In this document: positions 1 through 64,000 of the stretch, one piece after another | Position numbering within the stretch: position 1 is the first letter of the stretch | Layout of the letters: every line of letters starts with the position of its first letter | From: a phage | DNA length: 64,000 nt | Sequence record: PX436236.1 | Reading direction: 5' to 3' (one strand) | Made by a program: the position numbers and the translations under genes | Notes under the pieces: model-generated | What the model was told of the DNA's origin: nothing | Database searches by the model: none | What the model saw: only the letters and a program-made list of their open reading frames with translations

Positions 1-18
1 CTTGCTGTAAACAACTTT

Positions 19-26
19 TATAAATA
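19..26 (+). promoter_or_regulatory. T4-type late promoter TATAAATA
   Basis: Exact TATAAATA about 29 nt upstream of the gene 24 ATG, followed by RBS AAGGAAAG. Confidence 0.8.
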
Positions 27-54
27 AACATATACCCTCAATAAGGAAAGCGCA

Positions 55-1338
55 ATGGCAAAGATTAACGAATTACTGCGCGAGTCAACAACTACTTCCA
101 GCAACTCATTGGGTCGCCCTAATCTTGTTGCTTTGACCCGTGCTACAACCAAATTGATTTACCGTGATATTATCGCCGAACAACGTACTAGCCAGCCTAT
201 TGCTGCACTGTATGGTGTCAAATATCTTACCCCTGATAATGAATTTAGTTTCCAGACAGGTGCCTCTTATGGTGGTGAAGTTGGTTCTAAAGACCGTGAA
301 ACTATCCCAGAACTCACAGATAAGGCCCAGGCGATTGCTCAGGGTGAATATTTCAAGTACCAGAATGTGGTTTATAAGGCTCTTAAAGCAAGCCCACTCG
401 CGTCCACTAGCGCCACAGAATTGGCTGATGCTCTTCAAGAAGGTTTAGTGTCATTAACATGTCGTCTGGTTCCTGATGCTGCCCATACCACTAAATTTGA
501 AGCGAGTGATGTAGAAATCTCTGATGCTGTATTCCAGGTTAATAAATGGAATGCTCCGGTTAAGACCCGTAAATTGAAGACGGCTTTGACTGTAGAATTA
601 GCGCAGGATATGGAATCAAATGGCTTTGACGCGCCGGCGTTCTTAGAAGACCTCTTGGCTACAGTAATGGCAGATGAAATTAATAAAGACGTTCTGCAAT
701 CTCTAATAACCGTATCCAAACGTTATAAAGTTACTGGTGTATCTGATAACGGCATCATCGATTTGTCTTATGACAGTGCTCCTGAATCTGCACGTAAACT
801 TTATGAACTCGTTTGTGAGATGAATTCTGAAATCCAGAAAACTACTTCTTATTCTGGCACGTTTGTTGTGGCTTCAAGTCGTGTGGCTGCAATGCTTGCA
901 GGTTCTGGCTGGTTAAAACATAAACCCGAAGATAATAATTGGCTTCCGGAAACTGCATACGGATATTTGTTGAATGGTCTGCCTCTGTTTTGTGACGTTA
1001 ACAGTCCATTAGATTATGTTACCGTTGGTGTTAAAGAGAATTACGGCGGTAATGAAGTTGTCGGTTCTATTTTCTACGCTCCCTATACCGAAGGCTTAGA
1101 TTTAGATGACCAAGAACACGTCGGTGCTTATAAGGTTATTGTTGACCCGGATTCATTACAACCTTCTATTTCTCTGATGGTTCGTTATGCACTATCAGCT
1201 AACCCGTACACCGTGGCTAAAGACGATAAAGAAGCTCGTGTTATCGATGCAACCAATATGGATTTAATGGCTGGACAGAGCAATATGTCTTATCTGGTTG
1301 GCGTTAAACTTCCGGCAATTATTTACGAGGCTGATTAA
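55..1338 (+). CDS. 24: Capsid vertex protein gp24
   Basis: 427 aa; near-identical over long stretches to remembered T4 gp24 (MAKINELLRESTTT..., FRIDKW/SRKLKT/TVELAQD block, C-terminal YALSANPYTVAKD). Confidence 0.9.
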   Translation: MAKINELLRESTTTSSNSLGRPNLVALTRATTKLIYRDIIAEQRTSQPIAALYGVKYLTPDNEFSFQTGASYGGEVGSKDRETIPELTDKAQAIAQGEYFKYQNVVYKALKASPLASTSATELADALQEGLVSLTCRLVPDAAHTTKFEASDVEISDAVFQVNKWNAPVKTRKLKTALTVELAQDMESNGFDAPAFLEDLLATVMADEINKDVLQSLITVSKRYKVTGVSDNGIIDLSYDSAPESARKLYELVCEMNSEIQKTTSYSGTFVVASSRVAAMLAGSGWLKHKPEDNNWLPETAYGYLLNGLPLFCDVNSPLDYVTVGVKENYGGNEVVGSIFYAPYTEGLDLDDQEHVGAYKVIVDPDSLQPSISLMVRYALSANPYTVAKDDKEARVIDATNMDLMAGQSNMSYLVGVKLPAIIYEAD

Positions 1339-2618
1339 TGTCTAAGATTGTAGACCTAATTAAAGAATCCACATTGACGGCTGCCAACTCGGTTGGCCGT
1401 CCTGCTCTTCTTTCATACACCCAAGCAACTAATAAACGAATCTTTAAAGCCCTAGTTGCTGAACAAAAAACAAATCAACCGGTTGCTGCTCTGTATGGGG
1501 TACGTGTACTGAATCCTGACGACAAAATGACTTATCTTGGTGGAGCAACATTTGCGGGCCAGATTGGTATGACGGAACGTGAAAATATTCCAGAATTTAC
1601 TGATTCATCTACAGCTTATGCGGTCGGTGATATGTTCCAGTTTGAAAGCGTAGTGTTTAAAGTTCTAGAAGCATCTCCTTTCGCCGGAACCACAGAAACC
1701 AACCTCAGCGAAGTTATTTCTGAAGCAGTGGCAGCCGGCCATATCCGTATGGTGTCGGATGCTGCTATTACTTCTAAATTTGAACAAGGCCATCCTGAAA
1801 TTGCTGAAACCGGATTCCGTATCGACAAATGGCAATCTGAAGTTAAATCACGTAAACTGAAAACTTCATTGACAGTCGAATTAGCCCAAGACCTAGAATC
1901 TAACGGGTTTAATGCTCCTAATTTTGTTGAAAATCTGCTAGGCATTCAAATGGCAGAAGAAATTAATAAGGATGTATTACAGTCATTAATTACCGTGAGC
2001 TCTCGTTTTAAAGTCCAGGGTGTTTCTGAAAAGGGTGTATTAGACCTTACCAACCCTCGCTACGATAATGCCCAGGACCGTGCTCGCACATTATATTATT
2101 ATATGTGTGAGATGAACTCTGCCGTCCAACGACAGACTTCTTTTGCCGGGACTTATGCAGTAGCTAGTTCTCGTTGTGCTGCTATTCTCGCCGCCTCTGG
2201 TTGGGTTGAGAAAAAGGAAGACCAGGACGAATTGGCTTATGGTATATTAAAGAATGGCCTACCACTTTATGCTGATATGAATAGTCCATGTGATTATGTT
2301 ATTGTTGGTGTAAATGCCCAGATGGGTGAAGGACAGACGGTCGCATCTTTATATTATGCGCCTTATACGGAAGGTTTGAATGTGGTTGACGAAGAAGGTG
2401 ATACTTCAGTTGGTGAATTTAAGGTTATTGTTGACCCGGAAAGCTTACAACCTACAGTAGCATTGCTTGCTCGTTATGCATTGTCTGCAAACCCTTATAC
2501 CGTCGCTAAGGACGATAAAGAAGCCCGCATTATTGATGGTTCTGATATGGACAAAATGGCTAATCAAAGTCAATTGAGTTCTTATCTCGGCGTAAAATTA
2601 CCGCCTTTAGAAAAATAA
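1338..2618 (+). CDS. gp24 paralog (second vertex-protein-like gene)
   Basis: 426 aa, roughly 55 percent identical to the upstream gp24 by eye, same conserved blocks; start overlaps upstream stop (TAATG). Confidence 0.8.
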   Translation: MSKIVDLIKESTLTAANSVGRPALLSYTQATNKRIFKALVAEQKTNQPVAALYGVRVLNPDDKMTYLGGATFAGQIGMTERENIPEFTDSSTAYAVGDMFQFESVVFKVLEASPFAGTTETNLSEVISEAVAAGHIRMVSDAAITSKFEQGHPEIAETGFRIDKWQSEVKSRKLKTSLTVELAQDLESNGFNAPNFVENLLGIQMAEEINKDVLQSLITVSSRFKVQGVSEKGVLDLTNPRYDNAQDRARTLYYYMCEMNSAVQRQTSFAGTYAVASSRCAAILAASGWVEKKEDQDELAYGILKNGLPLYADMNSPCDYVIVGVNAQMGEGQTVASLYYAPYTEGLNVVDEEGDTSVGEFKVIVDPESLQPTVALLARYALSANPYTVAKDDKEARIIDGSDMDKMANQSQLSSYLGVKLPPLEK

Positions 2619-2621
2619 AAG

Positions 2622-2637
2622 GGACCGTAAGGTCCCT
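2622..2637. terminator. Bidirectional intrinsic terminator hairpin
   Basis: GGGACC-GTAA-GGTCCC stem-loop with T-runs on both sides, between convergent gp24 paralog (+) and rnlB (-). Confidence 0.65.
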
Positions 2638-2644
2638 TTATCGT

Positions 2645-3652
2645 TTATTTGGATACTAGTTCAATCCATACATGTCTTAATGTTTCTTTTACGCACTCAA
2701 TGAGCTGCTTTTTAACTTCAACGGGATTTTCCGCATCAGTTAATTCCAATTCTTCACGGGCGGCTTCTTCAAGGATATCCTGGACTGTCAAGCCCATCAC
2801 CTTTCCGAAATCCTTCGGCGATACTTCGCCAATCTTACTGATGACATTGTTAATGCGGTTAACAGTCACATAATCGGTGAATTGCCACATCAAATCCATA
2901 TCGTCTTGGGACAATACCACTGCAACTTTAATAGGCTTATCAGACTTTTTCTTCTCGCTGAATTTAGAGTTCTTACATTTAATCGCCACACGATTTCCGT
3001 TTGGAAGCCAGGTAGGAACATCAGGTTTCAATACAAAGCCTTCAGCCGTGAATACCTTACCTTCTACCTTAGGAATAAAATCGGTTGAGTTTGCAATAGT
3101 TAAGCCTGCGTTATCCACTGCAAAATTATAATCAGGAACAACTGAATCAAAATCATTAGGAAGTTTAATAAGGTCTTCAAAGCTACCGGTGGCCAGACAT
3201 GGAGCTACCTTAAACTTATGGATAATACAGAAGGCTTCCATCAATGTATCGGTTAGAACAGATTCTGAGCCATCTTCTTTAGTAACTCGGATATCGAACA
3301 CATAAAAGTCTTTATCACCATAGTCCACATTCTTCTGGATACCTGGCCCAGCGAATTCGCCGTAAATCTGATATGACTGGTAATTAATCGATTCGATTAG
3401 ATGTTGAACAGATTTAATAGAATCAGCATAGTTCTTAAGTACAATTTCATAGCCATAGAAATCTTCAGCAGGGAGGATAGGGCCAGTGCGCTTGGCGCAT
3501 GTGACTGCGTCACGTTCTATGATTAAACTAAAGTTGGTTCCATGAATCTTCTCACGTGCTACCCATTCACCACCAGTCAAACCGTTAGTACGGAGTTTTT
3601 CGATAAACTTACTGTTGTAGTGGTTTTCGAGACTGCTATATTTCTTGAACAT
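2645..3652 (-). CDS. rnlB: RNA ligase 2
   Basis: 335 aa; [16 protein letters not shown]... with KIHGTN nucleotidyltransferase motif; T4 Rnl2 size and synteny. Confidence 0.9.
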
Positions 3653-3738
3653 AAATCACCATAATAAATATAATTAAATAGAAGAGCTAGTAGTCTTCTG
3701 TCACCAAGCCAAATGGTTTAACGGAAGGACCTAGACCC

Positions 3739-3765
3739 ATTATATCACACCTAAATTTAAAGCAT
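3739..3765 (-). promoter_or_regulatory. Candidate MotA-dependent middle promoter for rnlB
   Basis: Minus strand reads TGCTTTA (MotA-box-like), 13 nt spacer, then TATAAT; sits about 90 nt upstream of the rnlB start. Confidence 0.4.
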
Positions 3766-3766
3766 A

Positions 3767-3976
3767 TTACTTTGAACTAGAACGCGCTTTGCGCCGAACC
3801 TTGTTGTTCAATCTTTTACGATAAACAACCTTTTCTTTCGCTTTAAATTTGGCCTTGGCTTGTTCTACATCAACCCATGCTTTGGCCATGTCCTTAGCGG
3901 TCCCGCCCATTTTTTTAGCAATTTCTATAAAATTCAACCCAGATTCGTGTAAAAAATGTACTTTAACCTTATCCAT
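3767..3976 (-). CDS. Small HTH-like basic protein (hypothetical)
   Basis: 69 aa from internal ATG (track ORF extends to 4015 without RBS); helix-turn-helix-like N-terminus and Lys/Arg-rich tail. Confidence 0.45.
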   Translation of the reverse strand: MDKVKVHFLHESGLNFIEIAKKMGGTAKDMAKAWVDVEQAKAKFKAKEKVVYRKRLNNKVRRKARSSSK

Positions 3977-4059
3977 AACAATTCTCTCGTTGAGTTGGTA
4001 AACCCATCTTAACATAGAATTTTTAACTTGTAAACAGGAATTTTGTACTTTAATGCAAA

Positions 4060-4077
4060 ATGGGCCTTGCGGCCCAT
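4060..4077 (-). terminator. Intrinsic terminator after hoc
   Basis: mRNA-sense hairpin AUGGGCC-GCAA-GGCCCAU (GNRA loop) followed by UUUGCAUU, 2 nt after the hoc stop. Confidence 0.6.
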
Positions 4078-4079
4078 TA

Positions 4080-4928
4080 TTAATAAATGTAATCGTATAT
4101 AATACCAGCTTCTAAAGCGGTGCGATGAATAATTCGACCATTACGAGATTCTTGTACATCAACCTCTGAATAGTCGGTAATCATTTTTTGAAGTGTATAT
4201 CGGTGCAAATAATACGGGCTATCCGGGTCATCTGTTTTCCAGTCTTTGCCTTCAAGAGTCATTTTCTGGATTTCATCCATAACCCACCAACCAACCCAAA
4301 TATATGCTGAATTACGAACAGGGAGTGGATGAACGTAAGGTAATTCGCCATCCGGAACCGGTGCGACTTTAGCCGTGACTGTTACATTACCGGTTTTTGT
4401 GACAGTCGCCGGGTTATAATCAGTCGCCGAAACCACAACAGAAACTTCAATAACCTGTGAACCTTCAGTGCTTGTATCGATTGCTAGAGTATCCGTGGTG
4501 CCAACTACAGGAGAACCGTCTTTCTTCCAAGAATAGGCAAAAGTAGCACCAGCAGGAGCGCCGACCACATTCGCTTTAAAAGAAGCTGGAGTGCCTTCCG
4601 GAACATTAATCGAAGCTGGGGTTAATGTCACAGAAACACCGGAAATGGTTTTATTCTGGATAGTTAAAGTTGTTTCGGCTTCAGCTGTTTCTGGTTCGCC
4701 GTCCGCCGGTGTAGTTGTTGCAACAACTTTAATAGTCTTGCTGCCTGCCGGGCCAACAGCAACATAATCCATTGCAGCAGTCACAGAAGATTGAGGAACG
4801 CCATCAACAGTCCAGACAAATGATTCAGTACCTTCAGCTGCAGCACCGGAACCGGTCGCAGTGAAATTGGTTGTTGCTCCAATAACGGCCGTAGCCGCCA
4901 AAGGAGCCATATCTACGGTATAAGCCAT
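4080..4928 (-). CDS. hoc: Hoc outer capsid protein (Ig-like domains)
   Basis: 282 aa; Thr/Val-rich Ig-like repeats plus C-terminal capsid-binding-like region; T4 position between rnlB and inh. Confidence 0.7.
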   Translation of the reverse strand: MAYTVDMAPLAATAVIGATTNFTATGSGAAAEGTESFVWTVDGVPQSSVTAAMDYVAVGPAGSKTIKVVATTTPADGEPETAEAETTLTIQNKTISGVSVTLTPASINVPEGTPASFKANVVGAPAGATFAYSWKKDGSPVVGTTDTLAIDTSTEGSQVIEVSVVVSATDYNPATVTKTGNVTVTAKVAPVPDGELPYVHPLPVRNSAYIWVGWWVMDEIQKMTLEGKDWKTDDPDSPYYLHRYTLQKMITDYSEVDVQESRNGRIIHRTALEAGIIYDYIY

Positions 4929-4937
4929 AATAAACCC

Positions 4938-5609
4938 TTATTTTAAAGTGACAAAAGATGAGTTACGAGTTTCACGTACTAATACTGAACCATTACGATT
5001 AATGTAATAAATCAGACTAAATAATGTTTGGTGGGCAGAAGGATGTTGGAAAGCAGTTGGACGTTCTTTCCAATCCGGAGTCTCAGAAATCCATTGGTAA
5101 ATCCACCAAGGAACGGTGCAATAACCTGGGTTCTTACCGATAAGCAAAAGATTAGGACTGAAGTTTTCAGGTAAAGAGAATACAGGTTTTTCAGATTCAA
5201 CAACCTTGGCTATAGCCCCTTTGAATTTCTCTTCGTCAAATGGAACATCCTCTTCGATAATCTCTACCTTAGGAAGTTCGGCTACCTCAACGACTTCTAC
5301 TGCAGCCTCAGGGGCATCGAACAACAGGGTGGCTTCTTCTTTAGCTGGTTCAGCACCATCAACAAATTCGTTAGCACCTGTAAGTTCGTCGGCAGCATCA
5401 ATCAAATCAGAAATGGACAACCCTTCGGTTTCTGGGAGTGGTTCGTCAGCCAAGGCTTTAAGGCCTTCAGAGATATCGATAATCAAATTATCAAACGAAC
5501 GGGTTTTCTTAAGTTTTAAACCGAACTGTTCGCCGTATTCGATTAACTTAGCTTTAGCTTCTTTTTTATCTTCGAGTGCACGAAGCTCTTCAATATATTG
5601 AGTATCCAT
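4938..5609 (-). CDS. inh: Inh-like inhibitor of prohead protease
   Basis: 223 aa acidic protein in the T4 inh position (T4 Inh is about 226 aa); synteny-based. Confidence 0.55.
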   Translation of the reverse strand: MDTQYIEELRALEDKKEAKAKLIEYGEQFGLKLKKTRSFDNLIIDISEGLKALADEPLPETEGLSISDLIDAADELTGANEFVDGAEPAKEEATLLFDAPEAAVEVVEVAELPKVEIIEEDVPFDEEKFKGAIAKVVESEKPVFSLPENFSPNLLLIGKNPGYCTVPWWIYQWISETPDWKERPTAFQHPSAHQTLFSLIYYINRNGSVLVRETRNSSFVTLK

Positions 5610-5628
5610 AATTAGTCTCTTGTTGGTG

Positions 5629-5636
5629 TATAAATA
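5629..5636 (+). promoter_or_regulatory. Late promoter TATAAATA for uvsW
   Basis: Exact TATAAATA 29 nt upstream of the uvsW ATG in the inh/uvsW divergent intergenic region. Confidence 0.7.
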
Positions 5637-5642
5637 TAACTA

Positions 5643-5650
5643 TATTTATA
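5643..5650 (-). promoter_or_regulatory. Late promoter TATAAATA for inh-hoc
   Basis: Minus-strand TATAAATA about 34 nt upstream of the inh start; divergent partner of the uvsW late promoter. Confidence 0.65.
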
Positions 5651-5664
5651 ACTGAGAATTACTT

Positions 5665-7161
5665 ATGCAAATTCAAGTACATTTTGATAATTTTAGTCAT
5701 GTCCGTATTGAATGCGATGAATCTACATTCTACGAACTCAGAGACTATTTTAGCTTTGAAGCTGATGGATATAAATTCAACCCTAAATTTCGTTATGGTC
5801 AATGGGACGGACGTATTCGCCTTCTGGATTACAACCGTAAACTTCCTTATGGATTGGTCCCTCAAATTAAAAAGTTCGCTGAACAATTTGAATACTCTCT
5901 GTGGATTGACCCACGTATTCTTGAACAGGAAGATATTTCTCGTGAAGATTTTGATTCATGGGTGGCTTCTCAAGAAATTTATTCAGGGTCTACCAAGATT
6001 GAGCCTCATTGGTATCAGAATGAAGCCGTATACAACGGCCTGACAAAACGTCGCGCAATTCTGAATTTACCTACATCTGCAGGTAAATCATTAATCCAGG
6101 CACTCCTGAGTCGATATTACGTTGAGAACTATGAAGGTAAAATCCTCATCTTAGTTCCTACTACTGCACTTGTCGACCAGATGATTAACGACTTCATCGA
6201 TTATCGTCTGTTCCCTAAAGCCGCAATGCTTGGTATTCGTTCAGGTACTGCTCGTGATTCCGATGCAATGATTTATGTTTCAACTTATCAAACCGCTATC
6301 AAGCAACCTAAAGAATGGTTTGCTCAGTTCGGTATGTTTATGAACGACGAATGCCATTTGGCTACAGGTAAATCTATTTCTACTATCATCGAAGGCCTAA
6401 CCAACTGTATGTTTAAATTCGGTTTGTCGGGTTCTTTAAAAGATGGTAAAGCTAATTTAATGCAATATATGGGCTTGTTTGGTGATGTGTTTAAGCCAGT
6501 ATCCACCTCCCAATTAATGGAAGAAGGACAGGTTACTGACCTTAAAATCAACAGTATTTTCCTTCGATACCCAGACGAATTCACGGTTAAAATGAAAGGT
6601 AAAGATTACCAATCAGAAATCAAGGTCATTACTAAGGCTACTCGTCGTAATAAATGGGTTGCTAATTTAGCTGTTAAACTCGCTAAGAAAGAAGAGAACG
6701 TATTCCTGATGTTTAAAAACATCGAACACGGTAAAACTCTTTTTGAAATGGTTAAAGAGCAACATAAAGAAGTTTATTACGTATCAGGTGAAGTTAATAC
6801 CGAAACGCGTAATGCTCTGAAGGTAATGGCGGAAAATGGTAAGGGTATTATTGTTGTGGCAAGTTATGGTGTGTTCTCTACAGGTATTTCCGTTAAGAAC
6901 CTTCACCACGTTGTATTTGCCCATCCAGTAAAATCTAAAATCATTGTACTCCAGACAATTGGTCGTGTACTCCGTAAACATGCCTCTAAATCAACAGCAC
7001 AGGTGTGGGATATCATCGACGACATGGGTGTTAAGCCTAAATCAGCTACGGCTAAAAAGAAATATGTTCATTTGAACTACGCCCTCAAACACGCTTTAGA
7101 ACGTATTCAACGTTATGCTGATGAGAAATTTAATTACGTAATGAAACAGGTGGATTTATGA
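5665..7161 (+). CDS. uvsW: UvsW SF2 DNA helicase
   Basis: 498 aa; Walker A LPTSAGKS, DECH box; matches T4 UvsW size and position. Confidence 0.9.
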   Translation: MQIQVHFDNFSHVRIECDESTFYELRDYFSFEADGYKFNPKFRYGQWDGRIRLLDYNRKLPYGLVPQIKKFAEQFEYSLWIDPRILEQEDISREDFDSWVASQEIYSGSTKIEPHWYQNEAVYNGLTKRRAILNLPTSAGKSLIQALLSRYYVENYEGKILILVPTTALVDQMINDFIDYRLFPKAAMLGIRSGTARDSDAMIYVSTYQTAIKQPKEWFAQFGMFMNDECHLATGKSISTIIEGLTNCMFKFGLSGSLKDGKANLMQYMGLFGDVFKPVSTSQLMEEGQVTDLKINSIFLRYPDEFTVKMKGKDYQSEIKVITKATRRNKWVANLAVKLAKKEENVFLMFKNIEHGKTLFEMVKEQHKEVYYVSGEVNTETRNALKVMAENGKGIIVVASYGVFSTGISVKNLHHVVFAHPVKSKIIVLQTIGRVLRKHASKSTAQVWDIIDDMGVKPKSATAKKKYVHLNYALKHALERIQRYADEKFNYVMKQVDL

Positions 7162-7385
7162 AAACCTTTAAAGAAGTTATTCAAGAAGCATCTATTGAAA
7201 GCTTCATGGCTAAAATTGGTTCTTGTCAGACTATGGACGGTCTGAAGGAACTAGAGAAGTATTACAAAACTCGTAGTAAGGAAGCTGAACTTCGTGATTC
7301 GGACGATATTAGCGTGCGTGATGCATTGGCTGGTAAGAGAGCTGAATTGGAGTCGATGGACGACGAGGAAGAGGAAGATTTCTAA
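7158..7385 (+). CDS. uvsW.1: UvsW.1
   Basis: 75 aa acidic-tail protein; ATGA overlap with the uvsW stop; T4 UvsW.1 is about 76 aa. Confidence 0.75.
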   Translation: MKTFKEVIQEASIESFMAKIGSCQTMDGLKELEKYYKTRSKEAELRDSDDISVRDALAGKRAELESMDDEEEEDF

Positions 7386-7393
7386 ACAAAAAA

Positions 7394-7415
7394 GGCCCAA
7401 CCTTTCGGAAGGGCC
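7394..7415 (-). terminator. Intrinsic terminator at end of the uvsY operon
   Basis: Minus-sense GGCCC..CC-GAAA-GG..GGGCC hairpin followed by UUUUUUG. Confidence 0.55.
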
Positions 7416-7444
7416 AATAACCATAAATGGCTATACACACTAGA

Positions 7445-7612
7445 CTAAAGTAGTAATTGGGTTTCGTTCAGCTGTTCTTCAGTGTTTTCCGTAACAGGCA
7501 GGCTTTGAACGTAATTATAGCATGAGCCCGGATGAACCGGACCTTTTTCTGTTTCAACAACCAATGCAGCATCGATTGGAGTTTTACAGACAACGCAAAT
7601 CTTATCTGACAT
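7445..7612 (-). CDS. UvsY.-2-like small Cys-containing protein
   Basis: 55 aa ORF below the track cutoff: MSDKICVVCKTPIDAALVVETEKGPVHPGSCYNY...; RBS AAGGAG upstream; T4 uvsY.-2 position. Confidence 0.5.
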   Translation of the reverse strand: MSDKICVVCKTPIDAALVVETEKGPVHPGSCYNYVQSLPVTENTEEQLNETQLLL

Positions 7613-7640
7613 GATTGTCTCCTTAGTTTAACTTACATAC

Positions 7641-7745
7641 CTATTTATTACTTGCTAAAGCAGCATTAATGAATTTTTGGAGTTCGTCCATCCGCTCTTT
7701 AGATGGTTTAGGGCATTTATTGATGACTGGTTTACGATAACTCAT
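7641..7745 (-). CDS. Small ORF in the uvsY.-1 position (hypothetical)
   Basis: 34 aa ORF (MSYRKPVINKCPKPSKERMDELQKFINAALASNK); ATGA start/stop overlap with uvsY suggests translational coupling. Confidence 0.3.
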   Translation of the reverse strand: MSYRKPVINKCPKPSKERMDELQKFINAALASNK

Positions 7746-8176
7746 TTGCCCGCCTCAAATTGTCTCATCTCATGCATGGTCTTAAGGTTAAAACCACGAG
7801 CCTTAATAGCATCAAGTGCTGAACTACAAAAGTCTTGTAATAAAGCCCAATACTGAATTGATGTGTCGATTTTAATTACACTAGAATCCGCAGCCATAAC
7901 GGTCTTTAATTCAGATTTCTCATATTGGTCCATACAAACCTCATCACCAGGCTCTCCACGTCCCGTGTAGAAATCTAATCGCTTCTTAAGTGAGGTCTTT
8001 TTCTGGATTTCTAATCTCATTATTTCTTTCTTACAATTCGTATACAGCCTTAGCCATTTGCTGTGCAGCAAAACGTTGTTCTGTACTTCATATTGTAAAC
8101 GAGTTCCATCAATCTTTAAATCTTCATCCAAAGCATCTTGAAACGACTCCAACTTGTACTCAATCTCTTTACTCAT
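7742..8176 (-). CDS. uvsY: UvsY recombination mediator
   Basis: 144 aa from internal ATG with RBS AGGAAA; matches remembered T4 UvsY (KLQYE..NNV.L.SKWL, YEKSE.KTV, QYW..L.DFCS.ALDAIK.RGF). Confidence 0.9.
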   Translation of the reverse strand: MSKEIEYKLESFQDALDEDLKIDGTRLQYEVQNNVLLHSKWLRLYTNCKKEIMRLEIQKKTSLKKRLDFYTGRGEPGDEVCMDQYEKSELKTVMAADSSVIKIDTSIQYWALLQDFCSSALDAIKARGFNLKTMHEMRQFEAGK

Positions 8177-8234
8177 CGCATGTTTCCTGTGTAATAACCA
8201 TAGGACCATTATACACTATTCATTTGAACAGCAA

Positions 8235-8624
8235 TTAACCACTCTGTGAGAGCTGGATTCTAATTTGCTCTAATGTATCCGGGTCATCAACGATACTAAA
8301 CTGAACGGTCACGATAATCGAGTTATCATCGTACACAGGTGTCACACCTACAGCTAGAGCAGAAATTCTGGGTTCGAAGTTCCGCACTGCGGAAACTATA
8401 TTACGCTTAATGGTATCCGTGATTAATGGAGTAATATTCTCAAACAATTGGTTGCTGATGTCACAACCGAATTCAGGCATAAAAGGGCGCGAACCCTTGC
8501 GAGTAGTAATAATGCCTAACAAACTATTTTTTACTGCGCGAGCACCTGTAGCTTTAGCGACGTCTCTATTCCAAGACGTCCTCATTTCAGGGTCTAAATC
8601 TGAATACATTTTATTGATATTCAT
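8235..8624 (-). CDS. 25: Baseplate wedge protein gp25
   Basis: 129 aa; close match to remembered T4 gp25 (SLLGIITTRKGSRPF.PEFGCD). Confidence 0.9.
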   Translation of the reverse strand: MNINKMYSDLDPEMRTSWNRDVAKATGARAVKNSLLGIITTRKGSRPFMPEFGCDISNQLFENITPLITDTIKRNIVSAVRNFEPRISALAVGVTPVYDDNSIIVTVQFSIVDDPDTLEQIRIQLSQSG

Positions 8625-9247
8625 TACATCACCTTAAAGAACTCTTTAAGTCCCTCAATAACGTGGACGGTGTGTTCACCACATTCACAAGAAATAGGTA
8701 TAGCCAAAATAGGCTTAGGGGCGACTAGTGCATCATAAACTTCTTTTATATCTTTTTCTGTTATCACAGAATAAAGGTCATCAAGTTCCGCATCGCTTAA
8801 ATCGGAAAGAAGAAGCTTTTCGCCTGCAGAAGTTAAAATATAATCGATACACCCTGCGACCATCATAGCTCTATTTTTATCTTCAAAGAGTTTAGGATAT
8901 CTGAAAACAATTTTAAAGTTGCCAAAGTCTTTAATAACATCCGGCTCTTTACCCAATGTTGCTCGAGTTAGTGTCATAGGGACAACCTGTGAGCGACCAC
9001 AACTACAACTCCACTCACGTTCTATATTCACTTCAGCTAATGAATGGGCCCACAGGTTTATCACCAGGAGCTCAGATTCTTGCTTGTTTAAATCACGAGC
9101 ATCTGTGCAATTCGAAATGAGTTCATTGATAAAGGACTCTATTCTGCCTTCTAATTTAGCTTGGAGCAAGTCCTTATACTCTCTGAGGGTAAATGCTCTG
9201 CATTTTATGGTTTTGTTTTTAATTTTTACGTCAAAAGTATAATTCAT
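8624..9247 (-). CDS. 26: Baseplate hub protein gp26
   Basis: 207 aa in T4 gene 26 position; TAATG overlap with gene 25. Confidence 0.7.
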   Translation of the reverse strand: MNYTFDVKIKNKTIKCRAFTLREYKDLLQAKLEGRIESFINELISNCTDARDLNKQESELLVINLWAHSLAEVNIEREWSCSCGRSQVVPMTLTRATLGKEPDVIKDFGNFKIVFRYPKLFEDKNRAMMVAGCIDYILTSAGEKLLLSDLSDAELDDLYSVITEKDIKEVYDALVAPKPILAIPISCECGEHTVHVIEGLKEFFKVM

Positions 9248-9265
9248 TGTCTTCTCCTTTAAGCT

Positions 9266-9273
9266 TATTTATA
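9266..9273 (-). promoter_or_regulatory. Late promoter TATAAATA for genes 26-25
   Basis: Minus-strand TATAAATA about 19 nt upstream of the gp26 start; part of palindrome TATTTATAAATA. Confidence 0.7.
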
Positions 9274-9277
9274 AATA
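9270..9277 (+). promoter_or_regulatory. Late promoter TATAAATA for genes 51-27-28-29-48-54
   Basis: Plus-strand TATAAATA about 21 nt upstream of the gp51 ATG; overlaps the divergent minus-strand copy. Confidence 0.7.
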
Positions 9278-9297
9278 CATCAATAAGAGGACACCCT

Positions 9298-10050
9298 ATG
9301 GCTAATATAGTACGTTGTGAAATGCCTGATGGAGTCCACCGATTTAAACCTTTTACAGTAGCTGATTATCGTGATTTTATTTTGATTCGAAATGACATGA
9401 ATAATAAATCGCCTGAAGAGCAAAAACAAATTTTAGATGAGTTACTGGAAGAATACTTCGGTGAATATCCTATGTCATGGCGCCCATATATGTTCATTGA
9501 ACTTTATACGTCATCACTCGGCAAGACCAAAATTCCTATCCGATACACTTGTAGTAAGTGTGAAAAGGATAGACAAGTTTTATTCAATTTGAAACAGACC
9601 AAGTTAGATAATCCCACAATTGAAGTGGCCGGCTTGAAGCTAACATTCAAATTTCCGGAAATAGAATATCAAGACAAATCCGAATTGATTCTGAACACCC
9701 TCCAAACCGTGGAAGATGAAAACGGGAAATATAATTGGACTGACCTTTCTGAAGAAGACCAATTAGCCGTAATAGATGCTATAGACTTATCCACTTTAGA
9801 GGATATAGTCAAACAAACTAGCCCTATTAATTTTGAACTAAAATATGGATGCTGTAATCGTAGAACAATTACGTATACCGATATTTTAGAGGTGTTTAAG
9901 CTTATAGTCAACCCGGATGAGATATTTTTATTTTACCAAATAAACCATTTACTGGTAAAGAACAATTATTCATTAGAAAGCATTATGCAGATGATTCCAA
10001 TCGAACGCGGTATTGCTTTGTCTTTGGTTGAAAAGGACCTTAAGAAATGA
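9298..10050 (+). CDS. 51: Baseplate hub assembly protein gp51
   Basis: 250 aa from ATG with RBS AGAGGA (track ORF uses upstream TTG); T4 gene 51 position. Confidence 0.7.
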
Positions 10051-11216
10051 GTTCAAAAACTATGCAACGTGAAGGCTTTCCTAATATTAGTATACGCCTT
10101 TACGAAGATTATGACGCCTGGTTAGAGCATCGTTTTGTTGAACTAGGCGCGACATTTACTACTCTAACAATGCGAGATGGGCTTTACGGTAGTAATGAAG
10201 GGTTGCTTCAGTTTTATGATGCAAAGAACCTTCATACTAAAATGGATGGTGAGCAGATTATTCAAATTTCTGTTAAGAATGCTAACTCTGAACGTACCCA
10301 ATCAAGAATTTATGGAAGTAAACACTTTGCTGTAGGAGTGGATTCGAAGGGCGACAATATCATAACAATACAACTCGCCCCAATCCACTTTTTAGAGAAT
10401 CTTAAATTTAGTCGTATGTTCTTCCCGAGTGTTCAAGAAACATTAACTGAAATGATTGGTGTTATTTATCAAGACCGTCCGCTTCTTGCTCCTCCTTTGA
10501 ACGGGATAAACGTTTACGTTCCTAATGTTCCTTGGTGTGATTCAATGGACCGTTATATGGAATTTGTACGAGAAGTAGGTATGGCCGTTGAATCTGATAA
10601 ATTTGTATTTGTCTGGGAAGATATAGATGGTATTTCTATCATGGACTACGAATTTATGGTTAACCAAGAGCCTATTAATTTTGTAGTGGGTGAGCCGCGA
10701 TTAATAGGTCAATACGTTCAAGATATGGATACACCTATCGCATTTGATTTTGAATGGTTAACTAAAGCCAACCAACATTCCAGAAAACCATATGAAAACG
10801 CTACTGTATACGCCCACTCTTTCTTAGACAAAAACGCCACACGAATTACTTTTGGTGACGGGCAAAACAGTATATTGGTTTCTCGCTCCGGTGGATATTC
10901 TGATTATACCTACCGAAACGGTTTTGAAGAAGCCGATAGATTAGTTACTATGGCCCAATACGATGGATACGCTCATTGTAAGGTATATGGTAACTTTGAA
11001 CTAACTCCAGGCGATAAGATTAATTTCTATGACCCTAAAAACCAATTCCAGTACGATTTTTATGTAGACGAAGTTATTCATGAAGTGAGTAACAATACAT
11101 CAATTACAAACCTTTATATGTTTACTAATGGTAAGCCTATTAAGATTGAAGAACCGCCGAAGGTTAAAAATGAACTTAAAACTGATACTCCCGATCAAGA
11201 AAATAACGCTGGGTGA
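10047..11216 (+). CDS. 27: Baseplate hub protein gp27
   Basis: 389 aa (T4 gp27 is about 391 aa); ATGA overlap with gene 51. Confidence 0.8.
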
Positions 11217-11697
11217 CAAAGAGATTTCCATTCCTAAATTGGGTCTTAAACACCAGAAATTGGTTAAAGATGAAAAGGACCCTTACAAGGCCCTCTATAT
11301 GACAATGGAATCCATTTGTAAAGGACTGTCTGCAGCAGAAACAGATTTTGCTGCTTTACACCTTTTAGAATTCAACGGACGATTAAAAGAAAAAGTAACT
11401 AAAGATGGATTCACATATAATTTAAATGACCTTTATATTTGCCAACGACTTGAATTCCAGTTCCAAGGTAAGACATTTAAATTTAAATCACACGAACCAT
11501 TTCAAACATTTGGTCCTGTTGATAGTGTACTACAATCTCTTTATCTTGGTGATGATGTACCAGATTTTCTGGATATGCCTGCCTTTGTTGCTACATGGGC
11601 CGACGATATAACTTCTACTGTAGCTATCCCTGGTCCTAATGGTCCTATCAAAGGATTGCTTAAAATCATGGATATCTTAAATGAAGAACGAATCTAA
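11170..11697 (+). CDS. 28: Baseplate hub distal protein gp28
   Basis: 175 aa from internal ATG (T4 gp28 is about 177 aa); overlaps the gp27 3-prime end. Confidence 0.65.
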
Positions 11698-13417
11698 TCA
11701 GAATAGTTTTCGTCGCAATAAACTGATTGAAGAAATGGCTCCTCAGCGTCGTGCTGAGGCGCTAGCCCAAACTCAGAACGACGAATTAGGAAATATATCA
11801 GATGTTTTATCCGATTCCCAGGCGGCGTCTGAATTGCTCTCTGAAGTTGTTGAGACAAAGTCTAACCAGATTATTAATTCTGTAGACCGAGTAGACAAAA
11901 GCGTCCAAGATGTTGTCGCTGGAACAGAATTAACGGCTGAAGCCATATCAGAACAAACCCAACAGTCTAAAGCTCTTTCGGATGCATTAAACGAAAAGAT
12001 TAATAAGCTTTCTAATATGTTGGAGGCTAAATTTTCTGGTATTTCTATTCCACCGGAAGGGAGCTCATTAAAGGTTATTGAAGACTCTATTCCAGAAGAA
12101 CCTAAGGCCGAAACTCCTAAAGTTCCTGCTGTTGTTGAAGATATTCTTCCACCTGAAGATAATAAACCTGACGCCGAATTTATGCCTGAGCCTCCTAAAA
12201 ATTCAGATGAAGGTAAAGAAGGTGATAAGACTTCTCTTTCCGAGAAAATCGAAGCCCTTACTAAAATAACTGAAAAGGGATTTAAAGCTTCTATAGGCGT
12301 CGCTGATAGAATTTCAGGCATGCTTTTTAAGTATACCATTACCGCTGCCGCTGAAGCTGCTAAACTCGCAGCAGGTTTAGTCCTTTTAATATTTGGTATA
12401 GATGCCATTCGCGTATACTTCCAATATTTCATGGACCAATTTGAGTCAGGGTGGAAAGAATTTAACGATAAGTTTAAAGAGTGGGGACCATTACTTGAAG
12501 GGCTAATGACATGGGCCAAGAATGCTGAAGCCATGTTTAGTGAAGGAAACTGGTTAGGTCTGGCTGAAGCTATTATTCGTGGTATGGTTAATCTTACCAA
12601 AAATATGGCACAACTTTTAATGCTTGGTATTTCTAAGTTGATTTCTGCTATTTTAAGTAAAATACCTGGTATGGGTGATTTAGCTGAAAACGTAGAGGCT
12701 TCTGCTTTAATGTCATATCAGCAAAATACCGGAGCCACTTTGGACGATGAAGACCAAACTAAAGTGGCCAAGTACCATGATAGACGTTCAGCCGAGGCTT
12801 TAGAAACAGCCGAGAAAATGAATAAGAAGTATAAGGATAAACCTGAGCTTATAAACCAGGCAGAGAAATACGGTAATCTTACTAAAGAACAAGCCGACCA
12901 ATTACGCGCAGGTGGAATTGACACAAGCTTCCGTGACCTCCCTGAAGAAGAACGTTTAGAGTATTTCAAGAAACGTGATAAAGCTCAGGCTGATATTATT
13001 CGTTTGACACAAACCGCTGATAATATAATGAAGCCAGATTCTAAAGATATCGAAAATGCTAAAGCATTTAAAGCTGATATCGAGAAACAATTGGCCGACC
13101 CTATTATGGCTAAAGGTGGGGCACCGAAAGACCTTAATATCCAGCAATTACTTGATAAGATGAATAAATCTTTAGAGAAATTTAATGAAGCTGAAAAGCC
13201 TAAACCTGCTTCTGTAGCGGAATCTCCTGAAAATACCCAGGTTAAAAAGGTTGATGAGCAAATGAGAGCAAAGGAAAATGCTAAATATAGTCAGCAAGCT
13301 CCAACTCAAATAAATCAGCAAACGAATATCAAGAAAACGAGTAAGACAAGCTATAATATGCCCCCACAGTCCTCTACTCCTGCTCCTGGTATGCGTCAAG
13401 CTACTAAAGTTAATTAG
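11681..13417 (+). CDS. 29: Baseplate hub / tail length determining protein gp29
   Basis: 578 aa; extended, coiled-coil-like and low-complexity; T4 gp29 size and position. Confidence 0.8.
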   Translation: MKNESNQNSFRRNKLIEEMAPQRRAEALAQTQNDELGNISDVLSDSQAASELLSEVVETKSNQIINSVDRVDKSVQDVVAGTELTAEAISEQTQQSKALSDALNEKINKLSNMLEAKFSGISIPPEGSSLKVIEDSIPEEPKAETPKVPAVVEDILPPEDNKPDAEFMPEPPKNSDEGKEGDKTSLSEKIEALTKITEKGFKASIGVADRISGMLFKYTITAAAEAAKLAAGLVLLIFGIDAIRVYFQYFMDQFESGWKEFNDKFKEWGPLLEGLMTWAKNAEAMFSEGNWLGLAEAIIRGMVNLTKNMAQLLMLGISKLISAILSKIPGMGDLAENVEASALMSYQQNTGATLDDEDQTKVAKYHDRRSAEALETAEKMNKKYKDKPELINQAEKYGNLTKEQADQLRAGGIDTSFRDLPEEERLEYFKKRDKAQADIIRLTQTADNIMKPDSKDIENAKAFKADIEKQLADPIMAKGGAPKDLNIQQLLDKMNKSLEKFNEAEKPKPASVAESPENTQVKKVDEQMRAKENAKYSQQAPTQINQQTNIKKTSKTSYNMPPQSSTPAPGMRQATKVN

Positions 13418-13425
13418 GATTAATA

Positions 13426-14514
13426 ATGAAAGTAAAAGAACTTGACTTTGATGTAGCCTCCTTGTTTAAAGGAGGTTCAAAGACCTCCGCAGGTCAATCT
13501 AAAACACCACCAATAAAAACCACGGTAACCGCTCAGTATCCAGCTGAGCGGGCTTCAGGTAATGATACCTCAACCGATATGGTATTAAACGACCTCTATA
13601 AAAATGGATTGCTTTTTACCGCATATAATTTTAGTTCTCGTGTATCTCCGGATTTGCGTAACGACCGTTCGAGTCAAATGACTAAAAAGTTCTCAAGTGC
13701 AGCCAGCAAATTAACAGGCAATAGTGGAACATATAGTGCTGTTAAAAACTTATTTGGTGGAAATACTAAGGGCGTTAAATTTGATACCCAAGCCTTAGCT
13801 AATATCCTTTTACCTCGTTCTAAATCTGATGTGGATTCCGTGTCACATAAATTTAATGATGTTGGTGAGTCCTTAATTACTAAAGGCGGTGGTACTGCTA
13901 CAGGTATTTTAAGTAACGTTGCTAGTACCGCGGTATTTGGTGCATTAGAATCTGTGACCAACGGCGTAATGGCTGATTCAGGCGAACAGATATACACTAC
14001 AGCTCGTAGTATGTACGCCGGTCCGGATAACCGTACTAAGGTATTCACTTGGGAAATGACTCCACGAAATGCCCAAGACCTTATCCAGATTATTAAAATA
14101 TACGAAATCTTCAACTATTATTCTTACGGCGAAACGGGTAATTCGGCTTTCGCAGGTGAATTAAAAGAGAAGATTGATACTTGGTATCGTTCTACATTTA
14201 AAAAAGAAGCTATTGACAAGTTTGATGGTAAGCTATTAGGGGAAAGTATTACAAGCTTCCTTTCTAATGTTATTGTGGTAAGTAACCCAACCATTTGGTA
14301 TATCCGAAACTTTGGTGATAGCAGTTCATATGATGGTCGTGAAGATATTTTTGGCCCATGCCAAATCCAGAGTATCCGTTTTGATAAAACTCCGGACGGT
14401 CATTTTAACGGATTGGCTATTGCTCCTAACTTACCATCTACGTTTAGTTTAGAAGTTACTTTCCGTGAAATTATTACTCTGAACCGTGGCTCACTTTATA
14501 CGGAAGGATTCTAA
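13426..14514 (+). CDS. 48: Baseplate tail-tube junction protein gp48
   Basis: 362 aa (T4 gp48 is about 364 aa); synteny. Confidence 0.8.
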   Translation: MKVKELDFDVASLFKGGSKTSAGQSKTPPIKTTVTAQYPAERASGNDTSTDMVLNDLYKNGLLFTAYNFSSRVSPDLRNDRSSQMTKKFSSAASKLTGNSGTYSAVKNLFGGNTKGVKFDTQALANILLPRSKSDVDSVSHKFNDVGESLITKGGGTATGILSNVASTAVFGALESVTNGVMADSGEQIYTTARSMYAGPDNRTKVFTWEMTPRNAQDLIQIIKIYEIFNYYSYGETGNSAFAGELKEKIDTWYRSTFKKEAIDKFDGKLLGESITSFLSNVIVVSNPTIWYIRNFGDSSSYDGREDIFGPCQIQSIRFDKTPDGHFNGLAIAPNLPSTFSLEVTFREIITLNRGSLYTEGF

Positions 14515-15443
14515 TGTATACTTTACAAGAATTTCAGAATCAGGCAATTAATATTGACCTACAAAGGAATAACCTGTTTAGTGTGGTATTTGCCACAGTT
14601 CCTTCTTCTAAATCTCAGACGCTCCTCGACCAGTTCGGTGGAGCTTTATTTAACAATATCCCATTGAATAGCGATTTGTTTGGTATTACACAAGGAGAGT
14701 TGACCCAAGGTGTTACGACATTAGTGACAGCGGGCACTCAGAAGTTGATTCGTAAGTCAGGCATAAGTAAATATTTGATTGGAGCTATGTCATCCAGGGT
14801 TGTGCAGAGCTTACTAGGAGAGTTTGAAGTAGGTACATATCTGATGGATTTTTTCAATATGGCCTATCCTACGGCAGGTCTTTTAGTCCACGCCGTTAAA
14901 ATCCCGGATAATACTTTGAACTATGAAATGGATTTGAACCACAACTCACCTAACATCAAAATTACCGGAAGAGAATATTCTCCATTAGTATTAAGCTTCC
15001 GTATGGATTCTGAAGCTGCTAACTACCGTGCTTTTAATGATTGGGTCAATAGTGTTCAAGACCCTATTACACAATTAAGAGCATTACCGGAGGATGTTGA
15101 AGCTGACATTCAAGTCAACCTTCATTCCCGTAATGGATTACCACATACGGTAGTAATGCTTAATGGTTGCGTTCCAATGAGCGTATCTTCCCCGGAATTA
15201 TCTTACGACGGTGATAACCAAATTGCTTCATTTGATGTTACATTTGCTTATAGAAGTGTACAGACTGGTGCAGTTGGCAAACAAGCTGCTTATGAATGGT
15301 TGGAAGATAAAGTCCTTAAAGGCGTGGCGGGTATAAGTGAGAGCAATTCCCTGAGTTCTTCAGTAGCTAAATTAAGCCGACTTTCAGGAGCTTCTAGTGG
15401 ATTAACAGGATTGGTTAATAGTGGAATATCGAGGTTGTTATAA
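14514..15443 (+). CDS. 54: Baseplate tail-tube initiator gp54
   Basis: 309 aa; TAATG overlap with gene 48; T4 position. Confidence 0.8.
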   Translation: MYTLQEFQNQAINIDLQRNNLFSVVFATVPSSKSQTLLDQFGGALFNNIPLNSDLFGITQGELTQGVTTLVTAGTQKLIRKSGISKYLIGAMSSRVVQSLLGEFEVGTYLMDFFNMAYPTAGLLVHAVKIPDNTLNYEMDLNHNSPNIKITGREYSPLVLSFRMDSEAANYRAFNDWVNSVQDPITQLRALPEDVEADIQVNLHSRNGLPHTVVMLNGCVPMSVSSPELSYDGDNQIASFDVTFAYRSVQTGAVGKQAAYEWLEDKVLKGVAGISESNSLSSSVAKLSRLSGASSGLTGLVNSGISRLL

Positions 15444-15450
15444 CAAAAAA

Positions 15451-15468
15451 GGAGAGCATATGCTCTCC
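15451..15468. terminator. Bidirectional terminator (perfect 18-nt palindrome)
   Basis: GGAGAGCATATGCTCTCC flanked by an A6 run and T-rich sequence, between convergent gene 54 (+) and a small minus-strand ORF. Confidence 0.7.
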
Positions 15469-15477
15469 TTTAGGGGT

Positions 15478-15768
15478 TTATTTACGGAACGAAATGAAAC
15501 CTGCTGTGGTCATTAGTGGTTGCTTTTTAACAAACACCGTAACCGAAATAGGAGCTTCGGATTCGAGTTGTCCTGTCACTACACCGTTAAAAATGTTTTC
15601 GGTTTGTTCTGGATAAGAAAAATTCTCAACAGGTCGGATATCAAACTGTTTGTCTTCACCGAAAACTCGACGTAATTCATTACCCACTGCACTGTCAAAC
15701 TCTTCAGAAGCAGGGATAACGTTTTCAACTACCAGTTCTTGACCATTAAAACGGAATGCAGATTTCAT
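15478..15768 (-). CDS. Hypothetical early protein downstream of alt (alt.-1 position)
   Basis: 96 aa; own early-type promoter and RBS GAGGAGAACATT upstream. Confidence 0.55.
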   Translation of the reverse strand: MKSAFRFNGQELVVENVIPASEEFDSAVGNELRRVFGEDKQFDIRPVENFSYPEQTENIFNGVVTGQLESEAPISVTVFVKKQPLMTTAGFISFRK

Positions 15769-15796
15769 AATGTTCTCCTCATGTTTGTGTAAGGTA

Positions 15797-15826
15797 ATAG
15801 TACCACATCCTTGTGGTGTTGTAAAC
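15797..15826 (-). promoter_or_regulatory. Early sigma70-type promoter (GTTTAC-N18-TACTAT)
   Basis: Minus-strand -35-like GTTTAC and -10-like TACTAT about 25 nt upstream of the 96-aa ORF start. Confidence 0.55.
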
Positions 15827-17949
15827 TACATTTTGAATTTATTTGATAAAGAAGAGATATCCAAAGACGCTGCAAGGATTTCCATAGCCTCGTTGCTTTC
15901 AGAAACAGATTCATTAACCAAGAATTGACTGAACCCATCCATCAGGCGAACTTCACCAGTTTCCATCAAATGGTCACCATCGTAAACAGATTCGCTGAGC
16001 TCTGAAGGAGGCGTTACGGTAGCTTCCATAAGGTATTTGTGAGATACTCTATCATTCATGGCAAAAGCCGCTACTTTATCAACCTTCAACAATAATCCAC
16101 GCGGAAGGATAATTTCTGCTTCTTCGGCATATTCTGTAAGGTCACCAGGAGCGATAACTTTAACTGCTTCAGCACCTCGAATAACCATACCAATTTCAGC
16201 AATTCTATCTGCAGGACCTTCAGGTGCAATTGGATTACCAAACTCGTCTTCTTCCCATTCTACCTCTTCGTCATCGACTTCACCCACATCAGATGAACTA
16301 CCACTAGCCAATTTAAACAACTCATCAGCGGAGGACAAAGAACCTTCACCACCAACAAAAACGGCTTGGTTGTCGAGGGCCATATAATTTTTACCGAATT
16401 CACCAAAGATGTTAGGCTTTAATGAGGCTGACACAAAGTTCTTAAAGTAAAATGTTTTGTTATCGATATTATGGCGCAGAATTTTGTATGGCAAATCCTG
16501 ACCACGATACAAAATAGTACCCTTAGGAAGTTTAATACCCTTAGTAAATGCTGAGTCTAAATCCTTAATCAATTTAATAGCCGTTGTATTGTTTTCGGAT
16601 TCAGGTTTACCTAAAAGGAATAAGTTCATAGGAGCATATTCAGCCGCGCAATATTCAATAATAGCATTGCTTTCATCTTTGGTTAGGTCCTTAGGTTTAA
16701 TGAGCTCGCCTGAATAAGCATATGCATCACTAATAGAATCGTTAATCAGTTTATAAACGGCTTCCATAGCGAAAGCAATTCGAGATGCTTTCTCTGAAGG
16801 GGAACCCTTAAAACGGGTACTCAGGTTATTAACAATTTTCTTAATAATATCCAGACTATTGGTTGTATTGATTTGCGAAAGGCCACTTAAAAGTCTATCG
16901 ACTTCTGTATTAAAAAATGCCATATTATTAGAGTAAATTTCAAACCCTTGTTTATCTCTATTAGCATAATTTAGTTTAAATTTACTATCAGTCATTAAAG
17001 CGTGTGTGAGAGCAATAGTGTATCTAAAGTTGGCAAGGTCCTCGCTCTTAGATTTAAACTGAGAAGCCTGACGCATTTTAGTAATGGCACCTTTTTTAAA
17101 GTTCTGACTAATCTGTTCAATACCTTCGTTCTCAGGGCCTTCAGCCGTGTGAACCGGTACAGAAGCTTCAAACTCGTTATAAACCTGCAATTCTTTAGGG
17201 GACAAAGTTTCAGGCTCAGCAGTAGAATACTGCGCCGCCGCTGCCATACGACGCGAAATCTTAGTACGAGTAATGACAGCCTTATCAGTACGTTTCTCTT
17301 CAACTTGTGCAATAGATGCCGCTACGGCTTCGACCTTACTTACAGCCTGGCCGGTTTTCTTAGAAACATACACTTCGCCAACTTTAGACTCAACTTTAGT
17401 ATAAAGATCGGCATTAATTTCAGGCATACCCTTGATATCTTCAATATTAGCACCACGACGTACTAAAAGAACGTAGGTATGTTTTCCGCTGAATTGGAAC
17501 ATGTCGTCAACAACTTTAAACTTACCACCGGTACGAGCCATAGCCAAGCGAGCTAATACGCGCTGAACGGTAGGACCTTTACCTTTCATTTTCTTAGTAG
17601 GGAAACGGAACAAAACCGCGTCCATTTTAAGTTTGTTTATTTGTTCATATATGGTATCGAAAATGGTGTTCAGTGTACCGAGTGGATCGGTACCCAAACC
17701 ACCCTTGAGTTCTGCCGGGGCGCCTTTAGCAGATAAACTCATTAGGATGACATGGACGTACTTATCGCCTGGCTTAACCATTTTAATAGCGTCTCCTTGA
17801 GACGCATAAGATACCATACGAGCAACCAGATTATCATTACCTGGTGCTTGGATAGAGAAAATCTGTGGAATACCGGAACCCGGTTTAAGATTTGTTACTG
17901 GATAGTTTTTAGCGGAATCACTATCAAAAACCTCATTTAAATTTTCCAT
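15826..17949 (-). CDS. alt: Alt-like ADP-ribosyltransferase, paralog 1
   Basis: 707 aa; conserved N-terminal about 235 aa shared with the two upstream paralogs; C-terminal R-S-ExE ART motifs (LYRG, FVSASL, EAEIILPRG); N-terminal LNE gp21-protease-like site. Confidence 0.85.
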   Translation of the reverse strand: MENLNEVFDSDSAKNYPVTNLKPGSGIPQIFSIQAPGNDNLVARMVSYASQGDAIKMVKPGDKYVHVILMSLSAKGAPAELKGGLGTDPLGTLNTIFDTIYEQINKLKMDAVLFRFPTKKMKGKGPTVQRVLARLAMARTGGKFKVVDDMFQFSGKHTYVLLVRRGANIEDIKGMPEINADLYTKVESKVGEVYVSKKTGQAVSKVEAVAASIAQVEEKRTDKAVITRTKISRRMAAAAQYSTAEPETLSPKELQVYNEFEASVPVHTAEGPENEGIEQISQNFKKGAITKMRQASQFKSKSEDLANFRYTIALTHALMTDSKFKLNYANRDKQGFEIYSNNMAFFNTEVDRLLSGLSQINTTNSLDIIKKIVNNLSTRFKGSPSEKASRIAFAMEAVYKLINDSISDAYAYSGELIKPKDLTKDESNAIIEYCAAEYAPMNLFLLGKPESENNTTAIKLIKDLDSAFTKGIKLPKGTILYRGQDLPYKILRHNIDNKTFYFKNFVSASLKPNIFGEFGKNYMALDNQAVFVGGEGSLSSADELFKLASGSSSDVGEVDDEEVEWEEDEFGNPIAPEGPADRIAEIGMVIRGAEAVKVIAPGDLTEYAEEAEIILPRGLLLKVDKVAAFAMNDRVSHKYLMEATVTPPSELSESVYDGDHLMETGEVRLMDGFSQFLVNESVSESNEAMEILAASLDISSLSNKFKM

Positions 17950-17952
17950 TAT

Positions 17953-20034
17953 TTACCCTTGGATGAATTTTTCTGGGATGTCATAGAGGTCTATGCATGA
18001 AGCCAAAAGAGGCAGTACATCAAACCGTGTAGATTTAACAAATGAATCAAAAGATACAGGGCTTTCGGAAGTATCGAAGTCATCTTGATATACGACCAAC
18101 TCGCCGGTTTCCATTAGTACGTCACCATCATATACCACAGATTCTTGAAGCTCATCTGTTGTCATAACTTCAGCTTGGATGAGTTTTGTATTACTAGATG
18201 TTGTTCCATCATTATTAGAAGCATCTGTTATTTTATTAACTTTGACCATTAATCCACGTGGTAGAATAACTTCAGCTTCAGTTGCTATTCCGAGATTTCC
18301 TGGATATACGACATTAACTTTATGAGCTCCATCAATCGCCCATCCTATTTGAACTTTAACATAATCAGGATTTTCTTTATATGCTCTTATTTCATTAGGA
18401 TTAATAGTTATTCCTTCTTCATTTTTATCAACTGTCAATTCGTTGCGAACTTCCGGTTCTAAAAGACCAATACCAGCGTGCGTAACACCAAAACGTCCGA
18501 AAATTATAGGAGTTAAAGAAGTAGATACAAAATTTCTAAAATAAAACACTTTATTTTTAACTAGTGCTTCGTATATAGGAGCAGTCATACTCTGTGCACG
18601 ATAAACTGTAATGCCTTCCGGTATACGGTCACCATTTTCAAAAGCTGAATCTAAATTATTTACAGCGGATTCGATATCTTTTTCGCTCATAACCTCATAG
18701 TTCTGAGGATTATAACGTCCTAAAAGAAGATTATTTATGTCTGTATATCCTGAACCACAATATTCTCTGATACCACGCTTTTGTGATGGAGTATATTTAG
18801 AACCTTCACGAGCAATAGTAATATCAACCATAATACCACCACCCACACCAGCAAAACTATACACGCGTTTTTTAATGAACTTAGTCTTGGCTGCTTTCCA
18901 CTTGGCCTCTGTCAATTCGTTCCAAAGGTCATCAGGTTGGCCTTTACGAGTTCTGTTATGGATAGCCAGCCACTCGCCTTTATATTCTTCGAAAATGGTA
19001 TTAATAGCAGAGGCATATTTTTCTAGAGCTTTAACAGATGTCAAAGGTTCGTTTTTTATTGCTGTAAGAATTTTCTCTTTAATTTTCTCTTGGATTTCGC
19101 CAATACCGTGAAGTGGGAACATTTTATAATCGTAATGCAATTCTTCAGCAGTGCCTTCAGCCACTATATTAGCAACCTTATTTTTAGCCGCAGGAGAATT
19201 GTTATTAGTGACCATTTCCTGGGCCTCAGGGATTAATGGAACTGTTGCCGGTTTATTAAAATCTACTGCAGTAGCTTCATATTTCTTAAACAGCTCACTT
19301 TCATTACGATAAGATTCTAACGATTGACTTGCTGCAATAGCACGTCGAGAAATCTTAGTCTTGGTTATAACCATTTTATCAGTGCGACGTTCTTCAACCT
19401 TAGCAATACTACCGGCGATAGCAGTTTCTTTAGTAACCTGCACGCCTTCTTTTTTAGAAATATAAACTTCACCGACATCAGAATCTACCTTAGTATACAA
19501 TTCAGCATTAATTCCAGGCATACCTTTGATATCTTCTATATCAGCTTGTTTACGAACTACCAGGATGTAAGTATGTTTACCGGTAAATTGGTACATAGCC
19601 GGAACTACTTTAAAACGTCCACCTGTTTTCTGTGCTACCAAACGTTGGATAATCCGTTGAACGATAGGGCCTTGACCTTTCATTTTCTTAGTAGGGAAAC
19701 GGAACATCACGGCATCCATACGAAGCTTTTTAACTTGGTCATAAACCACATCAAAAATAGTATTAATCGCATCTACGGGAGTAGGGCCTAGGCCACCTTT
19801 AAGTTCGGCAGGCGAACCTTTAGCTGAAAGGCTCATAAGGATAACGTGGGCATATTTATCACCCATCTTAACCTGTTTAATAGCATCACCTTCAGAAGCA
19901 TAGGATACCATACGTGCTACTAACTGAGACTCCGCGTCTCCAATCTTCCAAATCTGAGGTACTTTAAGTTTTGGGTTCAAGTTCACAACAGGCAGTGTAC
20001 CTTCGGACTCGAACACTTCATTTAATTGGGTCAT
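17953..20034 (-). CDS. alt: Alt-like ADP-ribosyltransferase, paralog 2
   Basis: 693 aa; same N-terminal module; ART motifs VYRA, FVSTSL, EAEVILPRG; divergent middle and C-terminus. Confidence 0.85.
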   Translation of the reverse strand: MTQLNEVFESEGTLPVVNLNPKLKVPQIWKIGDAESQLVARMVSYASEGDAIKQVKMGDKYAHVILMSLSAKGSPAELKGGLGPTPVDAINTIFDVVYDQVKKLRMDAVMFRFPTKKMKGQGPIVQRIIQRLVAQKTGGRFKVVPAMYQFTGKHTYILVVRKQADIEDIKGMPGINAELYTKVDSDVGEVYISKKEGVQVTKETAIAGSIAKVEERRTDKMVITKTKISRRAIAASQSLESYRNESELFKKYEATAVDFNKPATVPLIPEAQEMVTNNNSPAAKNKVANIVAEGTAEELHYDYKMFPLHGIGEIQEKIKEKILTAIKNEPLTSVKALEKYASAINTIFEEYKGEWLAIHNRTRKGQPDDLWNELTEAKWKAAKTKFIKKRVYSFAGVGGGIMVDITIAREGSKYTPSQKRGIREYCGSGYTDINNLLLGRYNPQNYEVMSEKDIESAVNNLDSAFENGDRIPEGITVYRAQSMTAPIYEALVKNKVFYFRNFVSTSLTPIIFGRFGVTHAGIGLLEPEVRNELTVDKNEEGITINPNEIRAYKENPDYVKVQIGWAIDGAHKVNVVYPGNLGIATEAEVILPRGLMVKVNKITDASNNDGTTSSNTKLIQAEVMTTDELQESVVYDGDVLMETGELVVYQDDFDTSESPVSFDSFVKSTRFDVLPLLASCIDLYDIPEKFIQG

Positions 20035-20042
20035 AATCTATC

Positions 20043-21938
20043 CTATTTAAATAAATTTGCTAATTTTTCCATAGAATCTTCATACATAATTCTATCATAA
20101 TTTCCAAACGAGAATCCGGTGCTATATGAATTTTCCTCTGTGATTTGCTCGGTAGCTACAACTTCACATTCCACTAAAACATATTTACCAATTGAACCCA
20201 TAGGTCCCTTGGAAGCACCGTATACTTTATTAATCTTAAGCATAACCCCACGAGGAAGAATTACTTCGGTTTCTGTAGACCAATTAGCCAAGTCACCGGG
20301 CACAATAACCTTAATTTTATCAGCACCTTTAATAATTAACCCTAGCTTAATGGTATCTCTAGCACTTCCGGTCGCACTTTTAATGGTGTCTTCAAGATTA
20401 CTATCTATATCGCTAGAAAGAGCTTCAGGGTCTAAGTTGGATTGAGCATGACCCATTTCACCGAAAATATTAGGAGCCAATGAAGTTGATGCAAAAATAG
20501 GAAGATACATCACCTTATGTTTTATAGAATTCAAAGCCATTTCGGTAGGCATTATCTGAGAACGATACACTATGGTTCCTTTAGGAAGTTTTGTACCATT
20601 TTCAAATGTAGAATCCAACTCACCAATCATTTTTATCATTTCATCGGTGGTATCTGTTTTACCTAGCAAAAAGTTGTTTATATGGTTGTAGCCGCCACGA
20701 GTATACTTTTTGACTGCCTCTTCTTGAGGTTTGGATAAATTAGGATTATCAGATATCTTAAACAATGGTTGGATAGATTTTGTATAAACTGCTACTAAGG
20801 ATTTTATTACTTCCTTGATTTTAGATTCTCTAGCCCAAGTACCTTTAACTGAATCATCTAAAAGGGCCGCAGCGACTAGTCTAAGAATGTCTACATTAGA
20901 TTTACCTGATTTTAAAGCCTCTATGACACTATTAGATTTATCTAAAGAATCTGATGCCTCTAAAGCAAACTTTATATCAGCAATTAGTTTAAGTTTGCGC
21001 TCGTCTACTTCAAATGATGGATTAACACCGTTAAAAATATAATCCAAATATTCTGCCATTTCTTTAGAGGCGTCTTTTAATATTTTATTACTGGCTAAAG
21101 CTATTTGGCTTTCTTTAGAATCTTCAGAAGAATGAACGGAACTAGTAGCAGAATAATCTGCATAAGCTTTTTTGTGCTCTGCCGAAAATTTACTCAATCC
21201 TGTAGGCTCGGCGGTAGAATATAACGCATTTATAGCGGCCCGTTTAGAAACCTTAGTCTTGGTTATAACCATTTTATCAGAACGTGATTTTTCTATTTCG
21301 TCTATAGACTTAGCTATAGCTTCTAATTTGGTAACATCTTCGCCTGTTTTCTTTGAAACATACACATCACCGACTTCAGATTCGACTTTAGTATACAATT
21401 CCGGATTAATATTAGGAATACCGTTTATTGATTCTATATTTTTATTTTTACGATAGATAAAAACATATGAATGTTTGCCTGTATATTGATACAAGGCATC
21501 AAGGACCTTGAATTGCCCACCTGCTCTAGTAGCTATTAATTTGGCTAGAACTCGTTGTACAGCTTTTTCCTGACCTTTCATTTTCTTAGTAGGAAAACGG
21601 AACATAACGGCATCCATACGGAGCTTTTTAACTTGTTCATAAACCGTATCAAATATAGAACGAATAGCGGAAATGGGGTTACTACCTAAACCACCTTTGA
21701 GTTCTGCCGGGGCCCCTTTAGATGATAGGCTCATTAAAATAATATGAACGTATTTGTCACCCGGTTTAACTTGGCGGATTGTATCACCTTCAGAAGTATA
21801 TGAAACCATGCGTGCAACAAGGTTCTCATTACCTTCAGCCTTTATATTCCAAATCTGCGGTACTTTAAGTTTAGGGTTTAAATTGACAGCTGATAAATCT
21901 ATAGCGCCGTCAAATACCTCATTCAATTGTTCGGACAT
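20043..21938 (-). CDS. alt: Alt-like ADP-ribosyltransferase, paralog 3
   Basis: 631 aa; same N-terminal module; ART motifs VYRS, FASTSL, ETEVILPRG; divergent C-terminus. Confidence 0.85.
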   Translation of the reverse strand: MSEQLNEVFDGAIDLSAVNLNPKLKVPQIWNIKAEGNENLVARMVSYTSEGDTIRQVKPGDKYVHIILMSLSSKGAPAELKGGLGSNPISAIRSIFDTVYEQVKKLRMDAVMFRFPTKKMKGQEKAVQRVLAKLIATRAGGQFKVLDALYQYTGKHSYVFIYRKNKNIESINGIPNINPELYTKVESEVGDVYVSKKTGEDVTKLEAIAKSIDEIEKSRSDKMVITKTKVSKRAAINALYSTAEPTGLSKFSAEHKKAYADYSATSSVHSSEDSKESQIALASNKILKDASKEMAEYLDYIFNGVNPSFEVDERKLKLIADIKFALEASDSLDKSNSVIEALKSGKSNVDILRLVAAALLDDSVKGTWARESKIKEVIKSLVAVYTKSIQPLFKISDNPNLSKPQEEAVKKYTRGGYNHINNFLLGKTDTTDEMIKMIGELDSTFENGTKLPKGTIVYRSQIMPTEMALNSIKHKVMYLPIFASTSLAPNIFGEMGHAQSNLDPEALSSDIDSNLEDTIKSATGSARDTIKLGLIIKGADKIKVIVPGDLANWSTETEVILPRGVMLKINKVYGASKGPMGSIGKYVLVECEVVATEQITEENSYSTGFSFGNYDRIMYEDSMEKLANLFK

Positions 21939-21960
21939 AATAATTCCTCTTTAATAACCT

Positions 21961-21968
21961 TATTTATG
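21961..21968 (-). promoter_or_regulatory. Candidate late promoter variant CATAAATA for the alt operon
   Basis: Minus-strand CATAAATA (one mismatch to TATAAATA) about 23 nt upstream of the first alt ATG. Confidence 0.35.
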
Positions 21969-21974
21969 CCAGAA

Positions 21975-21990
21975 AAGGCCCGAAGGCCTT
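21975..21990 (-). terminator. UUCG-loop hairpin after the ligase-distal ORF
   Basis: mRNA-sense AAGGCC-UUCG-GGCCUU overlapping the stop codon, followed by UUUUCUGG. Confidence 0.55.
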
Positions 21991-22213
21991 AAAGTGGTAG
22001 CAACGTACGGTATACTTCAAATTTAGGACCCTTTTCATAGCGGTCGAAATTATCTTTAAAATCAGCGAATGCGATTTCATTTTCAAATTCAAGGACAATT
22101 TGGGACACTGCGGTGGAGACATCGCCACCTTCTTTATATCCAATAACCACGGTTTCTAAATAAGCTTTCATATTATAGTCCAGTTTGAGACCAATCGCCA
22201 AATACATCTTCAA
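21989..22213 (-). CDS. Hypothetical protein
   Basis: 74 aa ORF downstream of ligase; start uncertain (alternative ATG at 22171). Confidence 0.45.
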   Translation of the reverse strand: MKMYLAIGLKLDYNMKAYLETVVIGYKEGGDVSTAVSQIVLEFENEIAFADFKDNFDRYEKGPKFEVYRTLLPL

Positions 22214-23696
22214 ATGAATCGGCTTCCGTTTTATCGAAACGCCAACCTTTAATAGTTGGAAGGAAAATACTTACAGTATCAGTGCGTCCTTTAGAATGAA
22301 CCCACCCATTACATTCACAGTCGGCAATACGCCCAATCAACTTACCTTCACGGGCTTGTTTCATAAGAAGTTCACGGTCTAAATCAGGACGATCTTCCAA
22401 TGGAATCAATACCTTTTTACCAGATTTATCTTTCTTATGGGTGGTATCTTTAAAACCAGAACCACAGTCAGTTGTAATACGACGACAACGTGATACTAAC
22501 TCTATACCGCCAATCTTATTGGGGTCCTTCGAGTGTTCATAGTAACCTACTACTTCTAAAGCAATATCGATTACTTCTTTGAACTTGATAAGATTCTTAG
22601 AACGGCGGTTCTCCCAGTAGGAGTCCATGTTCTTAAGGATAATACCTTCCAAGCGTTTACCGATATATTTCTTATAAACCGCTTTAGCTTCAGCCAAATT
22701 GTTAACCCATTGGTTTTCAATAGCTTCAACACGCGTTGTACCATGCAATACGACATTATGGGCAACCATAAGTTCTAAGGCTGTAAAGCGTACATCATAC
22801 TTATCGCCTTTAATTTTACCTTCGGAATATACGACATCCAATGGGACATAATCCCATGCCTGTAATACCATACCTGCGGCTTCGGTCGGAGTAATAGTTC
22901 CTTGAAGAGCCTTGTTAGCCAAGCCGTTTGAAGTGGAACGATCGGCGACAGTTTGGAATTCCTTAGCCTTACTTAATTCAGGAAGTTCCTCATCAAACAT
23001 ACTAAACAAATCATTAGATGCTTTAGGTTCTACTTTAGGAGTATGGTAAACTAATTCACCATCAATCATAACACCATTAGGATGACGTTGACGAGCTTCT
23101 TCGGTCATCACCATTAATTCAGCAGCTAAAAGATGAAGCCCTTGGTATTCATTACCACCACGAGTAAGGAACGTCACACCATCATTACGAACTTCAGCAA
23201 AACAACGAGCGCCATCAGCTTTTAATTGAGCAAACGCTGGCCATTTAATATTTTTCTTAATCAAAGCTTCATCATAAGAACTCGCCAACATCTGCGGTTG
23301 TTCAGGGATTAAACCTTTCCAAACCTTGTTAGCAATAGAAATCGATGCACCACATTCAAGGTCGCGCATCATTACACGACGTAATACCTCGGCATCCGGG
23401 GCCTTAGCATCAGCAATGATTTGAGCCAGTTCTTCAATAGCCGCATTACCCGTAATCTTACGTGTGGCTAATGTGAATTCAGCGAAATCAAGAAGGTCTT
23501 CAAGAGTAATCATACCAAAGGATTGAGATGTAAATCCAGGTTCTGGCCACTTTTTAATACCGTAGTTCAGACGACGGGTATAAGCCATACGATAAACACG
23601 TTTCAGAAGCTCATTGTTCTTTTCACGAGCAATAATGGCTTCTTTAGCTTTAGTAGAATCAATAGCAGCAATTTCGTTTAAAATATCTAAAATCAT
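22173..23696 (-). CDS. 30: ATP-dependent DNA ligase gp30
   Basis: 507 aa from internal ATG with RBS GAGGTG; matches remembered T4 ligase throughout (MILKILNEIA.., FAQLKADGARCFAEV, ECNGW). Confidence 0.9.
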   Translation of the reverse strand: MILDILNEIAAIDSTKAKEAIIAREKNNELLKRVYRMAYTRRLNYGIKKWPEPGFTSQSFGMITLEDLLDFAEFTLATRKITGNAAIEELAQIIADAKAPDAEVLRRVMMRDLECGASISIANKVWKGLIPEQPQMLASSYDEALIKKNIKWPAFAQLKADGARCFAEVRNDGVTFLTRGGNEYQGLHLLAAELMVMTEEARQRHPNGVMIDGELVYHTPKVEPKASNDLFSMFDEELPELSKAKEFQTVADRSTSNGLANKALQGTITPTEAAGMVLQAWDYVPLDVVYSEGKIKGDKYDVRFTALELMVAHNVVLHGTTRVEAIENQWVNNLAEAKAVYKKYIGKRLEGIILKNMDSYWENRRSKNLIKFKEVIDIALEVVGYYEHSKDPNKIGGIELVSRCRRITTDCGSGFKDTTHKKDKSGKKVLIPLEDRPDLDRELLMKQAREGKLIGRIADCECNGWVHSKGRTDTVSIFLPTIKGWRFDKTEADSFEDVFGDWSQTGL

Positions 23697-23706
23697 AATC
23701 ACCTCA

Positions 23707-23985
23707 TTAGTCATGGATTCTATTATAAGCCACATCAGCCAAAAGCAAGTCTAATCGCTTATGATAAGAGAACACAAATCTCATTCGCCCATCAGATTTG
23801 AACTTGGACATAAAGTGGACATAAATGAATCCCTGTTCGACGCATTCGCGCCAAACAGGATGGTCTTTAGCCGGATTTACATCAAATGAGTAATCATGAT
23901 TCACATGACGAATAAACTGGTTTACATGACCATAATCCATTGTAGTGGTAGGACCATAGTCTGAAATTGTATGAACTACAAACAT
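23707..23985 (-). CDS. Hypothetical protein (30.1 region)
   Basis: 92 aa from internal ATG with RBS GAGG. Confidence 0.5.
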   Translation of the reverse strand: MFVVHTISDYGPTTTMDYGHVNQFIRHVNHDYSFDVNPAKDHPVWRECVEQGFIYVHFMSKFKSDGRMRFVFSYHKRLDLLLADVAYNRIHD

Positions 23986-23986
23986 A

Positions 23987-24625
23987 TTAACCTCGAGCAA
24001 TCCATTCAACTGCGGCATTATTACGAAGGGATTCGATTGCTGCGATATCGTCCCATGAATTAACCTTTACGGCTAAATTAGGTTTAAAGTCACGTTCACC
24101 ACGAGCTAACCAATAAACTTGGATATCCATGAGAACATTAGATGCAGCATCACAGTGGTGAGCCAAATCATCAACATAAAACTTAATACGTTTACCGTAC
24201 GTATTTTTAGCTCTTATGAAGAGGTCTTCTTTTGATTCTGAATGACCACACATCAGAATCTCCTTGAATGCGCCAGGGAACAAAGCATTCAAATTGAATT
24301 GTCTATTCAGCAGGGCATCAATTGAGTCGCCTAGCGCAGTCACGGCTACAAAATCGAAGTCTTTTTTGAGCCTGTTGATATGTTTTAATGCGTCCATGTA
24401 AGGAGACAGATAACGAATAAAATCTGACTGATTATATTTCTCGATTAAACGAGCGCCTAATTCATTATCACAATTAAACAGCTCGCCTGGAGATAAGAAA
24501 CGTTCGTCCTGAATCATATTCAAAATATGTTCTAAAGGCAAATTATATTTCTGTGCGAAATAAGGCAAGCCGGACTGCCAACTTAAACATACTCCATCGA
24601 TATCTGTTAAGATAACTGGTTTCAT
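23987..24625 (-). CDS. HAD-superfamily hydrolase-like protein
   Basis: 212 aa; N-terminal ILTDIDGV (HAD motif I DxDG), later TALGDS and VDD acidic motif. Confidence 0.5.
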   Translation of the reverse strand: MKPVILTDIDGVCLSWQSGLPYFAQKYNLPLEHILNMIQDERFLSPGELFNCDNELGARLIEKYNQSDFIRYLSPYMDALKHINRLKKDFDFVAVTALGDSIDALLNRQFNLNALFPGAFKEILMCGHSESKEDLFIRAKNTYGKRIKFYVDDLAHHCDAASNVLMDIQVYWLARGERDFKPNLAVKVNSWDDIAAIESLRNNAAVEWIARG

Positions 24626-25080
24626 AATAAATCTCTCAATTTGTTTAGGATGTCGATAAACTCTTTTTCAGTTAGTATTGTATCACATTCTGTAAGGTGG
24701 CTCGCCATCGAATGCTTTAAAACTTTGCCCTTTGTAGCTTGTAATGCGTCGCGGAATCCTTTGTTTTGGAGCGCTGCTTCAAAATATGCATTTGTATACA
24801 ACTCTTTCCATGATGTAGAGTATCTTGAAAAGGGAATTCCAAGCCAGAACAGCGTCCCACGGTCCGCAGCTCTAGCATAAGCTCTTCCAGTTTGTTGTGC
24901 GGCCAGACCGGACATCCCAAATATACGTTTTTGTTGTTCATGATTTCTCACCTTACATCCTTGGAGGAATCCTTCGAGCCCACCAAATTGGATACCATCC
25001 ATAACGAAAGGCCATTTAGCAAAGTTACTTAATGCACACGATGGCCATGGAAAATTGCTTCTTATTTCTAACTCAGACAT
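24622..25080 (-). CDS. NADAR/YbiA-like (DUF1768-like) protein, tentative
   Basis: 152 aa from first ATG (track uses GTG); segment LSNFAKWPFVMDGIQFGGLEGFLQGCK resembles the YbiA/NADAR SNF..WP..VDG..E.FQ..K core. Confidence 0.4.
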   Translation of the reverse strand: MSELEIRSNFPWPSCALSNFAKWPFVMDGIQFGGLEGFLQGCKVRNHEQQKRIFGMSGLAAQQTGRAYARAADRGTLFWLGIPFSRYSTSWKELYTNAYFEAALQNKGFRDALQATKGKVLKHSMASHLTECDTILTEKEFIDILNKLRDLL

Positions 25081-25285
25081 CTTTGACACTTATAATTTCG
25101 ACATCAGCCCAATGACCATAACCAGGTAGACGGTCTTTAATAGATAATCCGCCGTCAGATTTCAGCATTTTAATTGTTTTAGTATATGGTTCATCTTGTG
25201 GATGCACAGGAGATAAATCAGTTACACGATAAGTCACTTCGACCATTTCCGTACCTAATAATTTCTGAATCAATTTCTTAAACAT
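25073..25285 (-). CDS. Hypothetical protein
   Basis: 70 aa ORF with RBS GAGGA. Confidence 0.5.
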   Translation of the reverse strand: MFKKLIQKLLGTEMVEVTYRVTDLSPVHPQDEPYTKTIKMLKSDGGLSIKDRLPGYGHWADVEIISVKDV

Positions 25286-25286
25286 A

Positions 25287-25481
25287 TTATCCTCGCTTTA
25301 AACATTTGATTACAGACAGTTCACCGCCCATGCGAACGTCTTCAGTTCCATCGACCCATAAGACGGTGTAGGCTTCTTTAATAGTAACATTACCTAATTT
25401 AAAAGCAGGTAGAACCTTTGAAATCATTCCAGGAATACCTACGCCTTTTAACTGGACTGTTTGCGATAAAAATAGTTGCAT
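25287..25481 (-). CDS. Hypothetical protein
   Basis: 64 aa ORF; TAATG overlap with the upstream gene. Confidence 0.45.
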   Translation of the reverse strand: MQLFLSQTVQLKGVGIPGMISKVLPAFKLGNVTIKEAYTVLWVDGTEDVRMGGELSVIKCLKRG

Positions 25482-25768
25482 TAGAACCTCATCTGAAAGC
25501 CGTGTGATTTAACATTACCGCCGTAGATGTCAGAGGTGTTGACTTCACGGGCGGCACTAGGGTCGATATTGATATCACGGTTGAGCTTAGTGATTGCTAA
25601 GGTATCACGACCATTAACAGTACGGAATTCTACAGGGCATACAACATCAGCATAGGCCTTAATAGATTCACGAGTAGGTTGTTTGTCGGCAGGAACGTCT
25701 TTACCTGCTTTAGAGAAAACAACTTCACAGAAATTTTTACGAGTATCGAAATAAGTGGTCATAAACAT
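25481..25768 (-). CDS. Hypothetical protein
   Basis: 95 aa from internal ATG preceded by the conserved leader GAGGAAAATATT; the track start at 25801 lies inside a hairpin. Confidence 0.5.
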   Translation of the reverse strand: MFMTTYFDTRKNFCEVVFSKAGKDVPADKQPTRESIKAYADVVCPVEFRTVNGRDTLAITKLNRDINIDPSAAREVNTSDIYGGNVKSHGFQMRF

Positions 25769-25783
25769 AATATTTTCCTCAAA

Positions 25784-25799
25784 GGAGGCCGAAGCCTCC
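25784..25799 (-). terminator. C(UUCG)G hairpin
   Basis: mRNA-sense GGAGGC-UUCG-GCCUCC followed by UUU and then the RBS of the next gene; likely partial terminator or stabiliser. Confidence 0.5.
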
Positions 25800-25809
25800 A
25801 TTTTTAAGA

Positions 25810-26175
25810 TTAGATATCGAATTCGTTCAGAACTACATCAAAGATTGCTTCCAGGTGTTCAGGTTTAGCTCGGTTGCTCAGGATGTGACGAATCCAGGTT
25901 TTAACCAGAAGCTTACGATTAACGCCGTTCCAGCAAGGATGAGTACCTAAATCACGTTGACGGAAATCATCATCTAAAGCTATTTTAAAAGAAGAACCTT
26001 CTTTAGTGATTGAAAGAGTGATACCATTTTCAAAGCGCATATAAACGTAGTTAGGAGACATGCACTGTTCGATTTCGCACACCGCGCCGTTGTTGTGTTT
26101 CCACAGGCAAATAACTTCAGAAGAACCAGCGATACCGTTAGAAACATATTTACGTTCGAAGTTGATGTAGTTCAT
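25810..26175 (-). CDS. Hypothetical protein
   Basis: 121 aa; RBS AAACAAACTGGAGAATAAA identical to that of the next upstream gene. Confidence 0.5.
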   Translation of the reverse strand: MNYINFERKYVSNGIAGSSEVICLWKHNNGAVCEIEQCMSPNYVYMRFENGITLSITKEGSSFKIALDDDFRQRDLGTHPCWNGVNRKLLVKTWIRHILSNRAKPEHLEAIFDVVLNEFDI

Positions 26176-26216
26176 TTTATTCTCCAGTTTGTTTTCGTAT
26201 TATTTGGTACAGGTCT

Positions 26217-26246
26217 ATAATAACACAACCTGTACCAAAGTAAAAC
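26217..26246 (-). promoter_or_regulatory. Early promoter cassette with inverted repeat (PeSL-like)
   Basis: Minus-strand GTTTTAC-N17-TATTAT; the -10 sits inside an 11-bp perfect inverted repeat (26204-26214 / 26228-26238). Confidence 0.55.
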
Positions 26247-26248
26247 AT

Positions 26249-26581
26249 TTATTTCACAACATTCCAATTTTTCATATCAAGTTTACCAACTTTTTTCATC
26301 TGAGCAATCAGACGTTCAGCACGTGTACGGGCATTAACATAATAGAATTCACCATTTTTGTTTTCTTCAATACGACCAGTAATTACAGTTTTCAGTTCAT
26401 AAATCCAACCTGTAAAGAAGTTGTGAAGCTCGATGGTGAATGTAAAATCAGTACCCATACCTTCAGTTGTTTCAACTTCGATGATATCACCTTCAACTGC
26501 AGTCAGGACCCACATGGTTTCTTGATATTCACCGTTGAAACATTTAGCTTTAACAGATGCATTCAGATTTACAGTTTTCAT
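26249..26581 (-). CDS. Hypothetical protein
   Basis: 110 aa; promoter-leader nearly identical to that at 26176-26246. Confidence 0.5.
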   Translation of the reverse strand: MKTVNLNASVKAKCFNGEYQETMWVLTAVEGDIIEVETTEGMGTDFTFTIELHNFFTGWIYELKTVITGRIEENKNGEFYYVNARTRAERLIAQMKKVGKLDMKNWNVVK

Positions 26582-26622
26582 TTTATTCTCCAGTTTGTTT
26601 TAGTATTATTTGGTACATGTCT

Positions 26623-26651
26623 ATAGTATCATGCCTACCGGAGATGTACAC
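26623..26651 (-). promoter_or_regulatory. Early promoter cassette (duplicate of the 26217-26246 cassette)
   Basis: Minus-strand GTGTAC-N17-TACTAT; the flanking about 45 nt is near-identical to 26176-26220. Confidence 0.5.
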
Positions 26652-26679
26652 CCTTTTTTAAAGATTTAGAAACAAAAAT

Positions 26680-26697
26680 GGGACTCCGAAGAGTCCC
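26680..26697 (-). terminator. Intrinsic terminator with UUCG loop
   Basis: mRNA-sense GGGACUC-UUCG-GAGUCCC followed by AUUUUUGUUUC. Confidence 0.7.
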
Positions 26698-26702
26698 ATA
26701 AC

Positions 26703-26864
26703 TTATGCCTGAGGCTTACCAAAGCAAGCAGCATCTGCACGCAATACTGCACGAGCACGAGCTTGAAGCTTATCAACTACCTGATTGATACGCTTGTTGG
26801 ACGCACGCTTGTAACCAGCGCGTTTAGAGGTACCGTCAACTACTTTAACTTCTTTCTTAGCCAT
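26703..26864 (-). CDS. Small basic protein (hypothetical)
   Basis: 53 aa ORF below the track cutoff (MAKKEVKVVDGTSKRAGYKRASNKRINQVVDKLQARARAVLRADAACFGKPQA), pI strongly basic; weak RBS; terminator immediately downstream. Confidence 0.4.
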   Translation of the reverse strand: MAKKEVKVVDGTSKRAGYKRASNKRINQVVDKLQARARAVLRADAACFGKPQA

Positions 26865-27126
26865 TTTAAATCTCTTAAATTAGGATGCAGGACTTATTGG
26901 CGTTGCCTGCGCAAGCCCTCAAGGGGAACATAGGTTTCGGATATTTAACGACAGGATAACCATAAACCTCGTCATCATACCAACCACGACTTAGACAGAT
27001 AACCTTTTTCTGACGCGTGATAGTACAAAATACATTCAAGAGGTACACCGTAAAACTGTTGGGGTCTTAAAACTATAATGATTCGCAAATCATTAATCAA
27101 ACAGTTCGACGGCTCCTCGATTTAAC

Positions 27127-27375
27127 TTACTTCAGGGTAATAATAAAATGACGTACTGCTTTACGAGCTGCTGAAGCCAAAGGCTTAGCAAATTTCAGTT
27201 CATCTTTAGCTTCCAGTTCAGCAGCCAGAGTAGCCTGAGCAGGATTCAGATGTTTGAAATAACGCAGGATTTCCAGTGCTTCGGCTTCAACATCAATAGA
27301 TGCGCCGTAGTTTTCGTGACCGTTGTTCCAAGCGTTGCGTTGCAGTTCAAGAGCGTGATTCAATTGTTTGTTCAT
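27127..27375 (-). CDS. rIII: rIII lysis inhibition accessory protein
   Basis: 82 aa (T4 rIII is 82 aa); position downstream of gene 31. Confidence 0.6.
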   Translation of the reverse strand: MNKQLNHALELQRNAWNNGHENYGASIDVEAEALEILRYFKHLNPAQATLAAELEAKDELKFAKPLASAARKAVRHFIITLK

Positions 27376-27513
27376 TTTAGTTTCTCAATTCGAGATAAAG
27401 ATTGGTGGACACGTTCTTCTGAATTTCACTTCCTTTCGGCAAGTCTCTCAGTTGTAGTCCACCGCTTAGGATTCTCCGGTTAACTAACTAGTCCGGCAGC
27501 CAATCCATATTAT

Positions 27514-27521
27514 TATTTATA
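27514..27521 (-). promoter_or_regulatory. Candidate late promoter TATAAATA upstream of rIII
   Basis: Minus-strand TATAAATA immediately after the gp31 stop, about 140 nt upstream of the rIII ATG; could be a chance match in AT-rich DNA. Confidence 0.35.
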
Positions 27522-27845
27522 TCACTTATAAAGGCAAGGAATAGCTTTATAGTGACAGGTAACGAATTTTTGTTTAATTTCTTTAGGTTGTTTAATACCC
27601 AATGCAACCAAAGGATGAGGCACGTTAGCAATCTTACCAACAGGAAGTGGAGTCAAATCACCTACTTCACAAAAATCTTCAGGGACATCAGGTCCTACAG
27701 AATAAATTTCACAAAGTTCAGGGATTTCACCTTGATGAAGTTTGCCAATAACGATACCAGATGCAGTAGTTTCTTCATCACCAGCTTGTTTTGGTTCGGA
27801 AACGAGAATAACATATTCTCCGACCGCTTTAATAGGAAGTTCCAT
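27522..27845 (-). CDS. 31: Co-chaperonin gp31 (GroES-like)
   Basis: 107 aa; near-identical to remembered T4 gp31 ([41 protein letters not shown]). Confidence 0.9.
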
Positions 27846-27903
27846 ATTTAATCCATATTGTTTTGTTGATAGATTAATAATAACACGCTATTCTTAAAGC
27901 ATA

Positions 27904-28203
27904 TTACAGGACAAGCAGAGTTTCAGTCTGAAGGCCGTTAATAGAAATCAGCTTATCGAAACGGAATGAGCGCCAATCATTAACCTTGGTATCAAATACT
28001 CTGATATAATTAACAGGTTCTTTATTGGCTTCTGGCCCAGGGGCCTGGACTTCTTTATACGGCAGCAGGTCTAAGTCGCGAGTACAAGTCATACGACGGG
28101 CACTACCATCAGCTTTTTCAAACAGGACTTCGTGAAAACCAACAGACAAAATAGTCTTGACTTTTTCACGGAGACGAATAGTTTCTTGTTCGGTTAAAAT
28201 CAT
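27904..28203 (-). CDS. Hypothetical protein (31.1 region)
   Basis: 99 aa ORF, T4 31.x position. Confidence 0.5.
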   Translation of the reverse strand: MILTEQETIRLREKVKTILSVGFHEVLFEKADGSARRMTCTRDLDLLPYKEVQAPGPEANKEPVNYIRVFDTKVNDWRSFRFDKLISINGLQTETLLVL

Positions 28204-28205
28204 AA

Positions 28206-28439
28206 TTATTCCAGAATAGTTTTGATAGTGGTTGCATTACGCTCTTTTAGAGCTCTTAATAGGCTATGGCAATTATCAAGAATAGGCACCGTTTTATATT
28301 TCATTTCAGCGCGAACCCACTCGGATTTATAGTACGATTTCCAACGAGAGAAAAAGTACTTTTTATATTCTACTGAATAGGCTATCAGGTTTTCACCTTT
28401 TGAGTTCAGACCTGAAAATTTAACTAAACGAAATTTCAT
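28206..28439 (-). CDS. Hypothetical protein (31.2 region)
   Basis: 77 aa ORF. Confidence 0.5.
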   Translation of the reverse strand: MKFRLVKFSGLNSKGENLIAYSVEYKKYFFSRWKSYYKSEWVRAEMKYKTVPILDNCHSLLRALKERNATTIKTILE

Positions 28440-28462
28440 TTTGTTTCCTTCAATTAGGATGC

Positions 28463-28768
28463 TTAGCCTTCGATTTTTATATAATCAATGCGGACAATAT
28501 ACTTGGTTTCGCCGCCACGAGTTTCTTTACGAACTTCACGGACTAATACCAATTCTGGGTTTACATTTACCAATTGGTCAATAACATATTCGATATCACT
28601 AGTAGAATGAGTCGAAATTTCGCCAGTAGAATTGCCTTTAAGCTGTTCAATAACATAAAGTGGACCTACTTTAATAGATTTGATACCTTTTTGGAGAAGA
28701 GCATCAATAAATGTATCTGTGTAATCAACAGTAACCACTTGTTTAGGTTTTTCAAATAAAATATTCAT
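28463..28768 (-). CDS. Hypothetical protein
   Basis: 101 aa ORF; TAATG overlap with cd. Confidence 0.5.
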   Translation of the reverse strand: MNILFEKPKQVVTVDYTDTFIDALLQKGIKSIKVGPLYVIEQLKGNSTGEISTHSTSDIEYVIDQLVNVNPELVLVREVRKETRGGETKYIVRIDYIKIEG

Positions 28769-29313
28769 TATTCACCGCAATAGTTTTGAATTGATTCCCA
28801 GTTCAAAGAACGGAGACCTGTACGATTATACTGGATAACTTCGATGCCTGATTCACGGAGGATATCGTCCCAACCTTCAGGATTTCGGTCATAGAGCTCA
28901 GCATAAACCAATGTTTTAATTCCGGACTGCGCAATAGACTTAGCACAATCAGCGCACGGAGATAACGTCACGTACATCGTAGCGCCATCAATAGAACTTC
29001 CGGTACGAGCTGCAAACAAAATAGCATTCAGTTCGGCATGGATTTCATTTTTAGATGACCATGCAGCGTGAGCCATACGGTGTTCTTTAAGAAGAACGGA
29101 TTTGTGCGACATCCGCGTTGGGTCATACACAACACGAGTCCAGTCCTGTTCCACAGCATGGTCACAACAGTTAACACCGCCGGACGGTGAACCGTTATAG
29201 CCTGTAGAGATAATGCGACCATTCTTTTCAATAACCGCGCCTACTTTCCATGAACAACATTTTGATTCTTGAGAAATCAGATATGCAATCTGAAGATATG
29301 TGCTTGCTTTCAT
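28768..29313 (-). CDS. cd: dCMP deaminase
   Basis: 181 aa; cytidine/deoxycytidylate deaminase zinc motifs HAELNAI and SPCADCA. Confidence 0.9.
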   Translation of the reverse strand: MKASTYLQIAYLISQESKCCSWKVGAVIEKNGRIISTGYNGSPSGGVNCCDHAVEQDWTRVVYDPTRMSHKSVLLKEHRMAHAAWSSKNEIHAELNAILFAARTGSSIDGATMYVTLSPCADCAKSIAQSGIKTLVYAELYDRNPEGWDDILRESGIEVIQYNRTGLRSLNWESIQNYCGE

Positions 29314-29543
29314 TCTACGTACACTCGCTGCGCTTCGACCAGACCATCAGAACCAAGTTTCAACTGGGTAATCTGGTCGCCATTTTTAGGATTAACGATA
29401 ACCAATACCGCACGTGGTGATTCCTGAATTACTCGCAGAGTTGCGTCAGGAAAACGTACAGAAACCTTATTAATCAGGGCCTGAGCAAATTCTTTAACTT
29501 TAACTTGGAACTGCTCTACAGTAATAGGTTGTTCGCTCAGCAT
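29310..29543 (-). CDS. Hypothetical protein (cd.1 region)
   Basis: 77 aa; ATGA overlap with cd. Confidence 0.5.
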   Translation of the reverse strand: MLSEQPITVEQFQVKVKEFAQALINKVSVRFPDATLRVIQESPRAVLVIVNPKNGDQITQLKLGSDGLVEAQRVYVE

Positions 29544-30097
29544 TAGATGGTCTCCAACTTAAGTTGTTTGGTAGTGGTAGCTTGGGTAACGTCGCCTTTA
29601 ACAATATAACACACTTGTTGGAACGACTTAGTCAAAAGCTCTTCAGCCTGACGATCGGCTTGTTCCTTTGTGTTATGGCGAGAATGAACTTCAATCTTAC
29701 CATTTTTAACAATAAGCACTTTCCAATCGGCCGTAGCTTTTACTGGCTTAGGTTCTGGCTTTACAGCAATACTCGTAGTAGCCAGTGGACGTACTACTTC
29801 AATAAAGTATTCGAATTCATGGGCAAAGGCGCCTACTGAATTAAAAAGAACACTAGTTGCATCATCGGGATTACCTGTGATTTTGCTCAGGTCAACAAAC
29901 ATCAACTCATCGTATACACGAATTCGGCTTACACGTGGCTTCCCGTTATGGTAATCAATTTCAACTTCAAACGGGTTCATACCTACATACTTGGCAAAAG
30001 CTGTATTGAGGCCGTAAGCGCCGTTATTAGTGAATTTGTTTTTAGTGTATTCACCAACGAACTTATAAAACTTACGCTCTTCAAAGAACTGGCTCAT
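29543..30097 (-). CDS. Hypothetical protein
   Basis: 184 aa from internal ATG with RBS GAGGAAA; early promoter upstream. Confidence 0.5.
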   Translation of the reverse strand: MSQFFEERKFYKFVGEYTKNKFTNNGAYGLNTAFAKYVGMNPFEVEIDYHNGKPRVSRIRVYDELMFVDLSKITGNPDDATSVLFNSVGAFAHEFEYFIEVVRPLATTSIAVKPEPKPVKATADWKVLIVKNGKIEVHSRHNTKEQADRQAEELLTKSFQQVCYIVKGDVTQATTTKQLKLETI

Positions 30098-30127
30098 TTC
30101 GATTTCCTCATTTGTTTCGGTAGGACT

Positions 30128-30157
30128 ACTATACCACAGTCCTACCATAGTGTAAAC
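30128..30157 (-). promoter_or_regulatory. Early promoter cassette with inverted repeat (PeSL-like)
   Basis: Minus-strand GTTTAC-N18-TATAGT; -10 inside a 9-bp inverted repeat GGTAGGACT/AGTCCTACC (30119-30146). Confidence 0.55.
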
Positions 30158-30159
30158 AC

Positions 30160-30438
30160 TTAAATTGCTTCGACAACTACCGTTTGTTTCTGGAAGTCCA
30201 TTTTGCATGAAATAGTCAAAATGTGGTTATCAATTTTAAATGGAACGATTGCAAATGCTGCACCTGGCGTGAGTTGAACAGTGATTGCATCAACTGCATC
30301 CGGGAACATGATTTCCAGAATAGCAGACAAACGACCATGCACCTTTAGTTCAGTCGACGTGTCGACGGGTTCGTATAGGTAATCAGATACAATCTGACTA
30401 AAAACTACTTTAACAATTTCAGAATAAGTAGGGAACAT
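30160..30438 (-). CDS. Hypothetical protein
   Basis: 92 aa ORF. Confidence 0.5.
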   Translation of the reverse strand: MFPTYSEIVKVVFSQIVSDYLYEPVDTSTELKVHGRLSAILEIMFPDAVDAITVQLTPGAAFAIVPFKIDNHILTISCKMDFQKQTVVVEAI

Positions 30439-30445
30439 AATTACC

Positions 30446-30661
30446 TCAGTGTACAGTATGGACCTTCACGTTAACAATAAACCGGTCAACGACTTCAGTC
30501 AGAGGAACGAACTCAACATAGTACTCGCCTTTGTAACGTTCATTGAGGTCATTACGAAGGGCTGCTAGTGAGTTAACGAGGGTAGGAGACATATTCTGAC
30601 CTACCAGTTTCTGAAGCTCTTTATAAGCTTCTTCTTCAACTTCGTGGTGTTTGTTATACAT
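30446..30661 (-). CDS. Hypothetical protein
   Basis: 71 aa from internal ATG; the track ORF extends further upstream. Confidence 0.4.
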   Translation of the reverse strand: MYNKHHEVEEEAYKELQKLVGQNMSPTLVNSLAALRNDLNERYKGEYYVEFVPLTEVVDRFIVNVKVHTVH

Positions 30662-30850
30662 AATGTTCTTCCAAGAAGGCAAGGAGTTCAGGAGCGGATT
30701 TAAAAATACCACCATCGACCTTGTCTTCATCTTTATAGTCCATAACATCCAGGCCAATACGTCCATCAGTTAAAGGCCATACGCCGAAGAAAAAGCATTT
30801 ACGTTTTTCAATTTCTTCGATTGTACGAAAAATCTTTTCGATATTATTCA

Positions 30851-30851
<1 letters not shown>
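30654..30851 (-). CDS. Hypothetical protein
   Basis: 65 aa from internal ATG overlapping the pseT stop (TAATG). Confidence 0.45.
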
Positions 30852-32091
<1,240 letters not shown>

Positions 32092-32222
32092 TATACTCTG
32101 CTCCCAAGAGTTTGTAAACTACTTTCCGAAAAGACCATGCATACACATGCTGAACACAATCCCAAAACAAAAGAATGCAGCGCCAAATCTAACGGCATCC
32201 CAACCGCAAACGCATGTCTCAA

Positions 32223-32513
32223 TCATTTGCACTTCCCCTCTTTTAGTCCAGAACGATAATAACATAACATAGATTTCTGGTCTTGTACATATCTTTTTAC
32301 GTCATTCAACCAAATACGATGTTCTTGGGAGTCTTCGAAAGGCATTCCAACCCAGGCCTTACCGTCGATTACCTTAACCTGCCATTTAACATTATGTTCG
32401 GCGATAGGTTGTGGCCATGAAGGATGCAGTTGTTGCTTAGGCACTACAGGGATGTCCTGGGTACATCCAACTAACAAGCCAATAGATAATACTACTACAG
32501 ATAATTTAATCAT
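32223..32513 (-). CDS. pseT.2: Outer-membrane spanin subunit (lipoprotein)
   Basis: 96 aa; signal peptide with lipobox LVGC; ATGA overlap with the upstream i-spanin. Confidence 0.7.
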   Translation of the reverse strand: MIKLSVVVLSIGLLVGCTQDIPVVPKQQLHPSWPQPIAEHNVKWQVKVIDGKAWVGMPFEDSQEHRIWLNDVKRYVQDQKSMLCYYRSGLKEGKCK

Positions 32514-32863
32514 TCTGTAATGCTCCTGAAGTCTTGGGCAAAGGAATCGAAGGACTTGTTGATTTGTTTTTCGACCAATCCTGGCTTACTTGCCACCACG
32601 TGCGCCTTCTTCGAATCTTTACGGAGCTTTTCATTTTCTACCTTAATTTTATCCATTCGGGCATTCATTTCAGTAGTACGGAATTCAATATCAGAGTATT
32701 GACCACGAAGGTCCTCTACAGCTTCAGCGTTCTGTTTAGCTGTTTGCTGGGTTGTTTTCAGTTCTTCGGTAAGGGTATCAATACGGCTTGATTGATACGA
32801 AATAAAACCATAAGCACCTACTGCAATGGCTCCAGCTAAAAGGTAAATACTTAATTTAGACAT
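32510..32863 (-). CDS. pseT.3: Inner-membrane spanin subunit
   Basis: 117 aa; N-terminal transmembrane helix followed by coiled-coil-like periplasmic segment. Confidence 0.7.
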   Translation of the reverse strand: MSKLSIYLLAGAIAVGAYGFISYQSSRIDTLTEELKTTQQTAKQNAEAVEDLRGQYSDIEFRTTEMNARMDKIKVENEKLRKDSKKAHVVASKPGLVEKQINKSFDSFAQDFRSITE

Positions 32864-33351
32864 TTGGTAATAATCTCGATGATGTCATCACGTGACAGGG
32901 AATTAATAAGAACCGTTTTAGGATTTTCACACTGAATTTTATACGTTTCAAACATAAAACATAATTCTTCAGCAGTATGGTAAGGACTTGAAATGCCAAG
33001 GCGATTAAACTTGTCGCTTAATGGGTCACAAATCAAATAGAAAGTGATGCCTGAGATTTTAACATTAGGTTGGCTAATATTAATGAACACCTCGGCATCG
33101 TACTTGGAAAGGTTGTTTCGGAGAAACTCAACCATAGAGTTAACAGCTTCGGGCATGGCTTCACGCTTTTCTTCTGCATAACGGGTAGAGTATTCTTTTT
33201 GCTTGATTTTCTTTTTAGCATTTTTAGCTAAAGTAACACGAAGATCGGTCAGGTAACCTACTGCACGAGAACCTTTAAAAACTTGGATGCCGTCAGTAGA
33301 GTCACCAAAAGCCTTAACAACCATTTCGTTAGTAATCATTTGCATATTCAT
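32851..33351 (-). CDS. alc: Alc-like host transcription inhibitor
   Basis: 166 aa (T4 Alc is about 167 aa); position between rnlA and the spanins. Confidence 0.55.
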   Translation of the reverse strand: MNMQMITNEMVVKAFGDSTDGIQVFKGSRAVGYLTDLRVTLAKNAKKKIKQKEYSTRYAEEKREAMPEAVNSMVEFLRNNLSKYDAEVFINISQPNVKISGITFYLICDPLSDKFNRLGISSPYHTAEELCFMFETYKIQCENPKTVLINSLSRDDIIEIITKCLN

Positions 33352-33381
33352 TTTGTTTTCTCCTCATTAGTTGGTAAGTCT

Positions 33382-33410
33382 ATACTAACACGTCATGAGG
33401 AGATGTAAAC
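33382..33410 (-). promoter_or_regulatory. Early promoter cassette
   Basis: Minus-strand GTTTAC-N17-TAGTAT followed by the conserved leader and RBS for alc. Confidence 0.5.
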
Positions 33411-34558
33411 TACTCTACCACAATTTCTTTCAAATATTTTTCAGGGATTTGGGCCTTATGATTTTTCAAGAACACAGAGTTAATCTGGTCCATGACCGTA
33501 TCATAATTAATACCGCCTACGTACGCCTGCATAAGAATAGAGAACAACCCTGGGAAGTCCTTAAGGATTAGCTGTCCAGTAACGGCATAGTCTTTACGGT
33601 CGCGACCTTTGAGTTGAGAGTAAGCTGCTTCTAACAAGGCTAATGATTGTTCTAGGTAATCTAAATGGATGCGTTCAAAGGCATCGATTTTCTCGATAGC
33701 AAAGGAATCTGTACTGAACAGACCACGAAGGTCATCAGTTCCACCAGCCACTACAACTTCAAACAAACGTTCGTTGTTGTTAATGGAATCTTTGGTATGA
33801 TGCAGTGCACTGTACCAGGCGGTTTTGAGTTTAAAGAACGTACCATCTTTCAGTACAAAGATGAAACCTTCAATACCTTCTTGTTTACGGATGTTTTCTA
33901 CGAAATCACCTTCAGCGAGGTCATAGCTTTCAACCAAATGCTTACGCAGGGCCCCATCTTTAAACAATTCAGCATACGGAATATATTCACCTGTTTCATT
34001 ATTACGAACGTTTAACAGGATGAGGTTTGTTTCTTGGTAAGCCAGCACGATACGGTTGGTAGGTGCTACATATTCAAGGTTGCAGGTATACCCAGCTTTG
34101 GTGATTTCTTCTAGACGTGCGGCAAAAGCCTCGTTCTCAGGGAGACGAAGGAACCGTAAAGAATCATGCACCATTGATGAATGGATAGAGCCTTTAGATT
34201 TAACAGAAAGATACTGTCGGTCCATGAATGTAGAAATCAGAGAACCATCTTCCTTAGCCATTACGAGGTCGATATTTTCTGGCGACAAATCTAGACCGAT
34301 AGTCATAGGGTTTTCGTCGAGGTTAAAGAACTTTTGCATAGGACGAGCGGCAATACGTACAGGACCTTTCTCGTCCATTTCAAACATAATGCCTCGGCAC
34401 TCTAGTGCGCCGTCTTCCAACCAATCACTGTATGATGCGTAGTTATAACTAAAGATGCGATAGTTGACTCCTAGAGCACTCTGAAAGTCTTTAAAGAAGA
34501 ACTTAGATTTAGTCGAGTTTTTAACCAGGGCCATCAAGTTATCATATAATTCAATCAT
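33410..34558 (-). CDS. rnlA: RNA ligase 1
   Basis: 382 aa; strong match to remembered T4 Rnl1 (YRIFSYNYASYSDWL, ECRGIMFEMD, RIVLAYQE). Confidence 0.9.
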   Translation of the reverse strand: MIELYDNLMALVKNSTKSKFFFKDFQSALGVNYRIFSYNYASYSDWLEDGALECRGIMFEMDEKGPVRIAARPMQKFFNLDENPMTIGLDLSPENIDLVMAKEDGSLISTFMDRQYLSVKSKGSIHSSMVHDSLRFLRLPENEAFAARLEEITKAGYTCNLEYVAPTNRIVLAYQETNLILLNVRNNETGEYIPYAELFKDGALRKHLVESYDLAEGDFVENIRKQEGIEGFIFVLKDGTFFKLKTAWYSALHHTKDSINNNERLFEVVVAGGTDDLRGLFSTDSFAIEKIDAFERIHLDYLEQSLALLEAAYSQLKGRDRKDYAVTGQLILKDFPGLFSILMQAYVGGINYDTVMDQINSVFLKNHKAQIPEKYLKEIVVE

Positions 34559-34968
34559 TGCTTTATCCTATGTTGGGTATTCCAAGGTGGATTAAATTTC
34601 TTTATGAACATTGGCTCTTCAAGAGACATGGTCTCAACTGACATAGTTCCAAGTTCGTTAGTCATCGACAGATTAAAGCACTGCCGTGCATAGAACTCTA
34701 CCTTTTTACCTGCCATTAATGCTTCATGAATCAGAATGGACTTGGTCGAATCTGACGTTTGGTCCTTACGATTAATAGCGGTTCGGTAGTAGTTGATGCG
34801 CTTACGAAGATTTTTAGTCTTCCCGATGTAGACTAGTATATCATCAACCGCTATAGCATATATGACATTTTGTTTATTTGGTACTGTGAGTGGAGCAATG
34901 CTGGCGTCATCTTGGAGTTCTAGGGTGACGTACTTGATAAAGCTAAATTCGTCTGCGATTTCTTTCAT
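34555..34968 (-). CDS. denA: Endonuclease II (GIY-YIG family)
   Basis: 137 aa from internal ATG; GIY-YIG motifs (VIYAIAV...VYIGKTKNLRKRINYY); T4 DenA is about 136 aa. Confidence 0.75.
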   Translation of the reverse strand: MKEIADEFSFIKYVTLELQDDASIAPLTVPNKQNVIYAIAVDDILVYIGKTKNLRKRINYYRTAINRKDQTSDSTKSILIHEALMAGKKVEFYARQCFNLSMTNELGTMSVETMSLEEPMFIKKFNPPWNTQHRIKQ

Positions 34969-34976
34969 AGCAATAA

Positions 34977-34990
34977 GGGGCCGAAGCCCC
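34977..34990 (-). promoter_or_regulatory. C(UUCG)G hairpin upstream of the denA start
   Basis: mRNA-sense GGGGC-UUCG-GCCCC between the nrdB stop and the denA ATG; no U tract, so likely a stabilising or attenuating structure. Confidence 0.45.
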
Positions 34991-34995
34991 ATTCC

Positions 34996-36174
34996 TTAAA
35001 AATATTTCTTGTACGATGCCATTACTTTTTCATCGACATCGTTATCAATTTGTGCTACAAGGTAAGAACTGATTTCCACTTCCTGAGGAGCAGCCTGTAC
35101 AGCATCAGAGTTCAGGTATTCGCGAATCCAAGGATAAGGATGGCGGGCAGGAGCATCGGTAATAGGACACGGTAAGCCACATTGCTTCATACGAGAAACT
35201 GTCAGGTAATCGACAAAAGCACCCATGTTCTGAGTATTTAATCCAGGGCAAGTACCATCTTTGAACAGGTGAGCTGCCCATTCTTTTTCTTGACGGTTAA
35301 CTTCCATGAAAATATCAACTGCTTCTTGTTCACACTCTTGAGCAATTTTAACCCATTCATCACCATCAGTACCAAGTTGAAGTTGACGAATAATGTACTG
35401 GGTACCCTTAAGGTGAAGCTGTTCATCACGTGCAATGAACTTCATAATCTTAGCATTACCTTCCATGATTTCCATGTTTTTATGGAAGTTAAAGGTGCAT
35501 GCGAAAGATACATAAAAACGAATAGCTTCCAATGCGTTGATTACATGAAGGCAAAGGTAAAGGGATTTCATTAGCTCACGCTTCCAATACATCTCATGCT
35601 CAATAGCATCTTCAATATCGTCTTCGTCTGCATTAATTTCTTTTTGGTATTCGATATCAGCTTTAGCATTCTGCCAATAGCGAGTTTTCTCAATAACGTC
35701 GTCGTAATAACGACCAATAGATTCAGCACGTTTCATAATAGCGTCATCTAACAGAATTTCATCAAATACCTTTGACGGGTCTGTATAGAGGTTACGCATG
35801 ATATGGGTATATGAACGAGAGTGAATAGTCTCACTAAAGGTCCATGTAGCCACCCATGTATCAAGGCTAGGGTCTGAAATCAAGGCTTGAAGTGCAGCAG
35901 AAGGAGCACGTCCTTGGATACTATCCAGAAGTGATTGATACTTCAGATTATTGGTAAAAATATTTTGCTGGAATTGTGGAAGCTTATTAAACTGGGCAGC
36001 ATCCATCATCAAGTTAACTTCCTCTGGACGCCAGAAAAAACTCAACTGCTTCTCACAAAGCTCTTCGAATACTTTATGGCGTTGGATATCATAACGAGCA
36101 ATACCCAATCCTGAACCAAAGAACATCGGTTCGACTAAAACATCAACTGGGGTGGTATTAAAAACTGTAGACAT
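34996..36174 (-). CDS. nrdB: Ribonucleotide reductase small subunit
   Basis: 392 aa from internal ATG (alternative start at 36204); high similarity to remembered T4 NrdB; no intron or HEG interruption. Confidence 0.9.
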   Translation of the reverse strand: MSTVFNTTPVDVLVEPMFFGSGLGIARYDIQRHKVFEELCEKQLSFFWRPEEVNLMMDAAQFNKLPQFQQNIFTNNLKYQSLLDSIQGRAPSAALQALISDPSLDTWVATWTFSETIHSRSYTHIMRNLYTDPSKVFDEILLDDAIMKRAESIGRYYDDVIEKTRYWQNAKADIEYQKEINADEDDIEDAIEHEMYWKRELMKSLYLCLHVINALEAIRFYVSFACTFNFHKNMEIMEGNAKIMKFIARDEQLHLKGTQYIIRQLQLGTDGDEWVKIAQECEQEAVDIFMEVNRQEKEWAAHLFKDGTCPGLNTQNMGAFVDYLTVSRMKQCGLPCPITDAPARHPYPWIREYLNSDAVQAAPQEVEISSYLVAQIDNDVDEKVMASYKKYF

Positions 36175-36227
36175 GTTATTCTCATTTGTTAGTGACTCAT
36201 CCATGAGTCAATTATAATCAGATTTTA

Positions 36228-38483
36228 TTAAAGCTTACAAGCTGCACAATCGTCGGCTTTAGGAGTTTCGATTTCGTAGTCATCAGTACCAGAGCCATCA
36301 CGGGTGTTATGATAGTAAAGGTTCTTACCGCCGTAGTACCAGAAATACAGCAGGTCATCAAGCATTACCGACATCGGAACTTTTCCTTTTGGGAAAATCT
36401 GTGGGTCGTAATATGTATTCGCTGATGCTGATTGACACACCCATTTCAACGCTATTGCCACTTGGGTAAGATAAGGTTTATTACCTTTCTTAGCAAGGGT
36501 CCAAGCGTAATCGTAGAGTCCTTGGTTATGTTCTACATTAGGAACTACCTGACGGAAGTTACCTTCTTTAGATTCTTTAATACTTACCGGACCACGTGGA
36601 GGTTCGATACCGTTTGTAGAGTTGGAAACCTGGCTGCTTGATTCACACGGCATAAGTGCTGATAATGTGCTATTACGGATGCCATGTTTAGCCAAGTCTT
36701 CCCGCAACGACGTCCAGTCACAAACATAGTTAGGGGCTGCGATTTGGTCAATCTTTTTATTGTACCAGTCGATAGGTAATTCGCCTCGAGACCATTTAGT
36801 GTCTGAATAATACTCGCAAGGTCCTTTTTCTTCGGCCAACCTGATTGATGCTCGGATAAGTCCATATTGTAATCTCTCAAACAGTTCATGAGTTAAATCG
36901 TTTGCGTCTTCATAAGAAGCAAAGTTGCTTGCTAACCAAGCGGCATAGTTCGTAACACCAACACCCAGGTTGCGACGTTTCTTGGCCTTCAGAGCTTCAG
37001 GAACAGGATAATCTTGGTAGTCTAACAAGTTATCAAGTGCACGGACTTGTACTTCAGCCAGCTCGTTGATTTTGTCTTGGTCCTGCCAATCGAAGTTATC
37101 CAGCACAAATGCAGACAACGTACACAATCCGATTTCAGCGTCCGGACTATTCACATCAGTAGTCGGGATAGCAATTTCACAACACAAGTTGCTCTGACGA
37201 ATAGGAGCTTTTTCACGAATAAATGGTGTGAAGTTGTTAGTGTTATCAACGAACTGAGGATAAATTCGTGCAGTGCCTGAACGTTCAGTCATGAACAATT
37301 CGAAAAGGTCGCGTGCCTTAATACGTTTCTTACGAATACTAGGGTCTTTTTCTGCGGCTTCATACAATTCACGGAAACGGTCTTGGTCTTCGAAATAAGA
37401 ATAGTAAAGCTCACCACCCATTTCATGAGGACTAAACAACGTGATGTAATCATTTTTACCGAAACGTTCCATCATAAGGTCGTTCATCTGGATTCCGTAG
37501 TCCATATGGCGAATACGGTTCTCATCGACACCTTTGTTGTTTTTCAGAACGAGCAGATTTTCAACTTCCAAATGCCAAATAGGATAATAAGCAGTAGCAG
37601 CGCCGCCACGGATTCCACCTTGTGAACATGATTTAACAGCAGTCTGGAAATGTTTCCAGAATGGAATAACACCGGTATGCTTGACTTCGCCCATGCCAAT
37701 ACGAGAACCTTCAGCACGAATCATACCAACGTTGATACCAATACCGGCACGTTTAGAAATGTATTCAATTATTGAGTTAGCAGTTTTGTTAATAGATTTC
37801 AGTGAGTCGCCTGCTTCAATAACCACACAAGAACTAAATTGACGGGTTGGTGTACGTGCTCCAGCCATAATAGGAGTTGGTAATGAAACCTGACGGGTAC
37901 TTACAGCATCATAAAAACGAATAATATGTGCTAAACGATTACCTGGCTCGTCTTGGTGTAAGGCCATACCAATACACATGATAGCGAACTGAGGGGTTTC
38001 GTAGATTTTACCGGTTGTTTTATCTTTAACCAGATATTTCTCTTTAAGCTGCATCGCACCAGCATAAGTCAATTCGAAATCGCGTTCATGCTTTATATGA
38101 GATTCTAAGAAAGTAATTTCTTCTGCAGAATATCGAGACAACAATTCAGGGTCATATTTACCTTCGTTAACACAATAGGAAATATGGTCGATAAAGCTAC
38201 GTGGTTCGAACTGGCCGTAAACTTCTTTACGCAGTGCAAACATCAATTGCTTTGCAGCAACATACTGATAGTCAGGTTCTTCAACCGAAATAAGGTTGGC
38301 TGCGACCTTAACAGTCAGATTCTGGATATCTTTGGTAGTCATACCATCACGAAGGTGAGATTTGATTTCTTCGTATAATTCATAGGGGTCGATTTGGGTT
38401 CCTTCACAGCCCCAAGTCAGAACTTTAATAATTTTTTGTGCGTCAAAATCTTGGGATACACCACTACTTTTTTGTACTTGCAT
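36228..38483 (-). CDS. nrdA: Ribonucleotide reductase large subunit
   Basis: 751 aa; class I RNR alpha features; RBS GAGGAAA. Confidence 0.9.
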   Translation of the reverse strand: MQVQKSSGVSQDFDAQKIIKVLTWGCEGTQIDPYELYEEIKSHLRDGMTTKDIQNLTVKVAANLISVEEPDYQYVAAKQLMFALRKEVYGQFEPRSFIDHISYCVNEGKYDPELLSRYSAEEITFLESHIKHERDFELTYAGAMQLKEKYLVKDKTTGKIYETPQFAIMCIGMALHQDEPGNRLAHIIRFYDAVSTRQVSLPTPIMAGARTPTRQFSSCVVIEAGDSLKSINKTANSIIEYISKRAGIGINVGMIRAEGSRIGMGEVKHTGVIPFWKHFQTAVKSCSQGGIRGGAATAYYPIWHLEVENLLVLKNNKGVDENRIRHMDYGIQMNDLMMERFGKNDYITLFSPHEMGGELYYSYFEDQDRFRELYEAAEKDPSIRKKRIKARDLFELFMTERSGTARIYPQFVDNTNNFTPFIREKAPIRQSNLCCEIAIPTTDVNSPDAEIGLCTLSAFVLDNFDWQDQDKINELAEVQVRALDNLLDYQDYPVPEALKAKKRRNLGVGVTNYAAWLASNFASYEDANDLTHELFERLQYGLIRASIRLAEEKGPCEYYSDTKWSRGELPIDWYNKKIDQIAAPNYVCDWTSLREDLAKHGIRNSTLSALMPCESSSQVSNSTNGIEPPRGPVSIKESKEGNFRQVVPNVEHNQGLYDYAWTLAKKGNKPYLTQVAIALKWVCQSASANTYYDPQIFPKGKVPMSVMLDDLLYFWYYGGKNLYYHNTRDGSGTDDYEIETPKADDCAACKL

Positions 38484-38513
38484 AATTTCCTCAATGTGTT
38501 AGGTTCTACAATT

Positions 38514-38538
38514 ATTCTATCATAGAACCTGTTAAGCA
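38514..38538 (-). promoter_or_regulatory. Candidate MotA-dependent middle promoter for nrdA
   Basis: Minus-strand TGCTTAA (MotA-box-like), 12 nt spacer, TAGAAT; about 30 nt upstream of the nrdA ATG. Confidence 0.4.
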
Positions 38539-38611
38539 TGGACTGATATTTATAGAATGAAATTCAGTCCGACCATAATAACCAAAAACAGAGTACAGAT
38601 TATTTGAATTT

Positions 38612-40294
<1,683 letters not shown>

Positions 40295-40319
40295 TTTATT
40301 CTCCTTAGTTGATAAGGCT

Positions 40320-40349
40320 ATAGTATCACTACCATAGCCTGGTGTAAAC
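40320..40349 (-). promoter_or_regulatory. Early promoter cassette with inverted repeat (PeSL-like)
   Basis: Minus-strand GTTTAC-N18-TACTAT; 7-bp inverted repeat AGGCTAT/ATAGCCT (40315-40340) around the -10. Confidence 0.55.
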
Positions 40350-40595
40350 TTATTTTTGAATTAAGCCCATATAAAATTTAGCGTCTTCCGGGTGCATACC
40401 GTCACAATACTCGTCAGCCATAAAGCGGGTAAGGTCTTCAAGAGGACCTTGGACTTCAATTTGCATACTACAGAATTGGGTATCTTTAATATGGGTCATA
40501 ACTAAAGAAGGATAACGATTACGGATAACTTCGTAAGTGTATTCAAAATCAACGATATCAATATTAACCTTAGCCATTTTATTTTCCTCACTCAT
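40350..40595 (-). CDS. Hypothetical protein
   Basis: 81 aa; conserved leader and RBS GAGGAAAAT. Confidence 0.5.
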
Positions 40596-40609
40596 TAGTT
40601 GATAGGTCT

Positions 40610-40638
40610 ATAGTATCATGTTTAAAGGCATTGTAAAC
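40610..40638 (-). promoter_or_regulatory. Early promoter cassette
   Basis: Minus-strand GTTTAC-N17-TACTAT within the conserved motif GTTGATAGGTCTATAGTATCA. Confidence 0.55.
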
Positions 40639-40640
40639 AC

Positions 40641-40901
40641 TTATTTTTGAATTTTATCAAGCCATTTACCAAGTTTAATCATTTCTTTGGTAGCTTTTTC
40701 CATACTTCTAAATTTAACCAGTAAAGGTTGGGCATCAACACCCATAACTAAGGTGGTTACAAGACTATGTTCACCTACAAGCCATAATGAATAAGTTTGG
40801 ATATCGAGCCCGTAATTTCGGTCTTTATGAACTCGTACACCCATCACTTCAAATTTCTCACTGGCTTTTTCTACTGCATCCAGGAAATCATCTTTAGTCA
40901 T
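40641..40901 (-). CDS. Hypothetical protein
   Basis: 86 aa from ATG with RBS AAGG (the track ORF starts at an upstream TTG). Confidence 0.45.
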   Translation of the reverse strand: MTKDDFLDAVEKASEKFEVMGVRVHKDRNYGLDIQTYSLWLVGEHSLVTTLVMGVDAQPLLVKFRSMEKATKEMIKLGKWLDKIQK

Positions 40902-40902
40902 A

Positions 40903-41292
40903 TTAGGCCTTAAAAGTTTTTTGCAAAAGTTCAATGATTTGGTCAACGTTCTGTTCGGTGACAATGCAATGGATTTGAGTCACACCGGCCTTAGCAATAG
41001 GCTCATCGATTTCTTTATCTTCCACAACATATTCACGGAAGCAATAGAACTCGTCTTCATGCAACTCAAAATAATTTGGCGCCAACCCAACTTCATTATA
41101 AATCTCGCCGTTAGCGCATTCGATTTCAGTCACAAATTTGTCGCCATCCATAGTCACCATATCCTTTACTTCAAACCAACCGCCGTTGTCTTGGATAAGG
41201 CCGACCATGCTTTTATTATTTTCATATTCGTCCATTTCAATAAAGTCTTTAATGCATTCAGGACGAAGTTCATAAGTTTTACCGATTTCCAT
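40903..41292 (-). CDS. Hypothetical protein
   Basis: 129 aa acidic protein; conserved early leader. Confidence 0.5.
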   Translation of the reverse strand: MEIGKTYELRPECIKDFIEMDEYENNKSMVGLIQDNGGWFEVKDMVTMDGDKFVTEIECANGEIYNEVGLAPNYFELHEDEFYCFREYVVEDKEIDEPIAKAGVTQIHCIVTEQNVDQIIELLQKTFKA

Positions 41293-41320
41293 TTTATTTC
41301 CTCATGTAGTTGATAGGTCT

Positions 41321-41349
41321 ATAGTATCACGTTTAAAGGCGTTGTAAAC
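41321..41349 (-). promoter_or_regulatory. Early promoter cassette
   Basis: Minus-strand GTTTAC-N17-TACTAT. Confidence 0.55.
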
Positions 41350-41365
41350 CATTAAATGCCAAAAA

Positions 41366-41385
41366 GGGAAGACCGAAGTCTTCCC
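41366..41385 (-). terminator. Intrinsic terminator after gene 32
   Basis: mRNA-sense GGGAAGAC-UUCG-GUCUUCCC followed by UUUUU. Confidence 0.7.
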
Positions 41386-41401
41386 ATTATAAATCAATAA
41401 C

Positions 41402-42307
41402 TTATAGACCAGCTAACAGGTCGTCCAGACCATCGTCATCAGAAGGACTTACTGACGGCTCAGGAGTAGTGGAACGAGTCGGTGTAGATGGTTTAGAATC
41501 ATATGCATCAAGGTCTGCACTGAATGCGTCCAGGTCATCACCAATCTTATCAGCGGCTGCAGAAGCTTTAGCGGCAGCACCACCAAGAGCAGCTGTACCA
41601 ACAACTTTCTTAAACTTGGCTTCGTTAGTTTCGAATGATTTGAAATCGAGCAGTTTAGAAAGGTCGTGCATTTCTTCCATCAATTTAGCTTGGTAAGCTT
41701 CATCATTGATGTTAGGAATTTCAGACTGACCCATGAATTTGGAATCGTCATAGTTCTTGAAGTCGCCAACTTTCTTAGATTTCAGTACGAAGTTCGCACC
41801 ATCAAACGGACATGTTACGTCAACCGGCACTTCACCAATATCGGTATCAACTTCAACCATCTGGTTGATTTTATCCATAATTTTCTGACCGAAACGGAAT
41901 TTAAACACTTTACCTTCGTTAGCAGGCACTGCACTATCCTTAATAACAAGGATGTTAGCCCAGAAGGAAGTTTTACGTTTCATCAGTTTGTATTCGGCAT
42001 TATTAGTATTAAAGGTATCATTCTGGTTCATGTATTTACATACAGGACATGAATCGAAATCACCGTGTGTAGACGTACAGTTTTCAATGTACCATTGACC
42101 ATTTTTCTTAAAGCCGTGGTTAACGAGCTTAATGAATGGAGATGGATTTTCTTCGTTTTTCGAAGGTAGGAAACGAATTACCGCAGTACCAACGCCATTG
42201 TCATCTTTCAATTTCCATTCAGCTTTATCATCGGAAGAGAAAGAAGAACCACCTTTCATTGCAGACAGTTGAGCAGCCAGTTGGGAAGGGTCTTTACGTT
42301 TAAACAT
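41402..42307 (-). CDS. 32: Single-stranded DNA-binding protein gp32
   Basis: 301 aa; near-identical to remembered T4 gp32 (MFKRK..., [24 protein letters not shown], acidic C-terminus). Confidence 0.95.
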
Positions 42308-42396
42308 ATTATTTACCTTAGCAGATTTAGCAGTTATATTTTATTAACAGTTTTTAACAGATTGAGTTAGTATATTAACACAGTTGGTTTGAAGCA
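42308..42396 (-). promoter_or_regulatory. Gene 32 leader / candidate autogenous translational operator
   Basis: AU-rich 5-prime leader with repeated UUAA(A/U) elements (GTTAATATACTAAC...CTGTTAAAAACTGTTAATAAAATATAAC) resembling the T4 gene 32 operator. Confidence 0.45.
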
Positions 42397-43050
42397 TTAA
42401 AACTTACAAGATTTGATAGTTTCAATGAACAATTTACGAGCTTCTAAATTATCGATTATAAGAATTTTCTTATAAGCATTTAATTTAGTCGAATACTTAG
42501 ACCATACTAAATCGTTGGTCTGTTCATCATGTTTATTTATTATATCCATAAATGAATCAAGCAAAATAAACGTTTCGAATGAAATCACATTCGATTGAAG
42601 GAGCTTAAAAATATAGCTCGAGTTAACTTTTTTATTATAATCAAAAATTTCAGAAAGCGCTTGAACTTCCACTTTCTTACTAAAATAATAAATGTTTTTG
42701 ATATCATCCTCAAAAACTTGTTTTATTCTTTTAAGTCTACCGATATATTCTCGGTAAAAGACTAAGGCGTCAGCATCACTGATGTCGCCAATCCATGCGT
42801 CTTGGTTAGCCACCAAGTTACTCATGAAGATAAGAGCAAGCTCTTTCAAAGTGTATTTATCACTCAATTTCTCAAAGAAATATTTGTCACGACGTTTTTG
42901 ATAAGCCGTATCAGAGATTCGCATGACCCAGTTATATTTTATAACGTCGTATTTGGCATTGAAGTGATGTTTGAGCATTAAGTATAGTGAATATACGCTC
43001 TTACCATTCACCATACGGTTATTGTTTGGTGGCATGCGAATCTTAATCAT
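42397..43050 (-). CDS. 59: Helicase loader gp59
   Basis: 217 aa, same length as T4 gp59; long identical stretches (YDVIKYNW.MR.SD.AYQKRRDKYFF, ELALIF.SNLVANQDAWIGDISDADALVFYREYIGRLK). Confidence 0.95.
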   Translation of the reverse strand: MIKIRMPPNNNRMVNGKSVYSLYLMLKHHFNAKYDVIKYNWVMRISDTAYQKRRDKYFFEKLSDKYTLKELALIFMSNLVANQDAWIGDISDADALVFYREYIGRLKRIKQVFEDDIKNIYYFSKKVEVQALSEIFDYNKKVNSSYIFKLLQSNVISFETFILLDSFMDIINKHDEQTNDLVWSKYSTKLNAYKKILIIDNLEARKLFIETIKSCKF

Positions 43051-43349
43051 AACAAGAAATCCAGAGTATTAGTTTTTTGCGTTCGAGCCATTGAAGGTCG
43101 AAGCAAGTTATCATCAATGGCTTCGTTCATAATTTTATCAATAATTCCTGCAGGCAAATAACGAGCAAAGTTACCTTCAGGGATGCTGTTCTCTTCCAAC
43201 CATGCGGTAGCCGCTTCGAGGTAACTACAACCTTCAGCTTCAACAAAGGCCTCAATATCAAGGCCATTCTGTTGTTTGTTTACGAGCACATGGACAGGTT
43301 CGGAAGCGGTATTAACCGCTCCATCAAAATCATTCAAAGATTGTGTCAT
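43047..43349 (-). CDS. 33: Late transcription accessory protein gp33
   Basis: 100 aa; ATGA overlap with gene 59; T4 position. Confidence 0.6.
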   Translation of the reverse strand: MTQSLNDFDGAVNTASEPVHVLVNKQQNGLDIEAFVEAEGCSYLEAATAWLEENSIPEGNFARYLPAGIIDKIMNEAIDDNLLRPSMARTQKTNTLDFLL

Positions 43350-43599
43350 ACAGTTCTACCACTTCAGTTTTTTCGTCTTCGAAACGTTCACGGGTGCCTT
43401 TATGGTACAGAGAGAACAGTTGGTTAAACATTTTACCGTCTACACCAAGTTCAGTCTTAGCACGGTCTTTGATATCTTTAATTTCGTCACCGTAAGCTTC
43501 CATTTTTAATTTAGTATCAGAAGCCGACTTAATCAGTTGTGCCAATGTGTTACCATGTTCTTCTTGATTGAATTCAACTTTCACTTTTTCTTTAGCCAT
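43330..43599 (-). CDS. dsbA: Double-stranded DNA-binding protein DsbA
   Basis: 89 aa from internal ATG with RBS AAGGTGA; matches remembered T4 DsbA (ELGVDGKMFN.L..LYHK, VVELYDT.F). Confidence 0.75.
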   Translation of the reverse strand: MAKEKVKVEFNQEEHGNTLAQLIKSASDTKLKMEAYGDEIKDIKDRAKTELGVDGKMFNQLFSLYHKGTRERFEDEKTEVVELYDTIFE

Positions 43600-43609
43600 T
43601 ATATTCACC

Positions 43610-44557
43610 TTAATAAAAATCAGCTACTGTAGCAGTTAGTTTAGACAAACCAGATTTAACGAAATAAGGATAAACTTTAGATTTCGAAGGTTTGTTATAC
43701 GTATTATATCTTTCAGTAATTAAAGCAACAATATCATCTGGAATAAAGTCCATATCAATTAAGATTTGGTTTTCACAGAAACGTTCATATTGTTCTTCAG
43801 TAAGAAGTGTTTTAATTATATCATGGTCGTAATAATTCAGAGCAATTGCTTCAAGTTCCTTGGCACGAGTGCTAGGAGTACGTTCGCCTTCAACCATCGT
43901 CAACCAGTAATCACCACGAACTTTAATACTCGCGACGTTATCCTTGCGGTCGCCTTTAACAACCTTAGTTACACAATCTAATAATGAATCGCCAGATTTT
44001 GTTTTGACGAATTTTTTCTGCATTGGAGACCATTGTTTTACCCCAGGGAATTTATGGAGTTGAGTAAAGTCGCCATCCGAAGAACCAATCATAACTGGAT
44101 GGCCTAAAGCCGTGAGGATTCGGGTTAAAACAGCAATATGGTCATCAGCTTCGATTGTATCGATATTCATAACAATATAAGGCATGTTTTGTTCCAGTTC
44201 ATCAACAATAATATGCATTGCTGTGAATAAACCTTCCCAATCAAATGGTGATTCGTCACGTGCCTTAGCACGGTTTTTCTTATAATAAGGTGAATAGCGA
44301 CGACGCCAATAACCTGATTTAGAGTTATCAACACAAATAACCAGTTGGTTGTACCCCTGTTTTTTAAAGTCTTTAATATTTTTCTTAATTGAATTCAACA
44401 CGAGGTGTCGAAGCATTGCTGTAGTTACTTTAGGAAATCCAGCATTCTCACCAAACTCTTGGAAAGCTGCAGCCATAATGATTTGGCTGAAATCTAGGAG
44501 TAAAAATCCATCTTTTTGTTGGTCTTCTTCAGGAAGTAAAAAATCTAAATCGTTCAT
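43610..44557 (-). CDS. rnh: RNase H (5-prime to 3-prime exonuclease)
   Basis: 316 aa from internal ATG with RBS GAGG; conserved blocks (IDFSQI, GYWRR, ADDHIAVL, SSDGDFTQLHK, RTPS). Confidence 0.9.
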   Translation of the reverse strand: MNDLDFLLPEEDQQKDGFLLLDFSQIIMAAAFQEFGENAGFPKVTTAMLRHLVLNSIKKNIKDFKKQGYNQLVICVDNSKSGYWRRRYSPYYKKNRAKARDESPFDWEGLFTAMHIIVDELEQNMPYIVMNIDTIEADDHIAVLTRILTALGHPVMIGSSDGDFTQLHKFPGVKQWSPMQKKFVKTKSGDSLLDCVTKVVKGDRKDNVASIKVRGDYWLTMVEGERTPSTRAKELEAIALNYYDHDIIKTLLTEEQYERFCENQILIDMDFIPDDIVALITERYNTYNKPSKSKVYPYFVKSGLSKLTATVADFY

Positions 44558-44588
44558 ATGAACCTCTGTCCAATTAGTGTAGAGGTTC

Positions 44589-44617
44589 ATTATATCACGA
44601 CCCTAGAAGAAGTAAAC
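44589..44617 (-). promoter_or_regulatory. Early promoter for rnh
   Basis: Minus-strand GTTTAC-N17-TATAAT; the -10 overlaps the track's upstream ATG, which supports the downstream start at 44557. Confidence 0.5.
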
Positions 44618-44624
44618 ACTTTGC

Positions 44625-44632
44625 TATAAATA
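44625..44632 (+). promoter_or_regulatory. Late promoter TATAAATA for gene 34
   Basis: Exact TATAAATA 33 nt upstream of the gp34 ATG; RBS AAGGAAA. Confidence 0.75.
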
Positions 44633-44664
44633 GTTCTATACCCTGAAAACGAAAAGGAAATAAA

Positions 44665-47600
44665 ATGGCCGATATTTTAAAACCTGCCTTCCGTGCTACA
44701 TCCGGACTCGATGCTGCAGGCGAGAAAGTTATCAATGTTGCCAAAGCCGATTACAATGTATTAGACGACGGCGTCAACGTTGAATTCTTTATAGATGAGA
44801 ACACCATCCAGGCGTACGACGAGACGCGCGGATATAAGAAAGGGTTTGCCGTAATCCATGACCAACGTATCTGGGTTGCTCAACGTGATATCGATGCTCC
44901 AGCAGGAACCTTTGTACCGGGTTATTGGACTGCAACTCGTACTGACCCTAAATGGATTACCGTAGCATCTCCTACACGCCAGCTGGCTTCCGGTGAATAT
45001 ATTGCTGTGGATTCTGCTGCTAGCTTTACTACATTTACCCTGCCTCCGAACCCTACTGATGGTGATACCATCGTAATCAAGGATATTGGTGGCCGTGTAG
45101 GTTATAATGAAATTAAGCTCCAGTCTAGTTCTGCTCCAGGTGGTGGTAATCAGAAAATTGTCCGTTTCGGTAACCAGTTCACTGAGACCTTAATTACGAA
45201 GCCTTTTTCCTATAATATGATTATCTTTGCCAACCGTTTATGGCATTTCTGGGAAGCAGCTAATGAAGAACGTGGTATTCGTGTAGAACCGAACACCGCC
45301 CAGTTCCAATCACAAGCGGGTGATAACGTTTTACGTCGTTATACTTCGGGTGCAGTAATTAAGTTTACTCTTCCTAAGTATGCGAACCAAGGTGATATTA
45401 TTAAAACCGTTGATATCGATGGTTTAGGAAGTAAATTCCACTTAATCGTTGAAACATTTGATGCGTCATCTTCATTAGGTAAGCCTGGCCAGCATAGCAT
45501 GGAATTCCGTACTTCAGGTGATGGATTCTTTGTTTATAACTCTACCGAAAAATTATGGTATGTTTGGGACGGCGACCGACAAACTCGTTTACGTGTAATT
45601 CGTGACGATGTTGAACTCTTGGCTAACGAAAGTGTTATTGTTTTTGGTCCTAATAACACGACACCCCAGACAATTAATATCACATTACCTACCGGTGTGG
45701 CCCAGGGTGATGTCGTTAAGATTGCTCTGAACTATCTCCGTAAAGCTCAGACGGTAAATATTAAGGCTGCCGTAGGAGATAAGATTGCTTCATCCGTCCA
45801 GTTGCTTCAATTCCCTAAACGTTCAGAATATCCGCCAGAAACCGAATGGGTATTGAATGACGTACTGACCTTTAATGGCAATATAAGTTATACTCCGGTT
45901 ATTGAACTGAGTTATATCGAAGACACCACTACAGGTGGCAAATATTGGGTTGTTGCCCAGAACGTTCCTACTATAGAACGTGTGGATTCTAAAGATGATT
46001 TAACTCGTGCTCGTTTAGGTGTTATTGCCCTTGCGTCCCAGACTCAAGCAAACGTCGACCATGAAAATAATCCTGAAAAAGAACTGGCAATTACTCCGCA
46101 GACTTTAGCTAATCGTGTAGCGACTGAATCTCGTCGTGGTATTGCTCGTATTGCTACTACTGCTCAGGTGAACCAGGACACAACCTTCGCATTCCAGGAC
46201 GATTTGATTATTTCTCCTAAGAAATTAAACGAACGTACTGCAACCGAAACACGTCGTGGTGTTGCTGAAATTGCTACGCAAGTTGAAACCAATGCTGGTA
46301 CAGATGATACTACAATCATCACTCCTAAGAAGCTACAAGCACGCCAGGGTTCGGAAAGTCTTTCAGGTATTGTAACATATACCTCTACTGTAGGAACCAC
46401 TCCTGCGACTGCTAGGGACACCGTAGGTACTAACGTTTATAATAAGAACGTAGGCAATTTGGTTATTTCTCCTAAAGCTCTTGACCAGTATAAAGCTACC
46501 CAAGTTCAACAGGGTACGGTATATCTTTCTAACCAATCTGAAGTTAACGCAGGTCAAACTGCAAGTGGATTTGCCAACAGTGCTGTTTCTCCTGAAACAT
46601 TACATGCTCGTGTGGCTCTTGATACTCGTACAGGGTTAATTGAAATTGCTACGCAACAGGAAACTGATACTGGAACAGATTATACTCGTGCAGTAACGCC
46701 TAAAACGTTAAATGATAGGAAAGCTACGGAAGGATTGACTGGTATTGCTAGAATTGCAACACAGGTAGAATTTGATGCTGGTACGTTAGATAATGTTATT
46801 TCAACTCCGTTGAAAGTTAAAACAAGATTTAATGATACTGCTAGAACTTCTGTCTCAGCAGCCAGTGGTTTGGTTGAATCAGGAACCTTATGGAACCATT
46901 ATACACTAGATATTAGAGAAGCAAATGAGACTCAACGTGGTACTGCTCGCCTGGCAACCCAGACCGAAGTCAACGTTGGTACCGATGATAAAACTATCAT
47001 CACTCCTTTGAAATTGCATTCTAAAAAATCTACTGAAAGTTCTGAAGGTATTATTCGTGTTGCAACGAATACCGAAACAACTGCAGGAACTTCTAAAGTT
47101 CTGGCTGTAAGCCCTTCTGGTTTAAAATATGTAGTACAAACCGAAACCACTTGGGAAGCTACTGCACTTCGTCGTGGATTTGTTAAACTAACCGAAGGTG
47201 CTTTAACCCATTCAGGAAATAAAGTTACTGGTTCTGGTGTTAAATTTAACTCAGGTACAGGCCTTTACGAGAACGATGATACTGTTCTGAATGCAGCGAA
47301 CTATCCTAAAACAGGTTATGCTGTTTCATCTTACGAGATGAATAAAACTTTACAGAACTTTTTACCTATAAATGCTACGGCTGTGAACTCCGAGAAATTG
47401 GATGGCCTAGATTCACTTCAGTTCATTCGTAGAGACGTTGACCAAACGGTTAATGGTTCTTTAACGTTGACAAAACAATTGAACCTGGCAGCTCCTCTAG
47501 TGTCTTCTAGTACTGCTAATATTACCGGCAATACTATTTTAGGTTCTCTGGAAGTAACCGGAAATTCTACTTTTAAAAATGATGTATCTGTTAGCTCAGG

Positions 47601-48714
47601 TAAATCTATTAAATTTGTAGGCCCACAGTCAGGCGCCGGTACTTGGAACTCTCAAGGTGATACTTTAGCTCCGATTTTTGCCGAGATAAATTCGACCCCA
47701 GATGCCAAGTTCCATCCTATTGTTAAACAACGTTTAGGGCAAGGTACGTTCTCTTTAGGCACTGTAAATGATGGAACTCGTGATTTTAAAATACATTATC
47801 TTCCATCGCCGGGTTCTTTAGAATCTTTCTACTGGACCTTTAATACGACTGGTGACTTTGCTGTTAATAGTGGTTCCATTAGTATTTCTAAGAATGCTAA
47901 TATCACAGGTATAACCACTTCTAACGGTGTTTCTACAACTACATTAAATGCTTCTGCTCTGTCTTCATTACAAAACGTAACTACTTCAGGTACTATCGTT
48001 TCCACCGGACAGGTATCGGCAAATAATGGTTTGGTTGCTCAAAAATACGTCCGCTCTGTTGGTGTTAAACCTACATTAGCATCGCAGGCCCCTACTGCAG
48101 AAACAGTTGGCTTCTGGTCTGTCGATATCAATGATTCGGCTACATTTAACCTATTCCCAGGTTATTGGACGATGAAAACTAAACGTCAGGTTAATATTGA
48201 TACGGTCCAAACTAAACCTGCCGGTGTTTCTGATGAGATATGGAATGCTTCTGGTTGGTTGACGGAAACGGGTGCATTTAGTTCTCCGGCTATTCGTTAT
48301 CGTAACGAAGACGGTAGTTTTGGTGACGAAGTTCTCAGTACGACGGGTCAGAAATTACGTGGTACTTGGTTTGATTATTCTGTTCGTGATAAGGAAGTTA
48401 AATATCCTGGTACGTTAACTCAGTTTGGTAATACATTGGATTCATGTTATCAGGATTGGGTGTGCTATCCTACAGGACTGAATGGTGGTACTATTCGTTA
48501 TACACGTACCTGGCAGAAAAATAAAAACGCATGGACTACGTTCTCTATGGTCTATACGGCAGATAACCCTCCTTCTGCGGAAGAGGTTGGTGCATTGCCT
48601 GCTGATAACGCCACAATGGGTAACATTACAATCCTTGATTGGTTACGTATTGGTAACGTTCGTATTATTCCTGACCCGGTCACTAAATCCGTTAAGTTTG
48701 AGTGGATTGAATAA
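44665..48714 (+). CDS. 34: Long tail fibre proximal subunit gp34
   Basis: 1349 aa; long near-identical stretches to remembered T4 gp34, including shaft repeats and the C-terminus GNVRI.PDPV.K.VKFEW.E. Confidence 0.95.
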   Translation: MADILKPAFRATSGLDAAGEKVINVAKADYNVLDDGVNVEFFIDENTIQAYDETRGYKKGFAVIHDQRIWVAQRDIDAPAGTFVPGYWTATRTDPKWITVASPTRQLASGEYIAVDSAASFTTFTLPPNPTDGDTIVIKDIGGRVGYNEIKLQSSSAPGGGNQKIVRFGNQFTETLITKPFSYNMIIFANRLWHFWEAANEERGIRVEPNTAQFQSQAGDNVLRRYTSGAVIKFTLPKYANQGDIIKTVDIDGLGSKFHLIVETFDASSSLGKPGQHSMEFRTSGDGFFVYNSTEKLWYVWDGDRQTRLRVIRDDVELLANESVIVFGPNNTTPQTINITLPTGVAQGDVVKIALNYLRKAQTVNIKAAVGDKIASSVQLLQFPKRSEYPPETEWVLNDVLTFNGNISYTPVIELSYIEDTTTGGKYWVVAQNVPTIERVDSKDDLTRARLGVIALASQTQANVDHENNPEKELAITPQTLANRVATESRRGIARIATTAQVNQDTTFAFQDDLIISPKKLNERTATETRRGVAEIATQVETNAGTDDTTIITPKKLQARQGSESLSGIVTYTSTVGTTPATARDTVGTNVYNKNVGNLVISPKALDQYKATQVQQGTVYLSNQSEVNAGQTASGFANSAVSPETLHARVALDTRTGLIEIATQQETDTGTDYTRAVTPKTLNDRKATEGLTGIARIATQVEFDAGTLDNVISTPLKVKTRFNDTARTSVSAASGLVESGTLWNHYTLDIREANETQRGTARLATQTEVNVGTDDKTIITPLKLHSKKSTESSEGIIRVATNTETTAGTSKVLAVSPSGLKYVVQTETTWEATALRRGFVKLTEGALTHSGNKVTGSGVKFNSGTGLYENDDTVLNAANYPKTGYAVSSYEMNKTLQNFLPINATAVNSEKLDGLDSLQFIRRDVDQTVNGSLTLTKQLNLAAPLVSSSTANITGNTILGSLEVTGNSTFKNDVSVSSGKSIKFVGPQSGAGTWNSQGDTLAPIFAEINSTPDAKFHPIVKQRLGQGTFSLGTVNDGTRDFKIHYLPSPGSLESFYWTFNTTGDFAVNSGSISISKNANITGITTSNGVSTTTLNASALSSLQNVTTSGTIVSTGQVSANNGLVAQKYVRSVGVKPTLASQAPTAETVGFWSVDINDSATFNLFPGYWTMKTKRQVNIDTVQTKPAGVSDEIWNASGWLTETGAFSSPAIRYRNEDGSFGDEVLSTTGQKLRGTWFDYSVRDKEVKYPGTLTQFGNTLDSCYQDWVCYPTGLNGGTIRYTRTWQKNKNAWTTFSMVYTADNPPSAEEVGALPADNATMGNITILDWLRIGNVRIIPDPVTKSVKFEWIE
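46090..47110 (+). repeat. gp34 shaft repeat region (intragenic tandem degenerate repeats)
   Basis: Recurring about 40-codon units ending in ATExRRG(I/V)A(R/E)IAT(T/Q)..(V/E)N..T.DT; approximate bounds. Confidence 0.5.
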
Positions 48715-48722
48715 GAGGTATT

Positions 48723-49844
48723 ATGGAAAGATTTATGGCAGAATTTGGACAAGGATATGTCCAGGTTCCTACATTATCTGAAAACAATGCTGTAAGGTAT
48801 AAACTTAGTATAGCGGGTAGTTGTACTAAGTCTACCACAAAAGCATATGTTAAATTTCAAGATGGGAACTTCGGTTCCCAGAATTTTCAAAATGGATTAA
48901 ACCTTATAGAAATTGATGTTAGTGCTGAACCTAAAATAGTGGCTAACAAAACTTATAGTTTTACAAAAGATTTTGATGTTATTTCTGAAGCTTTTATAAC
49001 GTATATAAATTCTATACCGGCCAATAGAATAGTTTGTTTAGTATCTTCTGGTAGATTAAATGCTTCACAAAAACTTATCGATTGGTTCCGTGCAGCAGGA
49101 AGTACCGCATTCCCGTCTAAATGGTTGATAGACCGGTTTGAGCCGTCTTATTCTGCATTTTATGTTTCAGGAAGGAATGCTATAGTAATGGAACATGTGC
49201 TTTATAATGATGGGGTATTGGTCGAAGATGTTTCTACTCCATTAGAAGTGGTATTTGATGATATCAGTGATGTCGGTGGTACAGGATATCCTGTCAGAAT
49301 TGTTGAAGACGAAAGCACTTATCTAAGCAATGATGGAGATGAAATTAAGCGATTTCCTACCGAATCTCCTACCACCCCATTAACAGATTATAACATGAAG
49401 CCAGGTGAATTCTTTTACCTTAAGTTTCAATTAATGCGCGACCAAGCTTTAAAAGACGTAGGGACTTCTCAGATGTCTGTTAGATTTTTTAATGCCTCAG
49501 GTGCTTTAACCGGGACAGTTAATATGGACGTTCCTTCCAACGTTCCTGCCGGTGCATGGATGACATTTGAACGGGTTGTAATGGTTCCTGAAGGTACTAC
49601 AGACTTTACCCTTTATGCCAGAAAAACCGCTTCGGCTGGCCAAGGCGGAGTTCGAAATGTTATGTTCGGTGAGATATCTGAATCAGAACCTCAGCCAAAA
49701 CCTGCTGAATTTGGTGTTAACGGTATTCGTATGAACTTTGGTACGGAAACTAAAAATATGGGTACTACCATAGCCCAGCTATATGATAAAACAGGCACTA
49801 AACCTGGTCAGGTTTGGGTCGCTGAATTTAGAGAAAAATATTAA
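48723..49844 (+). CDS. 35: Long tail fibre hinge protein gp35
   Basis: 373 aa (T4 gp35 is about 372 aa); RBS AAGAGG. Confidence 0.8.
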   Translation: MERFMAEFGQGYVQVPTLSENNAVRYKLSIAGSCTKSTTKAYVKFQDGNFGSQNFQNGLNLIEIDVSAEPKIVANKTYSFTKDFDVISEAFITYINSIPANRIVCLVSSGRLNASQKLIDWFRAAGSTAFPSKWLIDRFEPSYSAFYVSGRNAIVMEHVLYNDGVLVEDVSTPLEVVFDDISDVGGTGYPVRIVEDESTYLSNDGDEIKRFPTESPTTPLTDYNMKPGEFFYLKFQLMRDQALKDVGTSQMSVRFFNASGALTGTVNMDVPSNVPAGAWMTFERVVMVPEGTTDFTLYARKTASAGQGGVRNVMFGEISESEPQPKPAEFGVNGIRMNFGTETKNMGTTIAQLYDKTGTKPGQVWVAEFREKY

Positions 49845-49860
49845 GGAACCTTCGGGTTCC
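49845..49860 (+). terminator. Intrinsic terminator after gene 35
   Basis: GGAACC-UUCG-GGUUCC followed by UUUUUCGUUUUC. Confidence 0.7.
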
Positions 49861-49878
49861 TTTTTCGTTTTCTACGGC

Positions 49879-49886
49879 CATAAATA
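49879..49886 (+). promoter_or_regulatory. Candidate late promoter variant CATAAATA for genes 36-37-38
   Basis: CATAAATA 33 nt upstream of the gp36 ATG, directly after a terminator. Confidence 0.35.
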
Positions 49887-49919
49887 TATAAAAGGCTATA
49901 ACTCCCAAAGGAAACTCAA

Positions 49920-50567
49920 ATGGCAGATTTAAAATTAGGTTCTACAGCAGGAGGTTCAGTATTATGGCACCAAGGTAATTTTCCCTTAACGCCTGTATCA
50001 AACGACCTTCTTTACAAAACATATAAAGTTTATACCGAATATAATAAACCACAAGCCACTGATAACGACTTTGTTTCAAAAGCAAATGGTGGTAATTATA
50101 AGAATAACGTGTATTTTGAAAAAGGGCTGACCTTTAATGATACTAATGGATACGGTATTAAATTAGGAACAAGAACTGGTGGAGCACCGTTCACGGCTTC
50201 TTTCCGTATTAAAGGCGCTTTTGGATATGAAACGGAAAACGGTACTCCATTTATAATATTTGACCCGAATACAGCAGTTGGTGCTAAACGACTTACCGTA
50301 ATGGGTGATTCATTATTCCGTCAGGTATACGATGAATCTGGCCGCGTATTCAGCCCAGGCAACACCCCTACTAAAGCCCAAGTCGGATTGCCATTAGTAG
50401 ATAACGCAAAACAAGTCCAAATAAATAATACTAACATGCAAACAATGACCGGAGTACTTGCTGCTCCTAACTTTATTTCGCTGAATCCGGCCTCTGACGC
50501 AGGACACGTTCCTCGTTTTGACCAGATTGTTATTAAAGATTCTATTCAAGATTTTGGTTATTATTAA
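49920..50567 (+). CDS. 36: Long tail fibre distal connector gp36
   Basis: 215 aa; N-terminus MADLK.GST.GGSV.WHQGNFPL and C-terminus HVPRFDQIVIKDS.QDFGYY match remembered T4 gp36. Confidence 0.9.
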   Translation: MADLKLGSTAGGSVLWHQGNFPLTPVSNDLLYKTYKVYTEYNKPQATDNDFVSKANGGNYKNNVYFEKGLTFNDTNGYGIKLGTRTGGAPFTASFRIKGAFGYETENGTPFIIFDPNTAVGAKRLTVMGDSLFRQVYDESGRVFSPGNTPTKAQVGLPLVDNAKQVQINNTNMQTMTGVLAAPNFISLNPASDAGHVPRFDQIVIKDSIQDFGYY

Positions 50568-50575
50568 GAGGCATT

Positions 50576-53500
50576 ATGGCTACTTTAAAGCAAATCCAAT
50601 TTAAAAGAAGCAAAGTAGCCGGTGTACGTCCGGCACCGGCCCAGTTGGCTGAAGGCGAACTGGCTATTAACTTAAAGGACCGATTACTTTTTACTAAAGA
50701 CGATACTGGAGCGATTATCGACCTTGGCTTTGCTAAAGGTGGTAATATTGACGGCAATGTTATTCATACCGGTAACTACAACCAGACTGGCGATTACACC
50801 CTAAATGGTACCTTTACCCAAACAGGTGATTTTAATTTAACCGGTATTGCTCGTGTAACTCGTGACATTATTGCCGCTGGCCAGATAATGACCGAAGGCG
50901 GCGAGCTTATTTCTAAGAGTGCATCGACGTCCCATTTGAGATTTTTTGACGGCGCATCCCGCGAACGTGGCATTATCTTTTCGCCAAATAATGCTGGAGC
51001 GACCACTCAGGTAGTTAATATTCGCGTACAAGATTATGCGACAAGTGGCGAAAGCACCTACGCGTTTTCAGGCAATGGTGTGTTTTCTTCCCCTGAAGTT
51101 TTTGGATGGAAATCTGTATCAACTCCGGTAATTTATACCAATAAAGTTATTACTAATAAAAAGGTTAAAGGTGATTATGATATCTATTCAATGGCCGATA
51201 ATACCCCATTGGCAGAAAGTGAAACAGCTATTAACCACCTTCGTGTTATGCGAAATGCCGTTAGTTCGAGCATTTTCCATGAAGTTAAAGATAATGACGG
51301 AATAACCTGGTATGCCGGCGACGGCTTAGAAGCTTATCTTTGGTCATTTACCTGGTCCGGTGGATTGAAAGCAGGCCATTCTATTTCTGTAGGCACCCCA
51401 GGTAACTCTAAAGGATATTCTGAATTAGGAACGGCTTCAATTGCTCTTGGCGATAATGACACCGGGTTAAAATGGCATCAGGATGGATATTATTTCAGCG
51501 TTAATAACGGCACGAGAACTTTCCTGTACGGCCCTGCAGAAACCACCAGTCTTAGAAAAATGGTTATGGGTTATTCTGTAAACGGTACCGATTTAACCAC
51601 TCCTCCGTCGGAAAACTATGCTTTGGCGACGGTTGTCACTTATCATGATAATAACGCGTATGGCGACGGTCAAACTCTTTTAGGTTATTATCAAGGTGGC
51701 AATTATCACCACTATTTCCGTGGTAAGGGTACTACAAACGTTAACACCGCTGGTGGTTTGTTAGTTACTCCTGGTAATATTGATGTTGTTGGTGGTTCGG
51801 TTAATATTGATGGCCGCAACAATGCTTCTACACTAATGTTCAGAGGAAATACTACAGGAAGTAGTTCAGTTGATAATATGACTATCAGCGTTTGGGGTAA
51901 TACCTTTACTAATGTTGATGGCGACCGTAAAAACGTAATGGAAATATCTGATGCTACTAGCTGGATGCAATATATTCAACGAACAACTGCTGGTAAAGTC
52001 GAATCGGTTCTAAATGGCACCCAGATTGTTAATGAAAACTTGACTGTAGTAAAAAATGCTACATTTGACGGTACAATCAGCGCAGCCGGTGAAATCGCGA
52101 CAAATGCTGTAAATGGTCTTCGTATTTGGAACAATGATTACGGTGCCATTTTTAGACGTTCAGAAGGAAGTCTTCATATTATTCCAACTGCTTACGGTGA
52201 AGGTAAAAATGGTGATATCGGACCACTTCGTCCATTTAGTTTGGCTTTAGATACCGGTAAGGTTGTTATTCCTGACCTAGATTTGAGTTATGCTTCTTTT
52301 GCAGCAAACGGCTATATTAAATTCGGTGGACATGGTGCAGGTGCAGGCGGTTACGATATTCAATATGCACAAGCAGCTCCTGTTTTCCAAGAAATTGATG
52401 ATGACGCGGTAAGTAAATATTATCCTATTGTTAAGCAGAAATTCTTACAAGGAAAAGCTGTTTGGTCTTTAGGTACTGAAATTAATTCCGGGACTTTTGT
52501 TTTGCATCATTACAAAGAAGACGGGACCCAAGGTCATACATCAAGATTTAATGCTGATGGTACAGTTAATTTCCCGGATAACGTGCAGGTTGGCGGTGGC
52601 GAAGCTACTATTAGCAAAAATGGTAACATCTGGTCTGATATCTGGAAAACGTTTACTTCTGCCGGTGATGTAACCAATCTTCTTGGTGCTGTCTATAGCC
52701 GTGTTTCTAAAGAAGGCGACACAATGACAGGCCGCTTAACTCTTAATGCAAACTCGGATGCTATTGTTATTAACAGTGCTGCAACCGAATCTGGTTATGT
52801 GAAAGGACAAAAAGCAGGCGTTAATAACTGGTATGTTGGTAATGGCGGCGCTGATAACGCCCTATCGTTTTATAGTTTCCAAACTAATTCAGGCGTTAAT
52901 ATTCATAATAGTGGAGAAGTTGGTTTAGCTCCTCAAGGGGCGGATACTTTTTATTTTAATAGGGACCGTCTTTATATAAAGGCTTCACAATGGGCTGCAC
53001 ACCAAGCTGGCGATTGGGGAACTCAATGGAAGCAAGAAGCTCCGGTGTTTGTAGATTTTGGTAATGTTGGTAATGATAGTTATTATCCGATTATCAAAGG
53101 AAAATCTGGTATTACTAATGAAGGATATGTATCGGGTGTTGATTTCGGTATGCGTCGTATTACTAATACATGGGCCCAAGCTATTATCCGTGTTGGTAAC
53201 CAGGAAAATGGCAACGATCCTGCAGGTATTTTCGAATTCCACTCTAGTGGTTTATTTTACGCCCCGTCTTTAGTCCAGACTCCTGCAATTGGTGTTGGTA
53301 CTGTTAATGGATTAGGCTCTCCTAGTATTGCTATTGGTGATAACGACACAGGATTATCGCATGGTGGTGACGGCCGAATCAATATGGTTGCCAATGGTAT
53401 GCATATTGCTTCATGGTCTAGTTCTTACCATATCCATGAAGGTCTTTGGGATACCACTGGTGCTTTGTGGACTGAAACAGGAAGAGCTATTATTTCTTTT

Positions 53501-53896
53501 GGTCATTTAATCCAACAAAGCGATGCCTATTCAACATTTGTCCGTGACGTTTATGTTCGTTCTGATATTCGTGTTAAAAAAGACCTTGTTAAATTTGAAA
53601 ATGCTTCTGAGAAGCTTTCTAAAATTAACGGCTACACTTATATGCAGAAACGTGGCCTGGATGAAGAAGGTAATCAGAAATGGGAACCTAACGCTGGTTT
53701 AATTGCTCAAGAAGTTCAAGCTATTTTACCTGAATTGGTTGAAGGCGACCCTGATGGTGAAGCTTTACTTCGTTTGAACTATAACGGTGTAATTGGTTTA
53801 AATACAGCTGCAATCAATGAGCACACTGCAGAAATAGCAGAATTGAAATCAGAGATTGAAGAACTTAAAGCATTAATTAAATCATTGTTAAAATAA
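50576..53896 (+). CDS. 37: Long tail fibre distal subunit gp37 with C-terminal intramolecular-chaperone-like domain
   Basis: 1106 aa; N-terminal fibre motifs; C-terminal about 110 aa contains SDIRVKKD and a coiled-coil tail resembling self-cleaving tail-fibre chaperone domains. Confidence 0.85.
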
Positions 53897-53901
53897 TAAG
53901 A

Positions 53902-53915
53902 GGGGCTTCGGCCCC
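53902..53915 (+). promoter_or_regulatory. C(UUCG)G stem-loop between genes 37 and 38
   Basis: GGGGC-UUCG-GCCCC with no following U tract; the gp38 RBS GGAGG follows immediately. Confidence 0.45.
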
Positions 53916-53927
53916 TTGGAGGTTTAT

Positions 53928-54725
53928 ATGGCAGTAGCAGGACCGTGGATAGGAACTTCTGCAAGGGCGCAGACAGGAGACCCTTGGATGGCAGGAGCCG
54001 CTGTAAGATTAAGAATGGGTGTCCCATTTTGGATGAGTAATATGAACGGTCGGTCTGTTGAAGTAATTCACACCATAACAGCAAACCATAATTTTAATGG
54101 CCAGTGGTTCCGCGACCGCTGTTTTGAAGCAGGCAGCGCACCTATTGTGTTTAATATCACAGGCGATATAGTATCTTACGACCGTAATGTTCCATTGTTC
54201 TTTATGAATGCCGACACACCTAATGAATATGTCAATTTGACTATTCATGGAGGCGTGCATATGTGGGGTCGAGGTGGCCACGGTGGGTGGACCCATTCAG
54301 GTGGCGACGGTAACGGTCAATGGGGCGGTGATTGTATAGTCAACCATATAGGTCATAGACTACGTATTTGGAACTATGGGGTTATCTGTGGCGGTGGTGG
54401 TGGCGGTGGTGGCATTGCGTATCGTCCTCACTCAGGTGCTAACTGGCAAGATATCGGTGGTGGTGGTGGACGTCCATTTGGTCCTGGTGGCGGTGGTGGA
54501 TACTCCGGTGGTGGTGCTTCTTATGAAAGCCCTGGCGGTGGATACGATTATGGTAATGCCCACTCAGGTCGTGGCGGTGATGCTGGCGGCGCTGGCGGCA
54601 ACGCATGGAATGATGGTGGTAAAGTTCTTAAAGTTGGGGCTGGGGGCGGTTCTGGGGCTGCTGTTGCCGTTTCTGCTCCTGCATGGGGCGCGACAGGTAC
54701 GATTTACGGTCCTTGGCTTAGTTAA
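53928..54725 (+). CDS. 38: Receptor-recognising adhesin gp38 (T2/T6 type, glycine-rich motifs)
   Basis: 265 aa from ATG with RBS GGAGG (track uses upstream TTG); conserved N-terminal block [27 protein letters not shown] and multiple poly-Gly motifs. Confidence 0.85.
54391..54413 (+). repeat. (GGY)n simple repeat encoding poly-Gly in gp38
   Basis: GCGGTGGTGGTGGCGGTGGTGGC run; similar shorter runs nearby. Confidence 0.6.
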
Positions 54726-54730
54726 GAATT

Positions 54731-54738
54731 TATAAATA
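54731..54738 (+). promoter_or_regulatory. Late promoter TATAAATA for holin t
   Basis: Exact TATAAATA 19 nt upstream of the t ATG; RBS AAGGAG. Confidence 0.75.
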
Positions 54739-54756
54739 TCTTTAAAGGAGAAAAGT

Positions 54757-55410
54757 ATGGAACCAAAAGTAGGAATATCATTATCAGACCTACTTTTTGG
54801 ACTTCTTGATAGAATTTTTAAAGATACTTCTTCCGGGAAAGTTGTTTTTTCCCGGGTCCTAGTCGTAATATTATTGTTCTTTATGGCATTGGTTTGGTAT
54901 AAAGGCGAGTATATTCTAAACTTTTACAAAGAGACAACTTATGCCTCTTATACTGAAATGATTAGACAAGACCAGGACAATAGATTTAAAATTGCGGCTA
55001 TCGAGCAGCTCCGAATAGTGCATTCTTCTTCAGGCGCAGACTTCACAGCAATATATTCTTTTAGACCAACCAACATGAATTATTTTGTGGATATGGTGGC
55101 TTACGAGGGTAAATTACCGGAAACGGTAGACGCAAAAAACACGGGAGGGTTTCCAATTGACAAAACGTCAGTAGAATATATGGCGGGAGTTAACGGGAAC
55201 TATTTTGAATCAAGTACCGAAACTGTATTCCTTCCTACAAAGAAGAAAACACAATTCACGTATATGTTTTCGTGCCCGTTTTTTAATTTGGATAACGTCT
55301 ACGCCGGCTCGATATCGTTGTACTGGTATGATATCAAACCGGATTTAGGATTTCCTAGACTTTCGTCTATGTGCGGTCAGGCTGGGAGGACATTAGGTCG
55401 AACACGTTAG
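54757..55410 (+). CDS. t: Holin T
   Basis: 217 aa (T4 T is 218 aa); N-terminal TM segment and conserved blocks (DLLFG.LDR.FKD..GKV, YEGKLP, LPTKK, FNLDN.YAG, GR). Confidence 0.9.
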   Translation: MEPKVGISLSDLLFGLLDRIFKDTSSGKVVFSRVLVVILLFFMALVWYKGEYILNFYKETTYASYTEMIRQDQDNRFKIAAIEQLRIVHSSSGADFTAIYSFRPTNMNYFVDMVAYEGKLPETVDAKNTGGFPIDKTSVEYMAGVNGNYFESSTETVFLPTKKKTQFTYMFSCPFFNLDNVYAGSISLYWYDIKPDLGFPRLSSMCGQAGRTLGRTR

Positions 55411-55682
55411 AAATTGGAGGTATACATCATTAAATAACGGTGTATATCTTCATATCCTTCATTAAATTGCTCAATAAGAGTGTCACGTTCATCTTCAGTT
55501 AAAGACTTAAATAATTTGTTATAAGACAAACCATTAAGTTCCTTTCCATGTTCATTACGAATACCCAACTCATTCAAAAAGGCAATAAACTCATCACGAC
55601 GTTGCATGATGTCTTCACAATCCGTTTTAATCAAAATGGAAACAATAGTAGCAATTTCGGAAACAATTTCAATTTTAGTCAT
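55407..55682 (-). CDS. asiA: Anti-sigma70 factor AsiA
   Basis: 91 aa; matches remembered T4 AsiA (ASILIK, FIAFLNE.G, LI..FNEG.E...RYL.MYT). Confidence 0.9.
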   Translation of the reverse strand: MTKIEIVSEIATIVSILIKTDCEDIMQRRDEFIAFLNELGIRNEHGKELNGLSYNKLFKSLTEDERDTLIEQFNEGYEDIHRYLMMYTSNF

Positions 55683-55723
55683 AATATTCTCTTCAATTCA
55701 GTACGTCATTATCTGATAGGGCT

Positions 55724-55752
55724 ATACTAACATATCCTTAGGGATTGTAAAC
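55724..55752 (-). promoter_or_regulatory. Early promoter cassette for asiA
   Basis: Minus-strand GTTTAC-N17-TAGTAT. Confidence 0.55.
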
Positions 55753-55896
55753 ATGTTCTTCGTTCTTTTTAACATATTCCTGATACATCTCTTCTATTGG
55801 TTCCTGGAACTTAAAATCAGCTCCCAGGAATTCCTCAAAGCACTCCTGCTCACGTGTACGCATGCCTGTTACGGTATTCTCTAAGTTATGACTCAT
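55738..55896 (-). CDS. Small hypothetical protein
   Basis: 52 aa ORF below the track cutoff; RBS AAGGG; its 3-prime end overlaps the asiA promoter. Confidence 0.35.
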   Translation of the reverse strand: MSHNLENTVTGMRTREQECFEEFLGADFKFQEPIEEMYQEYVKKNEEHVYNP

Positions 55897-55985
55897 AGCC
55901 TTTACCCTTATGTTTCTGTTTACGTTTAGACTCTTTAAAGTTTTTCTTCTTATCCTTATGGACAGAAGCCTTATTGAAATCGTGC

Positions 55986-56267
55986 TTAGCTACCAGATTG
56001 TTCACGTAATTTCCTTAATTGATATTCAAGAGAGCTGATAATTTCTTTATTAGTTGCAATATACATATCACGTAGGAACGGCTTCAACCCTTCCATATTA
56101 CCATGGATTGTCTTAGAACTAATATTCTTTATATATTCGTGGTCTAAGGCATCCCAAGCTGGTTGGTTCACATAAGTTCCCCAATTATCTTCCACCATGA
56201 CATTCAGTCGTTTAACATGATTAATATGGGCTTCGATTGCATCAATTTGGAGTTGTTTAAGATTCAT
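55986..56267 (-). CDS. Hypothetical protein (arn region)
   Basis: 93 aa ORF between asiA and motA; T4 Arn is about 92 aa but the sequence could not be verified. Confidence 0.5.
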   Translation of the reverse strand: MNLKQLQIDAIEAHINHVKRLNVMVEDNWGTYVNQPAWDALDHEYIKNISSKTIHGNMEGLKPFLRDMYIATNKEIISSLEYQLRKLREQSGS

Positions 56268-56755
56268 TAGTAAAGGTCCTCAGAGTAAAGTTCTTTTTCA
56301 CTACCGCCACGTTCAATACGAACTTGATTAGCATAAGTTGCAATAATCATTGCTTCTTCGCGAGTCCAATAGTTTGAATATTGGTCAATAAATCCTTGGT
56401 CATCACCACAAACATGGTCTGATACAAGTTTATCACTTACCTGGTCGAGAACTTCAGCCATATCTTTAGAATAATGACGAGCACCAGGAATAACCAGAGT
56501 CCCACCGTCTTTTAACTTAAAGCGGTTGGCAGCACACACAATCCTGCGCTGATATTTTTCATTGTTGTTCCAATAGGCAATCTGCCAACATATTTCAGGA
56601 ACCTCTTCTAAAACATCCTCTTCTGTATATTCGGTGTAATCACCGTATGCCCGTAATTTAGCTGCTAGACTTTCAGGCGTCTCACGAGAAAGAGCTTTAT
56701 CTAATAAAGCCATACGGTCTTTAAAGGATAATGCTTTACCTTTTAATAGATTCAT
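56267..56755 (-). CDS. Hypothetical protein
   Basis: 162 aa ORF; overlaps neighbours by start/stop coupling. Confidence 0.5.
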
Positions 56756-57099
56756 TTGAAAATCACCTTATGGCCGTTATCTTTAGCAAATTCTTGAATT
56801 TTGGTGGCAGTTTCAATTAAATCACCTTTATAATAGGATGATAATTTAATATTAACTGTTTGGCCCTCGCCATACGAAGTTATATTTACCTTTTCAATAA
56901 AAATAATCTCAAGAAATCGTAATAACTGCATACCAAATTCAAGATAAACGTTATCAATCTGGAGATCGAGTTGGTAAATTTTCTTAATACCGCTTACCAA
57001 AGCTACACGCTCGTCCCAATCATTACGTTGTTCTTCAATCAATTTAAGGGAATGACCTTCACCGTCCCAGTTAAGTTCCATCGGAATCATTTGAACCAT
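56752..57099 (-). CDS. Hypothetical protein
   Basis: 115 aa ORF. Confidence 0.5.
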
Positions 57100-57416
57100 C
57101 CTTTAACACGTTGCCATAAAGTTTTCTGTTGAGCTTTATTTACACCAATTGAACGAATAACAGGTTGTGATTCCTGGTATTCTTTGTAGTCTGCTTGGTA
57201 CACCTCACCAGCAGCATCAACGAAAGAACCTAATGCCGCCATAAAAGTATCACGAGAACCGTATGGAGCGCCTGAATCATTACGGACGATTAAGTATTTA
57301 CCGACTTTAACCTTTATGATACTTCCAAGATAAGCACCGTGATACCAGATATCCCAACCTTCTTGGGTGTTTTCTTTACAACGCTGTAATTCACACAGAA
57401 TATTAAACTTGTTCAT
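57087..57416 (-). CDS. Hypothetical protein (motA.1 region)
   Basis: 109 aa ORF immediately downstream of motA. Confidence 0.5.
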   Translation of the reverse strand: MNKFNILCELQRCKENTQEGWDIWYHGAYLGSIIKVKVGKYLIVRNDSGAPYGSRDTFMAALGSFVDAAGEVYQADYKEYQESQPVIRSIGVNKAQQKTLWQRVKGWFK

Positions 57417-57430
57417 AATAATTTCCTCAG

Positions 57431-58066
57431 TCAGATAATTGCGTTGGTTACGGTTTTGATAACTTCAGATGATACGTTTTGGAAGTCGATATAAGTATTC
57501 TTACCACCAGTCTTAATCTTAACATCAAGATTCAAGGAAGTAAACACTTGTTTTTCTTTATCAGTCATATTATAACCGAAGATGCGCATCATTCCGTCAC
57601 GACGGACTTCAATTTGACGAATACCATTGGTACGTTTGGCGAATCGAACTTCAAGGTTGCTACGGTTTTCAGCAATTTCACGAATCTCGATACGGTCTTC
57701 TAATAAAGCTTTAACTTCATCAGCCAGTGTTACCATTTCAGGAGTAACACCACGTGAACTACGCGTTTTACGTTTTTCCAACATCTCTGGGGCATTTTCA
57801 GAAGCGAACAGGTCGGCAGCTTTTTGAACTAGGTCCATTGCTTCACCTGTAGCCACTAGTCCGTCACCAGATTTTTCGATGAATCCTTTCTTAATTAATA
57901 CACCGATATTAGAGTTAACTACCGCAGCACTAAATTGCTCACTCAGGGCTTCACGGACTTCGCCTGAAGTGATGAAGTTATGCTTGATGATATGTACTAA
58001 GATCGAAGCCGTTTTTTCATTCAGGGCGTCTTCAGAAGCTTTGATGATATAAGTAATTTTAGACAT
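57431..58066 (-). CDS. motA: Middle transcription activator MotA
   Basis: 211 aa, same length as T4 MotA; near-identical N-terminus (MSKITYIIKAS.D.LNEKTA...NSNIGVLIKKG..EKSGDGL) and RTNGIR/RIFGY blocks. Confidence 0.9.
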   Translation of the reverse strand: MSKITYIIKASEDALNEKTASILVHIIKHNFITSGEVREALSEQFSAAVVNSNIGVLIKKGFIEKSGDGLVATGEAMDLVQKAADLFASENAPEMLEKRKTRSSRGVTPEMVTLADEVKALLEDRIEIREIAENRSNLEVRFAKRTNGIRQIEVRRDGMMRIFGYNMTDKEKQVFTSLNLDVKIKTGGKNTYIDFQNVSSEVIKTVTNAII

Positions 58067-58101
58067 TTTGTATCTCCGATAACCATTTATTTGATAGGTC
58101 T

Positions 58102-58130
58102 ATAGTATCATGTTTAAAGCAGATGTAAAC
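58102..58130 (-). promoter_or_regulatory. Early promoter cassette for motA
   Basis: Minus-strand GTTTAC-N17-TACTAT. Confidence 0.55.
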
Positions 58131-58154
58131 TCTTTTTGCACTAAACCTAAAAAA

Positions 58155-58170
58155 GGAACCCGAAGGTTCC
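58155..58170 (-). terminator. Intrinsic terminator with UUCG loop
   Basis: mRNA-sense GGAACC-UUCG-GGUUCC followed by UUUUUU. Confidence 0.7.
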
Positions 58171-58275
58171 TTACTTTTTAAAGTTGGCTGCTATTAAACC
58201 TATAGCTAAGCCTGTCGCCAGGCCTAGGATAACAGCAAAGATACAGAGTAACAAGAACTCGACTCCAAGGCTCAT
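58171..58275 (-). CDS. Small hydrophobic peptide downstream of gene 52
   Basis: 34 aa single-TM-like ORF (MSLGVEFLLLCIFAVILGLATGLAIGLIAANFKK); ATGA overlap with the gp52 stop. Confidence 0.4.
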   Translation of the reverse strand: MSLGVEFLLLCIFAVILGLATGLAIGLIAANFKK

Positions 58276-59600
58276 AGAGCCTCCAAATCTTTAACATACT
58301 CAGTTACAACATCAGTGGTTTTCCAATATTGATGCTCTTCTTTCTTAGCCTTGGCTTCCAAAGCCAGTTTCTTGGCTTCATCAGAAGTGATATGGAAAAT
58401 GTTCATGGCCACTAGTTTATCAGCGTATTCGCCATAGACTTTATTACTAGCCAATTCTTCGGTTAAAACCTTGCGAGTCTTACCTTGGATAACCACTACA
58501 CCATCAATAACATCTTTGATGAATGTGGCTTTAGCCAATGCCAGTTTGAAAGCTTCTTCAGTTTCGATGATTTTACCATCAATACGTTTCTGTACAAAGG
58601 TCTTACGGACCTCAACGAAATCACGAATCAGTTCAACTGCATCTTCGTAAACCTTAAGTTTACCTTTTTCATTAATGACGGTCAGGTTTTGTGAACGACG
58701 TTCGATTAACCCGAAGTCCTTCATGATTTTTTCGTGCTTCTTGTTTTCTTCAGTAGGCAATTCATATTCTTTACGAATCTTAACCTTGAAGCCGAAACCG
58801 TTCTCGTCACAATCATCATCATATGTGATATACCCTTTGTCTTCCAGAGGGTCTAATATCTTGGCCACATACGTTTCACGGTCGTATTTGTATGGGATTT
58901 CCGTGATATGCATTTGGGTTCGAGATGTGAACTTATAGGTTCCACGAATCTCATAACTACCAGGTTCAATCTCAACAACATCACCGCGGAATTCAGGATA
59001 AGCCACTTTAGGTTTGGTTACGCGTTTTTCCTGAAGAACTTGCAATACAGTTTTCTTAACAGAATCAAAACTATGAGGAAGAATATTAGTTGCATAACCA
59101 GTTGCAATACCGGAAACGCCATTAAGAAGAACAGTAGGAATAATAGGCAGATAAAAAGCCGGTGGCTTATGTTCAACATCCGCATGAACCGGAGCATATT
59201 CTGTGTCCTTATAAACTTTTGCAAAGTTACTTCCAATACGAGCAAAAATATAACGAGAGGCTGCAGCTTTTTGAACCAATCGGGAGCCAAAGTTACCTTG
59301 ACCGTCTAACAATGGATAGTTGTTGTTCCATGTGTTAGCCATCAAAGCCCCTGCTTCCTGAGCAGAACCTTCACCGTGGTGATATCCGAGGTCGGCTACA
59401 CCACCAGCGATAGAAGCCAGTTTGTGGAATTTTTCTTTATTACCACGAGCCATATCAAGACAACGAGCCACTACAAAACGTTGTACAGGTTTAAAGCCAT
59501 CAATCATATTTGGAATGGCTCGGTTTTCGACAGTATACATTGCATAAGCCAATGCTTCGTTGTCGATAATACTTTTTAAACCACGAGATGTTAATTCCAT
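58272..59600 (-). CDS. 52: DNA topoisomerase II medium subunit gp52
   Basis: 442 aa, same length as T4 gp52; type II topoisomerase A-subunit-like N-terminus. Confidence 0.85.
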   Translation of the reverse strand: MELTSRGLKSIIDNEALAYAMYTVENRAIPNMIDGFKPVQRFVVARCLDMARGNKEKFHKLASIAGGVADLGYHHGEGSAQEAGALMANTWNNNYPLLDGQGNFGSRLVQKAAASRYIFARIGSNFAKVYKDTEYAPVHADVEHKPPAFYLPIIPTVLLNGVSGIATGYATNILPHSFDSVKKTVLQVLQEKRVTKPKVAYPEFRGDVVEIEPGSYEIRGTYKFTSRTQMHITEIPYKYDRETYVAKILDPLEDKGYITYDDDCDENGFGFKVKIRKEYELPTEENKKHEKIMKDFGLIERRSQNLTVINEKGKLKVYEDAVELIRDFVEVRKTFVQKRIDGKIIETEEAFKLALAKATFIKDVIDGVVVIQGKTRKVLTEELASNKVYGEYADKLVAMNIFHITSDEAKKLALEAKAKKEEHQYWKTTDVVTEYVKDLEAL

Positions 59601-59604
59601 AATT

Positions 59605-59745
59605 TTACCATACTAGTGAATGAATAGCCATAATAACATCGGAAATAAAAAGCACAACTTGGATAAGTCCGAACATTACTCCGTAATACAGCGCTACTAA
59701 TAATGCAGCAAGGGCTAAAGAGTAGCCCAAGATTTTATTAATCAT
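59605..59745 (-). CDS. Small membrane protein
   Basis: 46 aa hydrophobic ORF from internal ATG; overlaps the upstream small ORF stop. Confidence 0.4.
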   Translation of the reverse strand: MINKILGYSLALAALLVALYYGVMFGLIQVVLFISDVIMAIHSLVW

Positions 59746-59899
59746 TTTTAATCGTCTTAAGTAAACCGACAAAAGTAGAAAGAACCCAACCAATAAGCAG
59801 AAAACTTAAGAATATCGGACCAGGGGTCCACACACCTAAAAAGAAGCAAACTGAACAGACTATAGCCATAATAAGTTCAATAAAAACTAGGATAACCAT
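59738..59899 (-). CDS. Ac-like small membrane protein
   Basis: 53 aa hydrophobic ORF below the track cutoff with RBS GAGGAAAAT, in the T4 ac position (T4 Ac is about 51 aa). Confidence 0.45.
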   Translation of the reverse strand: MVILVFIELIMAIVCSVCFFLGVWTPGPIFLSFLLIGWVLSTFVGLLKTIKND

Positions 59900-59909
59900 A
59901 TTTTCCTCA

Positions 59910-59987
59910 TTAGCGTCCGAAGACGCCTTTAGTTTTAAGATTGTTACGATAGAACTGCATCACATGCTCGTTATGGAAATTACTCAT
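59910..59987 (-). CDS. stp: Stp peptide
   Basis: 25 aa [28 protein letters not shown], matching remembered T4 Stp; TAATG overlap with the ndd stop. Confidence 0.75.
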
Positions 59988-60436
59988 TAGTAAGCCTGCA
60001 GGATGAATTTAAAGTTATCAGCCAACATACGGTTCATTTCTTCCAGTGTCTGGAGGTCGGAACTATGATTACGAGTGAAAGCCATTGCAATTTGACCCTT
60101 ACCAAAACCTGTAGTCAGGGGTTTCATCTTAGAAGCCGGTACATAAAGAACTTCATACACAACACCGTTCACTGCCATAGTGCGAGCTGATTGAGAACGT
60201 TTCTTACGAATGTTAGCCACGATACCGTCGAGCCCTTGGGCCGAACGTTGATTACCGACATAAAAACGAGCCGCTACGACACGAGAATCAGCACCACCTT
60301 TAACAAAGAAGTAGAAGCCTGGTTGAGCAGAGATTTCTTTAGAAGGTTTACCATTTTGGTATTCACCGTTCTTAACATAAGCAACAGTAGTAGCACCAGC
60401 AGACAGAACGTTACGGCGAGTCATATAAGTATTCAT
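59987..60436 (-). CDS. ndd: Nucleoid disruption protein Ndd
   Basis: 149 aa; C-terminal half near-identical to remembered T4 Ndd ([56 protein letters not shown]). Confidence 0.9.
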
Positions 60437-60485
60437 ATCAATTTCCTCAGTAGATTAATGTTTTGTTATCCAGTCAACGAGAACC

Positions 60486-60514
60486 ATTATAACATGATTC
60501 TCGAGGTTGTAAAC
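60486..60514 (-). promoter_or_regulatory. Early promoter for ndd
   Basis: Minus-strand GTTTAC-N17-TATAAT (perfect -10). Confidence 0.6.
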
Positions 60515-60858
60515 TATTTTTGTAGCTGTTCTAAAATAAATCCGCTGGTGTAAAGGCTTGCATTATACAGGCGGTCAAGAGATAACGAATCCAATCCATA
60601 AGCTTCACGAATTGCATTGATAACACTTTCATAACTTGTATAATAAACGTCACGATAATCGCGGTCCATAGTCATGCGGAACTTAATAAATTTGTAGAAA
60701 CCAGTTTCAGGGTCCTGATAGAATGCAAATTCTGCAGACGCTAAATTTTTAAGGTTAACAGCTTTTGTGTCACCCGAATAACTTAAATCAAATGTTTCTG
60801 ACATGCTAATCTGTTTAAAGAACATAATGTTGCGATTACCAAAAAATAATTTAGACAT
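60514..60858 (-). CDS. Hypothetical protein (ndd.1 region)
   Basis: 114 aa from internal ATG with RBS AAGGAAAA. Confidence 0.5.
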   Translation of the reverse strand: MSKLFFGNRNIMFFKQISMSETFDLSYSGDTKAVNLKNLASAEFAFYQDPETGFYKFIKFRMTMDRDYRDVYYTSYESVINAIREAYGLDSLSLDRLYNASLYTSGFILEQLQK

Positions 60859-60868
60859 AATATTTTCC

Positions 60869-61081
60869 TTATTCAGCGTCAACAGAAATAGCCATCAGTT
60901 CATCAACAGTAAGGCATTGCACACTAGGGCCTACACAAAAACGCTTAGTTGAATCATAAAGGTCTGTAGCATTAACAGGTTGTAATTCAGTCCCAACTTG
61001 CAAAGGAGAAATGCGAATCAGTTGTTGGCCATTATGCAATACAAAGCTCTCGCCGACTACCACATCTTTAAAAAGTTTCAT
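60869..61081 (-). CDS. Hypothetical protein
   Basis: 70 aa from internal ATG with conserved leader GAGGAAAATATT. Confidence 0.5.
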   Translation of the reverse strand: MKLFKDVVVGESFVLHNGQQLIRISPLQVGTELQPVNATDLYDSTKRFCVGPSVQCLTVDELMAISVDAE

Positions 61082-61091
61082 AATATTTTCC

Positions 61092-61208
61092 TCAGAAGTT
61101 AAAGAATACACGTACATGGTCAATCATAAAAACGATTGGGAAAATGCTCAATACCATTAACAACACAAACATGTTCCAAATTGCTTTAAGTAAGTTTTTC
61201 ATAATCAT
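61092..61208 (-). CDS. Small hydrophobic peptide
   Basis: 38 aa ORF (MIMKNLLKAIWNMFVLLMVLSIFPIVFMIDHVRVFFNF) with RBS GGAG; below the track cutoff. Confidence 0.35.
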   Translation of the reverse strand: MIMKNLLKAIWNMFVLLMVLSIFPIVFMIDHVRVFFNF

Positions 61209-61228
61209 CTCCATTAGTTGATAGGTCT

Positions 61229-61257
61229 ATAATACCATGATTAATGGAGATGTATAC
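61229..61257 (-). promoter_or_regulatory. Early promoter cassette
   Basis: Minus-strand GTATAC-N17-TATTAT in the conserved GTTGATAGGTCTAT motif. Confidence 0.5.
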
Positions 61258-61347
61258 TGATTTATGCCAATTTCCACAACAATAAACTAAAACATACGCA
61301 AATCACTGGGATACAGGCCATCCAAATAAGGCACCACATTTTGCTAC

Positions 61348-61614
61348 TCAAAACACCACCTCTTTTATCTCAATTAATCCCCTGTGCAATGCAGTACGAA
61401 GGTCATAAAGAATATCTATGCCGTCAACATTATCCAGTTTTCCATCAATAAGCTTTTCTAAATCTTCCTTTGATGCGATTAAGGGACGGAGAAATTTACA
61501 TTCAGAAAGAGATAACTCTGTAGTAACATCACCACCTTCACCTGATGCATCATACATAGCGGCAACAACCATACCTGTAACTTTGTGTTTAGCGTAATAT
61601 AATTTGATATCCAT
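61348..61614 (-). CDS. Hypothetical protein
   Basis: 88 aa ORF with conserved early leader. Confidence 0.5.
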   Translation of the reverse strand: MDIKLYYAKHKVTGMVVAAMYDASGEGGDVTTELSLSECKFLRPLIASKEDLEKLIDGKLDNVDGIDILYDLRTALHRGLIEIKEVVF

Positions 61615-61642
61615 TTTGTTCTCCTCATTAGTTGATAGGAAG

Positions 61643-61671
61643 ATAGTAACACCGTCCGTGGCATTATAACT
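61643..61671 (-). promoter_or_regulatory. Degenerate early promoter cassette
   Basis: Conserved TACTAT -10 and leader, but the -35 region is replaced by AGTTAT/TATAAT-like sequence. Confidence 0.35.
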
Positions 61672-61898
61672 TAAGCAACAGAATGTTTTGGATGCTGTTT
61701 AGCCCAACCTACTAAAAATTCCCAATACTTTTCGATAGAACCGTAAAGATTAATTACTGTAGGAGTGGTAACTTCAGTCCAATCTTTTTGAACATTACCC
61801 GTTTTAATATTGGTAAGCTTGTGAAACACTTTACCATTCTCAAATTTATATTCTTCGATTTTACGATTGATTGCTTTAACATAAGTAATAGAAGTCAT
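61671..61898 (-). CDS. Hypothetical protein
   Basis: 75 aa from internal ATG with conserved leader GAGGAAAATATT. Confidence 0.5.
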   Translation of the reverse strand: MTSITYVKAINRKIEEYKFENGKVFHKLTNIKTGNVQKDWTEVTTPTVINLYGSIEKYWEFLVGWAKQHPKHSVA

Positions 61899-61929
61899 AA
61901 TATTTTCCTCTCGTGTAGTTGATAGGAAG

Positions 61930-61959
61930 ATAGTAACACCATCCATGGCGTATGTAAAT
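61930..61959 (-). promoter_or_regulatory. Early promoter cassette
   Basis: Minus-strand ATTTAC-N18-TACTAT. Confidence 0.5.
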
Positions 61960-61973
61960 ACTATTTTAAAAAT

Positions 61974-62531
61974 TTATAAGGCGAGATACCAGCCGTTGTA
62001 ATTACTCTTACGGACTAGCTTTGTGATGGCTTCTCTGTCACCAGAGAACTTAGGAGTGAACAGGACGTCGCCTGCCTCATTTACTGAAGTGTCGAATATA
62101 ATTATACAGTCTGCAACTTTATGATTCAGGAGCGGTCCCAGGTTAATCCCTGTTCCATACGGGAAGTCACCAGAGTATCCTGTAGTGCAGGAAATCCACT
62201 TAGAATCTGATTGGTGGGTCTTAACCTCTACACGAAGTCCACAGTACATAGGATGCGCTAAAACATCCCAGGCATAGGTATAAGGGTCATCATGGTCTTC
62301 CAGACCACTGTTAACGTATCCTTTCAACCAATCAGCCACCATATACTCGGCATACGTTGCAATGACACACCGAGTCAATACTTCTTTCTTATCTTGGGAC
62401 GGGTCTTGGCTTAAGGAATACAATACGGTGTCCTTAATCTTGACCTTCATTTCACCTGTTAAATCAGATGTCTTCAGGGTAAATGTCGGCATCTTCGACA
62501 GTCGAACTAGTCCCGGATTTGACGGATTCAT
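61974..62531 (-). CDS. denB: Endonuclease IV DenB-like
   Basis: Start at the ATG with RBS GGTGGTGA gives 185 aa, equal to T4 DenB length; position between ndd and rIIB; sequence not verified from memory. Confidence 0.55.
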   Translation of the reverse strand: MNPSNPGLVRLSKMPTFTLKTSDLTGEMKVKIKDTVLYSLSQDPSQDKKEVLTRCVIATYAEYMVADWLKGYVNSGLEDHDDPYTYAWDVLAHPMYCGLRVEVKTHQSDSKWISCTTGYSGDFPYGTGINLGPLLNHKVADCIIIFDTSVNEAGDVLFTPKFSGDREAITKLVRKSNYNGWYLAL

Positions 62532-62781
62532 AATCACCACCAATATACAATTCTTCGACGTGAACATTACCAAAATAGATACGAGAGTTTTCACTCAATT
62601 TACTGTGGTCTAATTTTTTAAGGTTTTCAATTGAATCAAAAATCACGTCTGCGGCGAAAAGATGGCCCGTGGCTTTATCGGATTTGATTACATCTACACA
62701 ATAAACCTTATCTACCACATGGTTACCTTGGAGATATGAATTTTTGATATCTTCGTCGCCAACATTCATATAATTAATCAT
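62464..62781 (-). CDS. Hypothetical protein
   Basis: 105 aa from ATG with RBS GGTGAG; overlaps the proposed denB start by about 68 nt. Confidence 0.45.
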   Translation of the reverse strand: MINYMNVGDEDIKNSYLQGNHVVDKVYCVDVIKSDKATGHLFAADVIFDSIENLKKLDHSKLSENSRIYFGNVHVEELYIGGDYESVKSGTSSTVEDADIYPEDI

Positions 62782-62782
62782 T

Positions 62783-62980
62783 TTACTCACCGAAATAAGA
62801 AATACGAACTTCTAAACAATGAGCATAAGCACCCATCGCGTCCAGTTGGGCAATCAGTAACCCTTGTTGACGGATATCAAGAGTTTCAAAAACACCACCT
62901 TCAATAAAGGTTTCTAGTGCGTTAATTTTAAGAACCAACTGGTCGTATTCTTCAACTACACGTGCTTGGTAACCTAACAT
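62783..62980 (-). CDS. Hypothetical protein
   Basis: 65 aa ORF with RBS GAGG directly downstream of rIIB. Confidence 0.5.
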   Translation of the reverse strand: MLGYQARVVEEYDQLVLKINALETFIEGGVFETLDIRQQGLLIAQLDAMGAYAHCLEVRISYFGE

Positions 62981-62992
62981 AATTCCTCATTA

Positions 62993-63008
62993 GGAGGCCG
63001 AAGCCTCC
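62993..63008 (-). promoter_or_regulatory. C(UUCG)G hairpin after rIIB
   Basis: mRNA-sense GGAGGC-UUCG-GCCUCC, identical to the hairpin at 25784-25799; no U tract; next RBS follows immediately. Confidence 0.5.
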
Positions 63009-63017
63009 GTTATTTAT

Positions 63018-63986
63018 TTAGTATTTGTATTCGTTTGCGAACTGTTCGGTGACGTCTTCCAGAACTTCATAATAACATACACGCATTTTAGCATCACCGT
63101 AATCGACCGGAATACTAACAACATCACGTGGGTTAACTTTACATGAAACCACTTTACAGCTTGAGTTACCAAAATGACCGATATAACTACGAGAGCAAAC
63201 GTGCAGACCACTTGAACAGGTTACTTCATCATCGTCATTTACACGAGAACGAGGCATTTTAACCGGTTTGCCTGGTGAGTTATCAAACGTACCGGTACGG
63301 CAGTCGGTGTAATCGGAGTTAACCACCTTCCACGTAATAAAGTGACCATCTTCAGTAATTTTGATGTCGTTTGCCACCAAGAAGTCGAACAAACGTTGTA
63401 CAGCTTTTTCGCTTGGGTTTTCTAACAGGTTCTCAAGGAACGGCAGGTAGAATTCGAAGTCTTCACCGTTTTCCATTGAAGTGATAATACGGTCAATCAA
63501 CCCTGAACGCAATTCAATGCCTTGGTAAACCAGACGTCCACCTTCAATACGAACGTTGCCTTTAACAAAGGCCTTAACGGCTTCTTTAATGGAAATCAGT
63601 TTAATCGCGTCATCGAAACGAGATTCTTTAAGAGCCTGTACGATGGCATCAAAATGTTTGTTCTTATTAGTGGTGTTCCATACTGTACGACCTTCAGTGA
63701 TGGATACGAATTTAGAACTCGCGTTCCAGATAATTTCAGGGCGAGAGCCGCCAATAGTAACTTCAACGGGAACTTCACGAGGCTCGTTAGGAACTGTTAC
63801 TTTGATATTTCCGGTAATAACTACCTGGGCCTGTCCAGCTCCTTTAGCATTTTTCAGGACTTTACGGATTGTATCAACTGATACACTGTACCAGTCAGCC
63901 AACTCATTCTGAGTATAATTACCAGAAATATATAACTTAACGATTTCAACTTGCTCAGCGGAGGTCAAACACTTAATATTGTACAT
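63018..63986 (-). CDS. rIIB: rIIB membrane-associated protein
   Basis: 322 aa; N- and C-termini match remembered T4 rIIB (MYNIKCLT..EQ.EIVKLY.SGNYTQ.ELADW, KPVKMPRSRVNDDD, CYYEVLEDVTEQF). Confidence 0.9.
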   Translation of the reverse strand: MYNIKCLTSAEQVEIVKLYISGNYTQNELADWYSVSVDTIRKVLKNAKGAGQAQVVITGNIKVTVPNEPREVPVEVTIGGSRPEIIWNASSKFVSITEGRTVWNTTNKNKHFDAIVQALKESRFDDAIKLISIKEAVKAFVKGNVRIEGGRLVYQGIELRSGLIDRIITSMENGEDFEFYLPFLENLLENPSEKAVQRLFDFLVANDIKITEDGHFITWKVVNSDYTDCRTGTFDNSPGKPVKMPRSRVNDDDEVTCSSGLHVCSRSYIGHFGNSSCKVVSCKVNPRDVVSIPVDYGDAKMRVCYYEVLEDVTEQFANEYKY

Positions 63987-64000
63987 AATATTTCCTTAGA

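Follow-up and report, generated by a model that had tools for sequence, protein, structure and literature searches.

The window analysed here, the whole 64,000-nt stretch of phage record PX436236.1, was assigned by BLAST to a JS98-like T4-type coliphage of the genus Dhakavirus, with 99% identity to phages IME540 and FB and 96% to JS98. T4-type phages carry dozens of very strong early promoters arranged head-to-tail, a few bases past the preceding gene. We studied three intergenic cassettes, in gaps of 73, 62 and 55 nt, in which an early promoter lies together with an inverted repeat. According to the JS98 annotation and the ORF lists, all genes and promoters around the three sites are on the minus strand. 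Site 1 separates gene 30.8 (26249–26581), which is upstream, from gene 30.7 (25810–26175). Site 2 lies between cd.3 (30160–30438) and a homolog of JS98 orf212 (29543–30099, with the start taken at the ATG at 30099), and site 3 between frd.3 (40350–40595) and frd.1 (40055–40294, orthology by tblastn).

Read on the coding strand, all three cassettes have the same order: the stop codon of the upstream gene, a (G)TTTAC −35 element, the 5′ arm of the repeat within the promoter spacer, TGn, the −10 element, the 3′ arm, an A-rich leader, a Shine–Dalgarno (SD) sequence and ATG. The upstream stop codon is only 1–4 nt ahead of the −35 element, and SD and ATG close each cassette. The predicted promoters match TTTAC(T/A), 16–17 nt, TGn-TA(T/C)(T/A)(A/G)T, and A/T-rich tracts precede them (AAATAAATG, AATTTAAGTG and CAAAAATAAG). 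At every site the 3′ arm begins between 2 nt before and 2 nt after the end of the −10 element and overlies the inferred start site, so placed that the −10 hexamer is either in the loop or in the 3′ arm. An earlier note on this DNA, which was based on the letters alone, had placed the −10 hexamer of three promoters within or beside a perfect inverted repeat, and this description holds, with all three on the minus strand.

Site 1 was described in that note with 11-bp arms; the repeat is present, and its arms are 12 bp long. The hairpin spans 26203–26239 (minus strand), with the 5′ arm TTTGGTACAGGT (26228–26239) in the promoter spacer, the 3′ arm ACCTGTACCAAA (26203–26214) over the inferred start site, and a 13-nt loop (26215–26227) that contains TGt and the −10 element TATTAT (26217–26222). 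It is the longest perfect inverted repeat in the window among those with a loop of ≤20 nt. The corresponding early promoter, P30.7 (26217–26244, minus strand), consists of the −35 element TTTACT (26239–26244), a 16-nt spacer, TGn and the above −10 element, and a counterpart was found in T4, RB69 and JS98. The stop codon of gene 30.8 is followed after 4 nt by the TTTAC of the −35 element (3 nt to the TTTTAC hexamer). The loop also holds a TATAAT on the plus strand (26216–26221), which we rejected as a promoter since the plus strand offers no usable −35 element.

The site 2 hairpin occupies 30119–30146 (minus strand) with the 9-bp arms reported before, namely GGTAGGACT (5′, 30138–30146) and AGTCCTACC (3′, 30119–30127), around a 10-nt loop, gtggTATAGT (30128–30137). 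As RNA, it is predicted to gain an extra terminal G.U at each end. Its promoter, downstream of cd.3 (30128–30156, minus strand; −35 TTTACA at 30151–30156, TGg, −10 TATAGT at 30128–30133), is the ortholog of Pe133295 as annotated in the T4 record. At site 3 (40315–40340, minus strand) the perfect 7-bp arms AGGCTAT (40334–40340) and ATAGCCT (40315–40321) were again correctly described, and the RNA stem is longer: 11 bp with one G.U, in which AGGCUAUGGUA (40330–40340) pairs with UACUAUAGCCU (40315–40325), closed by a GUGA tetraloop (40326–40329). Here, the −10 element TACTAT (40320–40325) is part of the 3′ arm; the frd.1 early promoter (40320–40348, minus strand) is completed by TGa and the −35 element TTTACA (40343–40348).

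We compared the repeats of the window with 60 dinucleotide shuffles. For perfect inverted repeats, 95 with arms of ≥7 bp were observed and 76.7 expected, compared with 11 and 5.4 for arms of ≥9 bp, and 1 and 0.08 for arms of ≥12 bp. Given the first of these comparisons, the 7-bp repeat of site 3 is not significant on its own. Among bare repeats, rarity is limited to site 1, and it is the placement relative to promoters that is non-random. For the latter, we used a list of 15 promoters in the window, all on the minus strand, defined as T4-type early promoters followed by SD, ATG and an ORF (the minus strand has 15–16 such cassettes), and compared the pairing of each spacer with its own leader against that with the leaders of the other promoters. 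The mean duplex energy was −10.3 kcal/mol for own and −6.9 kcal/mol for swapped leaders (permutation p = 5e-5), and perfect spacer–leader stems of ≥7 bp occurred in 5 of 15 own combinations, compared with 3 of 210 swapped ones and 16 of 750 with shuffled spacers. The same test gave p = 0.04 in T4 (n = 4), 0.002 in RB69, 0.0006 in Citrobacter phage Merlin, 0.02 in a Klebsiella Jiaodavirus, 0.001 in Enterobacter phage Entb_43 and 0.0006 in Edwardsiella phage PEi20. A generic sigma70 scan of the window found no enrichment over shuffles (42 vs 44.4), so that only the T4-type promoter pattern is informative.

As isolated sense RNAs, the hairpins of sites 1, 2 and 3 had predicted energies of −18.8, −16.0 and −15.6 kcal/mol, with z-scores of −5.4, −4.4 and −4.4 (0 of 200 shuffles folded as well). 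The start site probably lies 7 nt after the −10 element, inside the 3′ arm; the number in the T4 name Pe133295 denotes exactly the seventh nucleotide after the −10 element, which is the fifth of the 3′ arm. Since the 5′ arm is upstream of this position, the hairpin should be able to form only in RNA that comes from further upstream. Folding of read-through transcripts had been proposed in the earlier note, and for such RNAs (110–120 nt) the hairpin was indeed present at all three sites in the predicted minimum free energy structure as well as in the centroid, whereas RNAs begun 7 nt past the −10 element were predicted to be essentially unstructured (−0.7, −2.1 and −3.3 kcal/mol). In predicted read-through RNA, the SD was free of pairing at sites 1 and 3, and at site 2 it took part in a weak pairing that does not belong to the hairpin; in the promoters' own transcripts it was predicted to be open at all three sites; at gene 30.7, both the leader and the SD (ctGGAGaataaaATG) were unpaired in the predicted fold. 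With the SD free or at most weakly paired, the three hairpins are unlikely to gate translation directly. A covariance-model search of the whole window against Rfam returned no match at gathering score.

In being stable hairpins located right after a stop codon, the three resemble intrinsic terminators, and their −16 to −19 kcal/mol compare with −10 to −13 kcal/mol for the canonical terminators of the window. UUCG-tetraloop hairpins are typical of T4 intergenic regions, and our terminator scan of the window listed two of them as canonical terminators (26678–26699 and 41366–41385) and none of the three hairpins. The latter differ from intrinsic terminators in their large loops and less G+C-rich stems, and no U-tract follows any of the three (tails AUAAUACG, GAAACAAA and UAUCAACU), so they are not canonical intrinsic terminators. 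The two kinds of hairpin have a complementary distribution, as detailed below.

Globally, about half of the early promoters have a spacer that pairs with their own leader, and we distinguished three classes. In class A, the 3′ arm directly follows the −10 element; besides the three sites, this class comprises a promoter at 60478–60503 (minus strand), where CGAGAATC (60496–60503) and GGTTCTCG (60478–60485) form 8 bp including one U.G that flank the −10 element TATAAT, and one at 32085–32104 (minus strand), where GGAGCA (32099–32104) pairs with TGCTCC (32085–32090) over 6 bp around another TATAAT, a pairing that is kept in RB69. In class B, it is the SD region that serves as the 3′ arm, as found for alc (TCTCCTCAT/ATGAGGAGA), 61207–61251 and 30.8, with a variant at rnh. 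In class C, the hairpin lies entirely inside the spacer. Seven genomes were pooled for the distribution of strong spacer–leader duplexes, in Fisher tests that count orthologous promoters of related genomes as independent: where the gap was ≤80 nt, 24 of 37 promoters had such a duplex, compared with 2 of 18 in longer gaps (p = 0.0002), and none was present in the 11 promoters with a canonical hairpin-plus-U-tract terminator ≤35 nt upstream, compared with 26 of 45 without one (p = 0.0004). In the window alone, 6 of 9 short and 1 of 6 longer gaps had a strong duplex (p = 0.12). P30.8 (26587–26644), of class B, is an exception in that it combines an upstream terminator with spacer–SD pairing. The earlier note captured part of the picture: its interpretation is borne out in part, and it had missed the minus-strand orientation of the genes, this wider spacer–leader pattern and the relation to a known type of phage cassette considered below.

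That note had also argued for selection on the structure rather than on the sequence, and had named a lack of conservation at orthologous promoters of related phages as the result that would speak against it. Instead, orthologous promoters in up to seven genera retain the hairpin with different arm sequences, which supports selection acting on structure and not on sequence. For P30.7, the arms are GGTACAGG/CCTGTACC in T4, TTGGTACAGG/CCTGTACCAA in RB69, TTGGGTGGT/ACCACCCAA in the Jiaodavirus and GCTGATTGAGTGT/ACACTCAATCAGC in PEi20, while in Merlin and Entb_43 the partner of CTCCGTTGTAT(GT) is the SD region instead. For the frd.1 promoter, with orthology confirmed by tblastn, AGGCTAT of the window is replaced by GATAGGGCTA/TAGCCCTATC in RB69, AGGGCTAT/ATAGCCCT in Entb_43, GGAGCTAT/ATAGCTCC in the Jiaodavirus, GGTGTAAGAT/ATCTTACACC in Merlin and GGTGTAGGAG/CUCUUACACC in PEi20, the last with one G.U; an alignment of these cassettes was left out because MAFFT misplaced a compensatory G/C insertion. 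These comparisons bear on a dimeric DNA-binding regulator whose site would overlap the −10 element, one of the mechanisms offered before. Dyad symmetry centred near the −10 element does resemble an operator, and GGTA is common to the three 5′ arms as TACC is to the 3′ arms. However, a leader motif complementary to GGTA, TACC(A/G)AAAC, is also found in cassettes free of repeats, and the arms are otherwise unrelated, with lengths of 7–12 bp, loops of 4–13 nt and a varying offset to the −35 and −10 elements. Moreover, arms that differ from site to site, move in register and covary rather than being conserved are not what an operator would lead one to expect. We therefore consider such a site extremely unlikely, and the weakest of the alternatives.

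Within the T-even group, P30.7 is conserved in a more specific manner. Across 11 distinct cassettes, there is no variation at the 11 bases that the 5′ arm has in the spacer, nor at 8 of the 9 bases in the core of the 3′ arm, while the remaining spacer and the leader diverge; the sole change in an arm yields a G.U. A search of IMG/VR with gp30.7 recovered 14 close relatives only, again with invariant arms. Invariance of the spacer part of the P30.7 arm across three genera is unusual for a spacer and could mean that complementarity between the spacer and the initially transcribed region is intrinsic to the promoter, tuning melting, escape or the response to supercoiling without acting on upstream RNA. 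T4 early promoters are also known to have conserved positions beyond the −35, TGn and −10 elements (PMC2988021). We nevertheless regard this explanation as distinctly unlikely, as the shift of the pairing partner to the SD region in Merlin and Entb_43 makes sense for RNA and not for promoter DNA, and the hairpins are missing where a terminator precedes the promoter. Furthermore, we know of no sigma70 mechanism that requires a spacer complementary to +1 to +10.

Covariation could be followed at site 2, in an alignment of 14 distinct cassettes taken from phages of the genera Dhakavirus, Tequatrovirus and Mosigvirus. In the 9-bp helix, 99.2% of cells were paired, compared with 21–58% in slid controls, and 4 of the 9 pairs had changed on both sides, for example G-C/A-U to A-U/G-C and vice versa between the window and T4. 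These compensatory changes, together with the differing arms of the orthologs, bear out the claim of selection on structure. The covariation score was 0.44 compared with 0.27, and none of 500 shuffles scored as high, in a shuffle-based test that is inflated by phylogenetic relatedness. One-sided changes gave 11 sense-strand G.U or U.G cells and a single A.C cell at the helix end, a bias that reflects ∼5–6 independent events. The pairing is not universal at this locus: it is lost in Marfavirus phages, and some Dhakavirus and Gaprivervirus phages have another cassette, with a spacer-internal hairpin and none that encloses the −10 element.

Could such a pattern arise without function? Templated mutation of quasipalindromes was classically described in T4, and inverted repeats perfected by template switching might persist and seem to covary, with arm-to-arm copying producing changes on both sides; the inflation of shuffle-based tests by relatedness would add to this impression. 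Such a process should leave perfect repeats, whereas many intermediates with G.U pairs occur, biased towards one strand. It also leaves unexplained why the hairpins are restricted to promoters with short gaps and without terminators, why, without exception, the spacer supplies the 5′ arm and the leader of the same promoter its partner, and why the same promoter has independent arm sequences in up to seven genera. A mutational by-product thus appears very unlikely.

A role of the repeats in DNA has more in its favour. They could form hairpins or cruciforms during replication, recombination or under supercoiling, and serve as hotspots of recombination or cleavage at which gene cassettes are shuffled. 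The gene that follows the site 2 cassette varies (orf212 in the window, cd.2 in T4 and ndd.1 in Mosigvirus phages), the three hairpins also fold as DNA (−7.5 to −10.9 kcal/mol), and in an old T4 sequence the loop of site 2 was inverted: the T4 record labels the orthologous 14-nt loop as "inverted complement of previously reported sequence". We therefore considered an invertible −10 loop and compared flipped-loop versions of sites 1 and 2 with 50,697 phage records, among which there was no full-length match at ≥99%. The idea was dropped on this account, and the older T4 version is probably a cloning or sequencing artefact. Arms that differ between cassettes lower the homology available for cassette-to-cassette recombination rather than supplying it. 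Cruciform extrusion is disfavoured by loops of 8–13 nt. One-sided changes at site 2 are sense-strand G.U pairs (G.T in DNA), which would read as A.C on the opposite strand, and the avoidance of terminator-preceded promoters is not explained at the DNA level. In addition, the sense RNA folds more strongly than the antisense RNA at all three sites, and at site 3 the antisense fold is much weaker. (Sense versus antisense duplex energy was rejected as a general RNA test: the sense strand was favoured in 20 of 27 cases, p = 0.023, but the same bias was present in 22 of 29 promoters without strong hairpins, so that the measure is confounded by the G+T-rich composition of the spacers.) Overall, we judge a DNA-level element unlikely, and the cruciform proposed in the earlier note is disfavoured by the large loops, the mispairs expected on the opposite strand and the weaker antisense folds. 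Of the three mechanisms offered there, the third, an RNA hairpin in read-through transcripts, fits best, with its 5′ arm upstream of the start site.

Cassettes of this type have been described as PeSLs (promoter-early stem-loops) of T4-type phages (Arbiol et al. 2010, Genome Biol Evol 2:140, PMC2839356; Comeau et al. 2014, PMC4122927). As judged from their sequences, the three sites match PeSLs, including the '-10-overlapping' subclass, and their architecture is already known. Both have a stop codon, an A/T-rich tract, a sigma70-like early promoter, a stem-loop, SD and ATG in this order, and in both the cassette recurs many times per genome at junctions where the gene content of relatives differs. 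PeSL stem-loops are reported at five positions, most commonly between the −35 and −10 elements or overlapping the −10 element (PMC2839356), and a consensus of TTTACW-N17-TAYWAT is given for PST and T4-type phages (PMC4122927), to which the promoters of the three sites conform. We found the −10-enclosing geometry in the RB49 PeSLs 205/204, 226/225, 227/226, 228/227 and 199/198. There are also differences: stems in RB49 and phi1 are made of G- and C-tracts, with loops of ∼6 nt and a TTGACA −35 element, whereas those in the window have mixed sequences, loops of 4–13 nt and GTTTAC, and a figure legend of the 2014 paper places the T4 and PST stem-loops 'just upstream' of the promoter (PMC4122927). 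The accessible parts of the two papers mention JS98 only in passing, for the g43 region.

Proposed roles for PeSLs are those of terminator or attenuator and of modular shuffling (PMC2839356, PMC4122927). For the latter, which would favour a DNA-level element, both studies connect PeSLs with indels and mini-circles, and it is suggested there, as speculation, that a recombination protein might act on the stem-loop; PeSLs are also described as enriched in plastic genome regions and beside indels that separate close relatives. For the former, terminator-like activity of one PeSL stem-loop was reported in a lacZ assay (PMC2839356); the assayed RB49 stem-loop (211/210) is spacer-internal and not −10-enclosing, and likewise has no U-tract. 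The accessible text of the PeSL papers contains no read-through-only argument, no discussion of translation and no covariation or own-versus-swapped test. Our analysis adds to what is known of PeSLs the own-versus-swapped statistic, the covariation across genera, the read-through-only argument and a distribution complementary to that of terminators.

Taken together, we favour, as probable though far from secure, that the three sites are PeSL-type cassettes whose hairpin insulates adjacent early units by way of the read-through RNA. The sequences show the anatomy, the excess over chance, conservation with compensatory change, the predicted folding in read-through RNA alone and the distribution complementary to that of terminators, whereas the position of the start site, an action at the RNA level and its effect on the transcript are inferred. 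In each cassette, a gap of 55–73 nt would accommodate a strong sigma70 early promoter of the T4 type (UP-like A/T tract, GTTTAC, TGn and −10), whose spacer would have evolved complementarity to the bases transcribed first. So compact a promoter leaves just the spacer and the initially transcribed region free to vary, so that a hairpin would have to use both. A polymerase arriving from an upstream promoter would transcribe both arms, and the read-through RNA would fold into a hairpin of 9–13 bp (−16 to −19 kcal/mol) whose loop or 3′ arm carries the −10 sequence. Locally started RNA, by contrast, would begin within the 3′ arm and, without the 5′ arm, keep its leader open. The hairpin would thereby substitute for the separate terminator or stabiliser hairpin carried by longer gaps, and could insulate either by attenuating or pausing the polymerase or as a 3′-end or processing barrier. 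How neighbouring early units avoid flooding each other is only partly understood, and for the stem-loop half of the PeSL there is now a testable insulator model; compact promoter-plus-insulator parts might also be of use in phage engineering.

A more specific version, which we regard as unlikely, is that promoter-embedded hairpins are U-tract-independent insulators that depend on a sigma70-dependent pause at TGn/−10, after which the hairpin releases or arrests the complex. Having met the consensus TGn/−10 on the non-template strand, a read-through polymerase would pause a few bases further on, and the hairpin could close during the pause because the 3′ arm ends 9–15 nt past the −10 element. 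If so, the downstream promoter would terminate the transcript of its upstream neighbour.

A related logic is known from the T4 genes e, soc, 49 and I-TevI, which have an inhibitory hairpin whose 5′ strand contains the promoter or lies downstream of it (Uzan & Miller 2010, PMC3014915). As proposed for our favoured insulator reading, long transcripts from upstream fold there, and those from the internal promoter are devoid of the 5′ strand. The promoters of these four genes are, however, late ones, and translation is blocked there by enclosing the SD and/or AUG in the hairpin, whereas the three sites have early promoters and an SD that is predicted to stay outside the hairpin. Sequestration of the SD is predicted instead for class B: in the folds of alc, 61207–61251 and rnh, the SD is helical only in the read-through RNA. 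An early-promoter class with SD pairing was not found in the accessible parts of the PeSL papers and of two T4 reviews, and class B would bring the T4 logic of a promoter inside an inhibitory hairpin from late to early genes. We count class B (alc, 30.8, rnh and 61207–61251, as well as P30.7 in Merlin and Entb_43) as support for a wider, likewise unlikely idea, in which classes A and B together would turn the spacer of early promoters into a general 'read-through sensor' that restricts the transcription and translation of each early gene to RNA from its own promoter. Spacer–SD pairing of alc is retained with other sequences in T4, Merlin, Entb_43 and the Jiaodavirus, and RB69 alc shows no pairing. 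Class C, with its spacer-internal hairpin, is represented in the window at 15803–15816.

Besides the hairpins that enclose the −10 element at the early promoters of gene 30.7, the orf212 homolog and frd.1 (sites 1, 2 and 3), we found a second class of promoter-embedded hairpin, in which the early-promoter spacer is complementary to the Shine–Dalgarno (SD) region of its own cassette (arm pairs TCTCCTCAT/ATGAGGAGA, ATCTCCATTA/TAATGGAGAT and TCTCCGG/CTGGAGA). On the minus strand of the window, such hairpins lie at alc (33359–33403), at 61207–61251, at rnh (44558–44590, with the 5′ arm beginning within the −10) and at gene 30.8 (26587–26644, where the pairing is predicted from a duplex energy of −14.0 kcal/mol). 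At three of these loci (alc, 61207–61251 and rnh), folding predicts that the SD is paired in read-through RNA arriving from upstream and unpaired in transcripts that start at the promoter itself. The alc pairing is kept with different sequences at the orthologous promoters of T4, Merlin, Entb_43 and a Jiaodavirus phage; in PEi20, the alc promoter carries a −10-flanking hairpin in its place. Spacer–SD pairing is also present at P30.8 of T4 and at P30.7 of Merlin and Entb_43. We found no mention of this class in the promoter-early stem-loop (PeSL) papers (Arbiol et al. 2010; Comeau et al. 2014) or in the T4 reviews consulted.

A third placement is a short hairpin confined to the spacer, with its end at TGn (CCACAaggaTGTGG and similar sequences), as exemplified by 15803–15816 on the minus strand of the window. 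Other phage records have it at 16079 and 17263 (L018), 26570 (L020), 28714 (L017) and 5222–5308 (L033), and the RB49 PeSL211/210 stem-loop GGGGATcacgtATCCCC assayed by Arbiol et al. is of this type.

Some early promoters are preceded by canonical terminators, that is, UUCG or GCAA tetraloop hairpins followed by a U-tract (26678–26699, 41366–41385, 58153–58172 and 4060–4077, all minus strand). Three of these hairpins precede a promoter in our list of early promoters, lying 16–24 nt upstream of its −35, and none of these three promoters had a strong spacer–leader hairpin. Pooling seven genomes (the window, T4, RB69, Merlin, a Jiaodavirus phage, Entb_43 and PEi20), strong spacer–leader hairpins were found at 0 of 11 promoters with a canonical terminator upstream, versus 26 of 45 without one. 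The exception is P30.8 (26651), where the upstream terminator (26678–26699) and spacer–SD pairing occur together.

The orthologous site 2 hairpin in T4 has arms GGTAGAG/CTCTACC and a 14-nt loop (L016 9301–9314; T4 record 133300–133313). Precisely this loop is flagged in the T4 RefSeq entry as 'inverted complement of previously reported sequence; corrects the early promoter Pe133295'. No natural flipped-loop variant of window sites 1 and 2 was found in the phage collection searched (50,697 records). In the T2 record MH751506, the cassette upstream of cd.2 has lost 2 nt from its −10 (TATTAG versus TATTATAG), yet both hairpin arms are intact; the deletion may be genuine and weaken the promoter, or the sequence may have been misread at the hairpin.

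The same type of cassette as at site 2, together with its hairpin, precedes different genes: cd.2 in T4 (L016 9263–9334) and RB69, an orf212 homolog in the window (30100–30159) and KNP5, and ndd.1 in the Mosigvirus phages mar005P1, ATK47 and phiC120. Judging from sequence, this variety fits a shuffling of genes that would be bounded by cassettes.

The 5′ arms of sites 1–3 share GGTA (their 3′ arms lie at 26203–26214, 30119–30127 and 40315–40325), the complement of a leader motif, TACC(A/G)AAAC or ACACCAAC, that recurs directly past the start site in many early cassettes of several genera, including repeat-free ones. The adjacent minus-strand 30.7 and 30.8 cassettes have near-duplicate leaders (26176–26214 and 26582–26621; agacNtgtaccaaataatacNaaaacaaactggagaataaaATG); complementarity to the first bases of that leader is seen in the spacer of 30.7 but not in that of 30.8. 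The window cassettes at 58129, 41348 and 40637 are likewise near-identical among themselves.

Follow-up and report, generated by a model that had tools for sequence, protein, structure and literature searches.

A conserved, structured RNA element with a predicted pseudoknot in the rIII-30.9 spacer of T-even phages

The 262-nt gap that separates rIII from 30.9 in the genome of a Dhakavirus phage is very probably a selectively maintained, structured non-coding RNA that includes a true pseudoknot. Our preferred reading, to which we assign a probability of roughly 0.55, is that this spacer is a functional part of the rIII-30.9 transcription unit and plays a role in cis in the processing, stability, or translation of the message. 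The spacer would be built of independently folding modules, namely, a long hairpin (D1), a variable arm (H1), an H-type pseudoknot, a short conserved motif (B1), and a hairpin (B2). Coordinates refer to the window, that is, the whole 64-kb stretch of phage DNA that was analyzed, unless an accession is given.

The rIII-30.9 locus and its non-coding gap

The window belongs to a T-even phage of the genus Dhakavirus and is ~100% identical to QL01/IME281; by megablast, an 851-nt stretch matched the Dhakavirus phages FB, IME281, QL01, and Bp7 with 99.9-100% identity. On the minus strand, which carries all features of the locus described here, the order is gp31 (27522-27845), rIII, the 262-nt gap (26865-27126), an ORF for a basic protein of 53 aa, and a strong terminator. 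The upstream cistron (27127..27375, 82 aa) was assigned from the ORF list and from identity to annotated rIII, the match to rIII of IME08, IME281, and Bp7 being 100%, and a sequence with the late-promoter consensus TATAAATA lies upstream of it (27521-27514). The downstream cistron (26703..26864) encodes a homolog of gp30.9 (phrog_1427, E = 4e-27), which PHROG annotates as a protein of unknown function, and the annotation of IME08 names the two flanking genes rIII and 30.9. We found no relative of gp30.9 in Pfam, NCBIfam, or PDB, and AlphaFold2, run on the single sequence, predicted a single long basic helix (pLDDT 77). The Shine-Dalgarno sequence of 30.9, AAGAG (26876-26872), and its start codon (26864-26862) were read from the sequence. 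The terminator scan placed an intrinsic terminator at 26699-26678, which closes the rIII-30.9 unit, and the promoter matrix identified a canonical early promoter after it (TGTACA, 26650-26645; TACTAT, 26628-26623). A first-pass annotation of the window had reported a strong terminator following the gap; this terminator is present, but it sits beyond 30.9.

A rough gene map with 87 ATG-initiated ORFs gives ~86 intergenic gaps for the window, with a median of 25 nt, and this one is the largest of them. The ORF-poor interval between the stop of rIII (27127) and the start of the 53-aa basic ORF (26864), to which the first-pass annotation had drawn attention, is real. Its description there as GC-richer holds with respect to the other intergenic gaps (40.1% versus 30-38%) but not with respect to the window mean (39.5%) or the flanking genes (43-47%). 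Likewise, the statement that the gap contains no ORF longer than about 19 codons is correct for ATG starts (19 and 18 codons) but not for GTG and TTG starts, from which ORFs of 57 aa (26875-27048) and 41 aa (26975-27100) open on the transcribed strand; neither of these is conserved.

A protein-coding reading, in which the segment would be either a small unannotated gene (the 57-aa GTG ORF or the ATG ORFs of 18-19 codons) or a recently decayed one, could draw on the 57-codon GTG ORF, on a 63-codon stop-free frame that is also present in the gap, and on the "hypothetical proteins" that some pipelines annotate on the segment, for example, in T2. We consider this reading highly improbable. The spacers sampled came from GenBank phages, 29 IMG/VR loci retrieved via rIII, 18 loci retrieved via a conserved 20-mer, and 18 metagenome loci retrieved via gp30.9, and the longest stop-free frame in these spacers varies from phage to phage, even among close relatives. 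Between T4 and the window, indels of -1, +1, and +1 nt fall within the 57-codon ORF, and the column entropy in the pseudoknot region is 0.76, 0.68, and 0.74 bits at codon positions 1, 2, and 3, respectively, so that the variation shows no codon periodicity. The small ATG ORFs are missing from T2 and distant relatives and are not preceded by a Shine-Dalgarno sequence, the translations of the gap ORFs matched no Pfam or PHROG family, and none of the relatives examined carries an intact longer gene at the same place. The first-pass annotation had also raised the possibility that a gene or mobile element was lost here and left a decayed remnant; the comparison with relatives, the 1-nt indels, the lack of periodicity and of family matches, and the absence of a second copy in the window all count against it. 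The segment is non-coding.

The segment is present in 776 phage records, 449 of which cover at least 80% of it. In many deposited genomes, spurious "hypothetical proteins" and even a mis-named "glycogen branching enzyme" have been called here. In T4, the copy occupies positions 130541-130784 of NC_000866, with the pseudoknot at 130608-130655. Between the window and T4, D1 is diverged by 2% and the pseudoknot together with the B region by 6%, whereas in rIII 33% of third codon positions (12/34 four-fold sites) and 7% of first and second positions differ. The divergence of the spacer is as low as that of the first and second codon positions of rIII, and the spacer evolves several times slower than the synonymous sites of this neighboring gene. 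Unpaired stretches are also very highly conserved across genera. Purifying selection acts on the segment, and recent exchange, rather than selection, may be behind part of the low divergence, because in one relative (L009) a D1 that is 17% diverged lies beside an rIII that is 1% diverged. Although few genomes have been annotated as intensively as those of T4 and its relatives, the spacer is unannotated, and our search of the literature found no description of it.

The pseudoknot and its neighboring modules

The predicted H-type pseudoknot (26975-26929), identified by covariation and with a covariance model, consists of two helices. S1 pairs 26975-26967 with 26955-26948 (AUGAC(G)AGG with CCU-GUCGU), and S2 pairs 26964-26958 with 26936-26929 (UAUGGUU with AACC(U)AUG); the 5' arm of S2 is located in the loop of S1, which results in the crossing topology. 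Loop 1 consists of 2 nt over the 7-bp S2, loop 2 of 2 nt, and loop 3, which reads UAAAUAUCCGA and is A-rich, of 11-12 nt over the 8-bp S1. By geometric rules, these loop lengths are sterically compatible with coaxial helices.

In an unedited MAFFT alignment comprising 24 distinct sequences, 76.5% of the cells are paired, compared with 30-49% when the partners are slid by 1-3 columns, and the covariation score is 0.264, compared with 0.06-0.14 after sliding; none of 500 shuffles reached the observed value. In a structure-aware alignment, the corresponding figures are 87.2% versus 31-43% paired and a covariation of 0.43 versus at most 0.083, with eight of the 15 pairs changed on both sides (4/8 in S1 and 4/7 in S2), but this alignment was fitted to the structure, so that the MAFFT figures are the unbiased ones. 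Examples of covarying pairs are A-U/U-A/G-C and C-G/G-C/U-A in S1, and G-C/A-U and U-A/A-U/G-C in S2. In phage PM2, which lies outside the alignment, S1 is of the window type and S2 differs from that of the window but remains complementary. Crossing, and each backed by compensatory substitutions, the two helices would, as judged from sequence comparison, qualify as an H-type pseudoknot. The G.U pairs in the pseudoknot and in D1 form on the sense strand only. The minimum free energy of the nested pseudoknot fold is not exceptional and the folding energy of the whole gap is unremarkable (z = -0.43), so that, D1 excepted, the case for structure rests on comparative evidence. A hammerhead-like UGAUGA...GAAAC within the pseudoknot was also considered and rejected, given its wrong core spacing and the lack of a match to any Rfam ribozyme.

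D1 (27118-27040), delineated by minimum free energy folding and RNAalifold, is a long irregular hairpin of ~25 bp that is closed by GAGG/CCUC and contains CCGU/ACGG, AACUGUU/AACAGUU, and an inner hairpin, UAAUGAUU-UGCG-AAUCAUUA. It is the sole module with an exceptional single-sequence folding energy (-22.5 kcal/mol, z = -4.13), and none of 200 shuffles folds as well. Among 12 close relatives, RNAalifold recovered 25 pairs, five of them with compensatory changes, and the few variable sites occupy paired positions. Double changes convert CCGU/ACGG to CCAU/AUGG and AACUGUU/AACAGUU to AAUUGUC/GACAAUU, and on the opposite strand, several invariant G.U pairs would turn into C.A mismatches. Phage STML-198 lacks the inner part of D1.

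H1 (27031-26979), delimited by allelic comparison, is a variable, stem-closed arm in the form of a 53-nt cassette with an inner hairpin, CAGA...UCUG. Between identical flanks, CTCTTGAATGT and ATGATGACG, this site has three allelic states: no insert in T4, the 53-nt hairpin in the window, T2, and PST, and a 140-nt multi-helix RNA in JS98 and many others. One compensatory change, CAGA/TCTG to CAGC/GCTG, was found in H1 (in relative L012), the folding energy of which is unexceptional (z = -0.84). The 140-nt multi-helix domain is present in 403 phage genomes and is 90-100% conserved.

B1 (26929-26912), recognized by conservation, has the motif GU(U/A)CCC-loop-GGGCUUG, which in the window reads GUUCCCC-UUGA-GGGCUUG and might form a GC hairpin of 3-4 bp, for which covariation is weak (one U-A variant). 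The motif occurs in nearly all relatives, its place among the other modules being different in some of them, and is missing from PM2. B2 (26910-26887) is a hairpin, GCAGG-(CAACGCCAAUAAGU)-CCUGC, located directly 5' of the ribosome-binding site of 30.9 and identified by stem replacement. At its site, at least seven unrelated closing stems are found among relatives (GCAGG/CCUGC, GAACUGG/CCAGUUC, GGGAGC/GCUCCC, GGUGGAG/CUCCAC, GGGAAC/GUUCCC, GAGAGGU/ACCUCUC, and GAGAG/CUCUC), and many relatives have a larger element there that is closed by the same kind of stem. The minimum free energy of the B region is not exceptional. A long-range anti-Shine-Dalgarno pairing of CUCUUGA with UUAAGAG is possible, both sides being invariant among the sequences. 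The two local stems singled out in the first-pass annotation, CCCTTGAGGG and GCAGG...CCTGC, are real and correspond to B1 and B2, respectively, but their positions had to be corrected, to about 26925-26916 for the former and, for the latter, from 26904-26927 to that of B2 given above. These two stems are the least informative parts of the spacer; the pseudoknot and the long 5' hairpin had been overlooked.

Distribution and proposed role of the spacer

The pseudoknot was found in every rIII-30.9 spacer examined, across at least six genera, including that of T4. Named records place it in Dhakavirus, Tequatrovirus, Gelderlandvirus (STML-198), and Mosugukvirus (PM2), and further carriers belong to lineages of Klebsiella, Enterobacter, and Serratia phages. 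A covariance model of the pseudoknot (R2) located a single copy in the window, with 74.6 bits, and one in each of 20 held-out loci with the long form of 30.9, which played no part in building the model, as well as in the T4 reference (E <= 5e-9), and gave no match in six more distant T4-like loci in which another gene directly follows rIII, without a spacer. A weak match to the pseudoknot model at 43672-43701 lies within a 326-aa ORF and was dismissed as chance. Searches with blastn-short and two covariance models showed each module to be present only once in the 64 kb. A degenerate pattern run against 185,579 bacterial and archaeal genomes returned 14 matches, compared with a roughly estimated ~17 expected by chance, and these matches, all without S1, scored at most 17 bits, compared with 75 bits for the true element. 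A metagenome scan via gp30.9 yielded 18 loci, all from the same families and with little new diversity.

Where 30.9 is absent, the pseudoknot is absent as well, and it occurs once per genome, always located upstream of 30.9 in the same orientation. Together with a hairpin abutting the ribosome-binding site of 30.9, it is kept in all relatives examined. The order of the modules varies by lineage, with the 140-nt domain before or after the pseudoknot. The pseudoknot is separated from the start of 30.9 by ~65 nt in the window and up to ~300 nt in the L022 type, and it follows the stop of rIII at a distance of 0 to ~280 nt (directly in L049 and L068, after 34 nt in L022, and after 151 nt in the window). 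As read from these comparisons of sequences, modules are gained, lost, and reordered among T-even phages; this pattern shows RNA structural domains, in addition to genes and promoter cassettes, to be units of exchange in T4-type genomes.

The early promoters of this genome are very uniform (GTTTACA-N-TGATACTATAGAC), and a matrix built from 12 canonical ones in the window was used to rank 63,932 positions. No canonical early promoter was found within the gap, and the terminator scan detected no terminator-like site between rIII and 30.9. Two promoter-like sites are present in the gap: a sigma-70-like TTGATT-17-TATAGT inside D1, detected by a consensus scan (27100-27072), and a weak GTGTAC-17-TACTAT (27048-27020). 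In the matrix, they score -11.1 (rank 4184) and -2.5 (rank 539), respectively, compared with 30.2 (rank 14) for the promoter after 30.9. The former is probably not a working phage promoter, given its low rank, its unconserved -35 (TTGATT reads CTGATT in most relatives), and the loss of the inner part of D1 in STML-198, and the latter was rejected on account of its poor score and lack of conservation. Readings of GGGCTTGCG and GTTAAATAT as a MotA box or late promoter were likewise discarded, with no properly spaced -10 and no match to the late-promoter consensus. Most simply, read-through transcripts ending at 26699-26678 would include the gap as an intercistronic segment. Because it contains no canonical early promoter, the gap is probably an intercistronic leader that acts in cis.

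The same promoter-like sites bear on the possibility that the segment is a DNA-level regulatory or recombination cassette without RNA function, such as a PeSL-type stem-loop with an early promoter, or a scar. T4-type phages shuffle intergenic cassettes of promoters and stem-loops (PMC2839356, PMC4122927), the spacer is mosaic between relatives, it contains sigma-70-like hexamers, and a true cassette of this kind comes after 30.9. However, the hexamers rank low, D1 has no U-tract, each module is single-copy in the window, the compensatory changes include G.U pairs that are possible in sense-strand RNA only, and a pseudoknot would be meaningless as a signal in DNA. We consider a cassette without RNA function improbable.

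We favor the reading under which the spacer acts in cis on the polycistronic rIII-30.9 mRNA. Its stable modules would set processing or decay boundaries: they might block 3' exonucleases behind rIII, protecting the 3' end of the rIII message, and shield the 5' end of the 30.9 message. The modules, with B2 next to the ribosome-binding site, could also set the accessibility of this site. The part most likely to serve in recognition or blocking would be the pseudoknot, which every spacer examined retains; its counterpart might be a nuclease, the ribosome (protein S1), or a protein of the phage, for example, the basic gp30.9, whose autoregulatory binding to its own leader is conceivable. Given that the distance between the pseudoknot and the start codon varies from 65 to 300 nt, simple occlusion of the ribosome-binding site cannot be the general mechanism. 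Furthermore, in one distant phage (L031), 30.9 directly follows rIII, without a spacer, which implies that the RNA is not required for the expression of 30.9 as such. The suggestion in the first-pass annotation of a structured 3' UTR or regulatory leader is borne out: the segment is non-coding, it is more conserved than the synonymous sites of rIII, and its helices covary on the sense strand. If the spacer controls the processing or translation of rIII-30.9, it would represent a new post-transcriptional element in the lysis-inhibition region of T4.

The variable distance also leaves room for a stand-alone RNA function, and the free reordering of modules fits autonomous RNA domains at least as well as it fits a cis regulator. 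In this scenario, which we regard as possible but unlikely, the spacer or its core would be freed by processing, or be transcribed from a weak internal promoter, and work in trans, be it as a scaffold for protein binding, as a decoy (for example, against a host nuclease or defense factor), or as a base-pairing small RNA; a small RNA was also among the options raised in the first-pass annotation. The modules behave as self-contained, stem-closed units open to exchange and reordering, conservation across genera is very high even in unpaired stretches, the distance to either flanking gene varies widely, and the gap contains weak promoter-like sites, all of which would suit such an RNA. Nevertheless, the segment is bounded by neither a canonical promoter nor a terminator, and its two neighboring genes and its orientation never vary; it is not found without 30.9. 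An RNA acting in trans would be a new phage non-coding RNA. A more specific version, which we consider doubtful, is that the spacer is a genuine non-coding RNA gene of T-even phages, modular in build, with a core that binds a host or phage factor (such as S1, an RNase, or a defense protein) and exchangeable arms, among them the 140-nt domain, which would constitute a novel class of large structured RNAs, akin to a ribozyme, aptamer, or decoy, in the best-studied family of phages.

A further candidate is a ligand-sensing riboswitch, with the pseudoknot, and in relatives the 140-nt domain, as the aptamer that controls 30.9. In the window, the conserved B2 loop (GCCAAUAAGU) can pair with the Shine-Dalgarno/AUG region about as stably as B2 forms (-11.3 versus -8.8 kcal/mol). 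In addition, the preQ1-I, SAM-II, and guanidine-III aptamers share the topology of an H-type pseudoknot with an A-rich loop 3, and unpaired nucleotides are conserved. We find a riboswitch very improbable all the same. The alternative pairing of the B2 loop lacks conservation, being lost in variants with GUCA, other domains intervene between the aptamer and its platform, the distance of which would range from 65 to 300 nt, and the regulated gene would encode a tiny basic protein without a metabolic link. Moreover, cmscan against Rfam 15 at E <= 10, the covariance scan that the first-pass annotation had called for, matched no family, aptamers included, either on 25500-28500 or on 26840-27530 (691 nt): it returned chance hits only, with 11-20 bits compared with gathering scores of 44-382, and none on the pseudoknot. 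The spacers of relatives, including the 140-nt domain, produced no credible Rfam match either.

Comparison with known systems

We file the spacer as a conserved structured RNA element in phage mRNA, outside any named family, because the defining features of the gene 32 leader and of PeSLs fail here and there is neither an aptamer match nor a fixed platform. In the leader of T4 gene 32 mRNA, a pseudoknot serves as the operator for autoregulation by gp32. The spacer resembles this leader in having an H-type pseudoknot in untranslated T-even mRNA, upstream of a small or medium-sized gene and conserved among T-even phages, but differs in locus and sequence, and its distance to the start codon is not fixed. 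Furthermore, the gene 32 leader has an unstructured A/U-rich tract leading to the ribosome-binding site, whereas the spacer has B1 and B2 and, in relatives, up to 300 nt of modules. Another leader pseudoknot, in Escherichia coli rpsO, is bound by S15. As in rpsO, the gene downstream of the spacer encodes a very small, very basic protein, although gp30.9 has no relation to any RNA-binding family detectable in Pfam, PHROG, NCBIfam, or PDB.

With the preQ1-I, SAM-II, and guanidine-III aptamers, the pseudoknot shares crossing helices, a short loop 1, an A-rich loop 3 that could line the groove of helix 1, and a size of ~45-50 nt; it differs from them in the lack of a covariance-model match, of an expression platform at a fixed distance, and of a metabolic gene context. 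PeSLs combine a terminator stem-loop with an early promoter close to TTTACW-N17-TAYWAT and occur in many dispersed copies (PMC2839356, PMC4122927). Like them, the modules of the spacer are short intergenic units in a plastic region, which are gained, lost, and exchanged among close T4-type phages. Unlike them, the spacer has no canonical promoter or U-tract, is single-copy, contains a pseudoknot, and displays RNA covariation.

Structured intercistronic elements that govern processing or stability include the RNase III hairpins of T7 early mRNA and REP-type stabilizers. Although the conserved core of the spacer is a pseudoknot and not a long duplex, these elements, too, are long irregular hairpins between cistrons, in a polycistronic phage message, and D1, with ~25 bp, is similar to them in size and by analogy could plausibly set decay boundaries in the rIII-30.9 mRNA.

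A structured domain in the spacer of related phages

In relatives of this phage, a multi-helix RNA domain of approximately 140 nt (ACGGCAAGUGCAUGC...AGCUAACGGUGUGCAACAGAUAAGAG) occupies the place of the variable arm of the non-coding spacer between rIII and gene 30.9; the domain is absent from the window, where its place would be 27031-26979. Examples include the rIII-30.9 loci L010 (JS98; 1749-2101), L022 (1860-2000) and L005. RNAalifold predicted 44 base pairs, 17 of which show compensatory changes, with a closing stem that also covaries, and the stretches left unpaired do not vary. Altogether, 403 phage records carry it, mostly at 90-100% identity, from hosts including Klebsiella, Escherichia, Enterobacter and Serratia, and in every context checked it lies between rIII and 30.9. 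The domain has no match in Rfam and is mostly without annotation in these records.

We identified a further small module, GGUGAUU(C/U)GCUACC(U/A)(U/A)AGUGCxGCUAGAAA, the position of which within the spacer varies by lineage: it follows the rIII stop codon in L002-L005, L011 and L018 and the pseudoknot in L021, L022, L027 and L049. The window lacks this module.

Several deposited genomes label the spacer (matches to window 26865-27126) as a “hypothetical protein,” and in some, for example OL964735 T4 and EC128, it is named “1,4-alpha-glucan (glycogen) branching enzyme, GH-13-type.” These protein labels on a non-coding sequence are evident pipeline errors.

The leader between gp31 and rIII

A second structured element is located in the gp31-rIII leader (27404-27463, minus strand), with the layout GGUGGAC-UACAAC-[two stacked helices, GAAA loop]-AAGAACGU-GUCCACC and covariation in all three helices. 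It is present in a single copy in the window (covariance model R1, 90 bits) and, as with the 140-nt domain, a match was not found in Rfam. The hairpin adjoining the 30.9 ribosome-binding site in the window (B2, 26910-26887) looks like a minimal version of this element. Furthermore, other phages (L022, L026 and L042) carry the same element type upstream of 30.9 instead of rIII, which suggests that modules have been exchanged between these two neighboring leaders.

In addition, a short hairpin, UCUC-GAAUU-GAGA (27383-27395, minus strand), encloses the Shine-Dalgarno sequence of rIII; in other lineages the hairpin takes the form CCUC...GAGG. The sequestration of this site together with the compensatory change across lineages suggests that translation initiation of rIII is regulated. 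At the other end of the leader, a late-promoter consensus, TATAAATA (27521-27514, minus strand), lies directly 3' of the gp31 stop codon and is followed by a hairpin module, GGAUU...CCGG...CCGG...AAUCC (27506-27469, minus strand), in place of which relatives carry different hairpins.

Early promoters and the cassette downstream of 30.9

The early promoters on the minus strand of the window form a highly uniform family, GTTTACA-N-TGATACTATAGACCTAT. A matrix trained on 12 canonical members (60514, 58130, 55752, 44617, 41349, 40638, 40349, 33410, 32119, 30157, 15826 and 4035) recovered three additional ones on the same strand (61257, 26245 and 61959). On a rough gene map, the next largest ORF-free gaps in the window measure 182-215 nt (62568-62782, 11217-11425, 58067-58271 and 40168-40349), and at least two of the four contain early promoters.

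Downstream of 30.9, a hairpin (26699-26678) is followed by a U-run, an A-tract, TGTACA (26650-26645) and TACTAT (26628-26623), all on the minus strand. The promoter in this arrangement ranks 14th among the 63,932 positions scored with the matrix, and the whole (26623-26699) constitutes a textbook terminator and early-promoter cassette of the PeSL-like type.

Follow-up and report, generated by a model that had tools for sequence, protein, structure and literature searches.

Why is one promoter repeated, nearly unchanged, through the early-gene regions of a phage genome, and why does the similarity among its copies reach beyond what a promoter needs? The question arises at the frd locus (40,292-41,385) of sequence record PX436236.1, 64,000 nucleotides of phage DNA that we analysed at full length and call the window, where such cassettes precede frd.1, frd.2 and frd.3. 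An initial annotation had listed 14 of them and likened them to the promoter-early-stem-loop (PeSL) cassettes of T4-type phages.

A family of early promoter cassettes

The motif is there at each of the 14 listed positions, always on the minus strand, and in every copy TGnTAnn[A/G]T lies at a constant offset from the coordinate given, which confirms the family. A search for TACTATAGACCTATCAAC with up to three mismatches returned 9 matches against 0.03 expected by chance, and GTTTAC-N16-19-TANTAT returned 7 against 0.35; matches so far above expectation rule out chance as the cause of the family. An HMM trained on the 14 cassette copies and run on both strands recovered every training copy (E 1e-13 to 6e-7) and gave no match at E<1 on the plus strand. 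It also detected a 15th copy at 61626-61667, which keeps TGn, the -10 and CTTCCTATCAACTA and has no -35. A 16th early promoter, more diverged and missing from the original list, was found at 4006-4035, 5' of gp24.3. The features are as follows, with the position by which a copy is named in the text given in brackets.

3974..4035, minus strand: diverged early-type promoter 5' of gp24.3 (GTTTAC, TGT, TAAGAT)
15766..15826, minus strand: early promoter cassette 5' of alt.-3 (15797)
26173..26245, minus strand: early promoter cassette 5' of 30.7 (26217)
26579..26697, minus strand: early promoter cassette 5' of 30.8 (26623), with an upstream terminator hairpin at 26680-26697
30095..30157, minus strand: early promoter cassette 5' of a 184-aa ORF, JS98 orf212-like (30128)
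33349..33410, minus strand: early promoter cassette 5' of alc (33382)
40292..40349, minus strand: early promoter cassette 5' of frd.1 (40320); -35 GTTTAC 40344-40349, TGA and -10 TACTAT 40320-40328, leader AGCCTTATCAACTAAGGAGAATAAAATG, ATG 40294
40575..40638, minus strand: early promoter cassette 5' of frd.3 (40610); -35 40633-40638, -10 40610-40615, ATG 40577
41290..41349, minus strand: early promoter cassette 5' of frd.2 (41321); -35 41344-41349, -10 41321-41326, ATG 41292
41366..41385, minus strand: gene 32 terminator hairpin, GGGAAGACTTCGGTCTTCCC then TTTTT
44555..44617, minus strand: early promoter 5' of rnh (44589), -10 TATAAT
55680..55752, minus strand: early promoter 5' of asiA (55724)
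58064..58170, minus strand: early promoter cassette 5' of motA (58102), with an upstream terminator hairpin at 58155-58170
60434..60514, minus strand: early promoter 5' of ndd (60486)
61200..61257, minus strand: early promoter 5' of a 36-aa membrane ORF, ndd.4-like (61229)
61612..61667, minus strand: half-cassette with TGT, TACTAT and CTTCCTATCAACTA, without -35 (61643)
61671..61959, minus strand: full cassette (61930) and the 75-aa ORF that it drives (61671-61898); -35 61954-61959, -10 61930-61935

The elements follow a common order over 45-60 bp: AT-rich upstream DNA, GTTTAC(A), a spacer of 17-18 nt, TGn, TAcTAT, AGaCCTATCAAcTA, a ribosome-binding site and the ATG. The -35, which aligns with TTGACA at a spacing of 16-18 nt, is exactly GTTTAC in 11 of the 15 copies that have one, the other four carrying a single mismatch (TTTTAC, GTGTAC, GTATAC, ATTTAC). 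None of the 15 HMM-detected copies lacks TGn or TAnnnT, the TG lies at -15/-14 in all copies, and the -10 is TACTAT in 9 of 16. Between -60 and -38 the A+T content is 75%, against 60% for the whole window, as befits an UP-like region. The half-cassette at 61643 was also considered as a MotA-dependent middle promoter and rejected, as its TGCTT is 23 nt from the -10 and a MotA box needs 11-13 nt.

Some details of the initial description had to be corrected. The leader that it took as characteristic, GAGGAAAATATT-ATG, belongs to one cassette only (61930); it recurs exactly at 25769 and 61082, but there as a ribosome-binding site without a promoter, and typical leaders read (A)TGAGGA(G)AA..AAAATG or GGAGAATAAAATG. 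The spacer motif said to occur often (TTTAAAC; plus strand TTTAAAGG, gene strand CCTTTAAAC) is found in three copies only, 40610, 41321 and 58102. As for the block after the -10, four to five copies have it as exactly AGACCTATCAA, but the remainder carry variants.

The window belongs to a Dhakavirus, that is, a JS98-like T4-type phage, and is 99.6% identical to phage E33 and 99.2% to QL01. Downstream of its cassettes lie orthologues of genes that are early in T4 (motA, asiA, alc, ndd, frd.1-3, 30.7/30.8, alt.-3 and rnh), and all copies are on the early-gene strand, with none inside the late-gene blocks. Moreover, the T4 promoters at 30.7, alt.-3, alc, motA, frd.1 and Pe133295 match the cassette HMM, and T4 early promoters have the core TGnTAcTAT..CTATCAACTA in common with the window cassettes. 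The arrangement of -35, TGn, -10 and AT-rich upstream DNA is that of T4 early promoters (PMC2988021, PMC1524935), which are of the UP/-35/TGn/-10 kind and have further consensus regions (PMC2988021). The likeness covers the -35 GTTTAC, the TGn, the -10 TAyTAT and the A/T-rich region, the (C)TATCAACTA block after the -10, the orthologous early genes downstream (motA, alc, alt.-3, 30.7, frd.1) and, in a subset, hairpins between spacer and downstream sequence. The two sets differ in that Dhakavirus varies less in the block that follows the -10 (15 of 39 JS98 promoters have AGACCTATCAA exactly, against 0 of 19 T4 promoters) and has a slightly less strict -35 (1.0 vs 1.5 bits/position).

Phage identity, architecture, early-gene orthologues and T4 HMM matches together support the initial reading of the cassettes as T4-type early promoters. 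They are very probably sigma-70-dependent Dhakavirus early promoters, each fused to the leader and ribosome-binding site of its first gene, and as such they are a known T-even early promoter type, expected in a phage of this kind. We read the start sites, the early timing and the strength of the promoters from the sequence and from T4 homology. Host RNA polymerase would bind the AT-rich UP-like region, the -35 GTTTAC(A), the extended -10 TGn and the -10 TAcTAT, and transcription would start, judging from position only, about 7 nt past the -10, at the A of ATCAAC. Starting there, it would yield unstructured leaders of 20-45 nt in which the GAGG/GGAG ribosome-binding site is open.

Conservation beyond the promoter hexamers

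When the copies are aligned, conservation runs past both the -35 and the -10. In the window set the mean is 1.48 bits/position for the -10 hexamer, 1.05 for -6..-1, 0.82 for +1..+9 and 0.53 for the spacer. The excess claimed over the needs of a promoter is largely explained by known or testable layers: extra T4-type consensus positions, the RegB/S1 consensus in some leaders, sequence swapped among the copies and an RNA hairpin inside the promoter. The first is a discriminator and initial-transcribed block, (AGAC)CTATCAAcTA, common to T4 early promoters. In the next, GGAGAAYAAAA leaders match the RegB/S1 cleavage consensus, RegB cutting inactivating early mRNAs. Exchange of sequence among copies would keep the cassettes alike, and in about half of the promoters the spacer is complementary to the ribosome-binding site or to what directly follows the -10.

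The consensus for RegB is GG*AGRAYARAA (PMC3014915). Its 11 nucleotides are matched exactly in 4 of 16 leaders, namely 26217, where the leader ends in GGAGAATAAAATG, 26623, 40320 (GGAGAATAAAA) and 61643 (GGAGAACAAAA), and partially at 15797, 33382 and 58102; the regB gene is present in JS98. These four leaders resemble the RegB/S1 targets of T4 early leaders in placing a candidate GGAGRAYARAA at the translation initiation region, whereas most of the remaining window cassettes have GAGGAAA-type sites without GGAG.

A different reading of the conserved stretch from -6 to about +9 (AGACCTATCAAcTA) makes it an operator for a phage protein, for example a factor that shuts off early promoters within minutes of infection. 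Its 0.8-1.05 bits/position exceed both the spacer and the equivalent positions in T4, the distribution of exact AGACCTATCAA between JS98 and T4 suggests a lineage-specific elaboration, and the mechanism of early-promoter shut-off is not completely understood (PMC3014915). Nevertheless, we consider an operator improbable, for the block has no palindrome, is missing from the functional-looking cassettes 15797, 30128, 44589 and 60486, and no candidate binding protein was found. Exchange between copies, together with effects of the discriminator and initial-transcribed sequence on RNA polymerase, is a simpler account.

Stem-loops, gene indels and exchange between copies

A PeSL is by definition a composite with a terminator stem-loop just 5' of the promoter, and PeSL-like sequences are on record for JS98 as well as for the pair T4/PST, their consensus being TTTACW-N17-TAYWAT (PMC2839356, PMC4122927). 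The window cassettes have the sigma-70-like promoter, the AT-rich upstream DNA and the end in a ribosome-binding site and ATG, but the upstream terminator in only 3 of 15, so that the PeSL label fits in part. The three are 26623, 41321 and 58102, each with a UUCG-loop hairpin and a T run. At 41321 it is the gene 32 terminator that adjoins the frd.2 promoter on its upstream side, which makes a true PeSL-style composite of terminator and promoter. The remaining 12 of 15 cassettes have no upstream stem-loop (upstream folds z > -2, no T run), and in these the promoter directly adjoins the stop codon of the ORF before it. Like the PeSLs of RB49/phi1, PST/T4 and nt-1/KVP40 (Arbiol 2010; Comeau 2014), the window cassettes are repeated units of promoter and ribosome-binding site amid small early ORFs; they share the T4/PST-type promoter consensus, and some ORF indels among close relatives are bounded by two copies, with half-copies left at the junctions. 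Unlike PeSLs, they mostly lack the defining upstream stem-loop, in many of the others a stem-loop overlaps the promoter and uses the spacer as its 5' arm, and most indels in the window do not involve them.

The initial annotation had also assigned the cassettes a role in gene shuffling. Two clean cassette-to-cassette indels relative to related phages, at 58090-58137 and 61662-61903, are examples of it, but among some 17 gene indels the majority break elsewhere. The motA cassette is duplicated in JS98, where a stem-loop precedes each copy and the two flank orf253; the window has a single copy without orf253. The 75-aa ORF (61671-61898) is a module bounded by cassette repeats, the full cassette and the half-cassette (61612..61667) that forms the downstream boundary of the inserted ORF. 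JS98 has one copy there and no ORF, the 61671..61959 module is missing from most Dhakavirus records, and at least 80% of the segment is present in only 7 phage records. One further indel (41278-41295) ends within a cassette leader. Relative to JS98 and QL01, most of the approximately 17 indels break at homologies of 5-18 bp in ribosome-binding sites, start codons and stop-start overlaps, with no promoter involved, and 12 of 14 cassettes have the same location in the window and JS98 and are nearly unchanged. At the position of asiA, the JS98 promoter sequence is not the same as that of the window. A search of viral contigs anchored on alc (12 loci) found at least four different arrangements upstream of this gene across genera, among them the 30128 cassette of the window, and the order of frd.2 and frd.3 is not alike in T4 and Dhakavirus.

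Exchange has also left traces within cassettes. The 30.8 cassette (26623) is chimeric, its part downstream of TATAGAC sharing 40 of 42 positions with the 30.7 leader and its spacer being of another type. The frd.3 cassette (40610) has a spacer of the CCTTTAAAC type that is unlike its JS98 orthologue and identical to that of the adjacent frd.2-type cassette, which suggests sequence conversion between copies.

Taken strictly, the PeSL reading would make the cassettes mobile terminator-plus-promoter modules whose main role is the insertion, deletion and exchange of small ORFs, by recombination from cassette to cassette or through mini-circles. The three UUCG-loop composites speak for it, as do orf253 between its two stem-loop-bearing copies, the narrowly distributed 75-aa ORF, the genus-dependent cassette type at alc, the unlike gene order at frd and the earlier reports of PeSL-like sequences in JS98 and T4/PST. 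We find this reading rather doubtful, however, in view of the 12 cassettes without an upstream stem-loop, the start- and stop-codon homologies at which most indels break and the stability of most positions relative to JS98. The comparison is better described by saying that the cassettes appear to act occasionally as recombination sites, because no other repeated patches in the early regions are as long, and that a few mark the boundaries of gene gain or loss. Homologous recombination among them would now and then add, remove or swap modules of promoter and ORF. Since only 2-3 of the roughly 17 indels involve cassettes, recombination would be a side effect and not their main role.

Hairpins embedded in the promoters

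In about half of the early promoters of the window, JS98 and T4, the spacer pairs with the sequence after the -10 or with the ribosome-binding site. At 26217 the -10 is bracketed by a 12-bp inverted repeat (TTTGGTACAGGT / ACCTGTACCAAA), at 30128 by a hairpin of 9-10 bp (GGTAGGACT / AGTCCTACC) and at 60486 by the pair CGAGAAtC / GgTTCTCG, while in the frd.1 cassette the spacer AGGCTAT is complementary to ATAGCCT directly after the -10. In the alc cassette the spacer (TCTCCTCAT) is complementary to the ribosome-binding site (ATGAGGAGA); the read-through RNA has a fold of -17.4 kcal/mol (z -3.5) in which the ribosome-binding site is base-paired, and the primary transcript is unstructured. Similarly, the spacer of 61229 (CATCTCCATTA) is complementary to TAATGGAGATG, covering the ribosome-binding site, and the read-through fold reaches -18.6 kcal/mol (z -4.6). 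The hairpin at rnh (GAACCTCT...AGAGGTTC) is formed by the leader itself and spans the ribosome-binding site. About half of the promoters, the frd.3 cassette among them, have no embedded hairpin.

We compared the duplex energy of spacer and downstream sequence taken from the same promoter with that of arms taken from different promoters. Mean energies for the same and for different promoters were -10.6 and -7.3 with the 15 window promoters, -10.9 and -7.9 with the 39 of JS98, and -12.8 and -7.5 with the 19 of T4, and permutation gave p<5e-5 for each of the three sets; related promoter copies are not independent samples, which should make the comparison conservative. Base composition was discarded as the source of the signal, as reversing either arm brought the energy to about -7.6, the level of different promoters. 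Moreover, the arms covary between promoters (CTCCTGTAG/CTACAGGAG, CTCCATTAG/CTAATGGAG, CTCCTCATG/CATGAGGAG), and among the strong hairpins the sense strand is stabler than the antisense strand in 9 of 10 T4 cases, 11 of 16 JS98 cases and 5 of 6 window cases, the T4 means being -18.9 vs -13.3 kcal/mol. Duplex energies, arm covariation and the bias towards the sense strand indicate that the pairing is probably kept by selection.

The inverted repeats could alternatively act as DNA, forming cruciforms or single-strand hairpins that serve in promoter melting, recombination or the priming of replication. Many stems are indeed perfect Watson-Crick repeats, equally able to form on either DNA strand, and the cassettes do participate in recombination. 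The systematic excess of sense over antisense stability, however, is the mark of G:U pairs, hence of pairing at the RNA level; several 3' arms follow the ribosome-binding site, an RNA-level signal as well, and the hairpins are weak where a terminator already stops read-through. We therefore regard a role as DNA as most improbable. Neither are the embedded hairpins intrinsic terminators, as no T run follows their stems, and an Rfam scan of the whole window at gathering thresholds found no known structured RNA family.

An RNA hairpin of this kind has a particular property: its 5' arm lies upstream of the predicted start site, so it can form only in RNA begun further upstream. Given that the pairing favours the sense RNA, it is probably a mark of read-through transcripts. 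In the predicted folds of read-through RNA the ribosome-binding site is paired at 33382, 61229 and 26623, and the primary transcripts fold at only 0 to -3 kcal/mol. The 3' arm covers the ribosome-binding site in several JS98 and T4 promoters too. Consistent with a function in read-through RNA, promoters preceded by a terminator, as called by a simple terminator detector, show pairing at background level (-8.3 vs -12.5 for the others, one-sided p=0.023). A 3' arm over the ribosome-binding site would silence both translation and RegB cutting of the read-through RNA, while RNA from the proximal promoter would stay active, free of the hairpin. At 26217, 30128, 40320 and 60486 the 3' arm stops short of the ribosome-binding site, so translational masking cannot explain those hairpins.

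The same promoter-in-hairpin logic has been described for the T4 late promoters of e, soc, 49 and I-TevI (PMC3014915). There, as here, the 5' strand of a helix sequestering the ribosome-binding site lies at or upstream of the proximal promoter, so that silencing by folding is open to the longer transcripts only and those from the proximal promoter stay open. The known cases concern late promoters and late-only translation, whereas in the window the promoter is early and early-only translation is predicted; the window also has a second class of hairpins, which leaves the ribosome-binding site uncovered. No description of a hairpin switch at early promoters was found in the reviews and PeSL papers, although the older T4 literature may mention one. 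We tentatively suggest, as a possibility somewhat short of even, that about half of the T-even-type early promoters, in Dhakavirus, T4 and at least one more genus, sit inside an RNA hairpin that folds read-through transcripts and silences them or shields them from RegB. It would be a genome-wide early counterpart of the late-gene switch, insulating transcription units as a terminator does.

For Dhakavirus phages that are candidates for therapy, the cassettes are useful for annotating early transcription units and for picking junctions at which engineering is safe. With the two cassette-bounded indels, one more independent lineage supports the view that repeated promoter cassettes can act as recombination sites, and in gene turnover here the short homologies at start and stop codons contribute more than the cassettes. 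If the hairpins do function in this way, RNA pairing and not contact with polymerase would constrain the variable spacer of these presumably strong promoters, and the expression of early genes would depend on where their transcript originates.

The cassette family and its promoter anatomy

On its minus strand, 40315-41349 contains an almost identical unit three times: GTTTACA, a 17-18 nt spacer, TGA-TACTAT, a sequence of the AG(A/C)CCTTATCAACTA type, then a ribosome-binding site and ATG. The initial annotation had placed this unit at 14 minus-strand positions, and we found it at every one, with TGnTAnn[A/G]T at one constant offset in all copies. The family is not a product of chance: the 18-mer that follows the -10 occurs nine times with up to 3 mismatches (0.03 expected), GTTTAC-N16-19-TANTAT occurs seven times (0.35 expected), and an HMM trained on the 14 copies recovers all of them (E 1e-13 to 6e-7), with no comparable match on the plus strand of the window. 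Two sites extend the set:

61626-61667: copy added by the HMM, without a -35
4006-4035: further promoter, more diverged

Some sequence details had been overstated. The CCTTTAAAC spacer, described as frequent, is present in three cassettes, and GAGGAAAATATT-ATG, proposed as a common leader, occurs in a single cassette (61930), its other two occurrences being promoterless ribosome-binding sites.

Sequence identity of the window is 99.6% with Escherichia phage vB_EcoM-E33, 99.2% with QL01 and 94% with JS98; these three phages belong to the genus Dhakavirus (Tevenvirinae). With names taken from the QL01 and JS98 annotations, the genes directly 3' of the cassettes are gp24.3, alt.-3, 30.7, 30.8, an orf212-like ORF, alc, frd.1, frd.3, frd.2, rnh, asiA, motA, ndd, an ndd.4-like 36-aa ORF, an orf262-like ORF and a 75-aa ORF confined to QL01-type phages. 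Each lies within minus-strand gene blocks; cassettes are absent from the plus-strand late blocks (head, baseplate, tail fibres). The frd order is 32 - frd.3 - frd.2 - frd.1 in T4 (146143-146802) and 32 - frd.2 - extra ORF - frd.3 - frd.1 in the window (40350-41292), where frd.1, frd.2 and frd.3 each have their own early promoter cassette ahead.

The cassettes are ordinary T4-type phage early promoters, with homologues in T4 and JS98 that match in sequence and position; where and when they start transcription would follow from the same homology. Promoters of this kind are already known: those of T4 are of the UP/-35/TGn/-10 type with additional regions of consensus (PMC2988021), with GTTTAC as the -35 (-36 to -31) and an A-rich stretch at -40 to -44 (PMC1524935). 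The assignment to T4-type early promoters made in the initial annotation agrees with this anatomy. In a generic sigma-70 scan, all three cassettes of 40315-41349 show TTTACA, a 16-17 nt spacer and TACTAT, with TG preceding the -10; A+T at -60 to -38 is 75%, against 60% for the window, and the 14-copy HMM matches T4's own early promoters. T4 shares with the window TG(G/A)TACTAT and, directly behind it, (A/C)C(A/C)CTATCAACTA; examples lie ahead of frd.1, motA, ndd.x, 30.7, alt.-3 and alc and at Pe133295. The block 3' of the -10 is thus not peculiar to this phage, although Dhakavirus copies of it vary less than those of T4: exact AGACCTATCAA is found in 15 of 39 JS98 promoters and 0 of 19 T4 promoters, and positions -6 to -1 carry 0.84-1.05 bits each, compared with 0.64 in T4, so that the similarity does reach past the -35 and -10 hexamers, as had been claimed. 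In JS98 (NC_010105), the orf253 coding sequence finishes ...ATTAAAGACCTATCAATCTAA (~164010-164030), placing AGACCTATCAA inside the ORF, perhaps left over from an earlier cassette junction.

Some of what is conserved in the leaders corresponds to an established signal, the strong RegB/S1 cleavage consensus GG*AGRAYARAA (PMC3014915). Four cassette leaders contain a match, GGAGAATAAAA or GGAGAACAAAA, and would presumably be cut; regB is encoded by JS98. No Rfam family matched anywhere in the window. A promoterless ribosome-binding-site and start unit, GAGGAAAATATTATG, is repeated on the minus strand at 61079-61106, 25769-25780 and 61899-61910. JS98 carries two copies, TCTGAGGAAAATATTATG and TCTTAGGAAAATATTATG, with a ~45-aa ORF inserted between them; at this point the window has only one.

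Upstream terminators and gene turnover

In a PeSL (promoter-early stem-loop), a terminator stem-loop stands just 5' of AT-rich DNA, after which come an early promoter, a ribosome-binding site and a start codon; such units are concentrated in plastic regions and are found where indels between close relatives begin or end (PMC2839356, PMC4122927). PeSL-like sequences have already been mentioned for JS98. Assigning the window cassettes to this class is borne out in part, by the promoter and ribosome-binding-site anatomy and by some recombination, but the defining terminator is missing from most. Only the cassettes at 26623, 41321 and 58102 have one upstream, in each case a UUCG-loop hairpin with a T run, so the strict definition covers a minority; that of 41321 is the gene 32 terminator (41366-41385). 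In the other twelve, the -35 comes straight after the stop codon of the ORF before it.

The cassettes were also proposed to be gene-shuffling modules, and they do appear to serve sometimes as recombination sites. JS98 orf253 has a GTTTACTTCTGCTTTAAACATGATACTATAGACCTATCAAA copy on both sides, with a stem-loop ahead of each; the window has one GTTTACTTCTGCTTTAAACATGATACTATAGACCTATCAAA copy before motA and lacks orf253. At the site of a single JS98 cassette, the window has the 75-aa ORF (61671-61898) with a full cassette on one side and a half-cassette on the other; of 335 matching phage records, only 7 hold at least 80% of this segment. The frd.2a/frd.2b duplication of JS98 ends at the start codon adjoining cassette 41321. 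Sequence has also been exchanged between copies: cassette 26623 is chimeric, its half 3' of TATAGAC equalling the 30.7 leader at 40 of 42 positions, and the spacer of 40610 is unlike that of its JS98 orthologue and the same as that of the neighbouring frd.2-type cassette. At least four distinct arrangements lie upstream of alc across genera, one being the GGTAGGACT...AGTCCTACC cassette found at 30128 in the window. In IMG/VR contigs L019 and L021 (167.8 and 162.1 kb; ~340-400), the promoter before alc (Alc 48% identical) is GTTTACATTATGGTAGGACTGTGATAAAATAGTCCTACCATAAC, the window's 30128 hairpin cassette, which in the window stands ahead of an unrelated ORF.

Most turnover, however, runs through other short homologies. 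Among about 17 indels surveyed against JS98 and QL01, the remaining ones have junctions at 5-18 bp homologies with no promoter involved, namely ribosome-binding sites, start codons and stop-start overlaps; one lies between two TCTGAGGAAAATATTATG copies. Gene-boundary microhomology is behind more events here than promoter cassettes. Moreover, 12 of the 14 cassettes sit in the same place in JS98, almost unchanged, which together with these junctions argues against a dominant recombination role. Positions of note in the window are:

25481, 28440-28759, 30850, 32043-32056, 38550-38555, 39466-39473, 40036-40047 and 59985: whole-gene indel junctions relative to JS98/QL01 (junction examples TGAGGAAATTATTATGAAA, AATAATGAA, TAATGA)
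~17200-23750, minus strand: three tandem alt-like ADP-ribosyltransferase genes, paralogues 65-88% similar; also the site of the largest rearrangements relative to JS98 and QL01
50800-54700, plus strand: distal tail-fibre (gp37) and adhesin genes, most diverged from QL01/JS98 (70-74% identity or unalignable), typical of host-range mosaicism

Predicted hairpins embedded in the promoters

In many copies the -35/-10 spacer has a complementary sequence 3' of the -10, a feature absent from the initial annotation. Exact spacer stems in the window measure 12, 11, 9, 9, 7, 6 and 6 bp, and only 3 of 210 pairings between different cassettes yield stems of at least 9 bp. In larger, curated promoter sets we compared the duplex energy of each spacer with the segment from the -10 to the start codon, within a promoter and between different promoters. 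Mean energies within and between were -10.9 and -7.9 kcal/mol in JS98 (n=39), -12.8 and -7.5 kcal/mol in T4 (n=19), and -10.6 and -7.3 kcal/mol in the window (n=15), with permutation p <5e-5 in each set. Pairing at -12 kcal/mol or stronger was seen in 40-53% of same-promoter and 9-13% of different-promoter pairs, and reversing either arm as a composition control gave about -7.6 kcal/mol.

Strong hairpins favour the sense strand in 9 of 10 cases in T4 (sense and antisense means -18.9 and -13.3), 11 of 16 in JS98 and 5 of 6 in the window. The greater stability of the sense strand suggests G:U pairs and hence hairpins formed in RNA. One class (26217, 30128, 40320, 60486) has its 3' arm directly after the -10 and leaves the ribosome-binding site free. 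In the other (33382, 61229, 26623 and many in JS98 and T4) the 3' arm lies over the ribosome-binding site, with matched variants CTCCTGTAG/CTACAGGAG, CTCCATTAG/CTAATGGAG and CTCCTCATG/CATGAGGAG. With its 5' arm lying ahead of the putative start site, the hairpin could form only in RNA begun upstream: predicted folds are -16 to -20 kcal/mol (z down to -4.6) for read-through RNA and 0 to -3 kcal/mol for transcripts begun at the cassette itself. Where a terminator already stands ahead of the promoter, pairing is only at background level (-8.3, as opposed to -12.5 in the remaining promoters; one-sided p=0.023), which would be consistent with a read-through-linked role. The primary leader of rnh (44555-44589, minus strand) differs from the unstructured primary leaders of the other cassettes in that it can form a predicted hairpin, GAACCTCT...AGAGGTTC, over the rnh ribosome-binding site.

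By sequence and homology, a 3' arm over the ribosome-binding site would mask translation in read-through RNA. Such an arrangement is established for the T4 genes e, soc, 49 and I-TevI, whose ribosome-binding site is sequestered in a helix with a late promoter inside its 5' strand (PMC3014915); the window hairpins would follow the same logic with early promoters, a version of which we found no description in the accessible literature. These embedded, covarying hairpins are the sole aspect of the cassettes that is possibly new, and they merit experiment.

Follow-up and report, generated by a model that had tools for sequence, protein, structure and literature searches.

A T2-type tail fibre tip with a predicted self-processing gp37 and a gp38 adhesin in a Dhakavirus-like phage

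The 64,000-nucleotide stretch of phage DNA analysed here (sequence record PX436236.1, hereafter the window) belongs to a Dhakavirus-like T-even phage of E. coli, T2/T6-like, and very probably encodes a T2-type fibre tip made of a self-processing gp37 and a gp38 adhesin. The gene order 35-36-37-38-t is canonical, with the holin gene t directly 3′ of gene 38. The gene families, a Ser/Lys pair in gp37, a pattern of glycine-rich motifs (GRMs) and hypervariable segments (HVSs) in gp38, and identity to published phages are all observed in the window, while the cleavage of gp37, the stoichiometry of one gp38 to three gp37 chains, the fold and the receptor are predicted from homologues.

Cleavage and docking have been published for S16 and T2/T6 (PMC7917993; PMC3157838; PMC6851490). 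By analogy, gp37 would be synthesised as a precursor of 1106 residues, the last 111 of which (Peptidase_S74) would assist the folding of three chains into a trimer. The chaperone would then cleave itself off between Arg995 and Ser996 by means of Ser996 and Lys1001, exposing the fibre end, at which a single gp38 would dock by its N-terminal helical domain (residues 1-40) through Trp7, Trp20 and Trp35. The remainder of gp38 is predicted to form a beta-helix whose glycine-rich stretches pack as a polyglycine-II sandwich, with the loops HVS1-4 at its distal face binding an outer-membrane protein, most likely OmpA.

Table 1. Features of the gp37/gp38 region, in positions of the window.
Feature	Position	Strand	Basis
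Gene 37, long tail fibre distal subunit precursor, 1106 aa	50576..53896	+	ORF; Pfam Peptidase_S74, Gp34_trimer, gp37_trimer
DVYVR, aa 991-995, predicted last residues of mature gp37; predicted cleavage after Arg995	53546..53560	+	Alignment to S16 and fPS-phage
gp37 C-terminal intramolecular chaperone domain (Peptidase_S74), aa 996-1106, 111 residues	53561..53893	+	Pfam PF13884
Ser996	53561-53563	+	
Lys1001	53576-53578	+	
Candidate recombination (gene-conversion) tract identical to vB_EcoM-E33 (OL780484), locus otherwise FB-like	53747..54049	+	Informative sites
Heptad-patterned (coiled-coil-like) tail of gp37 chaperone domain, aa 1076-1106	53801..53893	+	Single heptad register
GC-rich hairpin, UUCG loop, between gene 37 stop and gene 38 ribosome-binding site	53900..53917	+	Folding and conservation
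Gene 38, T2-type tail fibre adhesin, 265 aa	53928..54725	+	PF05268, PF21721, 9V85 and 6F45_D matches
gp38 N-terminal attachment domain, aa 1-40, Trp7, Trp20 and Trp35	53928..54047	+	Pfam Gp38_N, aa 1-39
Predicted polyglycine-sandwich specificity region; two extensions with middle beta-helix strands (aa 133-154) between	54267..54656	+	Segment map and column entropy, 20 gp38
GRM1	54267-54287	+	
HVS1	54288-54323	+	
GRM2 (G8)	54390-54413	+	
HVS2	54414-54455	+	
GRM3	54456-54500	+	
HVS3	54501-54566	+	
GRM4	54567-54599	+	
HVS4	54600-54641	+	
GRM5	54642-54656	+	
Gene t, holin	54757..55410	+	PF11031 Phage_holin_T, E=6.4e-66

A preliminary description of this DNA had pointed to SDIRVKKD and a coiled-coil tail at the C-terminus of gp37, and both are present (residues 996-1003, nt 53561-53584, and residues 1076-1106). 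By its Pfam score, which lies over the cut-off, the C-terminus is a Peptidase_S74 intramolecular chaperone domain: the PF13884 match (E=1.1e-12; 48.5 bits, cut-off 22) pairs gp37 residues 996-1055 with profile positions 1-57, placing Ser996 at position 1 and Lys1001 five residues downstream. The motif S-D-x-R-x-K is unvarying in an alignment of T2, T6, S16, JS10 and the 8JOV fibre; T2 gp37 carries RSDIRLKSN at the position equivalent to SDIRVKKD, and S16 gp37 (6F45_A) matches at E=1e-34, SSDRRIKKD included. A profile of these domains also finds 7DC3, the self-cleaving domain of MYRF, and 3GUD, the released chaperone chain of GA-1, which begins with SDERHK; from residue 1 onward, this chain aligns with the Ser996/Lys1001 motif. 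In the tail, a single heptad register places N-I-H-I-L-I-L-I-L at the a/d positions (I or L at seven of nine), the remaining registers holding 0-5 hydrophobic residues, and the tail is alignable with that of S16 gp37.

The self-cleaving character proposed for this domain is thus retained as a prediction by homology, the Ser/Lys pair being kept on alignment. DVYVR^SDIRVKK aligns with DLNVS^SDRRIKK of S16 and DVYIR^SDGRLKI of fPS-phage, for which the cleavage site has been described (PMC7917993). Autocatalytic loss of the last 113 residues has been reported for S16 gp37 (PMC7917993), and in T2/T6 the gp37 C-terminus is removed and the fibre is capped by gp38 (PMC3157838). Judging from these homologues, gp37 should be cut at DVYVR^SDIRVKK, releasing 111 residues.

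Gene 38 starts at an ATG (53928) preceded by GGAGG at 53918-53922, 31 nt after the stop of gene 37, and its own stop ends at 54725, 31 nt before gene t; the mechanical ORF list places the start at a TTG (53916). Its product matches PF05268 GP38 over the whole profile (residues 45-264 on positions 1-218 of 218; E=9.4e-63; 212.4 bits, cut-off 25) and PF21721 Gp38_N over residues 1-39 (E=6.3e-19; 68.1 bits, cut-off 25), as well as the receptor-binding domain of PP01 gp38 (9V85, E=8e-59) and, end to end, S16 gp38 (6F45_D, E=1e-44). These two structural matches suggest that gp38 folds as a polyglycine-II sandwich on a beta-helix. Against a comparison set comprising T2, T6, S16, PP01 and LHE83, and against the close relative vB_EcoM_FB (FB), identity is 96% for FB, 61% for T6, 47% for S16 and 43% for T2. 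Trp7, Trp20 and Trp35 are unchanged in an alignment of gp38 from the window, FB, T2, T6 and S16; in the S16 structure these three residues are the prongs that enter pockets of gp37 (PMC6851490).

These matches bear on the possibility of a T4-type system, in which gp38 serves only as an assembly chaperone and does not enter the virion, receptor binding being left to the C-terminus of gp37. Several database records of close relatives still name the gene 'distal long tail fiber assembly catalyst', a label copied from T4. However, T4 gp38 (183 aa) has no similarity to gp38 here (BLASTP E=7.5, three identities over seven residues), whereas the adhesin Pfam families and solved adhesin structures match strongly. 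Likewise, the N-terminal two thirds of gp37 are alignable with both T2 and T4 gp37, but the C-terminus only with T2; the T4 alignment stops at about residue 661, and the receptor-binding C-terminus of T4 gp37 has no counterpart here. A T4-type identity of gp38 is refuted at the sequence level by this direct comparison, and we consider a T4-type mode of action extremely improbable. The preliminary description had already favoured the T2/T6 type over T4; a T4-type gp38 and a gp37 domain lacking the Ser/Lys dyad were both looked for, and neither was found. Among close relatives, gene 38 is in several cases labelled 'assembly catalyst' or 'hypothetical protein'.

The hairpin between the two genes has a 7-bp stem (-16.2 kcal/mol for its 51-nt context, z=-2.1) and is kept in 12 relatives, whose loops read UUCG, UUAG or UUU; in LHE83, the stem sequence is altered yet still complementary. 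As a terminator it was rejected, having no U tail on the + strand and a T-rich tail only when read on the minus strand, and it is treated here as an mRNA structure. Scans of the whole window with Rfam at gathering thresholds and for tRNAs found nothing.

The T2-type reading extends to the body of gp38, which was divided according to the GRM/HVS scheme of PMC3157838 and the S16 structure (PMC6851490). Glycine makes up 26% of gp38 and 36.5% of residues 110-265, with runs of 8, 5, 5, 3, 3 and 3. The G8 run is encoded by GGC GGT GGT GGT GGC GGT GGT GGC; it had been located beforehand at 54391-54413, right to within one base. GGT and GGC account for 81% of glycine codons in both gp38 (55/68) and gp37 (109/135), which indicates that the GGY bias is a phage-wide glycine codon preference rather than specific to the repeats. 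Across 20 gp38 sequences, variability is highest in the HVSs that separate the glycine motifs (column entropy 0.93-1.19 bits versus 0.29-0.67 bits for GRMs). Indel columns occur in HVS1-4 and at the end of GRM3 and are absent from GRM1, GRM2, GRM4 and GRM5 in these 20 sequences; the glycine runs do not vary in length, the changes within them being G to A or S substitutions.

It had been proposed that the (GGY)n DNA runs are slippage or recombination hotspots, and they could in principle diversify gp38 in this way. Tandem Repeats Finder reports the G8 run at 54388-54412 with periods of 3 and 12, the 12-nt unit being exact in 2.1 copies. Conserved glycine motifs have been proposed to permit exchange of hypervariable segments (PMC3157838), in an engineered cross gp38 was exchanged only from HVS2 onwards, which places the crossover upstream of HVS2 (bioRxiv 10.64898/2026.04.02.716166), and HVS1 alleles reassort against the HVS2-4 block in the sampled gp38s. 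However, four of the five glycine motifs are free of indels in the 20 sequences, a small sample that rare events could escape, the alleles of HVS2, HVS3 and HVS4 co-segregate perfectly (five alleles, five combinations), and the sole sharply defined recombination tract in the window has its breakpoints far from the glycine runs. Taken together, the data do not bear out the proposal, and we judge a hotspot role of these runs unlikely. Alleles were grouped by single-linkage clustering, whose result for the N-terminal segment depends on input order and which was relied on for the HVS blocks only. One artefact of the clustering is that FB and WG01 fall in different N-terminal-segment clusters although they are identical there.

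The tract in question emerged from a comparison with relatives drawn mainly from GenBank phage records, an IMG/VR search having given seven loci. Over 53300-55000, the DNA is 97.9% identical to FB, 95.7% to WG01 and 95.0% to QL01, and over 54240-54725 it is 99.0-99.4% identical to all three. Residues 41-265 of gp38, which hold all the glycine-rich motifs and HVSs, are 100% identical to these phages, but the first 40 residues are only 72-75% identical. The holin differs from that of FB at one residue and gp37 at 23 of 1106, all at or before residue 883, leaving the tip and chaperone domain (residues 884-1106) identical to FB. An exact-sequence look-up in a collection of 15 billion proteins returned neither gp37 nor gp38. 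Informative sites are FB-like over 53300-53746 (108 sites), E33-like over 53755-54026 (29 sites) and FB-like again over 54050-54730 (128 sites, one exception). Between 53747 and 54049 the window has zero mismatches to E33 (100% identity at 53925-54040), and both breakpoints (53746-53755 and 54026-54050) lie outside the (GGY)n runs and far from the glycine runs.

The E33 allele covers the last part of gene 37, the loop base of the intergenic hairpin and the first 40 residues of gp38, and leaves the mature gp37 tip unaltered. We regard it as evenly balanced whether the phage is a natural recombinant in which an E33-identical tract of ~290 bp has replaced three neighbouring elements (the end of the gp37 chaperone domain with its coiled coil, the hairpin between the genes and the attachment domain of gp38), the junction being an exchange seam if the replacement is neutral. 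Should the exchange be functionally neutral, the docking interface of gp38 would accept varied attachment-domain alleles on one gp37 tip, and in practice the adhesins of this lineage would be exchanged at the gp37/gp38 junction instead of at the runs of glycine codons.

The receptor is probably OmpA, because the hypervariable segments are common to OmpA-dependent phages. The gp38 of LHE83 (gp213) is OmpA-dependent (PMC10987938); it is 78% identical to gp38 here overall, and its HVS1-4 are near-identical. Type 1 OmpA adhesins of AV119 and FL08 contact OmpA through the segment R165-V-H-S-G-A (PMC12032242), and HVS2 here reads R-P-H-S-G-A, a V-to-P difference at one position of the contact segment that might alter the set of OmpA variants recognised. 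This change weighs against the assignment, as do the 78% identity of the relatives behind it and the adsorption of LHE83 to BL21 without OmpA, which is still about 50%.

That specificity lies in the segments between the glycine motifs, as the preliminary description held, agrees with their variability among the 20 relatives and with experiments showing that HVSs set receptor choice (PMC3157838, PMC12032242, bioRxiv 10.64898/2026.04.02.716166). One caveat is that gp37 probably also matters. As reported second-hand in a review (PMC13517834), WG01 and QL01 differ in host range, the difference maps to gp37, and QL01 receptor-binding-protein segments moved into WG01 widened its host range. Because WG01, QL01 and the window all have the same gp38 receptor-binding part (residues 41-265, without a difference), yet the host ranges of WG01 and QL01 are reported to be unlike, gp38 is probably not the sole determinant. 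Host range in this lineage could even be set largely by the gp37 distal shaft, or by gp37 and gp38 jointly, rather than by the gp38 loops alone; over 52580-53400, gp37 DNA of the window is only 58-90% identical to WG01. However, in other T-even phages the porin receptor changes when gp38 is swapped directly or when single HVS substitutions are made (bioRxiv 10.64898/2026.04.02.716166; PMC3157838), and host range on wild strains is also shaped by LPS, short tail fibres and defence systems. We judge this wider role of gp37 rather improbable, and keep the gp38 loops as the principal candidate for receptor choice.

Since the 1980s it has been established how this module is built and processed and what its loops do, and the structures of S16 and PP01 have refined the picture. 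Published phages already carry an identical receptor-binding part, so that the module has little discovery value. The use of the present analysis lies in annotation and phage therapy: the gene can be named an adhesin, its predicted use of OmpA can be tested, and its loops have defined coordinates for engineering.

Among known systems, the Dhakavirus phages FB (MT682711), WG01 (KU878968) and QL01 (KT176190) have the same gene order. The S16 tip complex (PDB 6F45) shares the three Trp residues, the G8 run and GGGGGRP with gp38 here, 47% identical end to end, and its gp37 tip and chaperone domain align with those here, S-D-x-R-x-K-K-D and the helical tail included. In contrast, HVS1 here exceeds that of S16 by four residues, the two sets of hypervariable loops are unrelated, S16 is cleaved in the context DLNVS^S where DVYVR^S is predicted here, and the host of S16 is Salmonella. 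LHE83 gp213 and the AV119/FL08 adhesins share the HVS2 core R-x-H-S-G-A, with Pro here for their Val (type 1 segment).

T2 and T6 have the same two-gene module, with a processed gp37 capped by gp38 (PMC3157838). Their gp37 proteins differ in length from the 1106 residues here (1341 in T2, 994 in T6). Their hypervariable segments are unlike those here, and the receptor is presumably different; that of T6 is Tsx, and those of T2 are FadL/OmpF. Endosialidase-type chaperones (GA-1 neck appendage 3GUD, T5 L-shaped fibre, K1F endosialidase, MYRF) share the C-terminal position, the length of about 110 residues, the helical tail, and the Ser and Lys five apart at the domain start, although Peptidase_S74 members outside the T-even phages have low identity and are reached only via profile (3GUD, E=4e-4). 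Unlike in those systems, the cleaved surface here would be the dock for a separate adhesin and not the final tip.

The gene 37 and gene 38 ORFs, coding for the precursor of the distal long tail fibre subunit (gp37) and for a T2-type tail fibre adhesin (gp38), are preceded by genes for gp36 and a gp35-like protein. The phage is Dhakavirus-like, within the Tevenvirinae, with DNA 97.9% identical to Escherichia phage vB_EcoM_FB (FB) over 53300–55000 and 96.7% identical to the Dhakavirus relative WG01 over 39001–64000. In Pfam, gp37 matches Peptidase_S74 at residues 996–1055 (E=1.1e-12, 48.5 bits against a cut-off of 22) and Gp34_trimer, with gp37_trimer under its cut-off, while gp38 matches the GP38 adhesin family PF05268 (E=9.4e-63) and Gp38_N PF21721 (E=6.3e-19). 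A marginal ILEI match (PF15711, E=2.3e-6; 28.4 bits, cut-off 27) in the gp35-like hinge protein is presumably the "GG" domain reported in phage tail-fibre hinge and some animal proteins. The 64-kb window yielded nothing in a tRNA scan, and none of the Rfam families reached its gathering threshold.

Features of the gene 37–gene 38 locus (nt, window position; aa, residue)
Feature	Position	Strand	Remark
gp35-like hinge protein	nt 48723–49844		
Gene 37 ORF	nt 50576–53896	+	1106 residues; Pfam
gp37 internal repeat 1	nt 51440–51490, 53325–53375		aa ~289–305, 918–933; 17-letter motifs
gp37 internal repeat 2	nt 52376–52445, 53039–53108		aa ~601–623, 822–844; 22-letter motifs
SDIRVKKD of gp37	nt 53561–53584		aa 996–1003
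Intercistronic hairpin	nt 53900–53917		
Spacer, gene 37 to gene 38			31 nt
Gene 38 ORF	nt 53928 (ATG)–54725 (stop)	+	265 residues; Pfam
Off-frame ORF	nt 54376–54735	+	119 aa, Val/Leu-rich
G8 run	nt 54390–54413		
Off-frame ORF	nt 54439–54606	-	55 aa, His/Arg-rich
T holin ORF	nt 54757–55410	+	217 residues; Pfam E=6.4e-66
FB-like stretch	nt 53300–53746		108 informative sites
E33-like stretch	nt 53755–54026		29 informative sites
FB-like stretch	nt 54050–54730		128 informative sites, one exception
gp38 attachment domain	aa 1–40		three conserved Trp
gp38 beta-helix, N-terminal part	aa 41–113		
gp38 GRM1	aa 114–120		
gp38 HVS1	aa 121–132		
gp38 GGD and beta-helix, middle part	aa 133–154		
gp38 GRM2	aa 155–162		G8 run
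gp38 HVS2	aa 163–176		
gp38 GRM3	aa 177–191		
gp38 HVS3	aa 192–213		
gp38 GRM4	aa 214–224		
gp38 HVS4	aa 225–238		
gp38 GRM5	aa 239–243		
gp38 C-terminal cap	aa 244–265		

The preliminary description proposed a T2/T6-type arrangement in which gp38 is the adhesin, and matches to solved structures bear this out. The S16 (Salmonella phage) adhesin 6F45_D aligns with gp38 over its full length (E=1.4e-44), and the receptor-binding domain of PP01 gp38, structure 9V85 (PMC12892980), matches residues 35–263 (E=7.6e-59). Given these strong matches to solved adhesins, and no similarity to T4 gp38 (E=7.5), a T4-type gp38 is ruled out at the sequence level. Identity is 96% to FB, 61% to T6, 47% to S16 and 43% to T2 gp38, with Trp7, Trp20, Trp35 and the glycine motifs unchanged throughout this alignment. 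Likewise, T2 gp37 aligns with gp37 at both ends, VYIRSDIRLKSN included, whereas the alignment with T4 gp37 stops at about residue 661. Several GenBank records of close relatives (L014, L018, L022, IME281) label the adhesin "distal long tail fiber assembly catalyst" or "hypothetical protein"; the former is a carry-over from the T4 gp38 chaperone, an unrelated protein.

The SDIRVKKD motif and coiled-coil tail noticed earlier at the gp37 C-terminus were both located, the tail as one heptad register in the last 31 residues (a/d positions N-I-H-I-L-I-L-I-L). The catalytic Ser/Lys pair is kept: Ser996 is position 1 of the Pfam S74 profile, and no variation is seen at S, D, R or K of S-D-x-R-x-K when gp37 is aligned with T2, T6, S16, JS10 and the 8JOV fibre. 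A profile from this alignment of C-terminal domains matches 3GUD (E=4e-4), a released chaperone chain from the GA-1 neck appendage that begins with SDERHK, and the self-cleaving MYRF domain 7DC3 (E=5.6e-11). In S16, trimerisation is reportedly followed by removal of the last 113 residues of gp37 at DLNVS^SDRRIKK, baring the gp38 docking surface (PMC7917993), and in T2 and T6 the gp37 C-terminus is reported to be cleaved before gp38 caps the fibre (PMC3157838). We infer from the alignment that cleavage here would occur at DVYVR^SDIRVKK, giving a mature gp37 of 995 residues and a released fragment of 111 residues.

Glycine-rich motifs (GRMs) and hypervariable segments (HVSs) of gp38 were mapped using the scheme of Trojet et al. 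(PMC3157838) and the S16 structure (PMC6851490). Across 20 gp38 sequences, the HVSs have a mean column entropy of 0.93–1.19 bits and the GRMs one of 0.29–0.67 bits, and indels affect HVS1–4 and the end of GRM3. Glycine makes up 26% of gp38, and 36.5% past residue 110. The poly-Gly stretches encoded by (GGY)n DNA, described at 54391–54413, are present, with the eight-glycine (G8) run, also detected by Tandem Repeats Finder, beginning one base earlier. Since GGT and GGC make up 81% of glycine codons in gene 37 and gene 38 alike, these "(GGY)n repeats" are poly-Gly in the phage's usual codon usage. The gene 38 glycine codons also account for the window maxima of G+C (0.458) and GC skew (+0.236) at 54001–55000. 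Two off-frame ORFs in the glycine-rich half look like GGY repeats read out of frame, not genes.

The suggestion that these repeats are slippage hotspots is not supported, as GRM1, GRM2, GRM4 and GRM5 lack indel columns in the 20 sequences. Within G runs, sequences differ by replacement of G with A or S, a pattern that fits structural constraint on polyglycine helix length. In this small sample, the alleles at HVS2, HVS3 and HVS4 co-segregate as a block, with 5 alleles in 5 combinations, and the N-terminal domain, HVS1 and C-terminal cap reassort against it; clustering was single-linkage, and the N-terminal-segment clusters depend on input order. Published crosses do place exchanges within gene 38 (PMC3157838; bioRxiv 10.64898/2026.04.02.716166), so recombination may occur at glycine-motif DNA.

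Residues 41–265 of gp38 are 100% identical to those of FB, WG01 and QL01 (a further Dhakavirus relative), and DNA at 54240–54725 is 99.0–99.4% identical to theirs. gp37 differs from that of FB at 23 of 1106 residues, all at or before residue 883. The sole patch at the locus divergent from FB is 53936–54026, and identity with phage vB_EcoM-E33 (E33) is 100% over 53925–54040. At sites where FB and E33 differ, E33-like sites are flanked by FB-like sites; therefore about 290 bp were exchanged, with breakpoints at 53746–53755 and 54026–54050 and zero mismatches to E33 from 53747 to 54049. Both breakpoints lie outside glycine runs, so recombination at these runs, the proposed hotspots, is not seen here. 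The tract takes in the coiled coil that ends the gp37 chaperone domain, the hairpin between the two genes and the attachment domain of gp38 (first 33–40 codons of gene 38), and leaves both the tip of mature gp37 and the receptor-binding part of gp38 unaltered. The exact gp37 and gp38 sequences were not found in a large protein collection, at least for gp38 because of this tract.

The hairpin, which separates the stop codon of gene 37 from the Shine-Dalgarno sequence of gene 38, has a 7-bp GC-rich stem and a UUCG loop, with no U tail after it on the coding strand. Twelve relatives keep it, their loops being UUCG, UUAG or UUU, and the stem in LHE83, a Dhakavirus, differs yet remains complementary. 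Stable C(UUCG)G hairpins, which it resembles, have long been known in T4 intercistronic regions.

The receptor of LHE83 is OmpA, and antibody blocking confirmed that its receptor-binding protein is the gp38 homologue (PMC10987938), which shares 78% identity with gp38 here, with HVS1–4 nearly identical. In the type 1 OmpA adhesins AV119 and FL08, the main OmpA contacts are reportedly R165 and the neighbouring V-H-S-G-A (PMC12032242), and their R-V-H-S-G-A compares with R-P-H-S-G-A in HVS2. On the basis of these two likenesses, OmpA is predicted, with moderate confidence, to be the receptor. A second receptor is possible, since LHE83 retained ~50% adsorption on BL21 without OmpA (PMC10987938).

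That the segments between glycine motifs set host specificity is supported, with a caveat: the HVSs are indeed the more variable, but WG01 and QL01 share the receptor-binding part and yet reportedly differ in host range, which exchange of QL01 segments into WG01 is reported to broaden (summarised in the review PMC13517834). Divergence of gp37 from WG01 lies mainly within 52580–53400, where these host-range differences may reside. Mosaicism among close relatives marks this distal shaft region of gene 37, with identity of ~100% to FB and 58–90% to WG01, and, in 60-nt steps, a different pattern again for KIT01, PSD9 and PSD2002. Two internal repeats, seen as secondary matches in the comparison with T2 gp37, suggest duplicated shaft modules. 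The gp37–gp38 module as a whole is a standard system, structurally solved and experimentally dissected, and this copy is near-identical to those of published phages.
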